Shown: positions 1 to 64,000 of the stretch, in pieces
Position numbering within the stretch: position 1 is the stretch's first letter
Layout of the letters: each line of letters opens with the position of its first letter
NCBI GenBank assembly: GCA_016180435.1
Contig: JACPBG010000001.1
Location: forward strand, 216,006 to 280,005
Source of the DNA: Candidatus Sungiibacteriota bacterium
GTDB taxonomy: Bacteria; Patescibacteriota; Minisyncoccia; Sungbacterales; HO2-52-23
Direction of reading: 5' to 3'
DNA: 64,000 nt
The notes under the pieces: generated by a model
Told to the model about the DNA's origin: nothing
Databases searched by the model: none
Seen by the model: only the letters and a program-made list of their open reading frames with translations
Translations under genes and position numbers: made by a program

Positions 1-85
1 GGTTAGGTTCATTGCCGCAATGACGTCATTCATTATTGCTCCTTCCACAATGTATTAAATTGAATTATAAACTATTTATTTTAGA

Positions 86-1534
86 ATGTCAAGATTTCTA
101 AAAATATATCTTTATAATACTTTAACCCGCAGAAAAGAAGTATTTCGCCCACTTCACAAAAATTGGGTTGGTTTATATACCTGCGGGCCGACTGTCTATA
201 ACTATGCGCATATTGGAAATCTGCGAACTTATATTTTTGAAGACGTATTGCGGCGCACTCTCGCATATGCCGGATATAAAGTAAAACATGTAATGAATAT
301 TACCGATGTGGGGCATCTGACATCCGATGCGGACGAGGGCGAGGATAAGCTTGAAAAAGAAGCGCAGCAAGAAAAAAAATCCGTCTGGGATATTGCTGAA
401 TTTTATACCAGCGCATTTCTTAACGATATTTTGCGGCTCAATATAAAAAGGGCGGGGGTACTGACTCCGGCGACAAAAAATATCAAACAGCAGATTGCGC
501 TGATTGAAAAACTCTTCCGAACCGGCTTGGCGTATGAGACCACACAAGCGGTCTATTTTAATGTTTCTGAATTCAAGACGTATACAAAATTATCCCGCCA
601 AAGAATTGATGAAAAAATAACTGCCGCGCGCGCCGAAGTTATCCAGGACCCGGAGAAAAGAAATCCCCGCGACTTTGCGCTATGGTTCAAACGCACGGGA
701 AAATTCAAAAACCATGCCCTGCATTGGCCCTCGCCCTGGGGAGACGGATTCCCGGGCTGGCATATTGAATGTTCCGCAATTTCAACCGCATATTTGGGCC
801 AGCCTTTTGATATTCATACCGGCGGCGTTGACCATATCAGCGTCCACCACACCAATGAAATCGCCCAATCCGAAGGGGCATTCGGAAAACCCATGGTTAA
901 ATACTGGATGCACGGCGAATTTCTTCTGCTTGATCAGGCGCGCATGGGAAAATCCGTAGGAAATTTTATCACCTTGGATACGCTGGTTAAAAAAGGCATT
1001 AATCCCCTCGCATTTAGATACCTTGCGCTTGGCGCGCATTACCGTTCCAAATTGAATTTTACTTGGGAATCGCTTAGCGCCGCACAAAATTCGTTGGAGC
1101 GATTATATGATTTCGTTGAACGATTATCAGGACTATTGAGGCGAAACCTCGATAGCGACTATCGAGGTTTCGCCTCAATAGTAAAACCAAGAAAAAATTT
1201 TGAAAAGGCGATATATGACGACCTTGACACTCCTAAAGCGCTTTCGGTTTTGTGGAACTTAATCCGCGACTATAACAAAAAACCCGTGCGCTACCAACCG
1301 CGGGAAGTATTAAAACTGCTTTTTGACTTAGATCAAGTCCTGGGCTTGGGATTAAAAGATGTAAAATCCGAAAAAATTCCCGCAGAAATTCTTCAACTCG
1401 CCGAAAAACGTGAAGCGCTTCGTAAAGAAAAAAAATGGCAGGAAGCGGATCATATACGAAAAAAAATATTAAACGCCGGGTACGAAATTAAAGATTCACC
1501 ACAGGGATCACAAATCAAAGAGCGCCATAATTAA
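86..1534 (+). CDS. cysS: Cysteine--tRNA ligase (class I aminoacyl-tRNA synthetase)
   Basis: 482 aa; N-terminal CGPTVYNYAHIGN (HIGH-type motif), KMGKS (KMSKS-type) motif, typical CysRS length and architecture. Confidence 0.93.
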   Translation: MSRFLKIYLYNTLTRRKEVFRPLHKNWVGLYTCGPTVYNYAHIGNLRTYIFEDVLRRTLAYAGYKVKHVMNITDVGHLTSDADEGEDKLEKEAQQEKKSVWDIAEFYTSAFLNDILRLNIKRAGVLTPATKNIKQQIALIEKLFRTGLAYETTQAVYFNVSEFKTYTKLSRQRIDEKITAARAEVIQDPEKRNPRDFALWFKRTGKFKNHALHWPSPWGDGFPGWHIECSAISTAYLGQPFDIHTGGVDHISVHHTNEIAQSEGAFGKPMVKYWMHGEFLLLDQARMGKSVGNFITLDTLVKKGINPLAFRYLALGAHYRSKLNFTWESLSAAQNSLERLYDFVERLSGLLRRNLDSDYRGFASIVKPRKNFEKAIYDDLDTPKALSVLWNLIRDYNKKPVRYQPREVLKLLFDLDQVLGLGLKDVKSEKIPAEILQLAEKREALRKEKKWQEADHIRKKILNAGYEIKDSPQGSQIKERHN

Positions 1535-1568
1535 AAAGCCGCAAGCAAATTGCCTGCGGTTATTTGAT
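1533..1568. terminator. Bidirectional rho-independent terminator between convergent cysS and lipoprotein gene
   Basis: Hairpin gccgcaagc-aaatt-gcctgcgg flanked by A-run on 5' side and T-run on 3' side. Confidence 0.5.
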
Positions 1569-2138
1569 CTGGCTTAATCCCCGTCCAGCTGCGCCGGAAA
1601 ACGCGCCAGTTATCGGATCAGTAATATATTTTCTCTCTTTTTCGTCAACCACATAGTTATCGGGTATAATCAACCTGACAAACTTGTCATCAAAGAAAAT
1701 CAAATAGGCAATCAGGGACTCTCCGGTTCGCGGAAATGATGCCGAGATCGGAGAATCCAGCACCATGGGGCGGCTAGTCATGACAAGACGTATGGACTTT
1801 ATGCGGGTACGTTCCATCTTATCGCGGTGATCTTCAGCCGCTTCGGGAGTTGAGGCAATAATTTGCAGGCTCCCGTAAAGAAGCTCTTGCTTCTCTTTGG
1901 CCATTAAGACATCGCCCACATTGGGGGTTTTACGGGTGATATTCAGCTGTTTCATAACTTCCACATATGGGGTGTCTTTAGTGATAGCGTTTAGCTTACT
2001 CACGAGTTTATCGGCATTATCGGCAACTCCCGTAGGGATAATCTGGGTTTTGTTGAGCGGTATGCTTAATCCGCCGCATCCTGCCAATACTAAAGCCAGA
2101 TTAAATATTGCCCCCGCCAAAAGTGTATTATTACTCAT
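1560..2138 (-). CDS. Putative lipoprotein (signal peptide with LAGC lipobox)
   Basis: N-terminus MSNNTLLAGAIFNLALVLAGCGG fits SPII lipobox; no other recognisable domain. Confidence 0.5.
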   Translation of the reverse strand: MSNNTLLAGAIFNLALVLAGCGGLSIPLNKTQIIPTGVADNADKLVSKLNAITKDTPYVEVMKQLNITRKTPNVGDVLMAKEKQELLYGSLQIIASTPEAAEDHRDKMERTRIKSIRLVMTSRPMVLDSPISASFPRTGESLIAYLIFFDDKFVRLIIPDNYVVDEKERKYITDPITGAFSGAAGRGLSQIK

Positions 2139-2278
2139 TGAACCTCTGTTGAAAAAGAACGTTATTTATGTGTAACATTTCCTACAGAATATTGCAATAT
2201 CCGAATAAATAACAACCCACAGGTTTTCCCATATCCTCCCACTTGTCAACGGTTTTTGACCTGACGTATGCTTAATAT

Positions 2279-3649
2279 ATGCCTCAAATCTCCACCCAAA
2301 ATCCTATTGAGCTTCGCATGCCGCCCCAAAACGTAGAGGCGGAAATGTCGGCTTTGGGATCGCTTATGCTTGACCGCGACGCAATTTTTAAAGTCGCGGA
2401 TTTTTTAAAGCCGCATGATTTTTATAAATCCGCACACCGCGAAATTTACGAGGCGATGCTCGACATTTTCAATCACCGCGAGCCGATTGACGTTTTATCG
2501 GTTACGGCGCGGCTTCGTGAAAAAGGAAAATTGGAGGAAGTTGGGGGATCCGCCTATATCACGAGTTTAGTGAATGTGGTTCCCACCGCCACCCACGTGG
2601 CGCATTACGCTTCAATTGTAAGAAAGAAGCGCCTACTCCGCGATTTAATTGAGGCATCCAGCCATATTGCACAGCTCGGGTACAAGGAGGCGGAGGATGT
2701 TGAACAATTGATCGATGAGGCGGAACAGAAAATATTCGGCATATCGCGCGACTCTCTGCGCCAGGAATTTTTTCTGATAAAAGATGCACTGGAAGAGGCC
2801 TGGGAACGCATTGAAAAAATCCATAACAGCCGCGACGCCCTGCGCGGAGTTACCACGGGCTTTAAAGAACTTGATTCAATCCTGGGGGGCTTGCAAAAAT
2901 CGGACTTGGTCGTGCTGGCTTCGCGCCCGAGTTTAGGAAAAACATCGCTGGCTCTGGATATTTCACGCAATGCCGCGCGAGCCAAACACGCGGTCGGCGT
3001 ATTTAGCTTAGAAATGTCCAAAGAACAGCTGGTGGACCGCTTAATCGCCAGCGAGGCCGCAGTAGACCTTTGGCGCCTGCGCACCGGACATTTAAATCAG
3101 CACGGCGATGGAAATGATTTCTCACGATTGCAAAGCGCTTTATCCACTCTATCGGAACTTCCCCTGTATCTGGACGATACGCCATCCCCCACCGTAATGG
3201 AGCTTCGCGCCAAAGCCAGGCGGCTGCAATCCGAAAAAAAACTTGAACTGGTGGTAATTGATTACCTTCAGCTAATTAAAGGTTATGGAAGCCCGGAGTC
3301 GCGAGTGCAGGAGGTATCGGAAATTTCTCGCTCCCTCAAGGCCATGGCCAAAGAGTTAAATGTGCCGGTGCTTGCTCTTTCCCAGTTATCGCGCGGAGTT
3401 GAAATGAGGCCCTCGGCCATTCCCAAACTTTCGGATTTACGCGAAAGTGGAAGCATTGAGCAGGATGCGGACGTGGTCATGTTTATTTACCGCGAAGATA
3501 AAGTCAAAGAAAACAGCGAACGTAAAAACATCGCCGAAATCCGCGTGGAAAAACACAGGAATGGCCCCACCGGCAAAATTGAACTGTATTTCCACGAAGA
3601 AACCGCCTCATTCCGCTCTCTTGAAAAACATATGGAGGAACTTATATAA
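2279..3649 (+). CDS. dnaB: Replicative DNA helicase DnaB
   Basis: 456 aa; DnaB N-terminal domain (NVEAEMSALGSLMLD), Walker A GxxxxGKT (SRPSLGKTS), C-terminal RecA-like motifs (DYLQLI, ESGSIEQDADVV). Confidence 0.93.
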   Translation: MPQISTQNPIELRMPPQNVEAEMSALGSLMLDRDAIFKVADFLKPHDFYKSAHREIYEAMLDIFNHREPIDVLSVTARLREKGKLEEVGGSAYITSLVNVVPTATHVAHYASIVRKKRLLRDLIEASSHIAQLGYKEAEDVEQLIDEAEQKIFGISRDSLRQEFFLIKDALEEAWERIEKIHNSRDALRGVTTGFKELDSILGGLQKSDLVVLASRPSLGKTSLALDISRNAARAKHAVGVFSLEMSKEQLVDRLIASEAAVDLWRLRTGHLNQHGDGNDFSRLQSALSTLSELPLYLDDTPSPTVMELRAKARRLQSEKKLELVVIDYLQLIKGYGSPESRVQEVSEISRSLKAMAKELNVPVLALSQLSRGVEMRPSAIPKLSDLRESGSIEQDADVVMFIYREDKVKENSERKNIAEIRVEKHRNGPTGKIELYFHEETASFRSLEKHMEELI

Positions 3650-3650
3650 A

Positions 3651-3797
3651 ATTATTCTAATTGTTCTAATTAACCTAATTGTTCTAATCAATGACCATAA
3701 AAAATGTCTAATGACCAAAACTATTTTAGATATTTAGACATTCGCAAAATTGGGATTTAATTAGGTAAATTAGAATAATTAGGTTAATTAGAATAAT
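3651..3797. repeat. AT-rich palindromic intergenic element E1 built from TTCTAAT / ATTAGAA heptamer arrays
   Basis: Left half attattctaattgttctaattaacctaattgttctaat; right half aattaggtaaattagaataattaggttaattagaataatt is its inverted counterpart; near-identical copy at 5158-5299. Confidence 0.8.
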
Positions 3798-3806
3798 TTT
3801 TATTTC

Positions 3807-4433
3807 TTGTACCCAGCGCCTATTCAAAAATTAATTGACCTGTTCACCAAATTTCCCGGCATTGGTCCCCGACAAGCCACTCGCTTTGTTTTTTTTATGC
3901 TGAAAAATCGTGCCCTTATACCCGATTTGCGGCAGGGATTGGCGGATTTGGATAGAAAAATCGCTTTTTGCCCGCTATGCTATCGGGCGCTTGAACAAAA
4001 TGGCGAAAAAGGCGCGTACTGTATGCTATGCCGCGACACCAAACGGAATAGCCGACAAATCGCCGTGGTGGAAAAAGAAGCGGATTTGCAAAATTTAGAA
4101 AAAACCGGATCATATTCCGGCCTTTATCATGTCTTAAGCGGACTCATTGCGCCGCTTGATCCAAATTCTCCAAAGGGTTTGCATTTAAAAGAATTGCACG
4201 AGCGGGTCAATAATCTACTGGAAAAAGAGAGGAAATGTGAGATTATTTTGGCAACCGGAACCACAACCGAAGGCGACATGACCGCGCTTTATATTGAACG
4301 AATCCTAGCGCCTTTGAAAAACAAATTTCCGGAACTTAAAATCTCGCGCCTAGGCCGAGGACTCTCACTCGGCTCCGAACTTGAATATGCGGATGAAGTA
4401 ACCCTGAAAAACGCCTTAACGAACAGGAAATGA
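3807..4433 (+). CDS. recR: Recombination protein RecR
   Basis: 208 aa; HhH N-terminus (FPGIGPRQATR), C4 zinc finger CPLC...CMLC, Toprim region. Confidence 0.9.
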   Translation: MYPAPIQKLIDLFTKFPGIGPRQATRFVFFMLKNRALIPDLRQGLADLDRKIAFCPLCYRALEQNGEKGAYCMLCRDTKRNSRQIAVVEKEADLQNLEKTGSYSGLYHVLSGLIAPLDPNSPKGLHLKELHERVNNLLEKERKCEIILATGTTTEGDMTALYIERILAPLKNKFPELKISRLGRGLSLGSELEYADEVTLKNALTNRK

Positions 4434-4482
4434 AGGAATAATATAGCTACTTAAAATTATACTTTTCTGATTAGCAGCTTTT

Positions 4483-5157
4483 CTATCCGTACACCGGGGA
4501 CTCGCGGTAAATACAGTACTCGCAATTTTGATGGGCTTTGGGAATCGGGCCGGTAACGATTTCGCGGACTCTTTTTAAAACCGAGATGCCACGCGATGGA
4601 GAAACATCCATTTTGATAAGTTCGGTCTTAAAATCCGCCGCACCCATGCCGTATGACGTTGGCCAGAAAAATAATAAATATCCGTATTCTGCCGGAGGCA
4701 TTTTATTTTCGCGGAAAAGCAAAGCATATAAATCAAGCTGGGTGCGGTAATGTTCATGCGTATCCTCTTTGGTCGGATAACCGCGGGTTTTGAAATCAAA
4801 CGGCACAAACTTTCCGTCAGGCGCAATTAACAAATCGTCAATCGCGCCGCGAAGCACAATATCAAGGTCCGGAAATTTTGCCCCAAGACCCCCGCGGCCA
4901 AAATCTACTTCACGCCATTTATTAAATTCGGCCAAATTTTCATTATAAAGCCGGCCATCCGCTTTTCCATCAATCTCCGGAGGCAATTCGCCGCGTTTCC
5001 GATATTCGTCAAAATATTTTTTGAAAACATTATCCATTCCGTCCGGAAGCGACGGATAGGCGCCGCGCGGGCGCTTTTTATTTTCATTCATCTGCAGCCA
5101 AAGACAGCGCGGACATTCCAATAAATAACTTGTACCGGATGGAGAAACTTTAATCAC
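4483..5157 (-). CDS. Cas4/RecB-family PD-(D/E)xK nuclease with putative Fe-S cysteines (stand-alone)
   Basis: Motifs IDDLLIAPDGKFVPFDFK (D..D/ExK), QLDLYALL (QxxxY), Cys pairs CPRC (N-term) and CEYC (C-term). Start uncertain: track start at 5199 is TTG inside repeat E2; GTG at 5157 or ATG at 5091 are alternatives. Confidence 0.55.
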   Translation of the reverse strand: MIKVSPSGTSYLLECPRCLWLQMNENKKRPRGAYPSLPDGMDNVFKKYFDEYRKRGELPPEIDGKADGRLYNENLAEFNKWREVDFGRGGLGAKFPDLDIVLRGAIDDLLIAPDGKFVPFDFKTRGYPTKEDTHEHYRTQLDLYALLFRENKMPPAEYGYLLFFWPTSYGMGAADFKTELIKMDVSPSRGISVLKRVREIVTGPIPKAHQNCEYCIYRESPVYG

Positions 5158-5299
5158 AATTATTCTAATTACTCTAATTGCTCTAATTATTCTAATCAAA
5201 TCCTAATGACAAAATGTCTAAAAACTTTAGGAAATAGGCATTCAAATCATTGAGGTTTTTTAGGTTAATTAGGTCAATTAGAATAATTAGGTTAATTTA
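5158..5299. repeat. AT-rich palindromic intergenic element E2 (second copy of E1 family)
   Basis: aattattctaattactctaattgctctaattattctaatc ... aatgtctaa ... ttaggttaattaggtcaattagaataattaggttaatt; collinear with E1 at 3651-3797. Confidence 0.8.
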
Positions 5300-5747
5300 A
5301 TAGGCCCTTTATTTCCTTCAAAATACTATCCGGCACCGGATCACGCTCGGGCGCATGCCCGGGATAGCGCCAAGCGGTTATCACTTTAATTCGTTTAGGT
5401 TTGGGAATTGGAAATTGAGAATTGGAAATTCCTCGCACGGCCGTTACCATATACATAACCCATATTTCGGAATATTTCTTTCCTTCTGCCGGAGACATAG
5501 CAGCAATAGCGCGAGGCAATATCCCCTCCTCCGCCCGCGCCGGATGACGAATCACCCGTTTAATCCGCGATTCAGTCAAACGATAATGCCGCATTTTCAT
5601 ACGCGAGTGCTGAGTCCAAATATATTTATCACTCCATCCTCCTGAATGTCCCACGGTCTTGATACGAGAATGAAGAATTTTCTTCAATCTTTCTCGCGGG
5701 GTCCAATATTCCGCGCGAAGACGGGGGAATTTATCCACAGATATCAT
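5292..5747 (-). CDS. Hypothetical protein, DUF4258-like motif (possible toxin-like small protein)
   Basis: WTQHSRMKMRHYRLTESRIKRVIRHP resembles the DUF4258 T-x-H-A-x-E-R-M-x-E-R-x-I signature; contains in-frame simple repeat at 5401-5436. Confidence 0.35.
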   Translation of the reverse strand: MISVDKFPRLRAEYWTPRERLKKILHSRIKTVGHSGGWSDKYIWTQHSRMKMRHYRLTESRIKRVIRHPARAEEGILPRAIAAMSPAEGKKYSEIWVMYMVTAVRGISNSQFPIPKPKRIKVITAWRYPGHAPERDPVPDSILKEIKGLLN

Positions 5748-5800
5748 AACTAAACTTTATCACCGCAAACAAAGAAAAACAAATTAAAAACTCCATAAAA

Positions 5801-7387
5801 TCAAATTTTTATGGAGTCAAGATCAAACTCGCGATTTTGGATCATTAAAACAAGCTTCTCCAGGTCCTCATCCAGCGGACGATCCTTGCCGACAAAAGCA
5901 ACTTTGCTCCTAACCTTTTCATAGATTTTTCTGGTTCTCGGGTCAAGTTTTGCCGGATCGCGTCCGCTCCGAAGATCAGCGGCCTGCGTAACCGTAAGTA
6001 AAGTAATCGCAAGCAGCATTGTCAGCGCTTCGTTCAAAGCAAGCGCCTGACGAGCGGCGCCAAAACCAAAACTGACAATATCCTGATTCATAGATTCGGT
6101 CGCGCGGCGGAGCGGCGCATATGGCTGCGCCAGAAACTTAGCCTCTCCATATACATCGGTTCCACAAAGACCTACGCCCTTGAGTCCGCTATTGAATCCC
6201 GGCTCTTCTCCAGCTAAGCTCGGCGGAAGACCTTCATTGAGCCGCGCATCCAAAATCCGCTCTTTCACGGCGAACATCAAATCCGCAACCAAACCCATTT
6301 GCTGTTTCAAACGGTCCATTGCGTCCGCGATGTCAAACCCCGAGAAATTTCCAGTATGATGAATCTTCTTTTCTTCAAAATTAACCACAGGATTATCGTT
6401 GGCCGAGTTCATCTCGCACATGATTACCTTTTTAATTTCCCTGAGAGCGGTAAGCACCGGACTGAAAACGTGCGGAGAACACCGTTGCGAATATGCTTTC
6501 TGGGTATCCACCACGTTAGTAAGAACGCCTGCCTTAACCGATCGTTCCACCTGCGCACGCAATTCATCAATATCTTTGGTAAGTGCGCTTCCTTCAAGAA
6601 GAAGACGCAGGTCGCGGGCAGCTATTTGCTGTCCGGGATGTGGTTTCACACTATGTACAAAAGGATGAAGAGAATCGGTAATACCCTCCGATGCCTCAAA
6701 GGAAAGCGCGGTACACGCCAAAGCAAGTTTTACAAAATAACATGCGTCGTACCAGGCAAAGGCGGCCATGGAAGTCATGGCAGATGTTCCATTCACCAAA
6801 GAGAGACCTTCTTTTTCACGAAGCACCAACGGTTCCAGACGCAGTTCACACAAAACATCGGCAGTTTCTCGTATGCGGCCTTGATACCATGCTTTCCCGC
6901 TACCGCGCACAACCGCTGCAAGTGCCGCCAGCGGAACCAGATCTCCGCTGGCGCCAACCGATCCATAGCGATGGATTATAGGAAGAACGTCGCAGTTAAG
7001 TAATTGAATAATCCGCAAAACCTTATCAGGTCCGATTGCCGAACATCCCTCGTGCAAAATGGCGTTTACGCGAAGAAGCATTATACCCCGCACAATTTCC
7101 GGATGGATTAACCTGCCAATACCGCAAGAGAGCGAATTGATCAAATTTTCCTGAAAAGGGATCCGTTTCTCTTCCGGAATAACAATGTTGTCATTTGCGC
7201 CAACAGCCAGACGGTCACCGTACATACGAATATCGCTTGCCAAATAAAACGCCCTGCTTCTTATGAGTTTCTGTACCGCCTCCGAATCTTTGGGAAGATA
7301 TACGGCCCTTCGCCCTCGAGCAACGAGAATCAATTTTTCAATCGTCAAACTTTCTCCATCCACAATGACAGGCGATAAATTCTTCAT
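5801..7387 (-). CDS. MIO-dependent aromatic amino acid ammonia-lyase/aminomutase family (HAL/PAL/TAL-like)
   Basis: 528 aa; MIO-forming Ala-Ser-Gly triad in GSVGASGDLVPLA; global HAL/PAL architecture; selectivity positions read S-L (NSLSCGIG) rather than HAL S-H. Confidence 0.85.
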   Translation of the reverse strand: MKNLSPVIVDGESLTIEKLILVARGRRAVYLPKDSEAVQKLIRSRAFYLASDIRMYGDRLAVGANDNIVIPEEKRIPFQENLINSLSCGIGRLIHPEIVRGIMLLRVNAILHEGCSAIGPDKVLRIIQLLNCDVLPIIHRYGSVGASGDLVPLAALAAVVRGSGKAWYQGRIRETADVLCELRLEPLVLREKEGLSLVNGTSAMTSMAAFAWYDACYFVKLALACTALSFEASEGITDSLHPFVHSVKPHPGQQIAARDLRLLLEGSALTKDIDELRAQVERSVKAGVLTNVVDTQKAYSQRCSPHVFSPVLTALREIKKVIMCEMNSANDNPVVNFEEKKIHHTGNFSGFDIADAMDRLKQQMGLVADLMFAVKERILDARLNEGLPPSLAGEEPGFNSGLKGVGLCGTDVYGEAKFLAQPYAPLRRATESMNQDIVSFGFGAARQALALNEALTMLLAITLLTVTQAADLRSGRDPAKLDPRTRKIYEKVRSKVAFVGKDRPLDEDLEKLVLMIQNREFDLDSIKI

Positions 7388-7468
7388 ATGTCCTCCTTGT
7401 CAAAGGACGTATTTTCTATCCCCATGTAACCACTGTCTGTTTACACAGTCAAATGCGTGTATATAAAA

Positions 7469-7501
7469 TAAAAAGGCCAAGGCAAAACCTCGGCTTTTTT
7501 T
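7469..7501. terminator. Hairpin with flanking A/T runs (bidirectional terminator; serves minus-strand CoA ligase gene)
   Basis: aaaaa-ggccaaggcaaaacctcggc-ttttttt. Confidence 0.5.
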
Positions 7502-7502
7502 C

Positions 7503-9107
7503 TTATTTTTCGTCTGCCTTTTTCATTTGCAGATCGAGTGATAAATCTATCAGTTTGCGAAGTTCATGCTTCAAAACAGTTCCTTTGGCGGCTTTAGGCA
7601 ATTCATTCACAAATTGAACCCGGCGGATTGCGGAATAACCCGAAAGTTTTTCATGGCTCATCCTCATCACATCTTCCTCGGTCAAGGCCGCATCCGCGCG
7701 CACCACAAATGCATACGGAATTTCTCCTTTATCTTGGTCCGGACATCCTATAACAGCAATCTCGCTTATTCGATCTCCGAAATACCGCAACATCACATCC
7801 TCGATTTCCTTGGGCCATACAGCAAAACCGCTCACCTTCATCATATCATCTTGACGGTCAATAATCCGAAGATGACTTTCATCAAGCACCCCGATATCTC
7901 CGGTAAAAAGCCAGCCCTTGCGAATCCTTTCCTGTGTGGCCTTGGGATTCCGGAAATATCCTTTAAAAACATTAGGCCCTCGAATGATCACCTCGCCCCG
8001 TTTGCCGTCTTGCGTAATTCGTCTGCCGGATTTATCTACCAAACGCACCTCAACGTTTTCAATCGGCTCTCCTACGCTGTCATAACGGTATCCGGACTTA
8101 ACGTCGGCATTGTAGGTCGCAAAAGGAGTGCTCTCGGTTAGGCCGTATCCCATATAAATTTTCCGGCTGAATTTATCATGCCAAGCCCGGGCAGTTTCCG
8201 GAGCAAGCGGCGCTCCGGCGGAAAAAAAATAGCGCACCGAATTAAATGAATCCACATCATTCATACGCAATAATTTTTCATATCCCACCGGAACATGAAA
8301 AAACATGGAAACCCGATTGTCTTGAAGCGACTTGAGTATTTCCGGCGGATTGAACCGCGGGTGCAGTACCAGAGTTGCTCCGGCGTTGAAAGTCGCATTC
8401 ATAATGAAATTCTGACCAAAACAATGAAAAAGCGGCAAAAAACAAATAGCCACATCCTCGGAAGTCATGCCGGTGTGATGAACCGTGGCATTGATATTTG
8501 ACATCACGTTGCCGTGCGTCAACACCGCGCCCTTTCTTCGACCGGTGGTTCCGCTGGTAAGCAGTATGAGCGCAGGGTCTGACGGATCAAGGTCCTGCAA
8601 CGGAGCATAATCCGTGCAAACACCGATTTTTTCCACCTGATAAATCGGCAACACGCCGCCTAAAATAGACGCCTCGCCCCACAAATTTTCATCGGCAACA
8701 AGCACCCTGGGCTTGAGAAAATCAACGTATTCTTTAAGCTCATCGCCTTTCATAGCGGATGAAAGTAATACCGGAACCGCGCCAATCCGCCAAGCCGCAT
8801 AATTTACAACAGGGTACCAAACGTTATTGGTAAGAAAAACCCCGACTCTATCATTTTTCTTAACTCCCCACGATTTCAGTTCCCCGCTGAAAAGACATGC
8901 CAATTCGTGAAGTTCGGCATAGGAAATATGACAATATATCGGTATGCTTTCAGCGGATGTCGCGGGTTCAGTTACCGCAACTTTATTTCCGAAATAACGC
9001 TCGGCTTTCTCCAAAACCGAAAATATGTTCATGATTGCGCCTCCAAAAGAAATATTTTCAACGAACACTCGGATTATATCAATCACGAATTTGTTGTCAA
9101 ACCGCAA
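7503..9107 (-). CDS. AMP-dependent acyl-CoA synthetase/ligase (ANL superfamily; 4-coumarate/cinnamate-CoA-ligase-like)
   Basis: 534 aa; AMP-binding motif LTSGTTGRRKGAVLTHGN, YRTGD-like FTGDIG, C-terminal lysine region PKAAKGTVLKHEL. Confidence 0.85.
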   Translation of the reverse strand: MRFDNKFVIDIIRVFVENISFGGAIMNIFSVLEKAERYFGNKVAVTEPATSAESIPIYCHISYAELHELACLFSGELKSWGVKKNDRVGVFLTNNVWYPVVNYAAWRIGAVPVLLSSAMKGDELKEYVDFLKPRVLVADENLWGEASILGGVLPIYQVEKIGVCTDYAPLQDLDPSDPALILLTSGTTGRRKGAVLTHGNVMSNINATVHHTGMTSEDVAICFLPLFHCFGQNFIMNATFNAGATLVLHPRFNPPEILKSLQDNRVSMFFHVPVGYEKLLRMNDVDSFNSVRYFFSAGAPLAPETARAWHDKFSRKIYMGYGLTESTPFATYNADVKSGYRYDSVGEPIENVEVRLVDKSGRRITQDGKRGEVIIRGPNVFKGYFRNPKATQERIRKGWLFTGDIGVLDESHLRIIDRQDDMMKVSGFAVWPKEIEDVMLRYFGDRISEIAVIGCPDQDKGEIPYAFVVRADAALTEEDVMRMSHEKLSGYSAIRRVQFVNELPKAAKGTVLKHELRKLIDLSLDLQMKKADEK

Positions 9108-9146
9108 TACTTATGCTAATGTTTCCCCAAGTAAAAGAGGGGTTTT

Positions 9147-10316
9147 ATGGCTCGTTCAAAATCAAATACAGTGATCGTGGAAGCCAAACGCACTCCCATA
9201 GGCAAACGCAATGGCGTTTTCAAAAACCTCAAAGCGCATGAGCTTGGCGGCGCGCTTATAAAATCAGTGTTGAATGCCTGGGGACACCGGGTTGATGAAG
9301 TGATTATGGGAAATATGATCGGAGTAAGCTTTGATGCCGCACAAGGATTGAGACCGCGCCTGAATCCGGCAATGGAGGCATGCATCAAAGCCGGATATGG
9401 ATTTATTCATGGATGGACATGCGGAGATGCCTGCAGTTCGGCGTTAAAATCGGTCATAGTCGGAGACAGAAGTATTCGCTCGGGAGATTGTTCAAGTGTC
9501 CTGGCCGGAGGCATGGAATCCATGAGCGGACTTCCGAAAGAGTGGCTGGCTATGGTGCTAAAGGATCCTAACGATTTATCTCCTCTGCATCCTACCGATT
9601 ATTTCTCACATGGATTCACTACACTGGAAGCCGGAGAATGGTGCGCCAAGTATTGCGGAGTAAGCCGCCAAGATCTAGATAATTGGGCCATAAAAAGTTA
9701 CTTGCGAGCGCGCAAGGCCCAGACCGATGGAGTTTTTAATACGCAGATTGTGCCAATTAACGAAGTTGCTTTGGATGAAGAACCAACTCTGCCGATTACC
9801 GAAGACATGATACTCAAAGCCGCACCCAAATTGGGACCGGACGGAACCATAACGTATTATACCGCATCCAAAAATGCGGACGGGGCGTCGGTCGTGTGGC
9901 TAATGGATCCAACATTCGCAAAAAAACGCGGATTCCAACCGCTTGCCGAAATTGTAAGCCAAGCCCCAAGCCAAACCATACATCGCGATACAAGACACTT
10001 CACGGTTGAGCCTCTGCAGGCCATACACGCGGCCCTGCAAAAAGCCGATCTTTCACTGTCAGATGTAGATATTTTTGAAATAAATGCGCCATTCGCACCG
10101 GTAATAGTCCATGCAATCCGCCAACTCGGCATATCGGAGGAGTTGGTAAATATATATGGCGATTCAATCGCTTTCGGGCATCCGGTTGGAGCATCCGGCG
10201 CGATTTTGCTGGTACGCGCCATATACGCGCTTCTTGCCACCGGAGGACGTTATGCCGTAATTTGCCTGTGCCATGCGCTGGGCGGCGCAACTGCAATGGT
10301 TATCCGGCGAATGTAA
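9147..10316 (+). CDS. Thiolase-family protein (acetyl-CoA C-acyltransferase-like)
   Basis: 389 aa; N-terminal thiolase fold, C-terminal GHPVGASGAILLVRAIYAL and CLCHALGGATAMVI matching thiolase GHPxGASG and CxGGGxG regions. Confidence 0.7.
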   Translation: MARSKSNTVIVEAKRTPIGKRNGVFKNLKAHELGGALIKSVLNAWGHRVDEVIMGNMIGVSFDAAQGLRPRLNPAMEACIKAGYGFIHGWTCGDACSSALKSVIVGDRSIRSGDCSSVLAGGMESMSGLPKEWLAMVLKDPNDLSPLHPTDYFSHGFTTLEAGEWCAKYCGVSRQDLDNWAIKSYLRARKAQTDGVFNTQIVPINEVALDEEPTLPITEDMILKAAPKLGPDGTITYYTASKNADGASVVWLMDPTFAKKRGFQPLAEIVSQAPSQTIHRDTRHFTVEPLQAIHAALQKADLSLSDVDIFEINAPFAPVIVHAIRQLGISEELVNIYGDSIAFGHPVGASGAILLVRAIYALLATGGRYAVICLCHALGGATAMVIRRM

Positions 10317-10338
10317 AATATTTTGAGCTAATACAAAA

Positions 10339-10366
10339 ACCGAGGCATAACTGCCCCGGCTTTTTT
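10339..10366 (+). terminator. Rho-independent terminator downstream of thiolase gene
   Basis: ccgaggcataactgccccgg followed by cttttttc. Confidence 0.5.
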
Positions 10367-10415
10367 CATCCCGTTACCACGGAAATCATAGGTGTAAACC
10401 CGTGGTAACGGGATT
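10366..10415. repeat. 50-bp palindrome ATCCCGTTACCACGG-N17-CCGTGGTAACGGGAT
   Basis: Perfect 14-15 bp arms; shares TCATCCCGTTA with the left TIR of the small element at 37057. Confidence 0.7.
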
Positions 10416-10425
10416 CATATCAGAA

Positions 10426-10740
10426 TTATTGGGAAAGTTCTTTATCTATATCCGTAAGTTCGGCATCCAAATCATCCATTTTCATCGCGTTTAATTCATT
10501 TTCCATCGTCTCTTCTTCGCTTGGCATCATATTATTACCGGACATCATGTTATCCGGAACCATCATCTCGCCCGTATCGCTGGGCGCGGATGCATAATAA
10601 TAGTACGCAAGCGCGACAACTATGATGGCGGCCGCAATCACCGCCCCAAGCCACATTTTATTTTCTGGCGGAGACGGCAGCATTGGCGGAGATGATGGTG
10701 GCTGGCCGGACGACGGCAAATTGGTTTGATTTCCATTCAT
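10426..10740 (-). CDS. Hypothetical small membrane protein (Pro/Ser-rich N-terminus, one TM helix, acidic C-terminus)
   Basis: 104 aa; hydrophobic stretch LGAVIAAAIIVVALAYYYY. Confidence 0.35.
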   Translation of the reverse strand: MNGNQTNLPSSGQPPSSPPMLPSPPENKMWLGAVIAAAIIVVALAYYYYASAPSDTGEMMVPDNMMSGNNMMPSEEETMENELNAMKMDDLDAELTDIDKELSQ

Positions 10741-10829
10741 GTTTGCTTCGCAAAAGATCTTAGAACTTAGCGTCTAGAACTTAGTAATTTTCTAAGTTCT
10801 AAGTTCTAAATTCTAAGTTCTCGTATTAA
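10741..10829. repeat. Heptamer array element E3: 2x AGAACTTAG then 4x CTAAGTTCT (inverted)
   Basis: tcttagaacttagcgtctagaacttagtaattttctaagttctaagttctaaattctaagttctcg upstream of minus-strand gene 10426-10740. Confidence 0.75.
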
Positions 10830-11600
10830 CTATGGTTCTGTTGAAGTCGCATTTCCTCCTCCCAGACCTTTAGTTGAGCGCACCACATCCACCAAGGCGC
10901 GGTGCGCGGCCTTTACTTTCTCCGCAACCCCATGCACCAATTCCCGGACTTTGGCAAATGACTTTTTGAAATCCGGATCGCTGACGGCCGATGCATATTT
11001 GGCCTTGGCGTCTTCCAGCGCGTTTTGAGCATCATCAATGGCTGATTCGGCTGTATCAAGTTTCGCGCGAAGTTCATCCACATTCTTGCCGTTGGCAGCT
11101 GCTTTATCCAGACGCTCGCCTATGCGCTTAGCAAAATCATTCAGGCGGTCGATTGCGCCTTCGAATTTTTTGACCATGTGGTCAAAAAACATTTCGATCT
11201 TTTCGGCCCGCTTTTCGCCGAGTTTCTTTTTTAACTCTTCGCGCCGCGCTTTGGCCGTGTCGCGGAATTCCTCGCGTTTGGCACGCACCTCATCGCGGAA
11301 CCCCTCCCGCTTATCGCGGATCTCTGCCCGCATGGTTTGACGTTTCTCGCGCATTTCTTCGGTCATGGCTCCGCGCTTTTGCGTCATTTCCTCGCGCATG
11401 GCATCGCGTTTCTCGCGCATCTCCTGCATCATGGTTTCCCGCTTATCCGTGATGCCCTGACGCGTATCCTGACGCTTTTGCTGGATGTCTTTGCGCGTAT
11501 CGCGTTTTTGGTCACGCAGGGTTTGGGCTGCAACCAAAATCGGCAAAATAGATAACAGCGCCAACGAACCTCCTATAATTAATACATATCTTTTATTCAT
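10830..11600 (-). CDS. Hypothetical secreted coiled-coil protein with internal KR-x-x-M-x-x-EM repeats
   Basis: 256 aa; signal-peptide-like N-terminus; repetitive MREKRDAMREEMTQKRGAMTEEMREKRQTMRAEIRDKREGFRDEV. Confidence 0.4.
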   Translation of the reverse strand: MNKRYVLIIGGSLALLSILPILVAAQTLRDQKRDTRKDIQQKRQDTRQGITDKRETMMQEMREKRDAMREEMTQKRGAMTEEMREKRQTMRAEIRDKREGFRDEVRAKREEFRDTAKARREELKKKLGEKRAEKIEMFFDHMVKKFEGAIDRLNDFAKRIGERLDKAAANGKNVDELRAKLDTAESAIDDAQNALEDAKAKYASAVSDPDFKKSFAKVRELVHGVAEKVKAAHRALVDVVRSTKGLGGGNATSTEP

Positions 11601-11701
11601 ACGATAATTGCTAAATTATAAGTAAAAATAATTTTTTCGGCCTTTTTTATATTATCGCATAAAAATCAGTAAATCGCAAAACGCTTATCCACAGTTGATT
11701 C

Positions 11702-12748
11702 TCAAAGAGAAATTACTTCCTCCCACGGCAGGTCCGGCTTGCCAAAATGACCATAAGATGCGGTGCTTAAATAAATTGGCCGGCGCAAATTAAGACGCTC
11801 AATTATGGCTTGCGGCCGAAAATCGAATTTTTCGGAAACTAGTTTTCCTAAATCCTTACCGTCGCTGGTTTCGGCATGCACCATCAAGGGCTCGGCGCGG
11901 CCAATAGCATATGCAACCGAGACCATACAATCCTTGGCAAGTCCGTTTGCCACGATATTTTTAGCCGCATATCGCGCCATATAGGCGGCCGAGCGATCCA
12001 CTTTGGTAGGGTCCTTGCCGGAAAACGCGCCGCCGCCATGCGGAATAAGCCCGCCATACGTATCCACCATGATTTTTCTGCCGGTAAGTCCGGTGTCTGC
12101 CGTAAATCCGCCGATTACAAATTTTCCGGTAGGATTGACCAAGACCTCGATTCCCGATAAATCACCAGTAACCGGATGGATCAATTTGCGCAGCAGTATT
12201 TCTTTAATTTCCGGCTGGGAGATGCTGTCCGAGTGCTGACATGATATCAATACAGCGCTCAATTTCCCATCATGCATCGTTACCTGCGATTTGCCGTCAG
12301 GGCCAAGCCATGAACATTCAGAATCGTTTCTGCGCAAATCCTCAAGGCCTTTGGTAAATTTATGCGCCAGCGAAACAGCCCGCGGAAGAAATTCCGGGGT
12401 TTCGGCAGTAGCGTATCCATACATAATACCCTGATCCCCGGCGCCTCCGGTGTCCACTCCCTGCGCGATATCCGGGGACTGACGGATGATATTCGTAACA
12501 ACTTTCAAATTATCCGCATATCCGATGTCGCGGTATATTTTTTGCGCAATTTCTCCGGCCTCAATCTCCCCCCGGGAAGTTACTTCTCCTCCCACGACCA
12601 AAAGTCCGTGGGAGCCAAAACTCTCCACAGCCACGCGGGAATGCGTATCTTTTTTAAGATATTCGTCCAAAATCGCGTCCGAGATTTGGTCGCATATTTT
12701 ATCCGGATGTCCGGAGGTTACGCTTTCTACGGTGTATGTGGTACGCAT
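11702..12748 (-). CDS. metK: S-adenosylmethionine synthetase (methionine adenosyltransferase)
   Basis: 348 aa; N-terminal ESVTSGHPDKICDQISDAILD, GGGAFSGKDPTKVDRSAAYMARYAAKN signature. Confidence 0.9.
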   Translation of the reverse strand: MRTTYTVESVTSGHPDKICDQISDAILDEYLKKDTHSRVAVESFGSHGLLVVGGEVTSRGEIEAGEIAQKIYRDIGYADNLKVVTNIIRQSPDIAQGVDTGGAGDQGIMYGYATAETPEFLPRAVSLAHKFTKGLEDLRRNDSECSWLGPDGKSQVTMHDGKLSAVLISCQHSDSISQPEIKEILLRKLIHPVTGDLSGIEVLVNPTGKFVIGGFTADTGLTGRKIMVDTYGGLIPHGGGAFSGKDPTKVDRSAAYMARYAAKNIVANGLAKDCMVSVAYAIGRAEPLMVHAETSDGKDLGKLVSEKFDFRPQAIIERLNLRRPIYLSTASYGHFGKPDLPWEEVISL

Positions 12749-12759
12749 AAATGTAAATT

Positions 12760-12915
12760 AAAACTCACAAAGCACAGAAACCAAGACATAAACAAGCACT
12801 AAAATTCAAAATTCACCTAATTTCTAAGGCCTGAATTTTTAATTTCTTTATTTGGTATTTTATTAGAAATTAGACAATTAGGTAATTAGAAATTTATCTT
12901 AATGGGTTTTGTGCA
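12760..12915. repeat. Repeated ~150-bp leader/element E4 upstream of metK (homologous to 39476-39760 minus its inserted small element)
   Basis: acagaaacca..actaaaattcaaaattcacctaatttctaaggcctga..taatttctttatttggtattttattagaaattagacaattaggtaattagaaatt..gggttttgtgc shared almost verbatim with the region upstream of neuB. Confidence 0.75.
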
Positions 12916-12935
12916 TATCTCTGGTTTTGTACGTT

Positions 12936-12966
12936 TAAAATAAACCCTCTTCCGTAAAGAAGAGGC
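12936..12966 (-). terminator. Rho-independent terminator (minus strand)
   Basis: Minus-strand reading gcctcttctttacggaagaggg followed by tttatttt. Confidence 0.55.
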
Positions 12967-13150
12967 GAAAAAAGCTATCGCTCCCCTTACAGGGCTGGCA
13001 TTGGCACTATTCCGCTTTTAACGGAACTTTGCTGGCGGGTCATAGGGCCAGATCCCTCACCGCACTCTGGATAAAACATAAATTTTGATTATCTATATAA
13101 TACATGCAACTATACAAAAAACAAGAAAGTTTTCCACAAACATCCGACCA
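12966..13150 (-). ncRNA. Candidate small non-coding transcript (unclassified)
   Basis: ~180-nt GC-richer stretch between two minus-strand terminators, preceded by AT-rich promoter-like sequence at ~13085-13130, ending in the terminator at 12936-12966; contains several helices (gggccagatccc, ccgcttttaacgg); no match to SRP/6S/RNase P/tmRNA motifs that I could recognise. Confidence 0.2.
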
Positions 13151-13154
13151 CGTT

Positions 13155-13187
13155 AAAATAAAAACCGCCTGGCTATTTCCAGGGCGG
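13155..13187 (-). terminator. Rho-independent terminator of NYN-domain gene
   Basis: Minus-strand ccgccctggaaatagccaggcgg followed by tttttatttt. Confidence 0.6.
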
Positions 13188-13199
13188 TACGACCTAAAA

Positions 13200-14189
13200 T
13201 TAGATATCATCATCTCCTTCATTATTTAAATTTACTGAGATTGGTCGTGGTACTACTGACAACTCTGGACTACGGACTTTGACGGCTTTTGCTCTAATCT
13301 TTGACTCAGAGCGAACACTCATGACTTCTTTGGAAATCAGTTCGGACTCCAAGGAAACAAACATATCACATGACTCACGGAGTTCAAACGACAAACTTTC
13401 TTCCGTAAAAAAGACGATTGTGTAAATACCTTTTTGGCGCATCCGCTGCAGGAGATAGGCATAATCGCTATCTCCCGCCACCAAGATAACGCAATCAAAC
13501 CGTCCGCTAGATGCCAGTTCCATCATGTCAACCGTTAATTCCACGTCGCAATTAGCTTTTCCAACCACACTACCATCATTTCGCGTAATAAGTTTCTTGG
13601 TTTTGACATAGATGTAGTATCCAAAACCCTCCAGTGCCCGGAAAAAACTTCGCCTCCGGTCAATTCGCGCCTCTCGATCAACATCACCGTCCGAAACCTC
13701 TTCAGAAAAATAAGCACGCACTGCCAAACACTTGCCATACCAATTTAGCACTTTAAGTAGTTTATCGAAACTAGTACGCATACCGGGAAATACCCGCAAG
13801 GTTGCTCCCTCTAAATTCTGCCCGTCAACGAAGACCGCGGTACGGCGAGACAAAGATACTTGATTAAAAAGGCGGTCCAATTTACTCTGAATCACTGATT
13901 CTAATCCCTTAACTGTACTGCCGAGTTTGATGATGCTGGTTTCTACCGTCTTGAGTCGCTCATCGGTTTTTTCCGAATAAGTTGAAACATTTCCAGTCGT
14001 CCCGTGAATTTGCGCCCCAAGTTTATTCGCAATTTCCTGCCTTAATTCTGTCAAGGTTTTCTCAGTCGCCACAACCTCACCCAAACGCCCGATAAGCCGA
14101 CTTTCAACATCCACCAAAAGCTCTTCCAAAAAATCCTTCACCGCCACTGCTGGATCTTTCGCCTTTTTACTCTTCGGATTCTTATTCAT
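13200..14189 (-). CDS. NYN-domain (LabA/PIN-like) protein with N-terminal coiled-coil region
   Basis: 329 aa; C-terminal TAVFVDGQNLEGA ... CVILVAGDSDYAYLLQRMRQKGIYTIVF matches the NYN fiDGeN / GDsDf pattern. Confidence 0.55.
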   Translation of the reverse strand: MNKNPKSKKAKDPAVAVKDFLEELLVDVESRLIGRLGEVVATEKTLTELRQEIANKLGAQIHGTTGNVSTYSEKTDERLKTVETSIIKLGSTVKGLESVIQSKLDRLFNQVSLSRRTAVFVDGQNLEGATLRVFPGMRTSFDKLLKVLNWYGKCLAVRAYFSEEVSDGDVDREARIDRRRSFFRALEGFGYYIYVKTKKLITRNDGSVVGKANCDVELTVDMMELASSGRFDCVILVAGDSDYAYLLQRMRQKGIYTIVFFTEESLSFELRESCDMFVSLESELISKEVMSVRSESKIRAKAVKVRSPELSVVPRPISVNLNNEGDDDI

Positions 14190-14302
14190 TCATTACCCTC
14201 TCTATTTTGGTAAAGTTCGTGCTTCCAATTATACAATAAAATAGAATAAAAAACAAGCCCTCAGGGTAAATTAGGCCTGCCGTATCAAAAACTACTTTTT
14301 AA

Positions 14303-15028
14303 CTACTCGTGCAAAAGTTCGTTTATAAACGCACGGGTTTTAACTCCGACAAAACCGACTGTTTCTAAGCCGCGGGATATCTGAAATTTCTTCACAGCCG
14401 CTTCCGTGATTTTTCCAAAATATCCGGTTACCGGACCATCATCGGGAATTCCCCAACCGCCTTTCTGCAAAAATTCCTGCAAAATTTTAACTTCGTCCCC
14501 ACGCATTCCAAGATATAAATTCATAGTCAAAATTCTTTTGGAAACACCGGCGACCGCCGGAACGCCGGGCGATGACGTAGCCAAATCAGGCCTGACCGCG
14601 ACAGGCAATGGCGCCAAAACCGGCGGCAGAACTGCCGGAGACAAAGAAACAACCGGCAGAGCGGCTCCGCTTCCCGGGACTGAAAAATCACGGATGATTT
14701 GGGCTTCAATCAAACCTATCTCTTTTTTGGACGGCAGACCTTTGACTTCTAGCAGATGATCAACCAAAATTTGCTGCGGATCAAGCAACATGCCATCGGC
14801 AGATTGAAATTTTGCGTCATAATCGGCAAAAACCTTCCACTGATATCCCCAGACATTTACCGTAAAAAGATTTAGGGCGTGTCGTTTCTCCAATCGCGCG
14901 CCAATAAGATGAACTTCGCCGGTCTTATAGATATGCGCTTCCGGCGGAATGTAATCGGCATAAGAAAAAATTGGCATTATTACAATGCCCGAGAAGACAA
15001 GAAAGAACAGATATAAAAATTTATTCAT
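14303..15028 (-). CDS. Secreted protein with C-terminal peptidoglycan-binding (PG_binding_1-like) domain
   Basis: Signal peptide; C-terminal LYLGMRGDEVKILQEFLQKGG...DGPVTGYFGKITEAAVKKFQ. Confidence 0.55.
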   Translation of the reverse strand: MNKFLYLFFLVFSGIVIMPIFSYADYIPPEAHIYKTGEVHLIGARLEKRHALNLFTVNVWGYQWKVFADYDAKFQSADGMLLDPQQILVDHLLEVKGLPSKKEIGLIEAQIIRDFSVPGSGAALPVVSLSPAVLPPVLAPLPVAVRPDLATSSPGVPAVAGVSKRILTMNLYLGMRGDEVKILQEFLQKGGWGIPDDGPVTGYFGKITEAAVKKFQISRGLETVGFVGVKTRAFINELLHE

Positions 15029-15077
15029 ATAATCAAAAGCGCCATATCAAATTGCCGAGATAAGTCAAAAAGCTTTT

Positions 15078-15626
15078 TTATTTGGCAATAATTGCTTCAA
15101 TAATATCATCGCCGCCGTATTGATTCTGCCCAATCCCATCCGGGCCGAATGATCCGACCACCGCTGCCCAACGCTCGCCCGCGCCCGGATCAATATCATA
15201 ATCCGGATCAAAAAAATAAGCATTGTTCCAGGGGTCATTCATAATCGCCGAAATATAAGGGCCGCTCCAATTATTATAGTTTCCGTCGGTGGCAATGAGT
15301 CCGGCCGCAGGCGCGCCTAAATCCCATACCTCATTTCCGCTGGCTCCGGTTCCTACCTGATCCACCGGATAATGCCCGGGCCACTCATTGGCGTCGTTTT
15401 CCAAAAGCACGATGGCTTTGCGGATTTGATTAACATCTCCGAGCGCTTTGACCAGCCGCGCCGATTCTTTGGCGCGATACAATTGGAACATGATAATTGA
15501 CGCCAAAATGCCGATTACGGCCATAACCATCAGCATTTCAATCAGCGTGAACCCCGCCCTAAATTTGAGGCTAAACCTCGATAGTCCACCGTTGAGGTTT
15601 AGCCTCGCAGAGAAAAATCGTCTCAT
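15078..15626 (-). CDS. Type IV pilin / pseudopilin (prepilin-type N-terminal cleavage/methylation domain)
   Basis: RAGFTLIEMLMVMAVIGILASII = G|FTLIE prepilin motif followed by hydrophobic helix. Confidence 0.8.
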   Translation of the reverse strand: MRRFFSARLNLNGGLSRFSLKFRAGFTLIEMLMVMAVIGILASIIMFQLYRAKESARLVKALGDVNQIRKAIVLLENDANEWPGHYPVDQVGTGASGNEVWDLGAPAAGLIATDGNYNNWSGPYISAIMNDPWNNAYFFDPDYDIDPGAGERWAAVVGSFGPDGIGQNQYGGDDIIEAIIAK

Positions 15627-16198
15627 CTTTTTATCATACCATCAAAAGCCAACCGCGAATAGTCAGCTACATTAATGCCTTTTAGCGCATATATCTGATT
15701 GGCCGAGAAAATCTTTTTATCCTCCGGATTTAAATCCAGCCATGAAATCGCCATATCAATTTTTTCCCAGGACCGTGCTTCGATTTCAAGATACGGTTCC
15801 AATTCGGGAAAAGTATCTATATCAAACTCTACCTCATCTTTTATCCAGCGTATCCGTTTGTTTTCAGCATAATGTTTCTCCACAAAACCCAACCGCAAAA
15901 TAAGCGCGGCAGTTTTATCAAAATCATCCACAATAATTTCTACCTCCTCCATACCGTCATCCGATTCGCTTCCGTCATGCGACTTTATGCCAAGGCGCTG
16001 TTTAAAACTCAAGGTGATTCTGTCGCCCTCATCCCGCAATCGAAGCCAGGCGCCCTGCTTATCCAGCCGTAAGTCCGGATAATCAAAAACGCGCCGCCGA
16101 TAAAAATATTCGCCGGATTTTTGCGCGCCGATCTCCTGTAATTTTTTCTGAATCGCCGCCGGATTAATATTCAAGAATTTAACCTCTATTTCTTCCAT
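15623..16198 (-). CDS. CYTH-domain protein (CyaB/thiamine-triphosphatase-like)
   Basis: 191 aa; N-terminal EIEVKF motif and acidic/basic residue pattern typical of the CYTH triphosphate-tunnel fold. Confidence 0.65.
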   Translation of the reverse strand: MEEIEVKFLNINPAAIQKKLQEIGAQKSGEYFYRRRVFDYPDLRLDKQGAWLRLRDEGDRITLSFKQRLGIKSHDGSESDDGMEEVEIIVDDFDKTAALILRLGFVEKHYAENKRIRWIKDEVEFDIDTFPELEPYLEIEARSWEKIDMAISWLDLNPEDKKIFSANQIYALKGINVADYSRLAFDGMIKR

Positions 16199-16295
16199 AA
16201 GTTACTTTTTGATTATAACAATGCGCTCCATGTCATTACTTGTATAATTCGCAATACCGCCATATCATTTGTTTAGACCTTTTACGAGGTGAAAA

Positions 16296-16571
16296 TTGAA
16301 CAAAATGGAAATCCAAAATCTGAATCTGAAACTCAAGGAAACGGCAAATACTTATGATGCGCTTGCGCGTATATCTAAAATTTTCGGCGTCGTGCAAATC
16401 CAAAAATTATTTCCTGAAGAAACCGACCCGGAACTTTCAACCCTTTACATCATACAACTCAATCCGATTATACAAGTTGATCCGGTCCTGCTGGAACAAG
16501 TGCTCACGGCCTTGCGTCAAGACCCTGACGTAGAATACGCCGAAATGCCGCCTCATCGCAAACTAATATAA
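16296..16571 (+). CDS. Hypothetical protein
   Basis: 91 aa ORF with upstream -10-like TATAAT and downstream weak terminator (16578-16610); no recognisable domain. Confidence 0.3.
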   Translation: MNKMEIQNLNLKLKETANTYDALARISKIFGVVQIQKLFPEETDPELSTLYIIQLNPIIQVDPVLLEQVLTALRQDPDVEYAEMPPHRKLI

Positions 16572-16706
16572 TTTAATCGCCCCCAAAATTCTACTTTTGC
16601 GGGGTTTTTTATCCTCTACACCCCATGACATCTTTTATATTTCTTTCCCGAGCCGTCCGCCGACGCCCTTCGGGCTTTGGCGGACTCCGCTTCTCCGAGA
16701 TAACTA

Positions 16707-19481
16707 CTAGATTTTGCCGTGGCAATGCTTATACTTCTTTGGGCGGCCGTCAGAATGGGCCGCTCCGCACGGGCAGGGGTCATTGCGACTTGGTTCTTTT
16801 TGGCCTTTTAATTTAATAGAAGCTCCCATTTTTCCCGAAGAAGATTCTTCGCCCGGTTTAAATTGACTTACCGCAATATCCGGCCGGCGCTCCTCAACCC
16901 GGCGGGGATTTTCTCCGGCCATAGATATGGCGCCGACTTTAAAAATGGTGTGAACTATTTCACTGCGAATCGCGGCCTGCAGCTGCCGAAAAAGCCGCAC
17001 GCCCTCATTTTTATATTCCACTAATGGATCGCGCTGTCCGTAGGCGCGCAGGCGTACCGAATCGCGCAAATGCTCCATTTGATCAAGCTGATCCATCCAT
17101 AAAACATCAATGGTGCGAAGCATCACGGCGCGCTCGGAAGAGCGCATCTGCTCATCTCCCACGGCCTTTTCATGCTCTTCATATTTTGACTCCAAAACAT
17201 CAAATATAAAAGTGCCTATCTTATTGCGCTTCTCATCGCCGTATAATTCCTCGCCCGCAATTTCACGGAGTTTATGATGCATATCATCGGAAATCGACGC
17301 AATACTTTTTACTCCCTCGAATATTTCTTCAAGATTCCAATCGTCAATCCGATCGGCTGATGCATGAAATTCCACTAATTTTGAAACTTCTTCCTTAATC
17401 ATATCAAAAATCCTTTCGCGTAAGGTAACTTTCTCGACTTCGCTCGAAGAATAATTATCTAAGTTACCATTTGGGATTTGGGATTTGGGATTTGGGATTT
17501 CCGAAAAGAGAATATCTTTTCGGAGGCGGTATATTGAGTCCCTCTGCCTATTCAGCACATCATCAAACTCCAGCACGTGCTTTCGCGCATCAAAATGAAA
17601 CCCCTCGATTTTTTCCTGCGCGGCTTCAATAGCGCGCGATACCATGCGGTTTTCAATTGGCTGATCTTCAGGGATACCGAGAGTTTCCATCATGCGCCTC
17701 ACCCTCTCTGCCCCGAATATCCGCATCAAATCGTCTTCCATAGATACGAAAAACTGCGACTCGCCCGAATCGCCTTGCCGTCCGGCGCGTCCGCGCAACT
17801 GATTATCGATCCGGCGCGCCTCATGCCGCTCGGTGCCGATCACGCATAACCCCCCCAACCCGCGGACAATATCAGCTTCTTTCTGATCCTGCGGATTTCC
17901 TCCAAGAATTATGTCAACGCCTCGTCCGGCCATGTTGGTTGCAATTGTAACAGCACCAGCTCTGCCGGCTTGCGCGATGATCAATGCCTCGCGCTCGTGA
18001 TTTTTGGCGTTTAATACCTCATGCGGCACGCCTTCAACCTCAAGCATTTTGACCAGGCGTTCATTTTTTTCGATGGACACGGTGCCAACAAGCACCGGCT
18101 GACCTCTGCCATATCTTTCTTTTACTTCGCGTACAACTGCCTGCATTTTCCCCCGCTCGGTGCGAAATACCAAATCAGGCAAATCGCGGCGCACCATGGG
18201 GCGATGCGTGGGAACGGATATCACGTCAAGGTTATAGACCTTATGAAATTCCTCGGCCGAGGTTTGCGCGGTTCCGGTCATGCCCCCGAGTTTTTTATAC
18301 ATGCGGAAATAATTTTGAAACGTAATAGTGGCAAGGGTCCGCGATTCCTGTTCAACCCGCACGCCTTCTTTGGCCTCCACCGCCTGATGCAATCCCTCCG
18401 ACCAACGGCGCCCGGGCATAAGGCGCCCGGTAAACTCATCCACAATTGTCACTTTGCCGTCCTTTACCACATAATCGCGATCACGCGTAAATAAGGCTTG
18501 CGCCCGCAAGGCCTGTTCCAGATGATGCACAAAACGAATTCCTTTTTCCTCATAAATATTTCCGATGCCAAGCATTTGCTCAACTTTATCAATACCCGCC
18601 TCGGTGATGGATACGGCGCGCAGTTTTTCATCCACATTGTAATCAATATTTTCTTTCAGGCGCGGTACGATTTTTGAAAATACGCGGTAAAGTTCGGCGG
18701 ACTCTGCATCCGGCGCGGAAATTATCAAAGGAGTTCGCGCCTCATCAATTAAAATGGAATCCACCTCGTCAACTATGGCGTAATGATGGTGTTTTTGCCG
18801 AAGCGATTCGGGCGCATATTCTAAATTATCGCGCAAATAATCAAAGCCGAATTCGTTGTTGGTGCCGTAAGTTATGTCCGCGGCATAGGCTTCATGCCGC
18901 GCACAAGGCCGGAAATGCGAAAGGCGCGGATCATCATGACGCTGGATGTCTTGAAATTCCGGATCATAAATTCCGGAAAATTCATGGGCGATAACTCCGG
19001 TTGATACGCCCAGCGCGTGATACACCGGCCCCATCCAGCCCGCGCCAACCCGCGACAAATAATCATTCGGAGTAACCAAATGCGCGCCCCTGCCTTCAAG
19101 CGAATTCAAATAAAGCGGCAGGGTGGCCACCAGGGTTTTTCCCTCGCCGGTTTTCATCTCGGCAATTTTTCCCTCATGAAGCACAATTCCACCGGCTAAC
19201 TGCACATCAAAATGCCGCTGATTAAGTTTTCTCTTGGCAGCTTCCCGAACCGCGGCAAACGCCTCAGGAAGAATTTCTAACAGGGATCCGATCCCTGTTA
19301 CAGGGATCGGATCCCTGTTTATTCCTAGACGCCGCTTAAATTCAACCGTAAGATTTCTAAGTTCTTCATCTGAGAATTTTTCAAAATCTTTCTCCAATTC
19401 ATTGATCTCATCAACAATCGGCTGGAGAGATTTTATATAGCGTTCATTGGCATCCCCAAAAATTTTTCCCAAGATTGACAT
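16707..19481 (-). CDS. secA: Protein translocase subunit SecA
   Basis: 924 aa; DEAD-like motor (MKTGEGKTLVATLP, DEVDSILIDEARTPLIIS), C-terminal zinc-binding CPCG...HCHG; carries two unusual in-frame insertions (17470-17499; palindrome near 19270-19320). Confidence 0.95.
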   Translation of the reverse strand: MSILGKIFGDANERYIKSLQPIVDEINELEKDFEKFSDEELRNLTVEFKRRLGINRDPIPVTGIGSLLEILPEAFAAVREAAKRKLNQRHFDVQLAGGIVLHEGKIAEMKTGEGKTLVATLPLYLNSLEGRGAHLVTPNDYLSRVGAGWMGPVYHALGVSTGVIAHEFSGIYDPEFQDIQRHDDPRLSHFRPCARHEAYAADITYGTNNEFGFDYLRDNLEYAPESLRQKHHHYAIVDEVDSILIDEARTPLIISAPDAESAELYRVFSKIVPRLKENIDYNVDEKLRAVSITEAGIDKVEQMLGIGNIYEEKGIRFVHHLEQALRAQALFTRDRDYVVKDGKVTIVDEFTGRLMPGRRWSEGLHQAVEAKEGVRVEQESRTLATITFQNYFRMYKKLGGMTGTAQTSAEEFHKVYNLDVISVPTHRPMVRRDLPDLVFRTERGKMQAVVREVKERYGRGQPVLVGTVSIEKNERLVKMLEVEGVPHEVLNAKNHEREALIIAQAGRAGAVTIATNMAGRGVDIILGGNPQDQKEADIVRGLGGLCVIGTERHEARRIDNQLRGRAGRQGDSGESQFFVSMEDDLMRIFGAERVRRMMETLGIPEDQPIENRMVSRAIEAAQEKIEGFHFDARKHVLEFDDVLNRQRDSIYRLRKDILFSEIPNPKSQIPNGNLDNYSSSEVEKVTLRERIFDMIKEEVSKLVEFHASADRIDDWNLEEIFEGVKSIASISDDMHHKLREIAGEELYGDEKRNKIGTFIFDVLESKYEEHEKAVGDEQMRSSERAVMLRTIDVLWMDQLDQMEHLRDSVRLRAYGQRDPLVEYKNEGVRLFRQLQAAIRSEIVHTIFKVGAISMAGENPRRVEERRPDIAVSQFKPGEESSSGKMGASIKLKGQKEPSRNDPCPCGAAHSDGRPKKYKHCHGKI
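17470..17499. repeat. In-frame simple-sequence repeat (TTGGGAT/GGGATTT)x4 inside secA
   Basis: ttgggatttgggatttgggatttgggattt encodes IPNPKSQIPNG in SecA. Confidence 0.85.
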
Positions 19482-19535
19482 AACCGTTATTATACTGCTT
19501 TTTATCCAAAATAAAAAGGCCTGTCCAATGACAGG

Positions 19536-19775
19536 TCAACTTTTATCTCGACGAGCCCCTAAGAGCGACTTATATTTTTGGCGATAAACTTCACGGATTT
19601 GTTCCAAGAAAAAATCTTTTGGTTCAGATTCCAAGAAGTTATGGAATAGGATTAAATCCGCTTTACGAAGCGGGCGCAATGCTCTCCGAATTTCTGGAGC
19701 CCAAACTTTTTCTCTTATTTTTTTTAGAATCCGCTTTTTCCGACGGGACGACAAACGGGATACATGTTTTACCAC
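19536..19775 (-). CDS. Hypothetical small basic protein
   Basis: 79 aa, Lys/Arg-rich; followed on the minus strand by a hairpin plus T-run terminator (19500-19535). Confidence 0.3.
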   Translation of the reverse strand: MVKHVSRLSSRRKKRILKKIREKVWAPEIRRALRPLRKADLILFHNFLESEPKDFFLEQIREVYRQKYKSLLGARRDKS

Positions 19776-19966
19776 AAAATTATTCCTTTCGTTTTAATAT
19801 AATGAACTAAGTTCATACTATATAATTAAATTTTATTGTCAAAACTTGACTTGACCCGATAACCAAATTTTGCTATAAATTTAACGTGTTCCTTAAAAAC
19901 GACCGGCATGCTTTCTCCCGGTAGAAGCAGAAGGCGCGGATTCTCCCGAATAAAATCGGGATACAA

Positions 19967-20989
19967 ATGACAGCGAACTCCGCTGTAGAATGGAGAATTT
20001 TTATGTCAGAAGTGATGCTGCAGGTTCAACCCCGGCCGGAAGATATTCCGATGTTAAAGACCGACAGAAGTTTAGTCTGCCTAATTGATGCAAGCGGGCA
20101 TGTGCTTGCAAAACGCCTCGACAAAGAGAGCAGGAGGCGAGATATAGAAATAGAAATCTTTGCCCCCTTTACCTCGGCCATACTTGTACGCGGAATAGTA
20201 CAAGGCAGTGTTGTAGAATCTCTGCTTGAAAACGTCACAGAAATTGGAGAGAACCCAGCGACTTCACTAACCTCTCTCATCGTTCTCACCAAAAGACAGC
20301 GGGAGCGAATCAATGAAATTCTTGCGAGCTTAGACCGCGGTAAATTTCCGCTCAACACGCTTCATATCAAACAAACCTCGGAGTTGAATCAATATCAAAG
20401 ACGAACCGAGTTCTTTACAACAAAACCGCGCATAAAAATACCTGACTGCGACCGTACGGTAGAACTCAATTGGTTCACAGATCGTGATGCAGAGCTAAAA
20501 ACCAAACTCCTTGGCGCAAAAATAAAATACGAATGGCATGAGGGATCTTTTAAGATTGAGGACGTGCCTGATCATGACATATTATTGTCATATCGGGATA
20601 ACCAAAAACGGCCATTCTCGTATTATCCTTCAATGTTTAATGCAGGATTAATGAGTACTTACCGGTGGTATGAATCAGAAGATGCGGTTAATTCTGGCTT
20701 CCCATATATTCTGCCTTATGCCGTGGAGCCGCGGGATCGTTCGTTTGACATGCCAAAAACCGACGCATACAAACGAGGTATTATCCCCGCTACTCTGCGA
20801 GTGCTCTATGGCGAGTACGAACTCTTTGAGTATTTTGAGATAGATGATGCGCTGTTATTTCTTGAAGAGAAACGCGTAAACGCGTCCGGATCAGAACTAT
20901 ACTGGCACCTTGTCGTAATCTATAATTCGGAACTTCGGGAGAAAATTTCACGGGTTATATCAAATAACCGGCTATACGTAAAAAGATAA
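19967..20989 (+). CDS. Hypothetical protein (no recognisable domain)
   Basis: 340 aa ORF with own sigma70-like promoter (TTGACC-N17-TATAAA near 19845-19875) and terminator (20993-21014). Confidence 0.45.
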   Translation: MTANSAVEWRIFMSEVMLQVQPRPEDIPMLKTDRSLVCLIDASGHVLAKRLDKESRRRDIEIEIFAPFTSAILVRGIVQGSVVESLLENVTEIGENPATSLTSLIVLTKRQRERINEILASLDRGKFPLNTLHIKQTSELNQYQRRTEFFTTKPRIKIPDCDRTVELNWFTDRDAELKTKLLGAKIKYEWHEGSFKIEDVPDHDILLSYRDNQKRPFSYYPSMFNAGLMSTYRWYESEDAVNSGFPYILPYAVEPRDRSFDMPKTDAYKRGIIPATLRVLYGEYELFEYFEIDDALLFLEEKRVNASGSELYWHLVVIYNSELREKISRVISNNRLYVKR

Positions 20990-20992
20990 TAA

Positions 20993-21014
20993 GACGGCAC
21001 GAGCCGTCTATTTT
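20993..21014 (+). terminator. Rho-independent terminator
   Basis: gacggcacgagccgtc followed by tattttg. Confidence 0.6.
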
Positions 21015-21041
21015 GATACATCAAGAATTGAGTTTTTTGAT

Positions 21042-21081
21042 TTGTATCTAATTTTACGCTTAAGCGTAAAATTAGATACAA
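21042..21081. repeat. 40-bp perfect palindrome TTGTATCTAATTTTACGCTTAAGCGTAAAATTAGATACAA
   Basis: 19-bp perfect arms around a central TTAA (contains CTTAAG); lies between convergent genes but lacks a T-tract. Confidence 0.85.
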
Positions 21082-21093
21082 AATGAATTTACG

Positions 21094-21123
21094 AAAAATG
21101 AAACTCCACGGGCAAGCCCGTGG
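21094..21123 (-). terminator. Rho-independent terminator of arginine decarboxylase gene
   Basis: Minus-strand ccacgggcttgcccgtgg followed by agtttcattttt. Confidence 0.55.
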
Positions 21124-21174
21124 TCTTCTGGTGCGTGGATAAATTGACAAGAACGGTGCAATTTAATTTCCGTA

Positions 21175-21777
21175 CTATGACTGAATCGCAGGGGAAACGG
21201 CGCCACTCAGCATTCCGGATTGATCTTCGTAATCGGCAAACACGGCGGCGGCAAAGACCGTGGTCCATAGGCCGTCTTTATTACCAATAGCGGATTGAGT
21301 GATATTGGAAGTGCGTACGATTTTCTCGGACATTTTAAAAATTTGTTCCCTCTCATCCCAGGCGGTATCGGAATCAAATTCAATGCCCAAAGTGGTTGCC
21401 AACATGCTGGCAGCCAAATCCTCGGCATAATCCCCGGCTTTTTCTTCGGTCTCGCCAAAAGAATGATGCTCGGAAAGATAGCCGTGCTGATCCGGGTCCG
21501 CCGGAATCGCACAACCGACCGACGCGGCAACCAGGCGATTGGGCTCATTGCTTGATTCACGGTCATACACGCAAAAAACGATTTCCCCGGGTTTTAAAAG
21601 TTTCAATCCTTCTTCTTTGGAAACGCGCTTGGCTCCGGGCGGATAAATGCTGGAAACCAAAACCAAATTACAATACGCGATACCCGCATCGCGAAGCGCC
21701 AACTCAAAAGAAGCGAGCTTTTCTTTATGCACGCCCACGCCTTTGGTGAAAAATATTTTGGTGGGAACTAAGTTCAA
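21175..21777 (-). CDS. pdaD: Pyruvoyl-dependent arginine decarboxylase (PdaD family)
   Basis: 200 aa; N-terminal [37 protein letters not shown]; the NLVxVSSIxPP segment matches the PdaD Ser-Ser self-cleavage site. Confidence 0.65.
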
Positions 21778-21779
21778 AT

Positions 21780-22068
21780 TCGCTATAGCGGTTTTCGACC
21801 GCTACAATTTCAGACACGACTCGGTTGCTCCTGCGGCAACCTCGCTAAGGGTCGGCGCGGTTTTCCGCGCAAAGCGCGGATCCAAGCAAACCGCGCCTCC
21901 CATTGTCTGAAATTGCAACGGCCTCAACCGCCTGTATGCTCACCTTAGGGTTTTCTTATTGTATCCGCTTTCAGCGGACTCTCCCATTGCCTAAAATCAT
22001 GTGACTTTAGCCATCCGTATACTTACCTTAGGGTTTTCTTATGGTGGCCGCCTTTGGCGGCCAACTAA
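21780..22068. other. Structured GC-rich intergenic region with two ~40-bp tandem direct repeats (CCTTAGGGTTTTCTTAT + hairpin)
   Basis: Copies at ~21943-21985 and ~22025-22065; additional inverted pairs caatttcagaca/tgtctgaaattg and several GC hairpins; function unknown. Confidence 0.5.
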
Positions 22069-22485
22069 TTAGTTACCTTCATTTCTAATCCTACCTTTCC
22101 GATATCTACGGACAGAGCGAGCAAGATGCATTTCTTTTTTTATGCGGCGCGCGCCGCGGCGCTTCAGGGCCTGGCGTTTTCCCTTAAAATGCACCAATTC
22201 TCCCTCAATCTCGTCTTTTAGAAGATCAATTGCGGTTCGCGGATCTTGATCGTCCGCCACGGCCCGCAAAAGTTTACTGCCGATTCGCAGATTCACCTCG
22301 GCATGATACACCTTGCCTTTGCGGTGATGTTCGGTGGTTCGCGAAATTTCAATTTCCAGGATCGGCAAGTCCGATTCTGCCGCTTTTTTCATGCGTAGTT
22401 CCACCGGCCGGACGATTTTTTCTTCAGCGTAAATTCGCAGTGCCGGAGTTAAGACCAAATTTTTGGCATAAATTTTAAAACGCAT
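22069..22485 (-). CDS. hpf: Ribosome hibernation promoting factor / RaiA (S30AE family)
   Basis: 138 aa; MRFKIYAKNLVLTPALRIYAEEKI...LEIEISRT...GKVYHAEVNLRIGSKLLRAVADDQD typical of HPF/YfiA. Confidence 0.8.
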   Translation of the reverse strand: MRFKIYAKNLVLTPALRIYAEEKIVRPVELRMKKAAESDLPILEIEISRTTEHHRKGKVYHAEVNLRIGSKLLRAVADDQDPRTAIDLLKDEIEGELVHFKGKRQALKRRGARRIKKEMHLARSVRRYRKGRIRNEGN

Positions 22486-22497
22486 AATTTCTACTCA

Positions 22498-22536
22498 TTA
22501 TAAAGAAAAAAATCCGCAGAATCAACTGTGGATAAC
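22498..22536 (-). promoter_or_regulatory. Sigma70-like promoter of hpf with DnaA-box-like TTATCCACA overlapping the -35
   Basis: Minus strand: TTATCCACAGTTGATTctgcggatttttttcttTATAATgag (TTGATT-N17-TATAAT); the 18-mer TTATCCACAGTTGATTCT is also found at 11683-11700. Confidence 0.5.
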
Positions 22537-23055
22537 TTACTTAAAATTCTTCAAGTATACATAGAGGTCTTTGGCAACCCGCTTGGCATCATCTCCTATC
22601 ATATCCTTCACGAATTCATCGTAACTATAACTTGCCGCACTAAATTTTAGAGGATCAACCCTCTTTTCCATGTCCTCCATATAAACATGCGCGACAAACC
22701 CTATCTCTGGATTTGTAAAACCTTCTCGTGCGATAGTAAGCAGAACTGGCTTTTTGGTTTTTCGATGAACGGCATAACCTACTCCGAATGCATATGACGG
22801 CAACGGATCCAACACACGGAGCAAATCAAGTTCCTTACTCACTGCCACACGGAACTTCTCTCCTATGTCAACTGAATTTACATCCCATCCGCGAAGATCT
22901 TTATCCGAAGCATAAAATTCTCCAATGACTTGGCGACCCTCACTCCACCCATCTTCATATGCCGTGAGGCGCCCGATGAAAAAAGTTGCAACTGCCATAC
23001 ATAGCGCCAAAAGACCAATAACAACAGAGTAGTTACTTCGGCTATCCTGTTCCAT
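22537..23055 (-). CDS. Hypothetical membrane-anchored protein
   Basis: 172 aa; single N-terminal TM helix VVIGLLALCMAVATFFIG; no recognisable domain. Confidence 0.4.
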   Translation of the reverse strand: MEQDSRSNYSVVIGLLALCMAVATFFIGRLTAYEDGWSEGRQVIGEFYASDKDLRGWDVNSVDIGEKFRVAVSKELDLLRVLDPLPSYAFGVGYAVHRKTKKPVLLTIAREGFTNPEIGFVAHVYMEDMEKRVDPLKFSAASYSYDEFVKDMIGDDAKRVAKDLYVYLKNFK

Positions 23056-23335
23056 AATTTTCTCCTATTGAAAGAACGATCTCTGTATTTATATCAAATC
23101 CAGGAAGAAAAGCGAGGAATTCGTACTTCTTCCTTACGATCGTGGTACTAACACGTTAATTGAACCACTGTGCGCTGAAGCGCACAGATTCACGACTTAC
23201 CGCCAAGTCCCAGGATACGAACATTAAGTCTATCCGCAAACGTAAAGCGACCGCTATATATTTGCAGATAAATTATGCACCTTAAAACTTTAATTCTAGC
23301 TGCGGTTACTCTAAAATTTTAACTTTGGTTTAACA

Positions 23336-24307
23336 TCAGAATCCGACATATTGAATTTCCTCCTCCAATATCACCCCAAATTTACGCATACAAGTGTCTT
23401 TTATTATAGAGATCAGGGTTAAGATATCCTCGGCTTTGGCATTGCCCGGATTTATTATAAAATTCGCGTGCTTCGGCGAAACCACGGCATTCCCGACACG
23501 CCAGCCTTTAAGCCCGGCCATTTCAATAAAAAATCCGGCAGAAATAAAACCCCGGCGGTTCTCAAAAACCCAGCTTGAATTTTCATGTTTTCTATGCCAC
23601 CACGGAATACGGTTACCCAATTTTTCCAAAATTTCTTCGGACAATGGGACTCCTTTGAATATGCTTCCGGCGGACGACTCGCCGATCGGCTGCTCGCCAA
23701 TGCGCTCCGCGCTTTTTTGCCTGATTACCTCTAAAAGCTCCGCGGTGCGCGCCGGATCTTCCTGTTTTAATTTTAAAACAGCGGAAAGTATAATCCACTC
23801 CGGATGTTTTTTAAAAATTGATTCTCTGTAACCAAATTGACACTCGCGAGCGTTTAGCGTAAAGCGTTTAGCGTTTAGAAAATCCAGCACTTCAACAGAT
23901 TCAATCACGTCTTTCATCTCGCCACCGAAACATCCGGCATTTCCGCGCACTGCCCCGCCCGCCGTTCCCGGCACCCCCGTCCCCCATTCAAGTCCCGAGA
24001 GTCCGGCTTTGGCGGTTTCTATAGCCAGACGCGGCATCATGATACCGGCATCAACAGTAACCTCCGGACCATTAATTCTAAGCTCTCCGCCGATAATATG
24101 AATGGCCAGGCCGTCAAATCCTTTGTCGCTCACCAAAATGTTGGATCCGGCGCCTAAAATAAAAATGGCCGCTTGATTTTTTGCGGCAAAATCAAGCGCC
24201 TCTTTCATTTCCTGTTCATTCCTTGCCTCGGCAAAAAATCGGGCAGGCCCCCCGATTTTATATACGGTATACGGCGCAAGAATAATATTATGCCGCAAGG
24301 CGATCAT
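23336..24307 (-). CDS. murB: UDP-N-acetylenolpyruvoylglucosamine reductase MurB
   Basis: FAD-binding N-terminal domain (YKIGGPARFF, ILGAGSNILVSD), C-terminal MurB domain; probable ATG at 24307 (track extends to 24376); in-frame GCGTTTAGCGT-type repeat at 23843-23868. Confidence 0.85.
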   Translation of the reverse strand: MIALRHNIILAPYTVYKIGGPARFFAEARNEQEMKEALDFAAKNQAAIFILGAGSNILVSDKGFDGLAIHIIGGELRINGPEVTVDAGIMMPRLAIETAKAGLSGLEWGTGVPGTAGGAVRGNAGCFGGEMKDVIESVEVLDFLNAKRFTLNARECQFGYRESIFKKHPEWIILSAVLKLKQEDPARTAELLEVIRQKSAERIGEQPIGESSAGSIFKGVPLSEEILEKLGNRIPWWHRKHENSSWVFENRRGFISAGFFIEMAGLKGWRVGNAVVSPKHANFIINPGNAKAEDILTLISIIKDTCMRKFGVILEEEIQYVGF

Positions 24308-24590
24308 GACTATTTTCTTTTCTCCTTTTTTCTTCAATTTTATCCCACATTTCTTTATCCTTGCGCGCCTTAACATCCTCCCATGACCCGCCGAGCGCCT
24401 CGAATTCTTTTTTTAATTGCTGAAACTCTTTGCCCATACGCAAAGATTCATTGATTCTGGCTGTATCTTCCATATTGCCAAATCCAAAATTAAGGCGTTT
24501 TTGGGCCAAAGATAATTCGGTCATCTTCTCTTCCAACACCGCACGACGGCGATTTTCCAAGTCCTTATTTTTTTCAAGTGACTCATTCAT
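24288..24590 (-). CDS. Hypothetical coiled-coil protein
   Basis: 100 aa, Lys/Glu-rich ORF immediately upstream of murB; no domain recognised. Confidence 0.3.
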   Translation of the reverse strand: MNESLEKNKDLENRRRAVLEEKMTELSLAQKRLNFGFGNMEDTARINESLRMGKEFQQLKKEFEALGGSWEDVKARKDKEMWDKIEEKRRKENSHDRLAA

Positions 24591-24599
24591 TTTATTTCA

Positions 24600-24860
24600 A
24601 AAGTCGAAATTTGGTGCGGGGTCCTAAGCTTGCCCTCCCACCTTTTAATTCCTAGAAGGGCCATGAAGGGTTTAACTCCAACTCATTTGTCCTAAGTGAG
24701 TGCCTGCTTCATGGCCCACCTAGAAAAAGGTGGGAGGGTGAAAGTGCCTGCCTCTAACGCCATGAGAATTGTCAAAATTAAGTGGGGGATAAATGAGTGC
24801 CTACCTGATACCCCACCACAAAAATGTAGGGGACTGATGTTCTATATTCTATACTATACC
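24600..24860. other. Structured intergenic region: nested ~100-bp palindrome plus three AGTGCCTRC motifs
   Basis: Outer arms ccctcccacctttt / aaaaggtgggaggg (24643-24739), inner arms gggccatgaag / cttcatggccc; gtgcctgc repeated at ~24706, 24743, 24797. Confidence 0.5.
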
Positions 24861-24865
24861 AAATT

Positions 24866-24890
24866 AAAAAGGCGTTGCAACTTGCACGCC
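24866..24890 (-). terminator. Rho-independent terminator of aminopeptidase gene
   Basis: Minus-strand ggcgtgcaagttgcaacgcc followed by tttttaattt. Confidence 0.55.
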
Positions 24891-26020
24891 CTACGGAATA
24901 ATAATATCTTTGAGCTGCTTCGGATATTTGGTTAAATTCCAACAGCCGGTTTTAGTGACTTGCACCAAATCCTCAGTACGAACGCCGAGTTTATTTCCAG
25001 GATCATACAATCCTGGTTCTACCGACGTCACCAGGCCATTTTTTAGGATATAGGATCCTTCATTAATCCGCGCCGGCGGCTCGTGGCATAAAAGTCCAAG
25101 CCCATGGCCGGTGCCGTGGATAAACCCTCGACCCTTAACAAGATCAGTTTTAAAACCCGCTTTCGCAAACAATTCCTCAATCGCAACATGAATATCTTTC
25201 CCATCCACTCCGGCGCGAATCATCCCAATGCCTTTTTCTTGACCGGCAAGTACTGCCTCATACATCTTTACAAAAAGCGTAGGCGGATCGCCTTTACAAA
25301 ACGTCCGCGTCATATCAGAAAAATAACCGGTTTTTCGCGAATAAGGATAGATATCGAATATGATTGAAGTATTAGCACGAAGCGGTCCTACACCCACATG
25401 ATGCGGAATCGCAGATTGGGCGCCAGAAGAAACAATTGTGTCATAAGATGCGCAGCCGCGACGGAAAAGCTCAAGCTCAATGAATGAACGCAATCCTTCG
25501 GATGTAAGCGTCTTACCTTTCTCCATGATGAAACCATTTTTTATCGAGGCGCGGCGAAGGCGCTTTTGCACCAAATCCAGCACATCCTCCATATGATTTT
25601 GTACTTCAGTAATATGGCTGATTTCTTTTTCGGTCTTTACAATACGATTTTCATACCACGGCAACTGGCCAATTCGTATCTTTATCCCGGATTTACGCAA
25701 ACGATCCACAACTTCAATCGGAGTAAACGGGTGAACTTCTAAAGCGGTTAGGCCGCGTTTTTCAAGCAAATATTTTACCCGACTTTCTTGAAATAGGACT
25801 CCGCGTTAAGAACTTGGCAATTTTTGGCCTCAAGCTTCGCACGCGTAAATTCCAAAGATCCGACAAGCAAGAACCTATCCCATCGTCCGTTTTCGCGCGC
25901 AAACTCTAGAAAAAAATGCGGATCCGGAAGCGGCATCCGAACCAGCCAAAAAAGATCCATATTAATGGTTTCGGCCATATAGGTTGCGCCGTATATGAGA
26001 CGTGCTCGTTTTATAGACAT
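24891..26020 (-). pseudogene. Xaa-Pro aminopeptidase (M24B) interrupted by a +/-1 frameshift near 25769-25777
   Basis: Creatinase-like N-terminal domain in ORF 25775-26020 and the rest plus M24 catalytic domain (HGTGHGLGL) in ORF 24891-25769 lie in different frames 5 nt apart; could be a genuine frameshift or a sequencing error. Confidence 0.6.
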
Positions 26021-26183
26021 AGAAATTCTTTATGCAAAAAGCTCAGCATAGCATATAATTTTATACCATATAAAGCAAGATCCCCTTTTTAAGGGGGGCC
26101 TTGCCGGACAAATGGAGTTTTCAGAAGTCACTCCTGAAAACACTCACATGTTCTATTTGTAGCAAATTGCCAATAAAAAGTCA

Positions 26184-26284
26184 ACCCCGTTAGAGATTTG
26201 GTTATCCACATTACACATGCGCGTCAAAAAACACCTAAAACGTATTTCATCAGTACTACAAGAATCTTACATCTCTAACGGGGT
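26184..26284. mobile_element. Small TIR-bounded element (MITE-like), copy a: ACCCCGTTAGAGAT ... ATCTCTAACGGGGT
   Basis: 14-bp perfect terminal inverted repeats flanking ~73 bp non-coding DNA; same TIR family at 37057, 39537, 52234, 52257. Confidence 0.65.
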
Positions 26285-26305
26285 CAATACCCTTTATCCA
26301 CAGAT

Positions 26306-26343
26306 TAATTAAAAAAGTGTTAAACACCGAGTGTTTAACACTT
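26306..26343 (-). terminator. Rho-independent terminator of gene 26372-26896
   Basis: Minus-strand aagtgttaaacactcggtgtttaacactt (13-bp perfect stem) followed by ttttttaatt. Confidence 0.7.
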
Positions 26344-26371
26344 TCTATACATTAAACAGATTCTCCTATCA

Positions 26372-26896
26372 TTATGTTGAACCGGAGTACCGTGCATTGT
26401 TGCAAAACCCGATCTCTTCTTCAATTTTTCTCAAAATGTCCTGCCGCTCGTATTCGCGCACCGCACGGCACTGAAGCGGAGACCGTACCCAAACAACACG
26501 CACCGTGCAATAAATTTTTTGGCAATATCTTTCCACCAAGCTGCAAACCGCCTTTCTCCCGGCTACAATTATGATTTCGGGGATAAAATTTATTATCTTA
26601 TTGCACAGGGGATATCGAATATAGGCAGGATAATCACTGATGAAATAACTCGCCGGATATGAAAATGCCTGGATGTCCTCAAAGTTATATACAAACACTT
26701 CTTTCAAACCGGTTATCTTTTCACGGATGATCGGGAAAGAAATAATTTCATGCACTTCCCGGGTGAGCCAGAGGCGGTTGGCTTCAAATTCCTCCGGAGT
26801 GGACCATAAACTCCTCCCCCTATAGGACGGAGGATTATCATAAACAACCATAAGCTTGAGCCGCATATCCACCCCCGATAATTGATGCAGGCGCAT
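26372..26896 (-). CDS. Hypothetical Cys-rich protein
   Basis: 174 aa (possibly starts at internal Met); C-terminal cysteines C-x8-C-x5-C-x11-C; no confident family assignment. Confidence 0.4.
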   Translation of the reverse strand: MRLHQLSGVDMRLKLMVVYDNPPSYRGRSLWSTPEEFEANRLWLTREVHEIISFPIIREKITGLKEVFVYNFEDIQAFSYPASYFISDYPAYIRYPLCNKIINFIPEIIIVAGRKAVCSLVERYCQKIYCTVRVVWVRSPLQCRAVREYERQDILRKIEEEIGFCNNARYSGST

Positions 26897-26953
26897 TGAA
26901 AGGTACTGGCTCCAGTATGTACCAAATCCTTAACAAAATCAACTGAAAACGCG

Positions 26954-28132
26954 TTGTATCATACAATGGACAGGAGAAAAATTTTATACGTCATTACCAA
27001 GTCAAACTGGGGAGGGGCGCAAAGATACGTTTATGATCTTGCCACAAATTTGCCGCAGAATCGTTTTGAAATTGCCGCGGCAACCGGAGGAAATGGTCTT
27101 TTGATTCAAAAATTGCGCAAAGCCGGCATACGCATTATAGACATCCGATCCTTTCAACGCGACATAAGTATCCTGAAAGAATTTATGGCATTCTGGCATT
27201 TATTTAAGGTATTTTTGCGCGAAAAACCGGATGTCATACATTTAAACAGTTCCAAAGCAGGCGGGATCGGGGCAGTAGCCGCGTTTCTCTACAAACTAAT
27301 AACTAATAACTGGTTACTGATAACTATCTTTACTGCTCATGGCTGGGGATTTAACGAGCCCCGGGCGCATTGGCAAAAATTCCTGATTAGAATTGCAAGT
27401 CGAACCGCCGCCCTATTTCAGGATAAAATCGTTGTGATAAATAACGCCGATTATGATGCCGTACGCTCATTTATTCCGCCGCACAAACTCTCGCTTATAC
27501 ATAACGGCATACGGCGTCCGGAATTTCTGCCAAGACGCGAAGCGCGCAAATTTTTAGAAGAAAAAATCGGACGTCCGCTTCCCTCCGATACACTAACCAT
27601 AGGAACTATTGCAGAACTCACCAAAAATAAAGGACTCATTTATTTGATTGACGCGGTCAATCAAATAAAAACAAAAAACAAAAGACAAAAGACAAAAGTG
27701 ATTATTATCGGAGAAGGTGAGGATAGAAAGATGCTTGAAGAAAAAATAAAAATATGCAATTTGCAAGATACGATTTTTATTACGGGATTCATTCCGGATG
27801 CCGAAAAATATCTAACGGCATTTGATATTTTTGTGCTCCCGTCGCTAAAAGAGGGCCTCCCCTATACTTTGCTTGAAGCCATGGCCGCCGGACTTCCCGC
27901 TATTGCAACCCGCGTAGGAGGAATTCCGGATATAATCCAAAACAACGAAAACGGCCTTATGGTTCCTCCGTCTGATCCGCAAGCCCTTTCCACCGCGCTT
28001 AAAACGCTCATCGAAAATACTGTAATCCGCGCGCGGCTCGGAAAACAAGCCAACCGAACCGTCAAGACAAAATTCACGCTCAATGCTATGATAGAAAAAA
28101 CAATTTCACTCTATAGCACACATGGCTACTAA
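26954..28132 (+). CDS. Glycosyltransferase family 4 (GT-B, Glycos_transf_1)
   Basis: 392 aa; C-terminal EGLPYTLLEAMAAGLPAIATRVGGIPDII...NGLMV motif. Confidence 0.85.
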   Translation: MYHTMDRRKILYVITKSNWGGAQRYVYDLATNLPQNRFEIAAATGGNGLLIQKLRKAGIRIIDIRSFQRDISILKEFMAFWHLFKVFLREKPDVIHLNSSKAGGIGAVAAFLYKLITNNWLLITIFTAHGWGFNEPRAHWQKFLIRIASRTAALFQDKIVVINNADYDAVRSFIPPHKLSLIHNGIRRPEFLPRREARKFLEEKIGRPLPSDTLTIGTIAELTKNKGLIYLIDAVNQIKTKNKRQKTKVIIIGEGEDRKMLEEKIKICNLQDTIFITGFIPDAEKYLTAFDIFVLPSLKEGLPYTLLEAMAAGLPAIATRVGGIPDIIQNNENGLMVPPSDPQALSTALKTLIENTVIRARLGKQANRTVKTKFTLNAMIEKTISLYSTHGY

Positions 28133-29513
28133 CCGCATCAAAATCACGCTTCTTATTTTAGGGGACTTTCTAACACTCTGGGGAACCCTAATTTTGATTT
28201 TGTTTCTCCGCTATCACGCCGATCAAGATTTCGATCTACAAAAAATGTTTCAAATCCATGTAGCGCCTTTTACTCTCGTATTTGCCGCCTGGCTCGTACT
28301 TTTCGGCGCTTTTGGATTATACGACATACGGACGCTCGGCCTCGTTACCATACGGGATGCGCGGAGGCTTTTATTAAGAATGACGGAAGCAATGGCGTTT
28401 AATACGGCCTCGGCCATTATCATTTTTTATTTGATTCCGGCATTTGAAATCGAACCGCGCCGCAATTTATTCTTGGTGGTTTTGGGATCATTATTCTTCA
28501 TCTTTACATGGCGCTGCCTTATTAATCTTTTCATAACCAAAGCCAAGCCCTTACCGATCGCATTTTTTGGCATTAACAAAGAAGTGGTGGAGCTTGCGGA
28601 TTGGCTCCTGAAAAATCCGCAGCTCGGAAGAAAGCCGGCCGCATTCATATCCGCAAACAGCGAGGACACCCTGCGTCCCCTGCCCCTTCCCGTGTTCACC
28701 CACACCCAAGACATGCAGCATCTAGCGCGCGATTTGGCGCTGGATGCCATAATCATTACCCGCGAGATCAAAGAGAATAAAACACTGACGCGCGCTCTTT
28801 TTCAAATGATACCGCTGGGCGTAGGCATTACGGAATTTACGGCATTCCACGAAATGCTCACCGGAAAAATCCCTTTATCACTCATAGGGGAAGTGTGGTT
28901 TTTGGAAAATCTGGCTGGCAGCCAAAAAGACATATATGAATTTTTCAAACGCGTGCTTGATATCGGACTTGCCATACTTCTGGGCATTCCATTTTTAGTC
29001 CTTTTACCTTTAACTGCAATTTTTATCAAAATCAATTCGCCGGGTAGAATATTCTTCCGGCAAAAACGGGTGGGTAAAAATGGAAAGGAGTTTTTTCTGA
29101 TAAAATTCCGTTCTATGGTGCAGACTGCCGAAAAACTTGGCGGATTTAAAAATGAATCCGAAGACCGCCGCCATACCGGCGTAGGAAAATTTTTAAGAAA
29201 AATATATATTGACGAATTGCCACAAATAATAAATGTTTTGCGCGGTGAAATGTCATTTATCGGACCGCGGCCGGAGCGGCCCGAATATGTCCGCGAACTA
29301 AAAGAAAAAATTCCGTTTTACGAAATGCGACTTTTAGTTCCGCCCGGCATCACCGGCTGGGCGCAAATTAATATGGAGAATGACGCATCCGTGGAGGATG
29401 CGCCGGAAAAAATGCAGTATGATCTTTATTACATCAAAAATCGTTCATTCCTGCTGGATATTCTAGTGGCGCTCCGCACAATTTTTATCATTCTCCGCCG
29501 CCCTGGAAGATAG
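28122..29513 (+). CDS. Polyprenyl-phosphate sugar phosphotransferase (WbaP/PssY-like initiating transferase)
   Basis: 463 aa; N-terminal TM helices, C-terminal Bac_transf domain (KFRSM, DELPQIINVLRGEMSFIGPRPERP, PGITGWAQIN). Confidence 0.85.
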   Translation: MATNRIKITLLILGDFLTLWGTLILILFLRYHADQDFDLQKMFQIHVAPFTLVFAAWLVLFGAFGLYDIRTLGLVTIRDARRLLLRMTEAMAFNTASAIIIFYLIPAFEIEPRRNLFLVVLGSLFFIFTWRCLINLFITKAKPLPIAFFGINKEVVELADWLLKNPQLGRKPAAFISANSEDTLRPLPLPVFTHTQDMQHLARDLALDAIIITREIKENKTLTRALFQMIPLGVGITEFTAFHEMLTGKIPLSLIGEVWFLENLAGSQKDIYEFFKRVLDIGLAILLGIPFLVLLPLTAIFIKINSPGRIFFRQKRVGKNGKEFFLIKFRSMVQTAEKLGGFKNESEDRRHTGVGKFLRKIYIDELPQIINVLRGEMSFIGPRPERPEYVRELKEKIPFYEMRLLVPPGITGWAQINMENDASVEDAPEKMQYDLYYIKNRSFLLDILVALRTIFIILRRPGR

Positions 29514-29576
29514 TTTGACATCTTAATACCAATATGATACCGTAACTTGAGACCCTTAAGTTAGCGGAGTGAAAAA

Positions 29577-29981
29577 ATGGCTTTTAGTATGCAGCGCCTT
29601 GTCCCGGCAAATGAAACTAAAAAGGGGAAGCGCACATGGAATTGGAACATGCCGGACGGAAAACAAATAACGATTTATCAGAGATATCGGGACGAGGAAT
29701 TCGGAAATCACTTCCATAAAGGAGGGGACCCTTCAAAAAATCCGGAAAGGTTTCTCCTTCTTAACGGGATAGTTTATTTTTGGCTCGAAGATAAAAACGG
29801 CCACAGATATACTATGGTACTAGACGCAACCGATGGACCGGTGGAAATCATGATACGACCGTATATTCTCCACGGCGCCCGGGCGCTGGCAGATTGTTGC
29901 TTTATCGAATACCGGCAGAGCAAATTTGATCCGGCACATACAGATACATATCCGGAAGAAATCTTTCGGGAAACACATTAA
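29577..29981 (+). CDS. Cupin-fold protein, WxcM/FdtA-like (sugar ketoisomerase-like)
   Basis: 134 aa; GNHFHKGG metal-binding-like motif, similar to cupins at 44349-44810 and 57212-57604. Confidence 0.5.
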   Translation: MAFSMQRLVPANETKKGKRTWNWNMPDGKQITIYQRYRDEEFGNHFHKGGDPSKNPERFLLLNGIVYFWLEDKNGHRYTMVLDATDGPVEIMIRPYILHGARALADCCFIEYRQSKFDPAHTDTYPEEIFRETH

Positions 29982-30007
29982 AAGAACGCCTGCGCGTTCT
30001 TTTTTTA
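29982..30007 (+). terminator. Rho-independent terminator
   Basis: aagaacgcctgcgcgttctt followed by ttttttt. Confidence 0.7.
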
Positions 30008-30106
30008 ATTTGGATGACCTCTCGTTAAATATTATGGGATAATGGTAAAAATGGGGGGCTAAATATGTTAGTATAAATGATACTTATCAACTAATTTATG
30101 TAAAAG

Positions 30107-30502
30107 TTACAATGGTCTACAAAAAACGGCAAAATTTGCCCTTCCTGCGGCAGAAAAAATGCAAAAAAGAACGGATATTCACGCGGCAAGCAGCAATATA
30201 AATGCTTAAAGTGCAATAAGAAGTTTTCCGGTCAAAGACGACGCGGTATTTTACAAAGTATTCTTTGGCAGCAATACGCCCATGATTATTGCACAGTAGA
30301 TCAACTGACCCGCAAGTATCACCGAAGCGAAAAGTGGATCCGATCTCAACTGGATGCATACCGATTCCCGGAACATAAGATGGCGCCGCGTCCGGTCGTG
30401 ATCGTGGCTGACGCCATGTTCTTTGGAAGACACTGGGGAGTGGTAGTAATGCGCGCTCCGCACAATTTTCATCATTCTCCGCCGCCCTGGAAGATAGGAT
30501 AA
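30107..30502 (+). pseudogene. Zinc-ribbon transposase remnant (IS1/IS1595-type N-terminus; truncated, no ATG start)
   Basis: Frame encodes KNGKICPSCGRKNAKKNGYSRGKQQYKCLKCNKKFS (CxxC-N17-CxxC ribbon) then ...PRPVVIVADAMFFGRHWGVVV resembling the start of a DDE domain; ORF ends inside the duplicated 45-bp segment. Confidence 0.45.
30453..30497. repeat. 45-bp direct duplicate (44/45 identical) of the 3' end of the sugar-transferase gene (copy 1 at 29469-29513)
   Basis: gcgctccgcacaattttcatcattctccgccgccctggaagatag vs gcgctccgcacaatttttatcattctccgccgccctggaagatag; encodes ALRTIFIILRRPGR* in both places. Confidence 0.9.
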
Positions 30503-30548
30503 AAACAGGTTATTATCACAAATTGTCATACGGAATATCTGTATTTTT

Positions 30549-30586
30549 TACTCTGATATGTATACGATCGAAATAATATCAGAGTA
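30549..30586. promoter_or_regulatory. 38-bp palindromic site TACTCTGATAT-N16-ATATCAGAGTA (copy A, downstream of PaaX-like gene)
   Basis: tactctgatatgtatacgatcgaaataatatcagagta; second copy at 31284-31321. Confidence 0.6.
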
Positions 30587-30638
30587 AATCTGAATATCCG
30601 CCGCAGAACCATACAGAAAAATAAGATAGATAATACAT

Positions 30639-31232
30639 TTAAATTTCGTGAATGGTCCCGCGCTTATTTACCGAAAAAATATGAACGTGCGGTAGTAACT
30701 TTCTTTCCCGAATTGCATGAATAAAATCCTCGTCTATGGCATTGCCGCGGCTAACCCAAACGCTTTTTTGCAACAATTTAAATTCCATTTCTCGAAGACA
30801 AGCACGAACCCAATCACGAGCCCTGCGCTCTTTTTCGGGGATGTCAAATGCAACAATTATCAAACCGCTCCCCGTCGGAGGATCAAGTGAAACGGAAAAT
30901 TTTGAAAAATTATTCTGGGAGCGATCACGGATATACCTTAATCGTTCAATGCCACGTTTAGTAATATTCCAAAATGACGACTTTCCTTTTTCTTTTTTTA
31001 CCACCAATCCCTCATGTTGCAAATAATTGAGGGTGTTGTAAAATTGACGATGTTTCCTATAGATATCGGCCCAATCAGTTTTGAACTGGCGCGGACCTTG
31101 AGATAAGAATCTCCGATAATCGCGACGTGCCTCAGATTTAGACATAAAAAAGGATTTAAATAAATCAACGGTCACTTCCGCCTCGAATTGAAGTAATTCT
31201 AGAATTTTTTCGACAAACGTTTCGCGCTTCAT
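30639..31232 (-). CDS. PaaX-family-like transcriptional regulator: N-terminal winged HTH + C-terminal Cas2-like domain
   Basis: 197 aa; C-terminal LIIVAFDIPEKERRARDWVRACLREMEFKLLQKSVWV parallels Cas2 N-terminal beta-alpha-beta (lVlVsYDIsdd.rRrkvaklL..yGqRVQySVF) and the PaaX middle domain. Confidence 0.55.
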   Translation of the reverse strand: MKRETFVEKILELLQFEAEVTVDLFKSFFMSKSEARRDYRRFLSQGPRQFKTDWADIYRKHRQFYNTLNYLQHEGLVVKKEKGKSSFWNITKRGIERLRYIRDRSQNNFSKFSVSLDPPTGSGLIIVAFDIPEKERRARDWVRACLREMEFKLLQKSVWVSRGNAIDEDFIHAIRERKLLPHVHIFSVNKRGTIHEI

Positions 31233-31283
31233 TTAAATATATTCAGTGGCCAAAAACCGCGTTCCAGCCCGCAAAAATTTATA

Positions 31284-31321
31284 TACTCTGATATTTATAC
31301 GATCGTATTTATATCAGAGTA
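31284..31321. promoter_or_regulatory. 38-bp near-perfect palindrome (copy B) ~50 bp upstream of PaaX-like gene; putative operator
   Basis: tactctgatatttatacgatcgtatttatatcagagta (34/38 self-complementary). Confidence 0.6.
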
Positions 31322-31382
31322 AAAAATATTATTACTGGTCTGGTACTACTTGGGGGGAAGATAAAAAAACAATTATTAATAC

Positions 31383-32294
31383 TCAAAAAATATGCAACAG
31401 AGTTTTCAACTCATTTATTCCGTCAACAAAAGATATTTTTGGTTCCCAGCCGAGAAGTTCTTTGGCTTTCTTGATATCGGCCAAAGTTTCTAATACTTCG
31501 CCCTGGCGCGATTCGATAAATTTCCACGGCCCGCCGATCATCTCGGCGATTTCAAGAACACTGTAGTTCGTTGCCGTACCGATATTTACTATTTCTCCTT
31601 TGCCTACTTGACCGGATTTCATGGCAAGCAAATTGGCGCGCGCCACATCCGTAACGTGCGTAAAATCCCTACGCTGGGTCCCATCCGGCACCACACTCAT
31701 TGGCGTACTATTCGCACGTTGCTCTAAAAAAATTCCAATTACAGTTGCATATGGTCCGTCGGAAGCAGTGGTTTGCCGAGGCCCATAAACATTAAAATAA
31801 CGCAAAGAAACTGTTTCTAGGCCATAAAAACGCGCGGCCATTTCGCAATATTGCTCCCCCACTCTTTTCTGAATCGCGTAAGGAATAATGGGCTCCGGAC
31901 GCATGTCCTCCGTAAGAGGCATCACATCTTTTCTGCCGTACGCGGAGGAAGACGCGGAATACACCACTCTTTTGACTCCCGCATCGCGCGCCGCCAAAAG
32001 AACATTCAACGTTCCAGTAATATTGATATCATTGGTAAGCCGCGGCTCTTTCAGGGAATATTGCATTCGGGGTTGCGCCGCAGTATGGAAAATTCCCGCT
32101 GCACCCTTGAAAACCGGCGCAAGTTTGTCAAAATCGCGGATATCCATCTCATGAAGGATGGCCTTAGGATTTAGCCGCTCGCGCTTGCCGGTCAAAAAAT
32201 TATCAATAACATGCACTTCGTCGCCGCGCGCAATCAGCATATCCACAATATGGGAGCCGATAAAACCAGCCCCGCCGGTTACAATAAATTTCAT
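31383..32294 (-). CDS. NAD-dependent nucleotide-sugar epimerase/dehydratase (extended SDR)
   Basis: 303 aa; TGGAGFIGSH Rossmann motif, YxxxK (YAIQK). Confidence 0.85.
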   Translation of the reverse strand: MKFIVTGGAGFIGSHIVDMLIARGDEVHVIDNFLTGKRERLNPKAILHEMDIRDFDKLAPVFKGAAGIFHTAAQPRMQYSLKEPRLTNDINITGTLNVLLAARDAGVKRVVYSASSSAYGRKDVMPLTEDMRPEPIIPYAIQKRVGEQYCEMAARFYGLETVSLRYFNVYGPRQTTASDGPYATVIGIFLEQRANSTPMSVVPDGTQRRDFTHVTDVARANLLAMKSGQVGKGEIVNIGTATNYSVLEIAEMIGGPWKFIESRQGEVLETLADIKKAKELLGWEPKISFVDGINELKTLLHIF

Positions 32295-32326
32295 TAGGAA
32301 TTAGGAATTAGGAATTAGGAATTAGT
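32294..32326. repeat. Tandem heptamer array (AATTAGG)x4.5 abutting the epimerase start codon
   Basis: attaggaattaggaattaggaattaggaattag; on the coding strand (CTAATTC)n runs directly into ATG with no Shine-Dalgarno. Confidence 0.85.
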
Positions 32327-32356
32327 GGAAAATAAAATTCGCCCGTAATTCTTAAT

Positions 32357-33325
32357 TCATACTTCCTTATTCATTTTCTTCTGTATCCATTCCTTATCAT
32401 GCACTGATACATCTTCTTCGGTAAGTCCCTGGGTTTCTAAAAGCGTTCGGTTGTACTCGCGCATGGACTTCAAAAAATTGATTCCCGCGGCCAGGCGCTT
32501 ATATTCATGCGATCCGGCGGGAATCCTTGTCAAAAATTCTTCTCCGCGCGCAATCAAGGCGCTGGTATCTTTCGGAAAACAATATCCGCCGTATCCGCGA
32601 TAACTATGATATCCGACATCCAGCCAGGATCCTCCGATCCGGCGGTCATGCGAAAGCATGACGCGGACATTCTCATAATCGGTTTTGGTTTTTGACATGC
32701 CGGACACCGTGGAGATTGCATCGCAAAAATCTTTAATAATATTCCCAAATGTTACTTTAAACGCTCCGAAAAGATTCCCCGCATATTTTCCCAACTCCGC
32801 TTCGGTGGCGTTCAGGCGCAAAAATTCATAGGTGCCAAGCGCTCCGGGAGAAGAAAAATATGCCATCGGGAGAAGATTTAAAATTGTACTCGCATAAGAT
32901 TTAGAGTGAGCAGTATATCCGACCACCTGCCGATCGGGATTTAGCATATCTTCCCAAGCCCGCGATTCAGTCAAAAATTCCGGATTGAATAAAATTTTAT
33001 GGTGCGGATGGCGCTTTTGCAGTTCTTCGGTGGTGCCCGGCGGAACGGTTGATTTTACAATTATGATTTTTTCGGAGCTTAACATCCCGAGGGCGGATTC
33101 CACCGCGCTTATATCAGCCGAGCCGCCTGCGGTCATGGGCGTCGGGACGCAAATAAAAACCGCGTCGGCAAAATTGATGTTATCATGAAATCCTTTTTTA
33201 GGATCAATATCATATAGGAACAATTCTTCACCGCGCTTGTATCCGCGAATTTCCTCAAAATACCGCTTAAGCGGAGTCCCCACCATGCCAATACCCATAA
33301 TCCCGATTTTTAATTGAGACACCAT
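32357..33325 (-). CDS. Nucleotide-sugar dehydrogenase (UDP-glucose/UDP-ManNAc 6-dehydrogenase family)
   Basis: 322 aa; N-terminal GxGxxG (IMGIGMVG), catalytic GGYCFPKD motif. Confidence 0.8.
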   Translation of the reverse strand: MVSQLKIGIMGIGMVGTPLKRYFEEIRGYKRGEELFLYDIDPKKGFHDNINFADAVFICVPTPMTAGGSADISAVESALGMLSSEKIIIVKSTVPPGTTEELQKRHPHHKILFNPEFLTESRAWEDMLNPDRQVVGYTAHSKSYASTILNLLPMAYFSSPGALGTYEFLRLNATEAELGKYAGNLFGAFKVTFGNIIKDFCDAISTVSGMSKTKTDYENVRVMLSHDRRIGGSWLDVGYHSYRGYGGYCFPKDTSALIARGEEFLTRIPAGSHEYKRLAAGINFLKSMREYNRTLLETQGLTEEDVSVHDKEWIQKKMNKEV

Positions 33326-33355
33326 ATGTATGAAACGAGGAATTGAAATGATAGG

Positions 33356-35659
33356 TTACTGACTCCCTCCTTGCAGTTGCTTAAGAAATCCTTCCACTTC
33401 TTTGGCTAAACCAGGGTCAAGCCGGGCCGCAGTTTCAGCCTCCGCAATCGCGCGCTCCTTCTCCCCGAAAAATGCGAGCAAAGAAGCCAGTAAAGCATGA
33501 TATTTGGCGTTATCCGGATATCTTAAAATCAACTCTTCATAAAGCGTGCGGGCCGAAACAAAATCTCCGGCTTGCTGATAAAGTCCGGCCAAACGCTCCA
33601 CAGTCTCCACGGCCATTATATCCTGACGAAAGTAGGTCTTGGCCTTTTCAACAGCATCCGCGCGCTTTGCCATGTACCCGACTGCCAGAAGATTGACCGC
33701 GGCATCCTGATAGGACGGCTCCAGATCAAGAACCTGTTGCAGAACTTTTACCGTTTCATCGATTCTTCCCTGATTGAGGTAAACCTGCGCCAGCTCAAAA
33801 TAAATTATTTGCTTTCCCGGACTCAAACCAATCGCTTCCTTCAGGGCATTTTCCGCCTCAACCGCGTATTGGGGGTTCAGGCGCGCGGCGCGCGACATTA
33901 AAGCCCCTAAAAATAATTTATGCTTTACATCCGGAGCGGGAATTGAGGCTTCACGCCGCAACTCTTCAACGGAAAAATCGATCATTTTTTTATGTTCATC
34001 TTCGGTGTATTTACTATGCCCAATCACGCCGCGGGCCAGATTTGAAAGCTGTTCCCTGACTTCCGTATCGCCGAAAGTATTATAAGCAAGGGCATTCTTA
34101 AAATATTGGATAACTTCGTCCATGGGACGCTGGGCTTGATATGACTGCAGCGCCACGATAAGTCCTTTGGACTCAAGAACCGGCTTTGCGTGGAACTGAT
34201 ATCCTCCTATAAGAAAAAAAGCGATAAACGCTACTAAAACAGCATACGCAAGCCCTGCGCTCACGGGATGCGACGCCGCGCCCCTGACCGCGCCGGGATG
34301 AGTTTTATCATGACGAAGTTTTTCTTTTAGGGCGGCTGGAGCAGTGACTGCCTCGCGCGGAGCGGTTAAAACCTCTGTGTAGGCCAAAAAGGAGAAAAAG
34401 AGCAAATATGTGTTTAGATTGTCAAAAACAAAGATATTTTGCAGAAAATATGTAAGAAAAAGCGCGGAAATTATCAAGCCCTCAAAAGGCGCAACATTCC
34501 CTTTTTGCAAAGAATGAAAAATCAGCCAAAGCGATACGCCGATAAGCGAAAGATAACTCAAGAGCCCCAAAAAACCGGCATGGATCAGCCAGTCAAAAAA
34601 AACATTGTGCGAGCGGTCAAACCACGGCTCCTGCTGATACAGGCGCGGATCGAAATATTTCTGGAAAACCAGATAATAATTTTCCTGCCCCCATCCGAAA
34701 ATCGGACGCTCCAGCACTGCCTTGGAAGACATGCGCCATATCATAAAACGGGACTGAATGGTGCGCTCCTGAAAAGAATAACTGGTCAAGCGCGAAAGCA
34801 CCGGACTGGAGCGGACAAAATCGCTTTCCCGGGCAAACCAAAAAATAAACGGAATTGCCGCCACGGTGAACAAAACAGCTCCGGCCCATTTACGCATTTG
34901 AGAAACAGCCGGAAACATTTTCTTCCAGAATACGACGCTGGCAATACTCAAAAAAATCAAGGCGCCGGCGATAGCCAATGTGGCCCCCCGGGTTGCGGTA
35001 AAATAAATAATTATAAGCTCAAAAATAAGCGCCGCGCCGTAAAGGGCCGAGAGCCACCATTTTTTCCAAAATTGGTACAAAAGAATAAAAAGAAGCCAAA
35101 TATGAAAAACCAAATACGCCGCAAGATAGGTCGGATTTCCAATGGTTGAATCCACCCGAAATCCGCCCTGCAATGATATTCTATAGCCAAGGCGCTGGGT
35201 AAGCGCAATGTATGACACAATTAAACTCGCAATCAGAGTGGAGTGAAAAAATATCAGCCAATCACGCCGAGTCTTAAAAACAGAGGCGAGCATCACAAAA
35301 TAAATATAAAGATGGAAGAGCATCATAAATCCCTCCATGCGCTCATAATTGGAAAAAAATGCGCGATATGGATTGGGGCTGAAAAGATCCGCTAAAAATA
35401 AAATTACTATAAAAATCGTGGCGGCCTTGAAAAGCGGGGTCAGGCGGGGCCTAAACTCGGAACGCACCATGGCCAGAAAGACCCAGAATATAAAAATAAA
35501 TTCCACAGTAATGCGAAAAGCAAAATTCTTCCCCGTGATAAAGGGAAAAAGCATGGAGGAGGAAACATAAAGCGGCAAAAAGGGAATAACCCAGAGGCCG
35601 ATCTTTACGATCCAAAGAAAGAATTGTTCTTGAGGTTTAAGTTTCATATATACATCCAA
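33356..35659 (-). CDS. O-antigen-ligase-like (Wzy_C) polytopic membrane protein with C-terminal TPR repeats
   Basis: 767 aa; ~10 TM helices, SHNVFFDWLIHAGFLGLL matches Wzy_C H-N motif; C-terminal TPR-like repeats. Confidence 0.65.
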   Translation of the reverse strand: MDVYMKLKPQEQFFLWIVKIGLWVIPFLPLYVSSSMLFPFITGKNFAFRITVEFIFIFWVFLAMVRSEFRPRLTPLFKAATIFIVILFLADLFSPNPYRAFFSNYERMEGFMMLFHLYIYFVMLASVFKTRRDWLIFFHSTLIASLIVSYIALTQRLGYRISLQGGFRVDSTIGNPTYLAAYLVFHIWLLFILLYQFWKKWWLSALYGAALIFELIIIYFTATRGATLAIAGALIFLSIASVVFWKKMFPAVSQMRKWAGAVLFTVAAIPFIFWFARESDFVRSSPVLSRLTSYSFQERTIQSRFMIWRMSSKAVLERPIFGWGQENYYLVFQKYFDPRLYQQEPWFDRSHNVFFDWLIHAGFLGLLSYLSLIGVSLWLIFHSLQKGNVAPFEGLIISALFLTYFLQNIFVFDNLNTYLLFFSFLAYTEVLTAPREAVTAPAALKEKLRHDKTHPGAVRGAASHPVSAGLAYAVLVAFIAFFLIGGYQFHAKPVLESKGLIVALQSYQAQRPMDEVIQYFKNALAYNTFGDTEVREQLSNLARGVIGHSKYTEDEHKKMIDFSVEELRREASIPAPDVKHKLFLGALMSRAARLNPQYAVEAENALKEAIGLSPGKQIIYFELAQVYLNQGRIDETVKVLQQVLDLEPSYQDAAVNLLAVGYMAKRADAVEKAKTYFRQDIMAVETVERLAGLYQQAGDFVSARTLYEELILRYPDNAKYHALLASLLAFFGEKERAIAEAETAARLDPGLAKEVEGFLKQLQGGSQ

Positions 35660-37048
35660 CTATACCGCACTCTTAAATATTTTCAACCTCGACAAAACCC
35701 TTTGCCTGATATCCTTAAAAACCGCACGATCATATTCGTCAATTGAGAAAAACTCTTTCCAGGAAAATTTCCATTGGGGAAGCGCTTTTTTAATGGCCAG
35801 CGCATAAGCCGGCGTTGTCAAAATTCCCAAAAGAAGCATTTCGGATGCCGCGCCCCATAATCCGAAGAAATAAGTAAAAACAGCATTAAGAAGCACAACC
35901 GCAACGGTGCGCGAAACCGTAACCGCAAAAAGTTTCTGTTGGGCACGCAGGGCATAAAAAACCGGCACCGCAACAGTCCTGAATCCCGAAACGGGCAAAC
36001 CAAGAAGTAGGAGATAAAAATACGGGAGTGCCTCCCAATATTTTGGAATGACGAGTGCGACAAAGACCGGAGCGCCCGCGGCCGCAACAATGAATAATAT
36101 AAAATTCGCGGCAGTCGCATATTTGGTGGCGCGATTTAGCTGACGGGATAAACGTTCCGGGTCATCAGCTGATCGCGGCAAAACCGGGGTCAAAATTTCC
36201 CGCAACGGAAAAAGCGATTTTACATGAGCCGTAAGCCCTTGCGCCAGCGCAATCAGCGCCACCCCCTCTATTCCCACAAAGGCCTTTACGAGAAACGGCC
36301 GGATATTCTGCGCAAAATTATTGATAAAATCGCTCGCAATCGCCCATTTGCCGTGCCGCAAGAAAAGATCAAAAATCGCGCTGCGGCATTCCGCCCAAGA
36401 CGGAATAATAAAAAGCGGATCTCGGCGATATCCTAAACTTATCAAAACCGGAACAAGCATAGAGGCAAAACCCGCCCAAAGCGCCTCCTGCGCGCCGAAT
36501 ACCGCAAAAAAATAAAAAAGCGCGATTGAAACAATCCGGGCCATGCTTGAAATCAACCGATAGGCGTTTCCCCACCCAAAATCAAGAAATATCTGAAATT
36601 TAAGCTTATAGGCGGTTTCAAACGGAACCGCAATAAAAAAAAGCGAGACCACCGCCAGATGCGGAATTCCTTCGCTCTCGCCCAGCCAGGATGCGATAAA
36701 TCGCGAACCGAATAAAAAAAGCAAAAAAAATACCGCGCTCACCAACGCCACAAACCAAATATAAAAACTGAAAACCGCCTGGGCCCTGCGGCGATCACTC
36801 GCAAGATACGATGCAACGTCGCTTACCACCACATTTTCCAAACCGGCTAAAAAAAATCCGGCCATAAACTCATAGGCCGCAAGCGCCAGACGATAAACTC
36901 CGTATTCAAATAAGGAAAGAAGACGAAGAAGAGAGATAGCGGTCAGCGCATCAATAAATTTCCAGACCACAGTTCCCGCACCGGAAATGGCAATGCCGCG
37001 TATCACAACCTTCCCCATGTTTTCTTTTTCCTCGATATTATTATTCAT
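35660..37048 (-). CDS. Polysaccharide biosynthesis flippase (Wzx/MOP superfamily)
   Basis: 462 aa, ~12 TM helices, Polysacc_synt-like N-terminus. Confidence 0.6.
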   Translation of the reverse strand: MNNNIEEKENMGKVVIRGIAISGAGTVVWKFIDALTAISLLRLLSLFEYGVYRLALAAYEFMAGFFLAGLENVVVSDVASYLASDRRRAQAVFSFYIWFVALVSAVFFLLFLFGSRFIASWLGESEGIPHLAVVSLFFIAVPFETAYKLKFQIFLDFGWGNAYRLISSMARIVSIALFYFFAVFGAQEALWAGFASMLVPVLISLGYRRDPLFIIPSWAECRSAIFDLFLRHGKWAIASDFINNFAQNIRPFLVKAFVGIEGVALIALAQGLTAHVKSLFPLREILTPVLPRSADDPERLSRQLNRATKYATAANFILFIVAAAGAPVFVALVIPKYWEALPYFYLLLLGLPVSGFRTVAVPVFYALRAQQKLFAVTVSRTVAVVLLNAVFTYFFGLWGAASEMLLLGILTTPAYALAIKKALPQWKFSWKEFFSIDEYDRAVFKDIRQRVLSRLKIFKSAV

Positions 37049-37056
37049 CCCGTTAG

Positions 37057-37146
37057 AAGTATAATTCTTAAAAAAACACGCCTCTTAAAAATACAGGTGT
37101 TATCATTTGATCCTGTAGAAAGTATAGACCCAAACTTCTAACGGGA
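37057..37146. mobile_element. Small TIR-bounded element copy b: TCCCGTTAGAAG ... CTTCTAACGGGA
   Basis: 12-bp terminal inverted repeats of the CCCGTTAGAA family flanking ~66 bp; fills the neuC-flippase intergenic region. Confidence 0.6.
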
Positions 37147-38424
37147 TTAATAAAACCTTTTCTGGATTGAAGGATTGACCCGCGCCAGAATTTCGGCGAT
37201 ACGCGCGCCCGCCTTGCCATCCCCAAACATGGCACTTGACGGATACCGCCCATGCCGCAACTGTTTTTCGATTGCCTCTTTTATTTTTTTTTCTTCCGGC
37301 AAAACTTCAATGACATTTGCTCCACACTCTCGGCCCGTTTGCCTACTGCCGACCAGCACAGATGGCGTTCCGAAAAACGCTCCCTCGCGCAAAAAACTGG
37401 AAGAATTTCCTATGGCCGCGGAGGCATGCGCCAAAACCCGGTTAAAATCCTCCGGACTAAAATTTTTATAAAATGCGCGGTCCGGACGGCTGTTACGGAC
37501 GCGATACTCGCGAATGGCGGAAGATATTCCGTCTGATCCGGCATCCAGATTTGACACCACAAACATGGCCGGCATCTTGATTTTATCTATCGCGGCGCAT
37601 AGTGCCCGGGCATATTCGTAATTCATATTATATTCGGTGGTAACCGGATGATACAACACGAGTAAAAAGGGCTTATGCAAATCAAAATTGTCCGATCCTC
37701 CCCTTCCGTATCGCCTGAAAAAATCATTATCCAGGCCAAGATCTATACTCTTGATAAAATCAATTCCGGAAAAACCCGGCATAAAAACAAAATCCGGATT
37801 TTCTCCCATGCGTATCAGGCGCTGGCGGCTTTTTTCGGTCACGGGAAAATGCATGTGGGCAAGCTTGGTAATCGCATGACGCACGCTCTCGTCAATGGTT
37901 CCCGAAACGTCTCCGCCTTCCACATGGGCAATCGGAATATTCAAAAATGCCGCGGCCATCGCAATAGGCAAACTTTCAAATCGATCAGCGTAAATCAATA
38001 CGACATCCGGCTTTAATTTCTCAAAAAGCTTTGGAATTCCTAAAAGCCCAAGTCCGGCGCTCTTTACCATAACGCGCGTATTCCCTCCTTCCAAAAATAG
38101 CGGAAGTCGCGCGTGTATGGGAAATCCCGCGCCCATAAGCAATTTGGGCAGATATTCCAATTTTTCAACTTCACCTCTTTTTCCTAAAATTTTTGTGGTG
38201 CGGGCCTTTATATACCAAGAAAAAGCTTTCAAAAATGAAACCGGCTCGCCATGAAATAAATACCAAAACAAGTGGTCAAAATAAAAATTGGTTACGGCGA
38301 TAACCTGCAATTCCAACTGCGGATGTTTCTGAATCGCCTCCATAACCGGTTTAACTCTGCCATAAATCGCGCGGTCATTCACCACCACGCAAATTTTTCT
38401 TTTTTTCATTTGATGTGTTTCCAT
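37147..38424 (-). CDS. neuC: UDP-N-acetylglucosamine 2-epimerase (hydrolysing), NeuC-like
   Basis: 425 aa; Epimerase_2 family; HVEGG motif (IAHVEGGDVSGTIDE). Confidence 0.75.
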   Translation of the reverse strand: METHQMKKRKICVVVNDRAIYGRVKPVMEAIQKHPQLELQVIAVTNFYFDHLFWYLFHGEPVSFLKAFSWYIKARTTKILGKRGEVEKLEYLPKLLMGAGFPIHARLPLFLEGGNTRVMVKSAGLGLLGIPKLFEKLKPDVVLIYADRFESLPIAMAAAFLNIPIAHVEGGDVSGTIDESVRHAITKLAHMHFPVTEKSRQRLIRMGENPDFVFMPGFSGIDFIKSIDLGLDNDFFRRYGRGGSDNFDLHKPFLLVLYHPVTTEYNMNYEYARALCAAIDKIKMPAMFVVSNLDAGSDGISSAIREYRVRNSRPDRAFYKNFSPEDFNRVLAHASAAIGNSSSFLREGAFFGTPSVLVGSRQTGRECGANVIEVLPEEKKIKEAIEKQLRHGRYPSSAMFGDGKAGARIAEILARVNPSIQKRFY

Positions 38425-39452
38425 TTTAACTGCATGTCGCGCGGAACATCTGCTTTCGCCCGTTTTCCCAAAATTTTAGGGAAATGCACTGCTTTGATCT
38501 CACCGGTCCCGGGACGTTTAACCCAGATATTTTTTTTAGTTAACAACTCGCCCTTTTTGATATTCTGTATAGAAACAACGCAGGCATACGCAAAATCAAT
38601 TGTCGGCTGTTCTTCTTTCAAAATTTTTTTTACTCCCCCGCGCGCTTCCCATATAGCCCGGGATCCCTTTATCAAATCCTTGAGCTCCACCGGGTTGATT
38701 GAAATCGGCACATCCGGTCCAGGCCACTTTTTATCCGAAGTAAAATGCTTCTCCAGGATTGATGCGCCAAGCGCGGTTGCACCGAAAGACGTATAATTCC
38801 CAAGCGAATGATCGGAAAGTCCGATAACCGCATCCGGAAACGCACGCGAAAGCTCGAGCATTGCTCCCAATCTGACCTTTTCATACGGCGTCGGATACAT
38901 GGAGGTCACGTGCAAAAGCGCAAATGGAATATGTTTTTTACGCAAAATTGCGACTGCGGGCTTAATTGATGAAATATCGTTCATGCCGGTGCTTAAAATA
39001 ACAGGTTTCCCGAAGGACGCGATATGCTCAATCAAAGGATAATTATTGCACTCTCCGGATCCGATCTTATATGCCCTGACGCCCATTTTTTCAAGGCGAT
39101 CCGCGGCTGCGCGGGAAAATGGCGTGCAAAGATAGATCATACCCAGACGCTCCGTATAATGCTTTAATTCACGTTCCTTTTTTTCCGAAAACGCGCAGCG
39201 CTCCATAATCTCATAGATCGATACTTTGGCATTCCCCGGAATGGTTTTTTTTGCCGCAGGCGCCATTTCATCCTCCACTACATGCGACTGAAATTTTACG
39301 CACTCGGCCCCGGATTTTTTGGCATCACGGATCATCCGCTTGGCTTTGGCAATACTACCCTCATGATTGATCCCGATTTCGGCAACCACCAAAGGCGGGA
39401 AGTCACGTCCAATCTTCCGATTACCAATCTTAATGAAGGGGTTCTTTTTCAT
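38406..39452 (-). CDS. neuB: N-acetylneuraminate (nonulosonic acid) synthase NeuB
   Basis: 348 aa; NeuB TIM-barrel (VVAEIGINHEGS...KFQ) plus C-terminal SAF domain. Confidence 0.85.
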   Translation of the reverse strand: MKKNPFIKIGNRKIGRDFPPLVVAEIGINHEGSIAKAKRMIRDAKKSGAECVKFQSHVVEDEMAPAAKKTIPGNAKVSIYEIMERCAFSEKKERELKHYTERLGMIYLCTPFSRAAADRLEKMGVRAYKIGSGECNNYPLIEHIASFGKPVILSTGMNDISSIKPAVAILRKKHIPFALLHVTSMYPTPYEKVRLGAMLELSRAFPDAVIGLSDHSLGNYTSFGATALGASILEKHFTSDKKWPGPDVPISINPVELKDLIKGSRAIWEARGGVKKILKEEQPTIDFAYACVVSIQNIKKGELLTKKNIWVKRPGTGEIKAVHFPKILGKRAKADVPRDMQLKWKHIK

Positions 39453-39475
39453 ACGAAAAATATATAACTTATTTT

Positions 39476-39760
39476 CTAAAACTCACAAAACACAGAAACC
39501 AGAACTAAAATTCAAAATTCACCTAATCTCTAATTTACCCCGTTAGAAATAAACAAATATAGTAGCATCTGCAACTCGTTTTTATCGGTAAAAATAGATA
39601 ATTTCCGCACTAAAAACATCTTCTGTTTCTTTCTAACGGGGTGAACCTAATAAAATTTCTAAGGCCTAAGTTCTTAATTTCTTTATTGGACATTTTATTA
39701 GAAATTAGACAATTAGGTAATTAGAAATTGAGGCCGCTATTTGGGTTTTGTGCGTTTATT
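39476..39760. repeat. Copy E5 of the ~150-bp leader element (see 12760-12915) upstream of neuB, interrupted by a small TIR element
   Basis: acagaaaccagaactaaaattcaaaattcacctaat...[insert 39537-39642]...tttctaaggcctaagttcttaatttctttattggacattttattagaaattagacaattaggtaattagaaatt...gggttttgtgcg. Confidence 0.75.
39537..39642. mobile_element. Small TIR-bounded element copy c: ACCCCGTTAGAAA ... TTTCTAACGGGGT
   Basis: 13-bp perfect terminal inverted repeats; inserted within the repeated leader element relative to the uninterrupted copy upstream of metK. Confidence 0.7.
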
Positions 39761-40523
39761 TTTCTTCCTCCAAAATTTTTTTTAATTGCCGCTCGGATAT
39801 TTCCCAATCCTCCGGCGTATCAATATCAACGCTATATTTTACATCCATAACAAATCCGCGCACATCATTCCCATAAAAACTCTGGTCTTCTTCAAAAAGA
39901 AGCGCTGTCTTAAAAATATAAAATGCGCTGTTACGAATATATGTCTTAGGAAGATCCTGCCGGCGCCGGATAACGTTTTTTACCGAGCCACCGACAAATA
40001 ATTCCGCCCTACTCCCTTCTTGCAAATTAAATTGCCAGTGTGGGCTGTATCCGCCCGGAACTTCAACCAAACTAATAACCGAATCAGCATTACTTTGCAA
40101 AAACAAATTAAAACCATCTTTTATGCATGCTGGCGGAACGCCGGGAGTGGTTGCTTGCGTCAAAATAACAACCTTCGGTTCCCAATCCTCATTTTCTTTA
40201 AGAACCTTAACCGCATGTTGTAAGACCGGCAAAGTCGGACTCGTATCTTGCGCGAATTCCGCAGGACGCATAAACGGAACTTCGGCTCCAAATTTCTTGG
40301 CAATATCGGCAATCTCTTTATCGTCGGTTGAAACAACAACCCTATCGCACACCCCGCTTTCTTTCAATGCCTCAATAGCCCAAGCAATTAGTGGTTTCCC
40401 TAAAAAGGGTTTTATATTTTTACGCGGAATGGATTTTGACCCGCCCCGCGCCGGAATTATGCCTAAAATTTTCTTTTTTGAATCTGCCATATTCGCATTA
40501 ATGGGACTGTTGCCGAATACCAT
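39756..40523 (-). CDS. neuA: N-acylneuraminate cytidylyltransferase (CMP-sialic acid synthetase) NeuA
   Basis: 255 aa; IPARGGSKSIPRKNIKPFLGKPLIAWAIE signature of CMP-NeuAc/CMP-KDO synthetase family. Confidence 0.85.
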   Translation of the reverse strand: MVFGNSPINANMADSKKKILGIIPARGGSKSIPRKNIKPFLGKPLIAWAIEALKESGVCDRVVVSTDDKEIADIAKKFGAEVPFMRPAEFAQDTSPTLPVLQHAVKVLKENEDWEPKVVILTQATTPGVPPACIKDGFNLFLQSNADSVISLVEVPGGYSPHWQFNLQEGSRAELFVGGSVKNVIRRRQDLPKTYIRNSAFYIFKTALLFEEDQSFYGNDVRGFVMDVKYSVDIDTPEDWEISERQLKKILEEEK

Positions 40524-40653
40524 TTCTGCTGCAAATGATGAATTTCGGCCAAAATCGCTTCAAAACTTCTTGGCTTATCTTTCAGATAGGCCGCCAAGTT
40601 CTATTATCCAAAATAATAAGCAAGTTCTGCAAAGTCGAGGTTGTATTACTGGG

Positions 40654-41532
40654 TCATCCCCAAATGGCCGTAATCGCCACGCCGCTAAGCATTATAAGGG
40701 TTGCAACCAGACGCCGTTTCAAATCCCGCTCTTCCAGAAATTTCCCGGCTAAAATCACGGTCCATAAAGACCATAGGCGCTTCATACTTGCGGCATAGGC
40801 CGCCAGCGAATACCCCAAGGCTTGGGCGGTCAAAAATGAGCCGATTCCTCCGGCAAGCGAAACAAGCACAAGCGATCTCCTCCAACGCACCGCATCGCGA
40901 AAAAATGAAATCCGCGAATTCTTGAAAAAAATCATACTTCCCGCGATCGTTAAAATTCCAACCGCGATAAGCACCAGGGATGAGAAAAAAATCCCGGAGG
41001 ACGCCACCACCGCTTTTTTATCAAAAGGAAACGAAAAGGCAAAAAGAATTGAACCCATAATGCCGAATATCATGCCTTGGCGCAAAGCAGCGCGCTCCTC
41101 CACGCCCGAATCATTTCCTCCGGACGGAAGTAAAAGCCAAAGACCCGCGATGGTTGTTAAAATGCCCAAAGCCCCGGTGATGGTCGGAACCTCGCCCAAC
41201 ACCAAAAATCCGGTAAAAATTACAATGGGCGGAATTAAAAGGCGCAACGGCGCTATCAGCGACGCATCGGCAATCTTAAAAGCGCGGATAAAAATATTTT
41301 GCGATACTACATTTAAAAAGGTTGTTGCGAAAAACGCGCTCCAAAATCCGGATTTTATTTCCGGAATCCCAAAAATAAAAAGCGGGATCAACAAAAGCAA
41401 TCCACCGCCGAACCACGAGATTCCAAGCAATATTTGCTCATCCATCCCCTCGCGCAGATATTTTCGTTTCAGCACGTCATCCGCGCCCAGCGCCAATGTT
41501 CCGGCCAGCATTAAAAGAACAAAGATAGTCAT
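40654..41532 (-). CDS. EamA/DMT-superfamily transporter
   Basis: 292 aa, 10 predicted TM helices in two repeated halves. Confidence 0.6.
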   Translation of the reverse strand: MTIFVLLMLAGTLALGADDVLKRKYLREGMDEQILLGISWFGGGLLLLIPLFIFGIPEIKSGFWSAFFATTFLNVVSQNIFIRAFKIADASLIAPLRLLIPPIVIFTGFLVLGEVPTITGALGILTTIAGLWLLLPSGGNDSGVEERAALRQGMIFGIMGSILFAFSFPFDKKAVVASSGIFFSSLVLIAVGILTIAGSMIFFKNSRISFFRDAVRWRRSLVLVSLAGGIGSFLTAQALGYSLAAYAASMKRLWSLWTVILAGKFLEERDLKRRLVATLIMLSGVAITAIWG

Positions 41533-41936
41533 AGACCGTTAATTTTTACAATTAGCAGTTCAATTCTTCTTCCGCGGGCATCAATCTGATGCGGAACTCC
41601 CGGCGGAATGTCAATGACATCTCCCTCGGCAACTTCCTGCTCCTTTCCGCCCGCAATGGACGCGGCGGTTTTTTCGCCCTTACGCAAAGATACCGGATTT
41701 TTAAGTTCTCCGCCCAAAATAAACTTCGCACTGCCTTTGCGCACAAACCAAATATCTGCCGCATGTTCATGCATTTCCGCATCCGGCAGTACATCATCCA
41801 AAACCACGGATGCCACTGCATACGGTCCGTCCCAGGAGCCCGAAAGTAATTTAACGGTTTTTGCGCGAGACCCTGCGGCAAGTTCAATTTCAGCCGCCTC
41901 TTTATTTGTCACGATTTTATAACTCATATTTCCCAA
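41529..41936 (-). CDS. Cupin-domain protein
   Basis: 135 aa; His-containing cupin motifs (EMHEHAADIWF ... PPGVPHQI). Confidence 0.55.
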   Translation of the reverse strand: MGNMSYKIVTNKEAAEIELAAGSRAKTVKLLSGSWDGPYAVASVVLDDVLPDAEMHEHAADIWFVRKGSAKFILGGELKNPVSLRKGEKTAASIAGGKEQEVAEGDVIDIPPGVPHQIDARGRRIELLIVKINGL

Positions 41937-43281
41937 GCACTGCGCTCACAAGGCGCTCCGCCGAATGGCCGTCTAATCTCCAGATGAATTCAGAAAAAAT
42001 CTTTCTGCGCTCCACGGCATCTTCGGCAGGATTTTTTAAGTAATCATTAATATATTGGATAAGTTCAACGGAACTATGCGCCAATTTAAATCCCCGAGTT
42101 TCGGTAAGCAATTTATAATGCGTAAAATCAGTATAGAAACGCGCAACCGAATCCCAATATGGCTCTTTTGACTCTCCATCAAATGCCGCGCAGATAACCG
42201 GCCTATCAAATGCCACGGCATCAATTGTCATGGAAGAAGCAATATTAATCACTACATCGGCATAGCGAAGCGAATTTACCAGATGCGCGATTTCCGCTTT
42301 GCTCATTTCCCAACTCCCCTTTTCCGCGCTCGTATAGTGAGCAACCCCGTCATCAAATTTAATATTTTTCATACCGATAATTTTTTCGCGGTTGGCCATA
42401 AAATTAGGATGCGGCCGGAATAAAACATTAACTGAACCCTTAATTTTTTCTTTCTCAATCGCCTCATTAATTATTTTGGCTATTTCCCATTCATGCGGCG
42501 CCAAAAAATCACCAATACCGGCAATCAAAATTAACTTTTTGGCAGGATCCAAGCCGACATTACGCAAAAATTCCTCCCGCGAACTTTTAAGTATCTCCGG
42601 ATCAACATACCAGTCATAATGCGGAATGCCTACAACCTTGATCCGGCTTTCCGGAATAAAATGATAACGCATAGCGCACATTTTAAGAAAAGGGTTATGC
42701 ACCAAAAGTCGCGGCGGCAAAACACGGATAATGCCGTGATTAGTCAAATTATCCCAGCTTTTGGCCATACCGGCAATGGCAATATCCAGGCGCCGCGCCT
42801 CGCGCAGAAGAACAACATCCATATTTTCAATAACATTAGTGGCAAAAACAATATCGGGTTTTTCTTTAAGAATAAATTCGGAAATCACTGGATATCTCAC
42901 CAAACAATTGTCTCCGAAACGCACTAGCGCCTGAAAAAATCGGAATGCGCCCAAAAAATAAAGCAGACGCTTAACAAAAAAGATAAAGGGCCTTTTTCGT
43001 CCTTGGTAATCACTTTTTTGCAGCATGGAAACGCTTTCCGTACGCATGGTGTTTCTAGCCAGAAACGCGAAAAACCGATCAATAAACGTATTGGGGTACA
43101 AAGGCATTCTGACAATACGGACTTTGGGGCCAGAGAATTCTTTTTGATAATACTCCAATTTATCCGGCGTAACCACCAGAACAACCTCACATCCGTATGC
43201 GAGAAATTTATCTAAAACCCCGGAACGAAGAATATTCCGCGCAATAAATCCTCCGGCCACGGTAATAATAATTTTTTTCAT
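41917..43281 (-). CDS. GT-B glycosyltransferase of the CDP-glycerol glycerophosphotransferase / capsule polymerase (polysialyltransferase-like) superfamily
   Basis: Probable start MKKIIITVAGG (track ORF extends to 43368); conserved HP motif (VLFRPHPN) typical of TagF/GT38-like enzymes. Confidence 0.5.
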   Translation of the reverse strand: MKKIIITVAGGFIARNILRSGVLDKFLAYGCEVVLVVTPDKLEYYQKEFSGPKVRIVRMPLYPNTFIDRFFAFLARNTMRTESVSMLQKSDYQGRKRPFIFFVKRLLYFLGAFRFFQALVRFGDNCLVRYPVISEFILKEKPDIVFATNVIENMDVVLLREARRLDIAIAGMAKSWDNLTNHGIIRVLPPRLLVHNPFLKMCAMRYHFIPESRIKVVGIPHYDWYVDPEILKSSREEFLRNVGLDPAKKLILIAGIGDFLAPHEWEIAKIINEAIEKEKIKGSVNVLFRPHPNFMANREKIIGMKNIKFDDGVAHYTSAEKGSWEMSKAEIAHLVNSLRYADVVINIASSMTIDAVAFDRPVICAAFDGESKEPYWDSVARFYTDFTHYKLLTETRGFKLAHSSVELIQYINDYLKNPAEDAVERRKIFSEFIWRLDGHSAERLVSAVLGKYEL

Positions 43282-43453
43282 AGTATGATATACTGTATAT
43301 GTTATGTGAAGCCCACGAAAAAGTATTATTGGCTGAGCGCAGTCGAAGCCCAACCTTGCGCAAGGCAAAAGGTAACTTCTCGACTACGCTCGAAGAATAA
43401 TATCCTTATGATTTTTCATGAATCTCATATAAATAATAACACATAATAGAAAC

Positions 43454-44374
43454 ATGAGAAAAAAAATATTCATAATAGGCCTGGGAGGATTAACCGGCTC
43501 CAAATTAGCCATAATGGCTCAAAATGACTATGAGGTCTTTGGCAGTTACAATCTTAGAAATCCTGAATTTACTTTTGTCAAAAGCGTAAAATTGGATATT
43601 TCAAACGTGCCTGAATTGCAAAAGGCCTTGTCAGAAATACATCCTGATATTTTGATTAATGCTTCAGGCATTAATAGCGTAGATTATTGCGAGAGCCATC
43701 AAGATGAAGCCAGAAGAATCCACATTGATGCGGTAAAATGCATATCGGAAATTGCCGATTCACTTGGTGCTAAATTTGTCCATCTTTCCTCTGACTCGGT
43801 ATTTGACGGCATGAAAGATGCGCCCTACACGGAAAAAGATAGGCCAAACCCTATCAATTTTTACGGGCATACAAAACTGGCCGGCGAGAAAATTGTATTA
43901 AAAAACTCTAAAAATTTGGTAGTGCGCGCCAGCGTGCTGTACGGATGGCTACTGAAACAATTGTCTAACTTGCCTTCCAGTTCCATGAAGCCGTCAAATT
44001 TTGGCCAGTGGCTGATCACTAAACTAATTTCCGGAGAAAAAGTGAAAATCATTGCGGACGAATACGACTCACCGATAATTGCGGATGATTTTGCCAGATC
44101 CATATTGCATCTGGTCAAGAATAATCAAGCCGGAGTTTTCCATTCCGCTCCACCCATACGAATAACCCGATACGATTTCAGTATAAAACTCGCCCATATC
44201 CTTGGTTTGAATTCCGGTCTGATCCAGCCCGTATCCAATAAAGAGTTAGGACGAATTATAACTACCGGTTTTAATAAATGCCTGGATTCAAATAAAATTA
44301 AACGAACCGGATTTAAATTTTTATCCCTTGAGGAATCGCTGAATTTACTCAAAAAACAGGTTTTTTCCACTTAA
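43454..44374 (+). CDS. NAD(P)-dependent sugar reductase, RmlD-like (dTDP-4-dehydrorhamnose reductase family)
   Basis: 306 aa; RmlD substrate-binding fold, YxxxK (YGHTK), SDSVFDG motif. Confidence 0.7.
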   Translation: MRKKIFIIGLGGLTGSKLAIMAQNDYEVFGSYNLRNPEFTFVKSVKLDISNVPELQKALSEIHPDILINASGINSVDYCESHQDEARRIHIDAVKCISEIADSLGAKFVHLSSDSVFDGMKDAPYTEKDRPNPINFYGHTKLAGEKIVLKNSKNLVVRASVLYGWLLKQLSNLPSSSMKPSNFGQWLITKLISGEKVKIIADEYDSPIIADDFARSILHLVKNNQAGVFHSAPPIRITRYDFSIKLAHILGLNSGLIQPVSNKELGRIITTGFNKCLDSNKIKRTGFKFLSLEESLNLLKKQVFST

Positions 44375-44810
44375 CCCAGTCATAATCGTCAAAAGTAACA
44401 TTTTGCATTTCATCATCATTGGGCCGCCAGGCGATGTCGGCCAGCGCCAAGACCCGCGATACTCCTTTGGATAGATTCATATGAGCCGAGGGATAATTTT
44501 TAGGCACATAAACCAAAACCGGATCATCTTCGCCTGATTCCGCTTCTTGATACTTGCCATCCTTATCTTTAACTATAAAAACAACTTTGCCGTGTATGCA
44601 GACAAAATAACTGTCGCGCCGGGTATGCAAATGCGGCCCTTTTATTTCCCCGGGATTAACTGAACTTACATATACATATTTGGGATGACTTTTAATAATA
44701 TCGTCCCAATCGCGCCAAACTACGGTCAAAGAACCGTTTACATGTTTATCCCCGATGTCCCGGGTAGAATGTTTTTCCAATTTTATAAATTGAATGATGT
44801 CATCTTTCAT
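44349..44810 (-). CDS. WxcM/FdtA-like cupin (dTDP-sugar 3,4-ketoisomerase-like)
   Basis: 153 aa; GEIKGPHLHTRRDSYFVCIHGKVVF cupin motif. Confidence 0.6.
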   Translation of the reverse strand: MKDDIIQFIKLEKHSTRDIGDKHVNGSLTVVWRDWDDIIKSHPKYVYVSSVNPGEIKGPHLHTRRDSYFVCIHGKVVFIVKDKDGKYQEAESGEDDPVLVYVPKNYPSAHMNLSKGVSRVLALADIAWRPNDDEMQNVTFDDYDWVKWKKPVF

Positions 44811-44975
44811 GTCGAGTTATAAATCATTTAAAATAAAGCATAAATAAACGGGGAGAGCACCGAACTTTGACCTAAAGTAATCAATATGCCGCCCAGAACC
44901 AAAGCCACAACTACCGGCGCAAGCCACCAGGCCTTTCTTTCTTTAAGAAAATCCCATATTTCAAATAATAATGAT

Positions 44976-46094
44976 TTATTTTGCATGATTATTTACATTA
45001 AAAAATTTCTCAACCAGTACTCTATATAATACATCACTAATTATATTATGCCCATTTTTATTAAAATGAATGCTGTCTCCCGCAAGATATATTTCTCTAA
45101 AATTTGGCGCATCAAGATACGGCAGGAGGTCAACAACCTCAATCCCATATTCCTCCCCCATCTTCTGCAATCGCTCCTGCGGCATTTTTGTCAGGTTGTA
45201 CGAATGCCGAAACTGCTCCGTTTGGGGGAAAACTATGATAATTAATTTTGCGCCAGATTTTTCGAGTTCATCGGCAAAACCAACCAATTTTTTTTCAAAT
45301 CCGGGCCAGTTTTTTGTCCACTCCTCCATCACTCCTTCTTGAAAATACCGCAGGTTATATGAATTCCGCCTAGCCGAGCGCAAAATCTCGCATACCCGGC
45401 AAATCCTAACCACCCCGTCTTTCCATGTCATCTTTTCCCGCGATCTATCTTGGCGAGATATTCCCGCCCCCTCATCTTTCAATAAATTTTCCGTATCAAG
45501 TTTCTGTTTCCTGACCTCCTCAAACGTAATTTCTCTGATATCATTTAAAAACAAACCAAGCACCACGACATCCGAATCATATTTATAGCCCTCTTCCGCA
45601 AAATATGTATATTCCTGATCAAATTCATAGCTATTCACCCCGGCTTTTATGATTTCGGTGGAAAATCCCGCTCCGGCTAATTTACGTTCAAGTTGCCGCA
45701 AATATGTATCTTCAAAACTTACTCCGGCTCCAAATGTGATTGAATCTCCCAAACCCAAGATTCTTATAACACCGGGACTTTTTTTATAATCATGTTCTCT
45801 ATCACGCAAACCCTTCGAATTAATCTCAATATAAATCTTATCATATGGCGAATTAGGAAAGTATCCCGTAAAACCCGGTTTATATTTATATCCTTTCGTT
45901 TCATCCGGCAAAAAAAGACCGGGCGGATACCCATACGAATCCGGCTGTTTTCCCCACAGGTATCGTGCCAGCGTTTCCAAAATTATAAAACAAAAAACCG
46001 AGACCCAAAAAAGCAATAAAATTTCCCTTTTCTTTGAAACAATAAATTGTGCGGCCTTTTTAATCATTGGCATACTTTTCACTATCCCACGCAT
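44976..46094 (-). CDS. SGNH/GDSL-family hydrolase (possible glycan O-acetyl esterase/transferase)
   Basis: 372 aa; N-terminal TM anchor, GDS block (LGLGDSITFG), DxxH block (GDSIHFN). Confidence 0.7.
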   Translation of the reverse strand: MRGIVKSMPMIKKAAQFIVSKKREILLLFWVSVFCFIILETLARYLWGKQPDSYGYPPGLFLPDETKGYKYKPGFTGYFPNSPYDKIYIEINSKGLRDREHDYKKSPGVIRILGLGDSITFGAGVSFEDTYLRQLERKLAGAGFSTEIIKAGVNSYEFDQEYTYFAEEGYKYDSDVVVLGLFLNDIREITFEEVRKQKLDTENLLKDEGAGISRQDRSREKMTWKDGVVRICRVCEILRSARRNSYNLRYFQEGVMEEWTKNWPGFEKKLVGFADELEKSGAKLIIIVFPQTEQFRHSYNLTKMPQERLQKMGEEYGIEVVDLLPYLDAPNFREIYLAGDSIHFNKNGHNIISDVLYRVLVEKFFNVNNHAK

Positions 46095-47823
46095 GCGCTA
46101 AATTATTTTCTCTCTTTATCAAAAAATATTCCATAACTAAATAGTCAATACCCGTCCCCATCATGCATTTATAAGCATCATAGGGCGAGCATACAATCGG
46201 TTCACCGCGTATATTGAATGAGGTATTGATGACAATAGGAATGCCGGCGCGTTTTTCTACCTCTTTAATAAGATCATAGTATAGTGGACTTTCCTTCCTA
46301 TTCACCGTCTGAAGCCGCCCGCTTCCGTCAACATGCGTCACGGACGGTATGCGCTCGCGCCATGCCTTTCTGACAGGATACACCATCAGCATAAAATCGG
46401 TCGGGGCAGGAATAGATTGGTCGCATTCAAAATAGATTTGAGCATCCTCCCGGCATACCGCCGGCGCAAACGGACGGAATTTTTCTCTGTGTTTTACTTT
46501 AGTGTTCAAAAGCTCTTGCGCATCTGGATTTTGCGGATTGGCCAAAATGCTGCGCGCGCCGAGCGCCCTCGGACCCCATTCCATCCTTCCCTGAAACCAT
46601 CCCACGACCTTATTCTCACAGATAAGCCGCGCAACATCCGCAATAAGCGATTCCCGGCCGGAAAATTCAGAATACACAATACTATGCTCATCCAGAAAAG
46701 ACCTAATTTTATTATCCGAATATACCGGCCCCAAATATGCATTCGCTAAAATAAAGTTTCTCTTATTCCCTAAAATGGTGTGGTAGATATAGGATGCCGC
46801 GCCGATGCTGGTGCCGCCATCTCCGGAATCCGGCTGTATCCAAATATTCTTAAACGGAGTGTCACGCAAAATCTTTCCATTAAATACACTGTTTAATCCG
46901 CAACCTCCGGCCATAACCAGATTGTCGCACGCCGTAATTTTATACGCATGGCGCAGTATCTTTGTCAGCGCCTCTTCAAAAATCAGCTGAAGCGCGGCAG
47001 CAATATCTTTATGGCGTTTAGTGATTTCCATCTCGGGTTTCCTCACCGGACCGCCCAAAAGCTCACAAAGTTTTTGTGACGGCATTCTATCCGCCCAGTG
47101 ATAAATAAAATAATCCATGTCCATTCTAAAACTACCATCCTCTTTTATATCCATGACTTTGCACAATTTCCCATAATATGGATTTTGGGCCTTATCCATA
47201 AGGCCGTGCGCAGAAAGTCCCATCACTTTATATTCTGAATTATTAACGCTAAAGCCAAGATATGCGGTAATAGCTGAATACAAAAGCCCCAGCGAGTGCG
47301 GAAACCGTATTTCTTTCATAAGTTTAATATCGCACGAGTCGCCCATTCCGAAAGCGGTTGTTGTCCATTCCCCTACGCCATCCACCGTCACAATGGCGGC
47401 TTTCTCAAAAGGACTAATTAAAAAAGAACTTGCGGCATGCGCCAAATGATGTTCAATGAAAAAAATAGGGCCGCCATATTTCAACCTCTTGCGGATCATA
47501 CGGGGCACTCTCAATTTCTCGTTAATCCATGAAGGTACGGAACTTATAAATGTTTTCAAACTCCGCGGAAACATCTCAAAATGCTGATAAAGCACCCGCT
47601 CAAATTTAAGAAGCGGCTTTTCATAAAAACCGACATACTGAATCGCATCAATGCCAATACCCTCGCTCTCCAAACAATAGCGTATGGCATTCAAAGGGAA
47701 CGACGAATCATGTTTTTTTCTGGTAAACCGCTCTTCTTGCGCGGCCGCGACAATAATACCGTCTTTCAGAAGAGCGGCCGAAGCATCATGATAATAACAG
47801 CTGATTCCCAATATATACATCAC
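46060..47823 (-). CDS. Carbamoyltransferase (NodU/CmcH/TobZ family)
   Basis: 587 aa; N-terminal ILGISCYYHDASAALLKDG (Carbam_trans_N) and C-terminal domain. Confidence 0.85.
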   Translation of the reverse strand: MMYILGISCYYHDASAALLKDGIIVAAAQEERFTRKKHDSSFPLNAIRYCLESEGIGIDAIQYVGFYEKPLLKFERVLYQHFEMFPRSLKTFISSVPSWINEKLRVPRMIRKRLKYGGPIFFIEHHLAHAASSFLISPFEKAAIVTVDGVGEWTTTAFGMGDSCDIKLMKEIRFPHSLGLLYSAITAYLGFSVNNSEYKVMGLSAHGLMDKAQNPYYGKLCKVMDIKEDGSFRMDMDYFIYHWADRMPSQKLCELLGGPVRKPEMEITKRHKDIAAALQLIFEEALTKILRHAYKITACDNLVMAGGCGLNSVFNGKILRDTPFKNIWIQPDSGDGGTSIGAASYIYHTILGNKRNFILANAYLGPVYSDNKIRSFLDEHSIVYSEFSGRESLIADVARLICENKVVGWFQGRMEWGPRALGARSILANPQNPDAQELLNTKVKHREKFRPFAPAVCREDAQIYFECDQSIPAPTDFMLMVYPVRKAWRERIPSVTHVDGSGRLQTVNRKESPLYYDLIKEVEKRAGIPIVINTSFNIRGEPIVCSPYDAYKCMMGTGIDYLVMEYFLIKRENNLAHAWDSEKYAND

Positions 47824-47838
47824 AGTGATGAATTGCAG

Positions 47839-48081
47839 CTAAAATTGCCTGTAGTATTTTTCAATCGGTTTTTTACCAAGATTTAAATCAATCCAGTACG
47901 TTTTTGCCTCTCTATGCAATTTGAGGTCCAAAAAATGCTTTTTCCTCAATCGCGCGATAAATACAGTCGGCCCTATTGCAATAAAATAAACCAGTGACAA
48001 AATCAGGCTATTTATAAGATAGCTGATCGTATGCCCCAGCATGCCCATCCCTTTATAAAATCCTGAAAAAAAGTGTTTCAT
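47839..48081 (-). CDS. Small membrane protein (possibly SxtJ/SxtK-like carbamoyltransferase-associated)
   Basis: 80 aa, one or two TM helices, directly downstream of carbamoyltransferase. Confidence 0.3.
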   Translation of the reverse strand: MKHFFSGFYKGMGMLGHTISYLINSLILSLVYFIAIGPTVFIARLRKKHFLDLKLHREAKTYWIDLNLGKKPIEKYYRQF

Positions 48082-48086
48082 ATTAT

Positions 48087-48296
48087 TTATGAAATTAACT
48101 TCTTCACGCCTTGTCCGACAAGAACCGCGCTGGACGCGATACCGAAAGCATAGATGAAATCGAGAAAATGAAATTCATACCGCCTAGTGTAAAAAAACAA
48201 AAAATATAATACCGCCGAAAAAATGAAAAAGGAGAAGAGAAAACCGCAAATTCTCCCTGCCGTAAAAACAACCGATGTTTTTGATTCAAAATTCAT
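48087..48296 (-). CDS. Small membrane protein
   Basis: 69 aa, two hydrophobic helices. Confidence 0.3.
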   Translation of the reverse strand: MNFESKTSVVFTAGRICGFLFSFFIFSAVLYFLFFYTRRYEFHFLDFIYAFGIASSAVLVGQGVKKLIS

Positions 48297-48358
48297 AAAT
48301 TATCACAACACCCGTAGAATAAGCGTTTGATATATGTTATAACTAAAATATACTACTT

Positions 48359-49615
48359 ATGATAACATCAAATCTTGAGCCGAACAACCCGAATCAGCGC
48401 CCTTTTTTCTCCGTTATTATCCCCACCCTCGGAAAAATTGAGGGGTGGAAATTATCCATCCAATCCATACTTGAGCAAACCTTCAATGATTTTGAACTAA
48501 TCGCCATTGATTCAGGGCCAGAAACAGAAAGCCGTCCGATCGTAGAAAAATTAAATGATCCCCGAATCAAATATGTAAATACCGATGGGCAAGATCCGCG
48601 GCTTAATTGGGATGTAGGATTCAAAAATGCAAAAGGAGAATATATTATCTGGGCGGAAGACGATAATTACCTCCTACCCAGTGAACTCACAGAATTTGCG
48701 AATGCCATTTCAAAAACTGACGCTGATTTCATAACAGCCGAACACATTCACTGGAGAGGACTTGAGCATCCTCTTAAACGAGCGCGGAATTGCCTGATAA
48801 TCAGAAAAGGCCTTTTCAGCGGAGAAATAACTCCGCTGGACGCTAAAAATGTTATCCGCAGAATATTTGATCTGCCATATAAAGGAAAATTCGTCAGCAT
48901 CCATTTTTCGGCAACCGCAGTTAAAAAAGAGCTGGCCGAAAAACTTATGAATAAAATAAAGGAAATAAATTTTGGAACAACCGGCTCCCATGCGCTTCGT
49001 ATCGGACTCGTCGCACTTGCAAAAAATGCCTATCATATTGACCAGCCGCTGGCAATTGTCGGACAATCGGGTACATCTATGTCGGATGTATGGCCCAAAC
49101 CATTTTCAAAAATAAAACGTCCGGAATTCAAATTTATTTTAAGCCCGGTAAGGGCCAACACATACACGAACTACCGGCTGGAAAATCACTTGCTTATTAA
49201 AAAATATCTGCCGGATGAACTTGCCGAATTTCCAATTGACTACCATAGATTTTTTCGTACGTATCACAAAGAACTTGCACATCTAGATTTATCCTGGAAA
49301 GAAACTATCGCAAAATGGAATGAACTTTTCTATTATGTAAACATATCGGAAGACCAAAATATAAAAAAACTAAAAAGAGAAATAAACATATCTTTTTTAC
49401 GAGGTCTGATTATCAAATTGATGCGCGTATTAAAAATATATGGACTTATTAAAAACGTACTTGAAAGAGTACGCATGCCCAAAGGAGGAATAGAAATTTC
49501 TCTATTTCCATATGAAGTAACTAATATACAAGAGTGCTCTCACAAACTTCCCGAAATCATCAAAAAGGAAATTCCCGAGATTTCAAAATTTTTCCCGCAA
49601 AAAACTATTGCATAA
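48359..49615 (+). CDS. Glycosyltransferase family 2
   Basis: 418 aa; N-terminal FSVIIPTLGK ... DSG ... EDDNY (DXD-like) GT-A motifs. Confidence 0.7.
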   Translation: MITSNLEPNNPNQRPFFSVIIPTLGKIEGWKLSIQSILEQTFNDFELIAIDSGPETESRPIVEKLNDPRIKYVNTDGQDPRLNWDVGFKNAKGEYIIWAEDDNYLLPSELTEFANAISKTDADFITAEHIHWRGLEHPLKRARNCLIIRKGLFSGEITPLDAKNVIRRIFDLPYKGKFVSIHFSATAVKKELAEKLMNKIKEINFGTTGSHALRIGLVALAKNAYHIDQPLAIVGQSGTSMSDVWPKPFSKIKRPEFKFILSPVRANTYTNYRLENHLLIKKYLPDELAEFPIDYHRFFRTYHKELAHLDLSWKETIAKWNELFYYVNISEDQNIKKLKREINISFLRGLIIKLMRVLKIYGLIKNVLERVRMPKGGIEISLFPYEVTNIQECSHKLPEIIKKEIPEISKFFPQKTIA

Positions 49616-49702
49616 ATCCCGTTACATTTCAACGTAATATTGAACTACGCAGAAATGATCTAAAATCTTATTGTGGTATCTCAACGGTGAAACCGCGGCG
49701 TT

Positions 49703-52198
49703 TTAAAAATGTAACGGGATAAATCCAACCGATCGCAACCACTTGGCCTCCCCCATTATCCCTTCATAACGAACGGTGACAGTATGAAAACCGGACGGCA
49801 CGGCCAGCGCCATATATAAACCGTTGGCTCTGACAATTTCCGCCGGAACGCCGTCAATTTCCGCCTGCCAACCCGGAAGATTGCTTTCGGAAACCACAAG
49901 CCAAGCGTCTTTTTTTGATTTGGTTTTAAATTCAAAAAAGCCGTTGCGCAATACAAATTCGGAAATACCGGCGTCATCCGCGGCAATAATACCTGACGCG
50001 CATTTAACACAATCAATATAGGTGATCTGCGAAAAATCTCTTTTTTCTTTTTGCCTAAGTTCCGTCAAAGATCCGTGCGGGAATTCAAAAACTTTTTTGG
50101 CAAAATAAAATCTGGGAAGAGCATTTTTGTTCTCATATATATAGAGAGGAATTTTGTAAGCGGAAACCTCCCGGATGCCGCGCAGTAAAAGATCGGGGTG
50201 CGCCAACCGAACTCCGGAAACAATATATTTCCCGGCCATCATGCCGAGCATATCCAGATTGGCCAAAAGCCGCTGCGTGTTTTCGCTATTGGAAAAACGC
50301 GCGGTGCCGTATTCTCCTCCGCGGGTACTGCCCAACGCCACCAGCGTGTCAAACAAATCCTGCGGAAGAATGGGGTCATACCCATCCACCGACGGCATCA
50401 CCAGCATATTTATATTGGTCCAGCCGCTTATATTTTTTAGTTGAGCAGATGCGCGCAATTGCTCAATTGAGGGTCTATATTCGGAAGTCACAACTTCACT
50501 GAATTTTCCCCGATCAAGCAAAAATGGAAAAGTCCGGTACAACATGCGCTCCTCGGCCGGAACGAATTTGTCAAAAAGAGCGCTGCGCGATCCAAGTTCG
50601 GATTGCGGCATCGCGCCAATTTCAATTGATGCTTTCATGATAACCACAAACAAAAACAGTGAAATTGCGTATCCGGCCCGGCTGAATAAATAATATCCGA
50701 TCCGTTTCCATATGAAAAGAACCGTCAGAATAAAACTGCTGATAAGGCCCAGAAACGGCAGTAGAAAATAAACATCCGAAAAAGAAAGAAACGCGCGCCA
50801 AGCCGCCAGACCGCGTAAAATCGCATCCTGATAATGAATCGGGTCCTTATCATATCCAAAATTTCCGTAGATAAATTTAGAGAAGACAATCTGCAAAAAA
50901 TCCCCTATTTGTTTCCAAAAAGCTCCGCCAAATATATTTAACGAAACAACCAGAAGAGAAAAAGCGCCGATTCCAGCGCCCAGAAACACAAACATCTTTC
51001 TCATCGTTTTTTCTTCGCGCAAGTCCCGCATAAGATCAAACCCAACGGCTCCGAGGCAAGCCAGATAAAACGTTCCCGCAAACATCCATTTATGCATATA
51101 CCGGAAAAGATTAAACACCGGCAATTGCTGTAAAAAATATGAGATGGGCGATTTTTCAAAAGCAATAGCCAGCGCAACCAGATACACGCCGGCAAACACC
51201 GCCGCCACCGCAATATTACGCCGCGCTCCATTGTTCTCCGGCGCCACGCTCCGTCCGGCTTTGGTCTTCACTATCAACATAACTGCGGCAATTGCCGAAA
51301 AAAATATAAAAACGCCCACATACATGCTCTTTACGCCCACCGAAATATACGGAAAATATAGATAATTGGGAAAGAAAAGCAGGATAAAATCGCCGATCTT
51401 AATGCCGCTCCCCAGCGCAGTTGCCAAATCTATGCCTTCGGAGCGGACGCTCAAAGAAATGTATCTAAACACCGGCAAAATCAGGGGAAGCGCCACTGCC
51501 AGCCCCACGGCAACCATTGGAATAATAAAATATAACCACTCCTTCAGAACATTTAACCATCCCAACCGTTCCACCGCAAAAAGATAAATAAAAACGAATG
51601 CCCCGAAAAGAAACAGTGAATAAACCGCCATTTGAGGGTATCCGCCCAAAAACACAAATCCAACTCCGGCCCCGGCAATAATTTTCCAGAACCAGGGCCG
51701 CGTCACTCCGGAACGCATTCGCAAAAATATCCAGATAAGAAATGGGGTTAAAAAGAAAACATTCGCCACCCAAAGATTTGCCAAAAAATTTATAGTAAAA
51801 GACGAGAGGTAAGCGATGCCTATCAAACTTGAAGCCAAACGCGACAGTTTGAGCGCGCGCCCGGCCATATAAGAAAAAAAGAGCGTCAGAAAATAATTAA
51901 TAAAAAGGCGCAAATGCACTCCGTCTATACCCTCCAGATACGAAAAAATTATGCGATTCAAAGGATCTAAAAATCCTCCGGCATGGCCCAGATATAAAGG
52001 TGATCCGGAAAATGTCCAGGGGCTCCATAAAAAAGAATCTCCCCGCCGGAGGGCATCGTGATAAAAATCAAAATAGGGATAAAAGATGGAGGCGGTGTCC
52101 AGATGTGCAAACACCCAATCCTGAAAAAAGATCGGGAAAAATGCGATTATAAGCAATATCGCAAAAAAAATGATGATTCCGAGGTCTTGCTTTTGCAT
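49703..52198 (-). CDS. YfhO-family polytopic membrane protein (putative lipid-linked glycan/teichoic-acid glycosylation)
   Basis: 831 aa; many TM helices, C-terminal beta-rich domain ending SNLPGWQAEIDG...VRYEG, paralogous to 61863-63950. Confidence 0.55.
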   Translation of the reverse strand: MQKQDLGIIIFFAILLIIAFFPIFFQDWVFAHLDTASIFYPYFDFYHDALRRGDSFLWSPWTFSGSPLYLGHAGGFLDPLNRIIFSYLEGIDGVHLRLFINYFLTLFFSYMAGRALKLSRLASSLIGIAYLSSFTINFLANLWVANVFFLTPFLIWIFLRMRSGVTRPWFWKIIAGAGVGFVFLGGYPQMAVYSLFLFGAFVFIYLFAVERLGWLNVLKEWLYFIIPMVAVGLAVALPLILPVFRYISLSVRSEGIDLATALGSGIKIGDFILLFFPNYLYFPYISVGVKSMYVGVFIFFSAIAAVMLIVKTKAGRSVAPENNGARRNIAVAAVFAGVYLVALAIAFEKSPISYFLQQLPVFNLFRYMHKWMFAGTFYLACLGAVGFDLMRDLREEKTMRKMFVFLGAGIGAFSLLVVSLNIFGGAFWKQIGDFLQIVFSKFIYGNFGYDKDPIHYQDAILRGLAAWRAFLSFSDVYFLLPFLGLISSFILTVLFIWKRIGYYLFSRAGYAISLFLFVVIMKASIEIGAMPQSELGSRSALFDKFVPAEERMLYRTFPFLLDRGKFSEVVTSEYRPSIEQLRASAQLKNISGWTNINMLVMPSVDGYDPILPQDLFDTLVALGSTRGGEYGTARFSNSENTQRLLANLDMLGMMAGKYIVSGVRLAHPDLLLRGIREVSAYKIPLYIYENKNALPRFYFAKKVFEFPHGSLTELRQKEKRDFSQITYIDCVKCASGIIAADDAGISEFVLRNGFFEFKTKSKKDAWLVVSESNLPGWQAEIDGVPAEIVRANGLYMALAVPSGFHTVTVRYEGIMGEAKWLRSVGFIPLHF

Positions 52199-52233
52199 AC
52201 GATTATGCGTTAATATAGGCGGGATAGCTATAA

Positions 52234-52440
52234 ACCCCGTTAGAAACGGGCGCTTCGCCCCGTTAGAGATTTATAGAGTATTGAACCCATTTAAGAAAAA
52301 AATCATATTTTCACTTATATAGTCGGGGTCTTGTCGCGCCATATCTCTAACGGGGTGAGCGACCTGCCAATGAAAGCATTATACTCCCATCAGCTATTTC
52401 TATCTCTACCGCGACAGAGTCGGTGGCGTTCTAACGGGGT
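52234..52440. mobile_element. Nested pair of small TIR elements (outer ACCCCGTTAGAAA...GTTCTAACGGGGT; inner CCCCGTTAGAGAT...ATCTCTAACGGGG at 52257-52354)
   Basis: Inner element sits 10 bp inside the left end of the outer element; inner TIR variant (GTTAGAGAT) is identical to copy a at 26184. Confidence 0.65.
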
Positions 52441-52498
52441 AAAACAAATAAGACGAAATCAATGTTTTATCAGTAGTAACTAAATCTGCTGAAATTTT

Positions 52499-53539
52499 AT
52501 GCGACTATTGATTACCGGTGGATCAGGGTTTATGGGATCAAACTTCATCCGCTACCTTTACAACGCCTACAAAACGGCGCGTATTTGGAATTTGGATCTT
52601 TTAACTTACGCCGGCAATCCGGAAAATCTTGCTGATATTGAAGCAACTGAATCAAAAATGCCGGATGATGAACGCCGCTATACTTTTATCAAAGGCGACG
52701 TGGCAGACCGAGAACTGATCCAGCGCCTGTTTGAAGAAAATGAATTTGATACGGTATTCAATTTCGCCGCTGAAAGCCATGTGGATCGCTCCATCGTGAA
52801 CTCGGTTAATTTCATACGCACCAATATCCAGGGAACCCATACGCTTTTGGATGCGGCCCGGAATTTTAATACTCCTCATTTCATTCACGTATCAACGGAC
52901 GAGGTCTACGGAGACCGCCTGGAGGGATCGGCAGATGAGAAGACCCTGCTTAAACCCTCCAATCCATATTCGGCGTCCAAGGCCGGAGCGGACTTCCTGG
53001 CCCAGGCATATATCAGAACCTATAATCTTCCCATAACCATAATACGCTCATGCAATAATTTCGGGCCCTATCAATATCCGGAAAAATTAATACCCCTTAC
53101 CATTACCAACCTTCTGGAGGGAAAAAAGGTTCCGGTCCATGGCAGCGGCCTGCATGTCCGAAGCTGGATTTATGTAAAGGATTTCTGCGAGGCCCTGGAT
53201 GCCATCTGGCAAAAAGCCCATACGCGAGAAATTTACAACATAGGCGGAGTTGAGAAAAAAAATATGGATATAGTGGCGCATATCGCATCCTGCCTGCAAA
53301 AAGACGCCCACGCCTGGATAGAACATGTAAACGACCGCCCGGGACAGGACGTCCGCTACTCAATAACGCACGCCAAACTAAAATCCCACATAGGATGGGA
53401 GCCAAAATACGAATACAAAACCGCGTTTGCGGATACTATAAACTGGTATCTTGCCAACCCTGAATGGTGGAAAAAAATACGCGATACCAAAGAATTTACG
53501 GATCATCTGGATCTTCAATCCAAAGGAATGCGATTTTGA
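52499..53539 (+). CDS. rfbB: dTDP-glucose 4,6-dehydratase
   Basis: 346 aa; TGGSGFMGSN, YxxxK (YSASK), characteristic RmlB regions. Confidence 0.9.
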   Translation: MRLLITGGSGFMGSNFIRYLYNAYKTARIWNLDLLTYAGNPENLADIEATESKMPDDERRYTFIKGDVADRELIQRLFEENEFDTVFNFAAESHVDRSIVNSVNFIRTNIQGTHTLLDAARNFNTPHFIHVSTDEVYGDRLEGSADEKTLLKPSNPYSASKAGADFLAQAYIRTYNLPITIIRSCNNFGPYQYPEKLIPLTITNLLEGKKVPVHGSGLHVRSWIYVKDFCEALDAIWQKAHTREIYNIGGVEKKNMDIVAHIASCLQKDAHAWIEHVNDRPGQDVRYSITHAKLKSHIGWEPKYEYKTAFADTINWYLANPEWWKKIRDTKEFTDHLDLQSKGMRF

Positions 53540-53547
53540 TAAACCAT

Positions 53548-53704
53548 TTAATAACCCCATATTCTGCTGCAATTGCAATATTTCGGCTGCGGCGCCCAAC
53601 GGCTCAAACTCGCCGTATCAACCGATACGCCTCGTTTTCCGCCGGGGCGTCTCGCTCGAAATATTGCAATTTCGCAACGAAAGAGGGTTATTAAACGGTT
53701 TCTA
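53548..53704. mobile_element. 157-bp element with ~38-bp imperfect TIRs (TTAATAACCC...GCAATTGCAATATTTCG / CGAAATATTGCAATTTCGC...GGGTTATTAA)
   Basis: Fills exactly the space between convergent rfbB and GT2 genes; long inverted arms with ~70-nt GC-rich interior; alternatively a giant bidirectional terminator-like hairpin. Confidence 0.5.
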
Positions 53705-53707
53705 ACC

Positions 53708-54403
53708 TTATATTTTCTTGAAGCGATATTTAAAAAGGGTCGCTATTATTTTAAACGTATAATACCAGCGCATTTTCTTTCCCTGTTCAAATGTACGGGA
53801 TCTATGTAAAATCGGCACATTCACGACTCGCAATCCCAGACGGAAAACCTTGGCTGAAATCTCGGATTCGGTTTCAAACCTGTCCTCCTCTAAAGTTATT
53901 TTATCAAATATTTCGCGCTTAAAGGCCTTGGCCGCGGTGGTAAAATTATAAATCCGATTAAAATAAAGCGCATTAAAAAGCCGATTGACGGCAGCACTCC
54001 CGAAATTATAAAGCTTGGAATAACTCCCCTGCTTCCCTAAAGTCCGAGACCCGTATACGACGTCAGCTTCGTCCCGGATAAGCGGCCGGAGAAGCCCCGG
54101 AATATTTGAAACCGCATACTCCAAATCAACATCCTGACGGACGATATAATCGCCGGTGGAGGCCTTAATGCCGTCTCGCACGGCAGCCCCCACCCCCTGA
54201 TTTTTTTCATGGATCACGATTTTATATTTATCTTTCAACGACTCCAAAATTTCCCGACTGCCGTCGCTGGAACCGTCGTCAATTAATATAAATTCTTTTT
54301 TAAGTCCGGGAAGCGCCAAACCTTCAACTTGACGCACTGTCTCAAGAATGAAGTTCTTTTCATTATAGATTGGAATGATAATTGAAACGGTTTTTCCATT
54401 CAT
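53708..54403 (-). CDS. Glycosyltransferase family 2 (Dpm1/GtrB-like polyprenyl-phosphate sugar transferase)
   Basis: 231 aa; VSIIIPIYNE ... IDDGSSDGS ... motifs. Confidence 0.8.
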   Translation of the reverse strand: MNGKTVSIIIPIYNEKNFILETVRQVEGLALPGLKKEFILIDDGSSDGSREILESLKDKYKIVIHEKNQGVGAAVRDGIKASTGDYIVRQDVDLEYAVSNIPGLLRPLIRDEADVVYGSRTLGKQGSYSKLYNFGSAAVNRLFNALYFNRIYNFTTAAKAFKREIFDKITLEEDRFETESEISAKVFRLGLRVVNVPILHRSRTFEQGKKMRWYYTFKIIATLFKYRFKKI

Positions 54404-54447
54404 ATAGTAAAAAATTCTTATTTATAATATACGTGGAAATAAAAACT

Positions 54448-55182
54448 ATGAACTATCGCGTTGATTTAGTCGTTCCGGTATATAACGAGCGGGAAACATT
54501 TCCGGCGCTTTATGATTTTATCAGTAAAAACGTAAAATCCGATTGGCGGTTATTCGTTGTATATGACTTTCCTGAAGATACAACGCTGGAAGTTGCCAAA
54601 CCGGTTTCGGATAAAGATCCACGGATAAAACTTGTTCTGAATTCCGAACGCGGAGGACTTGGCGCAACCAAAACCGGTTTTTACGCCGCCCAAGCCGAGG
54701 CAATCATGTTTATCATGGCTGACAATAGCGAGGATATGCTTAAAAAAATAGATGAGATGGTGCAACGATTTTATGAGGAAAAAGCGGATATTGTCGTAGC
54801 GTCCCGCTACATGAGAGGGGCTACGCGGCGCGGAGGACCTTTTTTAAAGGGGGTAATTTCCCGCCTTGCCAGCTTGTCTCTACACTGGCTTATTGGCATT
54901 CCCACTCATGATGCGACTGAAAATACACGAATATACCGCAAATCAATGCTCAAAGAAATTTCCATTGAATCGCAAAAAACATTTGAAGTGTCGCTTGAAG
55001 TTATCATAAAGGCGCACCTTCTCGAAAAAAAAATAATTGAAGTGCCGGTAATTTGGATTGACCGAAAAAATTACAGAGGAGAATCAAAATTCAAAACATG
55101 GCAATGGCTTCCGTACTATCTTTATTGGTATTTATACGGAATAAAGCATTATTGGGTGAAAAAATTACGCCGCACCCCCTAA
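54448..55182 (+). CDS. Glycosyltransferase family 2 (Dpm1/GtrB-like)
   Basis: Start at MNYRVDLVVPVYNE (track ORF begins 54382 and would overlap the divergent gene); GT-A motifs. Confidence 0.75.
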   Translation: MNYRVDLVVPVYNERETFPALYDFISKNVKSDWRLFVVYDFPEDTTLEVAKPVSDKDPRIKLVLNSERGGLGATKTGFYAAQAEAIMFIMADNSEDMLKKIDEMVQRFYEEKADIVVASRYMRGATRRGGPFLKGVISRLASLSLHWLIGIPTHDATENTRIYRKSMLKEISIESQKTFEVSLEVIIKAHLLEKKIIEVPVIWIDRKNYRGESKFKTWQWLPYYLYWYLYGIKHYWVKKLRRTP

Positions 55183-56231
55183 AAAAACTTTTTAACGATT
55201 CCGAGAACTCCTTGATTCCAGAGCGAGCGATTTCCTTTTCCGCTTGACATGCGAAGAGTATCTTTGTGTTCACGGTACCATTGAAACGCATCAATCAATA
55301 TCTCTTTATTGCTTTTTTGCGGCGACCATCCAAGTTTTTCTATTTTATCAATTGATCCGAAAAAATCTATGTCGGCCGTCTCATAAATCCAATGGTGCAG
55401 GGGCGAGAGGCCGACTTTATCAAAAAACCTTAGTGCTACTTTCACCGGAAAAGCCGGGAGCGGAAAAATCTTTGATCCTGAATTTGCGAAACTGCAAAGC
55501 GCCTCAAGATCGCCGCGAATAGTTCCGAACTCTTTTGCTCCGATATTAAACGTATCGTTCACGCGGATATCGCTGCTTGCCGCGACAAAAAGTATCGCGC
55601 GAATCGCGTCATCAACCGAGAGAAATTGATGGCGATTAGTTCCGGACCCGATGATGGGAACCCGCCTCCCGGCCATAATCCACTCAAATAAAATCTGAAA
55701 CGCGCCAAGCCGTTCGGCTCCGATTACTGTCGGCAACCGAAGTATGGGAATTTTCATATCTTTTTTCCGGTATATTTCACAATATTGCTCAGCGATTTTT
55801 TTGCTTCCGCTGTAAGCATCACGGCTTATCAAAGGATGGTCTTCGGTCAGCGGAACGCGCTGCGGAATGCCATAAGCATAGATGGAAGATAAAAATACAA
55901 ATGTCTTAATGCCTTTTTTATACGACTCCTCAAGAAGTATCCGGGTTCCATCGGCATTCACCGAATGAATATCTTCATCTTTCTGAAGCGGCAAAGCCGC
56001 GGCCGCATGTATGACAATATCAATCCCAATAAGCGCCCGCCGTACATCTTCAATGCTACGCACGTCGCCTTTGATAAATTTGATTGCGGAGGGCACAGGA
56101 GATTTAGGAAAATTTTCAAAATCCAGGATCGTTACTTCAAATCCGTTGTTCAAAATATTAAGTACAAGATTGCTTCCTATAAAACCCGACCCGCCTGTGA
56201 CTAAGTAACGCATATTCTTATTGAGATTCAA
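55179..56231 (-). CDS. NAD-dependent nucleotide-sugar epimerase/dehydratase
   Basis: 350 aa; [11 protein letters not shown], YxxxK (YSGSK). Confidence 0.85.
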
Positions 56232-57156
56232 GATACCAATTTATGGTCTTTTGCAAACCCTCTTCAAGCGCAACATTGGCTTGAAAACCAAATCGTTCCT
56301 TAGCCTTGGTTATATCCAGCATCCGGCGCGGCTGGCCGTCCGGCTTAGTGGTATCCCAAACGATTTTTCCTTTATACCCGACGAGTTTTCCTATAAGCTT
56401 TACTAATTCTTTTATAGGCATTTCATGGCCCGAGCCCAAATTTATCGGCTCTGAAGAATCATACCGTTCGGTTGCCAAAACAATTCCCTCGGCGGCATCT
56501 TCGGCATACAAAAATTCGCGCGATGCGCTTCCGGTCCCCCATACTGTCACTTCAGGAATATTATTTTTTTTGGCCTCCACGAATTTAACTATGAGCGCGG
56601 GTATAACATGCGAATCTTCCAAATCAAAATTGTCCCGCGGGCCGTAAAGATTCACAAGCAAGAGATAAATCGCATTAAACCCGTACTGCTGGCGGTAGGC
56701 CTGGGCCTGCACCAAAGGCATTTTTTTTGCCAAGCCATACGGCGCATTGGTTTCTTCCGGATAACCGTTCCATAAATCCTCTTCTTTAAAAGGGACCGGC
56801 GTAAACTTAGGATATGCGCAGATGGTGCCCACCACCACAAACTTTTTAATACCCTCCAGGCGCGCCGCCTCCATAAGCTGGGTTCCCATCATAAGATTGT
56901 CGTAAAAAAGCTCGGCAGGTTTTTTGCGGTTAAATCCAATGCCGCCGACATTGGCCGCAGCATGAATCACGATATCTTTCCCCCGAACCACATCAACGCA
57001 ATTTTCCCATATTCGCAAATCATGCTCTTTGGAGCGCGTAACGAACATGTTTTCTTTCGGAACTCGCCGTGCCCGTAATTTATCCACGATAAAAGAACCC
57101 AGAAATCCGGCTCCTCCGGTGACTAAAATTTTCTTGGTTTTAAGGTCTATTGACAT
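56218..57156 (-). CDS. fcl: GDP-L-fucose synthase (GDP-4-keto-6-deoxymannose 3,5-epimerase/4-reductase)
   Basis: 312 aa; [46 protein letters not shown] typical of Fcl. Confidence 0.85.
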
Positions 57157-57211
57157 CTAAAGCGCGATTTTATAAAATACTCATGGATCTTTTCAAAATG
57201 AGGGGTTAACT

Positions 57212-57604
57212 ATGTATAAAGGACAGATTGCGCCCATTCCCAACGGTGAAGATAATAGGCGTATAATCGAAGAGTTCAATTGCACTGAAGGCGGATTTTC
57301 AGTGGGAAGATTTTTTATAAAAAACGACGATAAGGCCCTTGGAAACCACTATCACCGAGACAAAGAAGAGACGTTTGTCATATTGGATGGCAGCGGAATA
57401 GTTGTCACCCAAAAGCTTCTCACAAGCGGCAATCCTCTGGGACCCGTTGAAAGGACCGAACTACAGCCGGATTCGGTTGTAAAAATAATGAGATATACGG
57501 CCCACGCCTTCCTGCTTAAGCCGGGTTCACGGATGATTTGCTATTCATCAGCGGCATTTAACCTCGAAAATCAGGATCTTATACCTTATATTGTCATCCC
57601 ATAA
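57212..57604 (+). CDS. Cupin-fold protein, WxcM/FdtA-like
   Basis: 130 aa; GNHYHRDKEETFVILDGSG cupin motif, paralogous to 29577-29981. Confidence 0.5.
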   Translation: MYKGQIAPIPNGEDNRRIIEEFNCTEGGFSVGRFFIKNDDKALGNHYHRDKEETFVILDGSGIVVTQKLLTSGNPLGPVERTELQPDSVVKIMRYTAHAFLLKPGSRMICYSSAAFNLENQDLIPYIVIP

Positions 57605-57642
57605 TTATATGGGATCTTTTTATTTAAATCCAGCTTGCCGGA

Positions 57643-58674
57643 TTATGCGAGCCGGATTTTTTCAGCTTCTTTTTCAAGACCATGGCTTTTAAGATCGTGT
57701 TTTACCATGATTTTCACCAAATCGCTAAATTCGGTCTTGGCTTCCCAGCCAAGTTCTTTTTGGGCTTTAGCGGGATTGGCCACCAAATGTTCCACCTCGG
57801 TCGGACGGTAATAACGAGGGTCAACACCAACATAGTTTTGCCAGTCCGAAATACCAACGCAGGCAAACGCCGCTTCCACAAAATCACGCACCGAATGGCT
57901 CACGCCCGTACCAATTACGAAGTCATCAGGTTTTTCACGTTGCATCATACGCCAAGCCGCATCCATATATTCCGGGGCAAAACCCCAGTCCCGCCGCGCG
58001 TCCAAATTTCCCAAATAAATTTTCTTATCCAGTCCCGCAAGTATCCGCGCAATTCCCCGCGTAATTTTCCGCGTAACAAACGTCTCGCCGCGCCGCTCGG
58101 ACTCGTGATTAAACAATATGCCATTTACCGCAAAAATTCCGTACGCTTCGCGATAATTTATGGCGGTATGATACGCAAAAACCTTAGCGGCTCCATACGG
58201 ACTCCGTGGATAAAATGACGTTTTCTCATTTTGCGGGGGGGGTGCGGCTCCAAACATCTCGGAAGAACTTGCCTGATAAAATTTAACTTTTTTACTGCCT
58301 TGTTCTTCATAATCCTTAATGGCCTCCAGAATCCGAAGCGCGCCCAGGCCGGTGATATTGGCCGTATATTCGGGTATGTCAAAAGAAACGCGCACATGCG
58401 ATTGCGCGCCCATATGATAAAATTCATCCGGCTGGATTTTATAGATAAGTTTTCTAACCGTATTGGCATCCGCCAAATCGCCATAATGCAAAAAAAACCG
58501 CACGCCCTGAAGATGCGGATCCTGATAAATATGATCAATCCGTCCGGTATTAAAGGTGGATGCGCGACGAATAACGCCATGCACCTCATACCCTTTCTCC
58601 AACAAAAATTCGGCCAAGTACGAGCCGTCTTGCCCGGTAATTCCCGTAATTAAGGCCTTTTTAAATTCAACCAT
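57643..58674 (-). CDS. gmd: GDP-mannose 4,6-dehydratase
   Basis: 343 aa; [28 protein letters not shown] hallmark N-terminus. Confidence 0.9.
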
Positions 58675-58769
58675 GATTTTTTAAACTTTATATCTGATAC
58701 GCATAAATATACAACAACTCTGCCACAAAACAAGTAACTCACTGAAATTAAAAGAGATGACAGGATAAA

Positions 58770-59345
58770 TCATCTCTTCTTTCTACTCACGCGAGTTGGC
58801 GGAAAAATGAAACCATAAAGATCCACAATAGCCGGGAATACTCCTTCCGAAATAAGCTTCTCACGAGTAAAAGGAATTAAACCCCCTCCGATTTTATACT
58901 CATCTTTATCAAGGTGCCTGGATGCGTAAACAAGTTCCTTTGATGTAAGTTCTACTGTGAAGGTATAAGTAGCCATGTGGCATCCAACTGTCTGTGGCAG
59001 CTGCGCCCTATCTTTCCAACGATAATCAAAGATCGCAGTAAGTTTAAACCGATTTTGAGAAAATGCGAGTCCGGTCTCCCGTTTGAAATTTCTCGTTACC
59101 GCTTCTTCTTTGGTCTCATACGGCTCCATTCGACCGCCTATCCAAAACCAACCTATCATTGGCTTTGACTGTCGCCGCGCCAGATAAATTACTTTCCGTT
59201 TAACGTCAATTGGAACAATATCAGCGCAAGCAAATACGAAACACTGAAGTCCCTTGCCATATTCCTTATCGGGAAGACGAACAAACGGTATGGGTTTATA
59301 CCCATCTTCCGTGTAACTGCTAATCAGAACTTTTTCTTGCCCCAT
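58770..59345 (-). CDS. NUDIX hydrolase (GDP-mannose mannosyl hydrolase-like)
   Basis: 191 aa; degenerate Nudix box GGRMEPYETKEEAVTRNFKRETGL; adjacent to gmd/fcl as in gmd-fcl-gmm operons. Confidence 0.5.
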   Translation of the reverse strand: MGQEKVLISSYTEDGYKPIPFVRLPDKEYGKGLQCFVFACADIVPIDVKRKVIYLARRQSKPMIGWFWIGGRMEPYETKEEAVTRNFKRETGLAFSQNRFKLTAIFDYRWKDRAQLPQTVGCHMATYTFTVELTSKELVYASRHLDKDEYKIGGGLIPFTREKLISEGVFPAIVDLYGFIFPPTRVSRKKR

Positions 59346-59600
59346 AAATCACCCTTCGATAAATTGTACTATAAAAGTACAACCACAAAACGATATGTCT
59401 AATATAGCATAATTATACTATACCGTCAATAAAAATTCGCTGAGTTTGGTGAATAATAAGATTTTAAGCCAATTTTATTCTTCGAGCCTGTCGAGAAGTA
59501 CATTATGGATTAAGGTAATTTCTCGACGCGCCGCCGCTGCGGCTTGCTCGAAAAATAACTTATCATTGCGCGGCCTATAATTTACGCTAAAATAAAAGCA

Positions 59601-60287
59601 ATGACCGCAACACTCATTATTCTCACCAAAAACGAAATTGAAGGATTAAAACAAATTTTTCCCAAAATTGACCGCACCCTTTTTATGGAATTAATCGCCT
59701 GCGACGGCGGATCAGGAGACGGAACCCTTGAATTTTATAAAGAGCACGGAGTACAAATTCAGCCGGAAGTAAAATACGGGGACGTTTTCAGAGCCGCAGC
59801 CCAAATTGCCAAAGGCGAAATTATAATTTTCTTCCGGCCGGACGGCAATGAAGACCCGCGCGATCTCCCAAAACTCATCCAATACATCAAAGACGGGGCG
59901 GATCACGTGATTGCATCCAGATTCATGATGGGCTCTCGCAACGAAGAAGATGATTCAATCCTAAAAATCCGCGCCTGGGCAAACCGCATGTTTACTCTAC
60001 TTGCCAATATTTTTTTCAATCGCACCGGAATATATATTACCGACACCATCAATGGCTATCGCGCCGTGCGAGCCGACAAACTTCGTGAAATGAAACTTGA
60101 TGCGCCGGGTTTTTCCATTGAATACCAAATGACCATCCGCTCGCTTAAACTCGGCCACAAAATCAGGGAGATCCCGACAATTGAGGGCAACCGTATTGGA
60201 GGCAGAGTGAAAGCATCGTCAATTCCCGTGGGCATGGAGATGCTCCGGCGCCTTATCACTGAAATCGCAATCGGAAAAAATTTTTGA
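59601..60287 (+). CDS. Glycosyltransferase family 2
   Basis: 228 aa; LIILTKNE ... CDGGSGDGT ... GT-A fold motifs. Confidence 0.7.
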   Translation: MTATLIILTKNEIEGLKQIFPKIDRTLFMELIACDGGSGDGTLEFYKEHGVQIQPEVKYGDVFRAAAQIAKGEIIIFFRPDGNEDPRDLPKLIQYIKDGADHVIASRFMMGSRNEEDDSILKIRAWANRMFTLLANIFFNRTGIYITDTINGYRAVRADKLREMKLDAPGFSIEYQMTIRSLKLGHKIREIPTIEGNRIGGRVKASSIPVGMEMLRRLITEIAIGKNF

Positions 60288-60358
60288 CGACATATACAAC
60301 AATTGCATACCTCAAATAGGTAATAAAAATGGCTCCTGGGGAAGCCGAGATAATACGA

Positions 60359-61147
60359 TTATAAAAAATCCAGAGTAACAGCAATTGTCGCCGCGCCCGA
60401 GGGGACGAATTCTTTTTGCTCAAGCATACATCGCAACTCATCCGCAGTAAAAAACCCGTGCTTTCCTTCCCAAGCATCTTCCGCATTCTCTGCACGTTTA
60501 AGCACTTCCCGACTCGTCAAGTTGGTTTTACCAGAAAAGCAGATCACTCTAACCGCGAGTCCCGTCGTATGTTCGCATAACGCAACTTCTTTGAGATCGC
60601 AGATATCGCTTGGCTCAAGACCCAATTCTTCTTTAATTTCCCGCAAAATTACAGGCATGGCGCTTTTAGCGCGTAGTGCCTCCGCAAGATCTACATATCC
60701 GGCAGAACTCACAGCCCACATATTCGGGCAATGACTCACCAATTCCGAACGGAAAGTGAGAATAAAAAGATCATCGCTCGTCTGCAAAAGACAATCTGCC
60801 CCGAGAGTATAAAAATGCTCTGCTTGAGGAGTCGCTTCCCAAATCCCGGACTTATTCAGCATACTATACTGGGCCCAACTTACTGCCGCACAAGAAATTA
60901 CGCACCGATGCGACGGCGGAGAATCCAAAGAGTAGGAAAGCACCCCGACCATCTGTGGAATCACATGCTGCAGAAGAAACGGCTTACCTTTTTTATCCCT
61001 CCACTCGATAATATATTTATCAAGTGTGGGGGTAAGCAATCCGCCCCTGGGATTAAAATGAAGAGAATAATTGGTTGAACACTTATCAAGAATCCTGACT
61101 TTCTGCCGCTCCAGTAAATCCATTTCCAGCCATCCTTTCGCATGCAA
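60359..61147 (-). CDS. Hypothetical protein with C-terminal Nudix-box-like motif
   Basis: 262 aa; ILREIKEELGLEP resembles REUxEExGU. Confidence 0.3.
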   Translation of the reverse strand: MHAKGWLEMDLLERQKVRILDKCSTNYSLHFNPRGGLLTPTLDKYIIEWRDKKGKPFLLQHVIPQMVGVLSYSLDSPPSHRCVISCAAVSWAQYSMLNKSGIWEATPQAEHFYTLGADCLLQTSDDLFILTFRSELVSHCPNMWAVSSAGYVDLAEALRAKSAMPVILREIKEELGLEPSDICDLKEVALCEHTTGLAVRVICFSGKTNLTSREVLKRAENAEDAWEGKHGFFTADELRCMLEQKEFVPSGAATIAVTLDFL

Positions 61148-61229
61148 AATCTATTCATAAGAACCATAAAGAAGTATAGCAGAAAAACTTATTTTTGTCC
61201 ATAGCCAATCTTATCCAATACAAGATTTT

Positions 61230-61829
61230 TTATTCGCCTTGTTTTTCAAAAAGCGTGGTCCATTGGGGAGTGCGCATAAATATCAAACCGCTTTTAACAT
61301 GCCGTAAATTTGTGCCGGAGGCAAATTTTAGAACTTTTTTAGGCGTTAAGCGATGAACGTGGAAACGATATCCTAAAAACGGGTTTCGATGAATTTTCCA
61401 GGCGCCCCGCGCATGAGCCATACCGCGAAATAATTCCCAAGGATATACAAAAAACGCAAGACCGCCGGGCTTTAATACACGGTCCACTTCATGAAATACC
61501 GACTGTAAATCCTTAATGTGTTCTATAGTGTGCAAAGAGTAAATCTTGTCAAAACTTGATGAAGGAAAAACAAGTTTGGTTGCATCCATAACCATAGCCT
61601 CTCCTCCACAATGTTCTTTCAAAGCATCGGGGTTTATGTCAATGCCGACAACTTTTCGCGCCACTCGAGCCACCTTTTGCTGGACAAAACCATTATCGCA
61701 TCCGATATCCAACACCATATCTTTACTATCAATAGCCAGCGTCTTAATTACAAGGTCAGCCAATTTATCTCTTTGGATGAGCCAATCATCTTTGGGCAGA
61801 ACTACTTTAGAATACTTACGGTCATACAT
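61230..61829 (-). CDS. Class I SAM-dependent methyltransferase
   Basis: 199 aa; motif I VLDIGCDNG, Methyltransf_11-like. Confidence 0.75.
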   Translation of the reverse strand: MYDRKYSKVVLPKDDWLIQRDKLADLVIKTLAIDSKDMVLDIGCDNGFVQQKVARVARKVVGIDINPDALKEHCGGEAMVMDATKLVFPSSSFDKIYSLHTIEHIKDLQSVFHEVDRVLKPGGLAFFVYPWELFRGMAHARGAWKIHRNPFLGYRFHVHRLTPKKVLKFASGTNLRHVKSGLIFMRTPQWTTLFEKQGE

Positions 61830-61862
61830 AAATAATGCCAGGATAAAAATTTACTCTAACTT

Positions 61863-63950
61863 TTAGTAGATGCTCATTTTCTCAAGAAAAAGGCGAGATG
61901 ATCCCTGGTATTCAAATAAAACTTCATGGCTTCCCTCCGGAACATATACGGCCTGAAACAGATAGTTTGCATTATAAATCTGCGCGCGTTTTCCGTCAAT
62001 TTCCGCAATCCAGCCCGGGATATTGGATTCACTAAACACAAGCCACCCGCCTTTTTCCGTCTCAACGGATAATTTCACTTTTCCGTTCAAGTATTCGTTT
62101 ACCGTAACTTTTCCCTGACTTTCCGTTTCTTTACAATCCTTACACTCAATGAATGTTTTTTCCTTAAAGTCCTTGTTTTCCGCGACTGCCAAAAGCAAAT
62201 CCCGCTCCGATCCGCGCCAAAAAAACGGGTGCCGAGCAAAATATGTTCTGGGCAAAAATTGCATATTCTCATAAAGATGAAATGGAACCGATAGGGATGA
62301 ATTTTCTTCCACCGGAATTTCCCGAAGTCCGGGGTGCCCAAGAGGATAAATTGAGATAATATATTTTACGTTCATCATGGAAAGAAGCGGCAGGCGCGCG
62401 GCAAAATCCGCCGCCTTTTCCTCAATGGAAACAACCCGCAGTGCTTTATCATTAACTTTCTGGTCAATCCGTGCGTTATTTTTTACCGCACCAGCATCAA
62501 AAACCGCAACCCGCCCGGGAGCAAGCACGGTTTCAATCAGCTGGTTTTGCCGCATGGTGCGGAGCGACTCATATCCCCACATATTTTGCAGGCCGTAAAA
62601 CGCCCCGATCTGGTTCGTCAAAAACTCCCGATGCAAAATCGCCTGCTCCTCCGCGGAAACCGAGCGCCGCGAGGTTAATTCGCGAAACATCCCTTCTCCG
62701 AAAAGAAACGGGAGAATACGAAACGAAGCAAGATCACTCTCCCGCGCCTTTATAATACGCAAAACCGCCGGCTCTTTGGCCAGAAGCGACTGCGGAATAA
62801 AAGAATCAAATGAAAAAGAAAAAGCGAGCCACGCGTTTAATGCAGTTGCCATAATTACGCACCACCCCAACCAACGGAATGGATAATTTCTCGCAAAAAA
62901 ATAAATCAGAAAAACAGCGGCAGGAATAAGCAAAACCGGAATTCCGAATGCCGGATTCAATAACGATATGTGCATCCGCAAATCGCTGATAGTCAAGTCA
63001 AACGCCGCCGCATAGTGCTCAAAAGGAAATATTCGCGCCCGATCTCCCAAAATAAAAGACAAAAGGCGCGATTTAAAATCAGGGTTTTGTGAAAGACGCG
63101 CTAAAAAAATATTTAGCGCGGCAATACCGCCTACGATAAGAAAAGACGCCGCTAGGCCGCCCCGCAAAAAATTTATAAATTTTTTCTCTTGAAACCATTC
63201 CCGCGGCTTATTTAAAAATTCATTAAATCCGTGCGCCGCAAGATATGCAAGCGGGATTGCGGCGGCATAAAGCCATCGGGTAGGACTTGTAATGCGGGAA
63301 AAAACCGGAAAATACCGGTTAAACCAGGAAAAGGGGGCAAGATCCGCCGCCATGGCAAAGAGTATAAAATAAGAAATCAGAAAAAACCATACCTCCCGCG
63401 TACGGAAAAAAATAACCGCCATAAGCGCAAAAATAAACGGGAAAACTCCTATATAAAAACCGGCGGTACTTATGGAAACTTGGGGAATATCAAAATTCGG
63501 CGGCAAAAATAAATAAATCCATTCTCCCCAAGGGAGCGATTCAGAAACTTGGGCTGTATATCCCGGAACCCGAACCGATAAATCAAGATACTGCCAGGTT
63601 GGCAAAAGCTGCGGAAGCGCCAAGACCGCACCCCCGGCCACCGCTAATACAAGAAAAAAAGCAGTCCGGAACCGCCATATCAGCGATTCGCCTTGCCCGG
63701 TAATATCAAGAAAAAGCGCATACGCCCAGGCAAAAGTGATGCTGTAAAGAACTATATGCGGCACACCGGCTAAAAAACCAACCGCGCCTCCCGCCACACC
63801 TGCCAAAAAATACGGAATAAGCGCGCGAACCGAATCAGATTGTCGGATACGCAAAGCAATAAATAACAGCAGAGGAAGAACAAAGAATCCATTGGCAAAG
63901 GCAAAACTAACGTATAAAGCCGCGAACGTCTGGCCGATGGCATAAGCCAT
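61863..63950 (-). CDS. YfhO-family-like polytopic membrane protein (second paralog)
   Basis: 695 aa; multiple TM helices; C-terminus NIPGWIAEIDGKRAQIY...FEYQG parallels the 49703-52198 protein. Confidence 0.5.
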   Translation of the reverse strand: MAYAIGQTFAALYVSFAFANGFFVLPLLLFIALRIRQSDSVRALIPYFLAGVAGGAVGFLAGVPHIVLYSITFAWAYALFLDITGQGESLIWRFRTAFFLVLAVAGGAVLALPQLLPTWQYLDLSVRVPGYTAQVSESLPWGEWIYLFLPPNFDIPQVSISTAGFYIGVFPFIFALMAVIFFRTREVWFFLISYFILFAMAADLAPFSWFNRYFPVFSRITSPTRWLYAAAIPLAYLAAHGFNEFLNKPREWFQEKKFINFLRGGLAASFLIVGGIAALNIFLARLSQNPDFKSRLLSFILGDRARIFPFEHYAAAFDLTISDLRMHISLLNPAFGIPVLLIPAAVFLIYFFARNYPFRWLGWCVIMATALNAWLAFSFSFDSFIPQSLLAKEPAVLRIIKARESDLASFRILPFLFGEGMFRELTSRRSVSAEEQAILHREFLTNQIGAFYGLQNMWGYESLRTMRQNQLIETVLAPGRVAVFDAGAVKNNARIDQKVNDKALRVVSIEEKAADFAARLPLLSMMNVKYIISIYPLGHPGLREIPVEENSSLSVPFHLYENMQFLPRTYFARHPFFWRGSERDLLLAVAENKDFKEKTFIECKDCKETESQGKVTVNEYLNGKVKLSVETEKGGWLVFSESNIPGWIAEIDGKRAQIYNANYLFQAVYVPEGSHEVLFEYQGSSRLFLEKMSIY

Positions 63951-64000
63951 GGCAAAAAGTAACGAAGGAAATATGGAAAACTTACTCGCGCGGGCAAACG

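Follow-up and report, generated by a model that had tools for sequence, protein, structure and literature searches.

Correia/NEMIS elements of Neisseria and ERIC/IRU elements of enterobacteria are non-coding sequences of 100-200 bp with inverted ends that form long hairpins. They are dispersed between genes, co-transcribed with their neighbours, and present or absent at orthologous sites. REP/BIME/REPIN sequences, which are mobilised by RAYT, are also palindromic and intergenic; they are mosaic, variably truncated, free of target duplications, and often oriented with transcription. Here we describe a repeat with likenesses to both groups in a stretch of 64,000 nucleotides from a Candidatus Sungiibacteriota bacterium (GCA_016180435.1 JACPBG010000001.1:216006-280005; hereafter the window, with positions counted from its first letter). 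The host is a CPR bacterium whose genome is probably around 1 Mb, judging from the complete 923-kb genome of a relative.

A first-pass annotation of the window had proposed that metK and neuB share a long upstream leader, which might be a mobile promoter or leader module, a shared regulatory RNA, or a repeat that seeds rearrangements. Our analysis indicates that the shared segment is probably a non-coding, dispersed, palindromic element of the MITE type, which has spread in gene spacers and has no function specific to metK or neuB.

Results

Two copies of one repeat lie upstream of metK and neuB

An element shared by two loci is expected to align beyond the similarity of AT-rich background. 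Positions 12760-12936 and 39478-39757, both on the minus strand, were found to be collinear copies of one element, with aligned blocks of 76 nt (92% identity), 45 nt (89%) and 34 nt (85%) returned by a repeat finder. The 35-mer TTATTAGAAATTAGACAATTAGGTAATTAGAAATT is exact in both copies, has no third site in the window, and is contained in 0 of 100 dinucleotide shuffles. The first-pass annotation had described collinear, near-identical segments upstream of the two genes, and pairwise alignment bears this out: identity exceeds AT-rich background, and the shared segment is real, far above that background. Its limits required adjustment, since the metK copy had been ended at 12915 and extends to 12936 by ruler reading (the profile match covers 12761-12935), and the neuB span of 39476-39760 is corrected to 39478-39757. 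Both genes lie on the minus strand, a further correction to the earlier description. The two copies are direct repeats 26.7 kb apart that flank secA, murB and other core genes, and a deletion between them would probably be lethal because of the core genes that it would remove.

The large repeat is an imperfect palindrome

A complete copy of this large repeat is ~195 nt long and forms a long imperfect palindrome, in which CTAAT/ATTAG arrays of 8-nt period surround an asymmetric loop (AAAATGTCCAATAAAGAAATTAAGAATTTAGGCCTTAGAA) and are themselves bounded by inverted ends. In the direction of the genes, the outer inverted end reads TAAAAC[G/T]CACAAAAC ... GTTTTGTGAGTTTTA, the left arm consists of four CTAAT units with an 8-nt period, and the right arm consists of ATTAG units. 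As expected for a MITE, the element has terminal inverted repeats, in which AAAACTCACAAAAC... pairs with ...GTTTTGTGAGTTTT, and it is small (177-195 nt) and non-coding. Its sole open frame comprises 16 codons in the loop. This was considered as a conserved micro-ORF (MSNKEIKNLGLRNFIR) and rejected, since the metK copy has ATA in place of the ATG start codon and the frame is lost in distant members.

The repeat is predicted to fold end to end into a single hairpin. The window stretches that contain the two copies reach -40.3 and -74.8 kcal/mol (z -3.9 and -4.0), and full-length copies reach -47 to -57 kcal/mol. Copies of the repeat are mosaic; by alignment, the copy before gyrA is devoid of outer ends and the L022 copy is devoid of the 3' end. 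The loop-proximal motif CTAATAAAATG-C-AAT is kept across distant Parcubacteria lineages, and this conservation exceeds that of neutral junk and counts against a purely selfish reading.

Known RNA families, regulatory sites and mobility genes were also sought. When searched against Rfam, both repeat regions gave no family match even at E<=10 and nothing above 22 bits; the SAM riboswitch is the only Rfam family that passes its gathering score in the window. Scans of the two copies for promoter-like and terminator-like sites identified none that both contain. A Pfam scan of 62 window ORFs gave no transposase or recombinase domain and no RAYT (Y1 transposase) gene.

The metK copy follows a SAM-I riboswitch

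The metK gene (11702-12748, minus strand; Pfam S-adenosylmethionine synthetase) belongs to a unit whose SAM-I riboswitch aptamer (12972-13077, minus strand) scores 53.2 bits with RF00162, above the gathering score of 44.4. The terminator scan placed a terminator-like stem after the aptamer, at 12946-12965 on the same strand and followed by GTTTATTTT, which is taken to be the expression-platform terminator of the riboswitch. Upstream of the riboswitch lies a promoter-like site, TGGAAA-16-TATAGT (13109-13136, minus strand), which is a consensus match only; the region of this site is also kept in the relative L032. The 177-nt metK copy of the large repeat (profile E=5e-49) starts straight after the terminator T-run, at 12936, and stops 11 nt before the metK ATG at 12748. 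The copy thus lies between the riboswitch terminator and the ATG, in the 5' UTR that the riboswitch controls rather than at the promoter.

This copy carries changes of its own. Its 5' end contains a tandem duplication of GCACAAAACC, and 22 nt of its right arm (alignment columns 128-149), present in every other family member, are missing. AATT on both sides of the gap suggests that these 22 nt may have been lost by slippage.

An insertion is expected to have empty counterparts at orthologous sites. The syntenic locus of a relative (L032, L034; MetK 84% identical) has the promoter region, a SAM-I riboswitch (48.7 bits) and the terminator, with 12 nt between the terminator stem and the ATG. The site is likewise empty in L036, from a complete 923-kb genome (MetK 79% identical), where the ATG lies 10 nt after the terminator T-run. 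In L036 (Sungiibacteriota CP066690.1), the metK SAM-I riboswitch itself, at ~2110-2480, appears to carry a large internal insertion and scores below the Rfam gathering score.

In relatives, the purine-rich arm of the terminator is 12-16 nt from the ATG, which raised the possibility that the insertion deprived metK of a Shine-Dalgarno sequence. This was rejected, as a Shine-Dalgarno-like motif is found in only 9 of 55 window genes, and such a motif is probably not the way translation starts here. A TATAAT-like box stands 7-15 nt ahead of the ATG in many window genes, a sign that short-leader or leaderless mRNAs may be widespread among them.

The neuB copy fills the spacer between neuA and neuB

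The neuB gene (38406-39452, minus strand) encodes a NeuB-family sialic-acid-type synthase according to Pfam and is separated by 303 nt from a neuA-like cytidylyltransferase gene (39756-40523). The neuB copy of the large repeat, which measures 280 nt including a 104-bp insert, fills this spacer (profile matches at 39644-39757, E=1.6e-31, and 39479-39543, E=6.6e-10). Genes for a UDP-GlcNAc 2-epimerase, a flippase and a Wzy-like protein lie downstream in the operon, which places the spacer mid-operon. The last two A's of the neuA stop codon TAA (39758-39756) come from the first bases of the repeat, and 12 nt of the outer right arm are missing from this copy.

The relatives L051 and L052 (NeuB 82% and 86% identical) have an empty site, with neuA and neuB overlapping by 4 and 11 nt, and the window NeuA is four residues shorter than that of L052. 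The large repeat therefore differs in presence at orthologous sites of both loci, being absent from metK in L032, L034 and L036 and from the neuA-neuB junction in L051 and L052. Because these orthologous sites are empty, both window copies are lineage-specific insertions, and the empty sites are the strongest argument against a conserved leader. Target-site flanks are irregular: GAAAA is found on both sides of the neuB copy and ATTT perhaps at the metK copy, and none were found at L016, L021a and L021c.

At the point where the neuB copy is split, the two window copies differ in length by about 126-129 bp, more than the 104 bp of the insert, because the metK copy is without the 22 nt of the right arm. 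The first-pass annotation had recognized the insert as a small element with inverted ends, which holds, and had given it 106 bp (39537-39642), which becomes 104 bp (39538-39641). What it read as a partial duplication of acctaat is no target duplication; the sequence represents two successive ATTAG/CTAAT units of the array. The pair of window copies had also been offered as a clean before-and-after picture of an insertion. This cannot be retained, since the metK copy's own 22-nt deletion falls exactly over the insertion point, and the metK copy is consequently not the state before the split. That state is best represented by the intact copies in L016, L021 and L022.

The large repeat is dispersed in Parcubacteria

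A mobile element is expected to occur at further, unrelated loci. Copies were sought with an exact 21-mer from the arm in a genome collection and with a 26-nt degenerate loop pattern in metagenome contigs. The 21-mer was found at 12 loci (seven in MAGs of Parcubacteria or other CPR, four in Bacteroidota MAGs, and one labelled only 'bacterium'), and the loop pattern matched seven metagenome loci. The closest copies, ~90% identical to those of the window, are in Parcubacteria GW2011_GWA2_45_30 (L004) and in the JGI contigs L016, L018, L020, L021 and L022, and they show the full-length form of ~195 nt. A family profile built from five copies matches full-length copies over positions 1-196 with E about 1e-65. 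These close copies sit before gyrA, gatA, a pilin-like gene and two other genes.

Two distant members were detected within the window. The first (3650-3800, plus strand; profile 3664-3810, E=5e-4) has CTAAT/ATTAG arms of 9-nt period around a loop and lies between dnaB and recR. The second (5150-5297, plus strand; profile 5163-5298, E=9e-4) lies between two minus-strand genes and is antisense to both. Both are built of 9-nt units and are weak profile matches (E about 1e-3). The dispersal of the family thus amounts to two close and two distant copies in the window and at least five further independent loci in relatives; of the host genome, the 64-kb window and about 7 kb beside it were available to this count.

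Orientation relative to the neighbouring genes was compared among loci. In the close subfamily, the repeat runs in the direction of the flanking genes at all seven independent loci (two-sided sign test, p=0.016), and 0-45 nt separate its end from a start codon. This hints that selection or function depends on orientation, something that a purely selfish model would not lead one to expect; one orientation may be better tolerated or mildly useful at the RNA level, for which this is a hint and not proof. Distant family members also occur in the other orientation (5150-5297, L011 and L012).

Repeats of this type are expected to interfere with assembly, and short-read assemblies from many samples do break inside the exact 35-mer. 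In L004, a MAG from 2015, positions 930-1051 and 6327-6448 are half-copies, and the same loci are full-length in the JGI contig L021 from another sample (7393-7588 and 1882-2077). Such half-copies are either true deletion variants or the product of assemblies that collapsed over the palindrome, and they suggest that copies of the large repeat also cause mis-assemblies. Assemblies share stop points (L023-L031, L043/L044 and L001-L003) inside the 35-mer, at 39558, which is 9 nt inside the small element described below, and at 52250, 8 nt before the nested copy of that element; such common stops suggest population heterogeneity or loss of coverage at hairpins.

The 21-mer of CTAATT-type 8-nt units also occurs in the Bacteroidota MAGs L007, L008, L009 and L013 (Bacteroidia, Chitinophagaceae). 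In L007 and L008 at least, it lies within periodic AT-rich arrays just upstream of a start codon, and the loop and ends of the Parcubacteria repeat are missing there. The Bacteroidota occurrences are either convergent or part of a wider phenomenon. Viral contigs contained no match to either the large or the small element; two 17-mer matches in coding sequence are attributed to chance.

A second element family with conserved ends and unrelated interiors

The insert in the neuB copy belongs to a separate family. Five copies of 98-107 bp were identified, with the consensus end CCCCGTTAGA[A/G]A. The first (39538-39641, 104 bp) splits the right arm of the neuB copy and has perfect 12-bp inverted ends, CCCCGTTAGAAA/TTTCTAACGGGG. 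The second (26185-26283, 99 bp) is intergenic, is flanked by TCAA/TCAA, and has an interior unrelated to those of the other copies. The third, with 107 bp of its own sequence and flanks TAAA/TAAA, occupies 52235-52439 in a divergent intergenic region and is split by the fourth (52258-52355, 98 bp), which is nested within it and starts 11 nt after its left end. The fifth, 101 nt long (CCCCGTTAGAGA...TCTCTAACGGGG), lies in frame inside ligA of L016 at 10168-10268 (also in L020; protein P0121). The 12-bp ends are perfect in four of the five copies, and one outer end has a single mismatch.

The ligA copy adds 105 nt, equal to 101 + 4, and 35 residues (PCPVREL...RISNG) between GFKT and (V/M)ELA in the adenylation domain. 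These residues are absent from the four closest homologues, which include the LigA of the window genome (P0122, 692 versus 727 aa); the LigA protein cluster has 17 member sequences. That the small elements insert as a unit is proven by the interrupted host repeat, the nested pair and the in-frame copy in ligA. Perfect 4-bp direct repeats accompany two of the five copies (TCAA and TAAA), and the other three have no clear repeat. With inverted ends, small size, several copies and evidence of insertion, the small CCCCGTTAGA element has features expected of a MITE.

A MITE family is also expected to share its interior. The interiors of the small elements (74-83 nt) gave 10 of 10 pairwise scores within the shuffled range, and their G+C content varies from 0.30 to 0.54; the shared part is confined to 12-15 nt at each end. 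This lack of a shared interior does not fit a normal MITE family or how such families usually arise. Capture of the interiors from elsewhere was considered and rejected, as they matched nothing in the rest of the window or in about 50 other loci. Position 11 of the end, which is A or G, agrees between both ends of the same element in five of five cases.

Variation between samples was examined as well. A polymorphism of the small elements in other samples was not supported, as all spanning contigs agree with the window. Assemblies that read into or through the elements all agree with the window orientation, with the qualification that assemblies collapse minority orientations. Contigs of the neuB locus break 9 nt inside the small element and not at its inverted end, which is not what inversion predicts. 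The L028 contig ends exactly at a small-element boundary, an observation that is suggestive only. A Bacteroidetes origin, with a Bacteroidetes-type promoter (TAnnTTTG) inside the small element, was dropped because the host belongs to Candidatus Sungbacteria.

Other hairpins and sequence features of the window

Hairpins of related architecture with other units were also recorded. A hairpin with a 7-nt-unit array (GAACTTAGAA.../...CTAAGTTCTAAG; 10755-10822, minus strand) has the architecture of the large repeat and fills most of a gene spacer. In L035, a 7-nt-unit hairpin at 1-80 lies directly upstream of metK (MetK 86% identical), and its end, GTGCTTTTGTG, appears to supply the GTG start. At 32295-32325, four and a half CTAATTC units of 7-nt period abut the ATG of an epimerase gene (31383-32294) as a half-array with no opposing arm. 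TTAGAA/TTCTAA is common to the small-element ends and all periodic array hairpins.

Palindromes of other kinds were found in and around coding sequence. Within secA (16707-19481, minus strand), positions 19274-19320 contain two tandem perfect palindromes, AACAGGGATC(C/G)GATCCCTGTT, in frame. These encode ~9 extra residues (PIPVTGIGS) relative to solved SecA structures, and one of their ends resembles a small-element end (TTTCTAACAGGG). Similar 48-nt palindromic hairpins (ACTCTGATAT...ATATCAGAGT) at 30542-30589 and 31281-31328 flank a gene with a PaaX-type Cas2-like domain (30639-31232).

Two further features concern coding regions. At 25777, the window is missing 22 nt (GAACGCAAGTGGTCGCCTGTTA) that are present in Logan contigs of the same population; the loss shifts the frame and splits an M24 peptidase gene into 24891-25769 and 25775-26020, so that the window has either a pseudogene variant or a fault of assembly here. 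A 45-nt direct repeat (98%) at 29469-29513 and 30453-30497 represents the 3' end of a sugar-transferase gene duplicated 984 bp downstream. The DNA between these repeats carries an ORF (29577-29981) with no Pfam match, and the arrangement resembles an insertion event in which the end of the sugar-transferase gene became duplicated.

Discussion

For the large repeat, a dispersed, palindromic MITE-like element would account for the observations as follows. The repeat would have spread into the very short spacers that separate genes in Candidatus Sungbacteria and its Parcubacteria relatives. One insertion lies between the SAM-riboswitch terminator and the metK start codon, and a second at the neuA-neuB junction, where the genes overlap in relatives; the neuB copy was later struck by a member of the other, unrelated family, that of the ~100-bp elements whose inverted ends measure 12 bp. 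In transcribed regions, the large repeat would be carried passively in mRNA as a long AU-rich hairpin, which at metK would form part of the 5' UTR under riboswitch control. If the hairpin influenced how the mRNA is processed, how stable it is or how it is translated, that would be a by-product. Against this account stand the want of a consistent target-site duplication and, among the 62 ORFs scanned, of a transposase or autonomous partner.

A selfish origin followed by a role as a spacer at the RNA level is an unlikely alternative. According to this reading, the AU-rich hairpin and its U-run would uncouple neighbouring genes, whether as a site of processing, by stabilising the RNA or by terminating transcription in part. 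Similar RNA-level roles are established for REP/BIME, ERIC and Correia elements. Such a role would explain why the seven close copies share one orientation just upstream of start codons, but distant members occur in both orientations and seven loci are a small sample. In the three full-length relatives, folding favours the sense strand by 3.6 to 8.3 kcal/mol and gives it more G-U pairs, whereas in the two window copies the antisense strand folds equally well or better. The repeat ends in ...GUGAGUUUU, a stem and then a U-run; however, the stem base beside the U-run is GC-poor, and metK could not be expressed behind an efficient terminator placed after its riboswitch.

A mobile promoter, in which an outward TTGTGA in the 3' inverted end would serve as a -35 box and a resident -10 box would complete a promoter for the downstream gene, is very unlikely. 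The neuB locus does offer TTGTGA-18-TATATT (39488-39459, minus strand), ending 7 nt before the ATG, with the TATATT within 16 nt that are absent from relatives, and L016 has TTGTGA-18-TTTAAT. The frequent TATAAT-like boxes and few Shine-Dalgarno motifs of window genes also agree with promoters placed so close to start codons. However, the match is 9/12, and such sites are not more numerous than in shuffles (three found versus 1.9 expected). The start codons of metK and L021c are 11 and 9 nt from the repeat, leaving no room for a -10 box, and at metK a promoter inside the repeat would bypass the riboswitch. A hybrid promoter at neuB is thus possible as a weak match and cannot apply at metK. Of the mobile module suggested by the first-pass annotation, insertion at both loci is upheld by the other copies and the empty orthologous sites; the promoter is not, as no promoter-like site is kept between the copies.

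We give almost no credence to co-regulation of metK and neuB by a common cis-acting leader or small RNA, as the first-pass annotation had envisaged. In its favour are the matching placement and direction of the repeat before the two genes and its significant predicted structure. Against it, close relatives lack the repeat at their metK and neuB orthologues (empty sites that already contradict this reading), and the repeat occurs before gyrA, gatA and other unrelated genes, matches no Rfam family, and has suffered separate deletions in each copy as well as an insertion within the arms of one.

Reading the large repeat as a MITE-like element removes a false annotation lead, namely that metK and neuB are co-regulated through a common leader. 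It also shows that even very small, gene-dense CPR genomes harbour at least two families of miniature insertions that are active or were so recently. Such insertions are found in costly-looking places: a riboswitch-controlled 5' UTR, an overlapping-gene junction of a sialic-acid-type operon, each other, and the DNA ligase frame of a relative. In practice, both the large and the small elements break short-read assemblies.

The small element, with conserved ends, an unrelated interior and a constant length, is the one part that merits a specialist's time. Its members could represent a class in which 12-15 nt per end are specified and a fixed-length cargo of 74-83 nt of arbitrary sequence is carried or generated at each event. 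As speculation, the TTAGAA/TTCTAA core that the ends share with the periodic array hairpins may be the putative site of one CPR protein that shapes intergenic DNA. We consider the joint reading, in which the small CCCCGTTAGA elements are a new insertion class and a single CPR protein acts at the TTAGAA/TTCTAA core, distinctly improbable. The ligA copy is perhaps tolerated in frame in an essential gene, or removed from the RNA.

Comparison with described systems places the two elements differently. TIGR arrays consist of 36-nt units with UG/CCA boxes and two spacers, beside a Tas gene with a Nop domain (PMC12045711). A TIGR guide array was rejected here, as the periodic units are 7-9 nt with three variable bases, the motifs are different, and the window encodes no Nop-domain protein.

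Integron attC sites and invertons resemble the small element in having short conserved inverted ends and a variable interior of fairly constant length. The order in attC is ...AAC...GTT... (R'' RYYYAAC, R' GTTRRRY), whereas the small element has the reverse, GTTAGA...TCTAAC. An integron attC was rejected on this reversed core-site order, together with the absence of an integrase domain from the window and of a cassette array (copies are 7-13 kb apart). An inverton also appears not to fit: its segment should pre-exist at the locus, yet the whole unit is absent from intact host repeats and from the relatives' LigA. Rickettsia palindromic elements (RPE) are closer in character, being ~100 bp long, with inverted ends, and located between genes as well as in frame in an essential gene. 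However, RPE copies share internal sequence and small-element interiors do not, and the likeness is one of features.

For the large repeat, the likeness to Correia and ERIC elements is similarly one of features; it differs in having no regular target duplication, whereas Correia elements duplicate TA. To our knowledge, arms of CTAAT/ATTAG with a 7-9-nt period have not been described for Correia/NEMIS or ERIC/IRU. REP units are 20-40 nt long and GC-rich, in contrast to the ~195-nt, AT-rich large repeat. A limited literature search on MITEs and palindromic repeats in Parcubacteria, Patescibacteria and CPR found nothing relevant. The large repeat and the small element thus appear to be two new, undescribed MITE-like families of a well-known kind of selfish DNA.

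Follow-up and report, generated by a model that had tools for sequence, protein, structure and literature searches.

Bacterial MITEs such as Correia of Neisseria, RUP of Streptococcus pneumoniae and ERIC/IRU of the enterobacteria are each confined to one genus or family, share their interior sequence among copies and are flanked by TA. The locus described here lies in a stretch of 64,000 nucleotides from a Candidatus Sungiibacteriota bacterium (the window), where a short element bounded by inverted repeats was found inside another. These elements resemble the bacterial MITEs in being non-coding and about 100-200 bp long, in carrying terminal inverted repeats and short flanking direct repeats, in their tight intergenic placement and in their occasional nesting. 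They differ from Correia, RUP and ERIC in that only the ends of about 13 nt are shared, across at least six phyla, and in that the flanks are 4 bp of the form TNNA, with the 4-mer tied to the orientation of the element.

In the features of their ends and flanks, the nearest systems appear to be IS1380, which has CC ends and repeats of 4-5 bp, and piggyBac, which has a TTAA target and CCCTAGAAAGATA ends. The CC(C) ends, the 4-bp flank with T first and A last and the 13-nt terminal repeat containing TAGA are all alike, but no such transposase was found beside the ends here and TTAA is rare, being found in 3 of the 123 family elements listed. We treat this resemblance as a lead. The PATEs, which derive from IS200/IS605, are comparable in their orientation-specific insertion beside a subfamily-specific tetranucleotide, in the hairpins near the ends of what we call the outer subfamily and in the ability of the inserted unit to carry its own terminal 4-mer. 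To our knowledge, however, PATEs have neither terminal inverted repeats nor target duplications, whereas the ends here are inverted repeats and unusual 4-mers are duplicated.

Invertons, such as those of the Bacteroides capsule loci and fimS, also consist of an AT-rich segment between short inverted repeats, placed upstream of surface-glycan genes, and the inner segment studied here does occur in both orientations among its relatives. As far as we know, invertons have no flanking direct repeats, lie upstream of the genes that they control and are found in both orientations within one population; none of these three features holds here. Integron attC sites are similar in their length (60-140 bp), in GTTAGA/TCTAAC-like inverted ends around a variable centre and in their tight packing between ORFs, but no cassette arrays and no integrase accompany the present elements. 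The attC assignment was rejected on polarity, as attC sites read 5'-RYYYAAC...GTTRRRY-3' and the elements read 5'-GTTAGAR...YTCTAAC-3' on either strand (GTTAGAG...CTCTAAC in the window). We consider it likely that the locus consists of two non-autonomous, non-coding MITE-type elements, one nested in the other, which belong to a very widespread family.

The nested locus and its neighbourhood

The window is chromosomal, with cysS, dnaB, recR, metK with a SAM riboswitch, secA and murB, and the 33 kb from about 26 to 59 kb form a run of surface-glycan genes. Within this run the nested element occupies a gap of 300 bp, from which a YfhO-like gene (49703-52198, minus strand) and rfbB (52499-53539, plus strand) diverge, and no sign was found that it regulates either of them. 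Its parts, together with the other family members of the window, are as follows.

52231-52234, plus strand: left flank TAAA of the outer element, the same 4-mer as the right flank
52235-52439, plus strand: outer element, 205 bp from CCCC to GGGG and about 103 bp without the inner insert, defined by its arms and by full-length homology
52234-52245, plus strand: left terminal inverted repeat of the outer element, ACCCCGTTAGAA, from the repeat finder and the motif scan
52254-52257, plus strand: TTCG, the bases of the outer element that border the insertion point on the left; in uninterrupted relatives the sequence is ...GGGCGCTTCG^CGACC..., where the caret marks that point
52258-52355, minus strand: inner element of 98 bp whose 13-nt arms CCCCGTTAGAGAT are perfect; its homologues in L164 and L162 point the other way
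52258-52270 and 52343-52355: the two inner arms CCCCGTTAGAGAT, perfect at 13 of 13 nt
52356-52359, plus strand: TGAG, four additional bases that are missing from uninterrupted outer elements in the alignment and differ from TTCG
52365-52394, plus strand: decayed copy of a hairpin (GATGGGAG...CTCCCATC in relatives), with its left arm mutated in the window
52429-52440, plus strand: right terminal inverted repeat of the outer element, TTCTAACGGGGT, from the repeat finder and the motif scan
52440-52443, plus strand: right flank TAAA of the outer element, kept in 97-100% of the copies of its subfamily
26185-26283, no strand assigned: family member a, 99 bp, flanks TCAA/TCAA, the same in all public assemblies read and with an interior unrelated to the others
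37048-37146, no strand assigned: family member b, 99 bp long, with TCCCGTTAGAAGT arms and TTCA/TTAA flanks, identical in 7 assemblies
39538-39641, no strand assigned: family member c, 104 bp long and 82 bp upstream of neuB, with TTTA/TGAA flanks

The outer inverted-repeat pair at 52235-52439 encloses the inner pair at 52258-52355, such that the half-sites at 52235, 52258, 52346 and 52430 follow one another in the order + + - -. The repeat finder gave outer arms ACCCCGTTAGAA and TTCTAACGGGGT of 12 nt with 100% complementarity, and inner arms TCGCCCCGTTAGAGAT and ATCTCTAACGGGGTGA (52255-52270 and 52343-52358) of 16 nt with 94%, perfect over the central 13 nt. With the inner element in parentheses, the region reads TAAA-CCCCGTTAGAAACGGGCGCTTCG-(CCCCGTTAGAGAT...72 nt...ATCTCTAACGGGG)-TGAG-CGACC...GGCGTTCTAACGGGG-TAAA. 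The inner element begins after a gap of 12 nt from the end of the outer left arm, at a TCG^CGA palindrome, and its two flanks (TTCG and TGAG) do not form a matching target duplication. Both elements (98 and 205 bp) are non-coding, and the ORFs of at least 40 aa that touch the region (52170-52322 and 52331-52483) cross the boundaries of the elements.

Half-sites of the form CCCCGTTAGA with at most one mismatch number 11 in the window, where 2.7 are expected, and none of 100 shuffles reached 11. They form five inverted pairs (26185/26283, 37048/37146, 39538/39641, 52258/52355 and 52235/52439), whose AT-rich interiors differ from copy to copy and were found to be no more alike than shuffled sequence, so that the ends alone are common to the five elements. 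Direct repeats that could represent target duplication are present at the outer element (TAAA/TAAA) and at element a (TCAA/TCAA) and are absent at the inner element, b and c. The TTTA/TGAA flank pair of element c was observed 9 times in other genomes.

A sequence-only reading of this locus had described one terminal-inverted-repeat element inside another, and this description is confirmed for both pairs of arms and is far from chance. The inner element had been placed 10 bp from the outer left end, which is roughly correct as it starts 12 nt past the outer left arm. It had also been matched to copy a at 26184. The 13-nt arm CCCCGTTAGAGAT is indeed identical between the two, but when the two elements were compared only these ends matched, and the inner element is thus not a copy of a.

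Element b spans exactly the interval from the stop codon of the UDP-GlcNAc 2-epimerase gene to the ATG of the Wzx-like flippase gene (37044-37150), the A of this ATG being the final base of the element. Elsewhere in the window, the SAM riboswitch upstream of metK (11702-12748, minus strand) was located at 12972-13077 on the minus strand (RF00162, 53 bits). The 5' part of secA (16707-19481, minus strand) contains an in-frame palindromic tandem GGATCCGATCCCTGTTACAGGGATCGGATCCCTGTT stretch at 19276-19320, which looks like a small insertion tolerated by the protein.

A family of elements in several phyla

One genome per species was scanned with the pattern CCCCGTTAGAR-N78-103-YTCTAACGGGG, for which about 3.5 matches are expected by chance according to our own calculation. 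The pattern was found at 120 or more loci in MAGs from six or more phyla. Going by the record titles, the matches listed include 46 from Patescibacteria, 19 from Omnitrophota, 18 from 'Deltaproteobacteria'/Desulfobacterota, 14 from Planctomycetota, 4 from Nitrospirota and 2 from Elusimicrobiota, besides others. No match was present in 2.9 million viral contigs.

The family is defined by a terminal inverted repeat of about 13 nt, (A)CCCCGTTAGARAT, by a length of mostly 100-125 bp and by a 4-bp TNNA flanking repeat, giving boundaries of the form TNNA-CCCCGTTAGA...TCTAACGGGG-TNNA. The consensus of the 246 ends of the listed elements is TnnACCCCGTTAGARAT, where the T at position -4 (85%) and the A at position -1 (85%) are conserved outside the searched pattern. 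Identical 4-mers border CCCC...GGGG in 73 of the 123 listed elements, whereas permuted pairings gave a mean of 10.8 and a maximum of 20; identical 5-mers were found in none. The duplicated 4-mers are mostly TAAA/TTTA, TGAA/TTCA and TCAA/TTGA. Rare 4-mers were also observed to be duplicated (CAAG/CAAG and TATG/TATG) and therefore all four positions are part of the repeat. These family-wide 4-bp direct repeats are the signature of transposition with a 4-bp staggered cut and not of an invertible promoter switch.

The family is therefore mobile, as the earlier reading had supposed for the elements of this locus, and, a cognate transposase apart, the structural hallmarks of MITEs are all found in it: the elements are short and non-coding, have terminal inverted repeats and family-level target duplication, and occur as copies at unrelated loci. 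Subfamilies common to different MAGs were recognised in an all-against-all comparison of the interiors and, as an example, two loci of a single MAG (L102 and L118) hold copies that are 99% identical. Genomes rich in copies include the Ga0209541/Ga0209542 populations, JAFDFZ01 and PEUO01. The elements are intergenic, often lie 0-20 bp from the neighbouring ORFs and have ordinary genes as neighbours. For 92 elements the neighbours were co-directional in 55 cases, convergent in 19 and divergent in 18, as predicted for random intergenic insertion.

The genomes of Patescibacteria (the candidate phyla radiation) and of Omnitrophota are small and compact. The presence of one 13-nt end in Patescibacteria, Omnitrophota, Planctomycetota, Desulfobacterota and Nitrospirota points to either a very conserved transposase or repeated horizontal transfer, which in the latter reading would have taken place between co-occurring organisms of groundwater and sediment. 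The family could serve as a ready marker for horizontal transfer and strain typing, and its elements may break metagenome assemblies. It is apparently undescribed: text searches of the literature matched the motif strings to unrelated primers only and returned no description of the motif, and no paper was found which pairs MITEs with Patescibacteria, Saccharibacteria or Omnitrophota.

Three features of the listed elements may be added. Element lengths (L018-L137, a distribution truncated by the length range scanned) have their mode at 100-102 bp and smaller bumps at about 110-111 and 119-122 bp, which lie about one and two helical turns from the mode. Mini-elements of about 30 bp, composed of two arms and a joiner of 9-11 nt, were observed at L044:3405-3435, L054:1262-1291, L050:6014-6042, L094:6816-6844 and L110:2660-2688; most of them have no matching flanks, and they may be remnants of excision or deletion. 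At L077:893-1054 one copy of an element lies within another, related copy, and perfect TGAA repeats border each of the two. The inserted copy has TGAA on either side where a homologue has a single TGAA, and this is the cleanest nested case with an inferable empty site.

Uninterrupted relatives and the history of the nesting

The outer element was found to be homologous from end to end with two elements of 104 bp in Saccharibacteria MAGs, L029:809-912 and L104:1811-1914, at a distance of 0.10-0.11. The only gap in this comparison is 52258-52359 of the window, which is the inner element together with 4 bp. The inner element and these 4 bp are therefore an insertion into the outer element with exact boundaries, and the discrete boundaries on which the idea of nesting had depended are borne out. 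The gene beside the L029 copy is unrelated to rfbB, so that these are loci other than that of the window. Since the relatives read GCTTCG^CGACC where the window reads GCTTCG-(inner element)-TGAG-CGACC, the added TGAG does not duplicate the target.

The outer element belongs to a multi-copy subfamily. A scan of JGI metagenomes for the right end of this subfamily gave 61 loci, most of them 100-104 bp long and flanked by TAAA on both sides. Among 39-41 unique loci the pair TAAA/TAAA was present in about 90% and TTTA/TTTA never, and a G at position -5 occurred in 87%, on the left side alone. Conservation of TAAA is stronger on the right side than on the left. When other subfamilies were oriented by the homology of their interiors, the orientation of their flanks was likewise found to be fixed. 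Stop codons were considered as the cause of the fixed TAAA orientation and rejected, as a long ORF ends in the left TAA at only 7 of 41 loci.

Members of the outer subfamily also carry a hairpin of 10-12 bp (columns 31-40 and 50-60 of alignment A2, e.g. L029:836-866) which is maintained through compensatory changes, with one pair being CG in 13 copies and UA in 10; it has been lost in the window copy. In many copies (L166, L168, L176, L187, L197 and L208) the left end is CCCCGTAAGCACAGG in place of CCCCGTTAGAACGGG. The two ends of these copies are consequently no longer good inverted repeats, and TAAA is nonetheless present on either side.

The composite of outer and inner element was observed at three further unrelated loci (L159, L162 and L164), where a second pair of arms occupies the same position. 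The inner pair is preceded by TTCG or TTCA and followed by CGAG or TGAG and then by CGACC-like sequence, all four composites having YGAG on the right of the inner element. At L159 only a 44-bp inner remnant is left at this place. Homology was detected between the inner interiors of L164 and L162 (z = 5.0). The window interior is related to both as its reverse complement (z = 6.4 for L164 and 3.9 for L162) and not in the forward direction (z = -0.2 and -0.1 respectively), and BLASTN aligned it to the minus strand of L164 over 44 nt at 86% identity, the outer parts being co-linear. The flanks remain with the outer element whichever orientation the inner part has.

With the flanks fixed to the outer element and YGAG in all four composites, the simplest account is one old nesting which was followed by inversion in place. 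Most likely the composite had a single origin and afterwards travelled as one unit on its outer ends, and the inner part would later have drifted and, in the lineage of the window, flipped once between its own inverted ends. On this account the nesting would not be recent in the genome analysed here. The outer parts alone do not group the four composites in a tree, which is built on about 100 nt and poorly resolved and places L164 among the short forms, so that a single origin of the composite is no more than probable.

The nesting might instead not be inherited, with the TCG^CGA palindrome acting as a hot spot that was hit independently, in either orientation, in several genomes. We regard this as possible but doubtful. 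The failure of the composites to form one clade in the outer tree would fit such repeated hits, as would the contrast within L164, whose outer part is only 5% from the short forms and whose inner part is about 36% from that of the window. Extra half-sites inside elements are also enriched about 100-fold family-wide, being present in 8 of the 123 listed elements against 0.08 expected, and a different insert, the 16-bp palindrome CCAAGTCTGACTTGGC with TTCG/TTCG flanks, occupies the same site (about 23 nt into the element) in L161, L165 and L177. Against independent hits, the YGAG shared by all four composites is not a copy of TTCG or TTCA, and the constancy of the flanks under either inner orientation fits one event and inversion in place; furthermore, the limited sample of loci contained no copy of the inner subfamily standing on its own. 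We conclude that the nesting is probably old and inherited, or else site-specific.

The nesting had previously been taken as a hallmark of active transposition or recombination. This does not hold, since the same composite is present at three other unrelated loci, with an inner part that is diverged and in two of them oppositely oriented, and the nesting here is thus not evidence of recent activity. The suggestion that the element can target itself is borne out to the extent that half-sites inside elements are far more frequent than expected, but the target of the insertion is not arm sequence. A preference for CCCGTTAGA-like sequence was not found either, as the inner element entered the TCG^CGA palindrome, and the usual flank of the family is TNNA.

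Mechanism of movement and alternative readings

Under the MITE reading, a putative transposase acting in trans would bind the 13-nt ends and move the elements by staggered cuts of 4 bp. Neither a transposase nor an autonomous element with such ends turned up in the window or in the roughly 190 loci that were fetched (about 1.5 Mb), a small search space outside which the partner may lie. All-against-all clustering of 617 neighbouring ORFs revealed no recurrent transposase, and Pfam scans of all window ORFs of at least 120 aa gave neither a recombinase nor a transposase. Pairs of ends lying 130-4000 bp apart with matching flanks were examined as candidates and rejected, being two small elements around housekeeping genes or weak matches. 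L189 was also rejected as an autonomous partner; it has a truncated end beside an ORF of 71 aa which, judged by sequence resemblance, may encode a HicB-type antitoxin.

Several observations count against a plain MITE. The five window elements have no shared interior, which is unusual for MITE copies in one genome, and the TTCG and TGAG flanks of the inner element are no duplication. Furthermore, among the 50 listed elements with non-identical flanks, a class to which b, c and the inner element of the window belong, 12 read GGGG-TVAA outward at both ends against 1 in the opposite sense, and the pair TTCA..TAAA recurs 9 times. A symmetric enzyme with plain target duplication predicts neither the fixed orientation of the flanks nor the GGGG-TVAA bias, and these are therefore not explained by a plain cut-and-paste model. 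The orientation-locked flanks, the bias of the flank pairs, the kept hairpin and the lack of a partner leave room for an element that specifies or carries its own flank.

Such a non-DDE mechanism, in which the flanking tetranucleotide is specified by the element or travels with it, is judged unlikely. It would accommodate 4-mers that are heritable and fixed in orientation within subfamilies, the stronger conservation of the right TAAA, the recurrence of non-identical flank pairs, the arrival of the nested insert with 4 bp unlike its target and the compensatory changes in the hairpins of the outer subfamily. The candidates are a piggyBac-like carry-over of 4-nt overhangs, insertion of the IS200/IS605 type 3' of a guide-matched tetranucleotide and core recombination of the IS110 type, and even jointly they have a low probability. 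The clear 13-nt terminal inverted repeats are atypical of IS200/IS605 and of most IS110 elements, the duplication of rare 4-mers on both sides is what true target duplication would give, and no HUH, DEDD or piggyBac-like gene was seen among the neighbouring ORFs of the fetched loci. We put forward only tentatively, as a minority reading, an element-programmed insertion operating across phyla, in which the element itself provides the match to the target, be it a DNA guide, a recombination core or overhangs of 4 nt that it carries along. If it were true, both the hot spot of the nesting and the flipping of the inner element would follow as side effects of this chemistry.

An inverton- or shufflon-like promoter switch in two layers, in which a recombinase encoded elsewhere flips the 98-bp segment, the 205-bp segment or both for the YfhO-like gene or rfbB, was our first working idea. 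It was suggested by the glycan context, the elements lying in the 33-kb surface-glycan region upstream of the YfhO-like gene, rfbB, neuB and the Wzx-like gene, and by AT-rich interiors that are unlike each other. That homologous composites contain the inner element in either orientation, with unmoved flanks, also agrees with it and, in our own reading of the alignment, three inner homologues share a weak TTMTTA-17-TATAAA that points outward through one arm. This promoter-like end, however, faces the 3' end of a gene in both L164 and L162, a promoter scan of 52100-52600 was empty and no tyrosine or serine recombinase is present among the window ORFs. The 19 of 92 elements that lie between convergent genes argue further against it, as a promoter switch would not be placed in this way. 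The idea was dropped on the 4-bp repeats, which signal transposition, on the random placement and on the invariance of the assemblies described below, and is now considered very improbable.

The view that these are immobile sites, either paired regulator-binding sites or the closing stem of a structured RNA, would suit a 13-nt sequence conserved across phyla around a variable interior but can be dismissed, given the exact 4-bp direct repeats at the flanks, the same subfamily at dozens of unrelated loci, the lack of an Rfam match (nothing reached the gathering thresholds here, and a chance miRNA match scored 17.6 bits against a threshold of 100 bits, E = 1.4), the placement unrelated to gene starts and the comparison of filled with uninterrupted copies, which already contradicts it.

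Public assemblies (Logan) that carry exactly the proteins of the window were compared for signs of activity in this organism. Elements a and b are identical in every assembly read. Contigs from three samples span both inner junctions, in the window orientation alone, and the five contigs that enter the locus from the YfhO-like side all have the left end of the outer element and the beginning of the inner one exactly as in the window. These assemblies, in which a rare orientation might be missed, thus gave no evidence of ongoing movement or switching at the nested locus, which is probably an old composite insertion between two glycan genes. The message of the locus itself is accordingly modest, and the main value of the analysis lies rather in the breadth of the family and its orientation-locked flanks.

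Public contigs do often end near element c and the nested locus, which had seemed to favour a switch. Contigs from a dozen samples break at 39558-40494 and 52244-52280, and the limits that recur in many samples are ends at 52274, 39558 and 40494 and a start at 52250. These positions fit neither inversion nor excision and were rejected as evidence for them. They appear to be better matched by a strain difference of 1 nt in an A-run, and the contig limits probably reflect small differences of this kind, e.g. one A more or less in AGAAACGGG, the forms at issue being AGAAACGGG and AGAACGGG. There is no public record of the exact product of the cytidylyltransferase gene (39756-40523), which suggests that a strain-variable segment starts inside element c.
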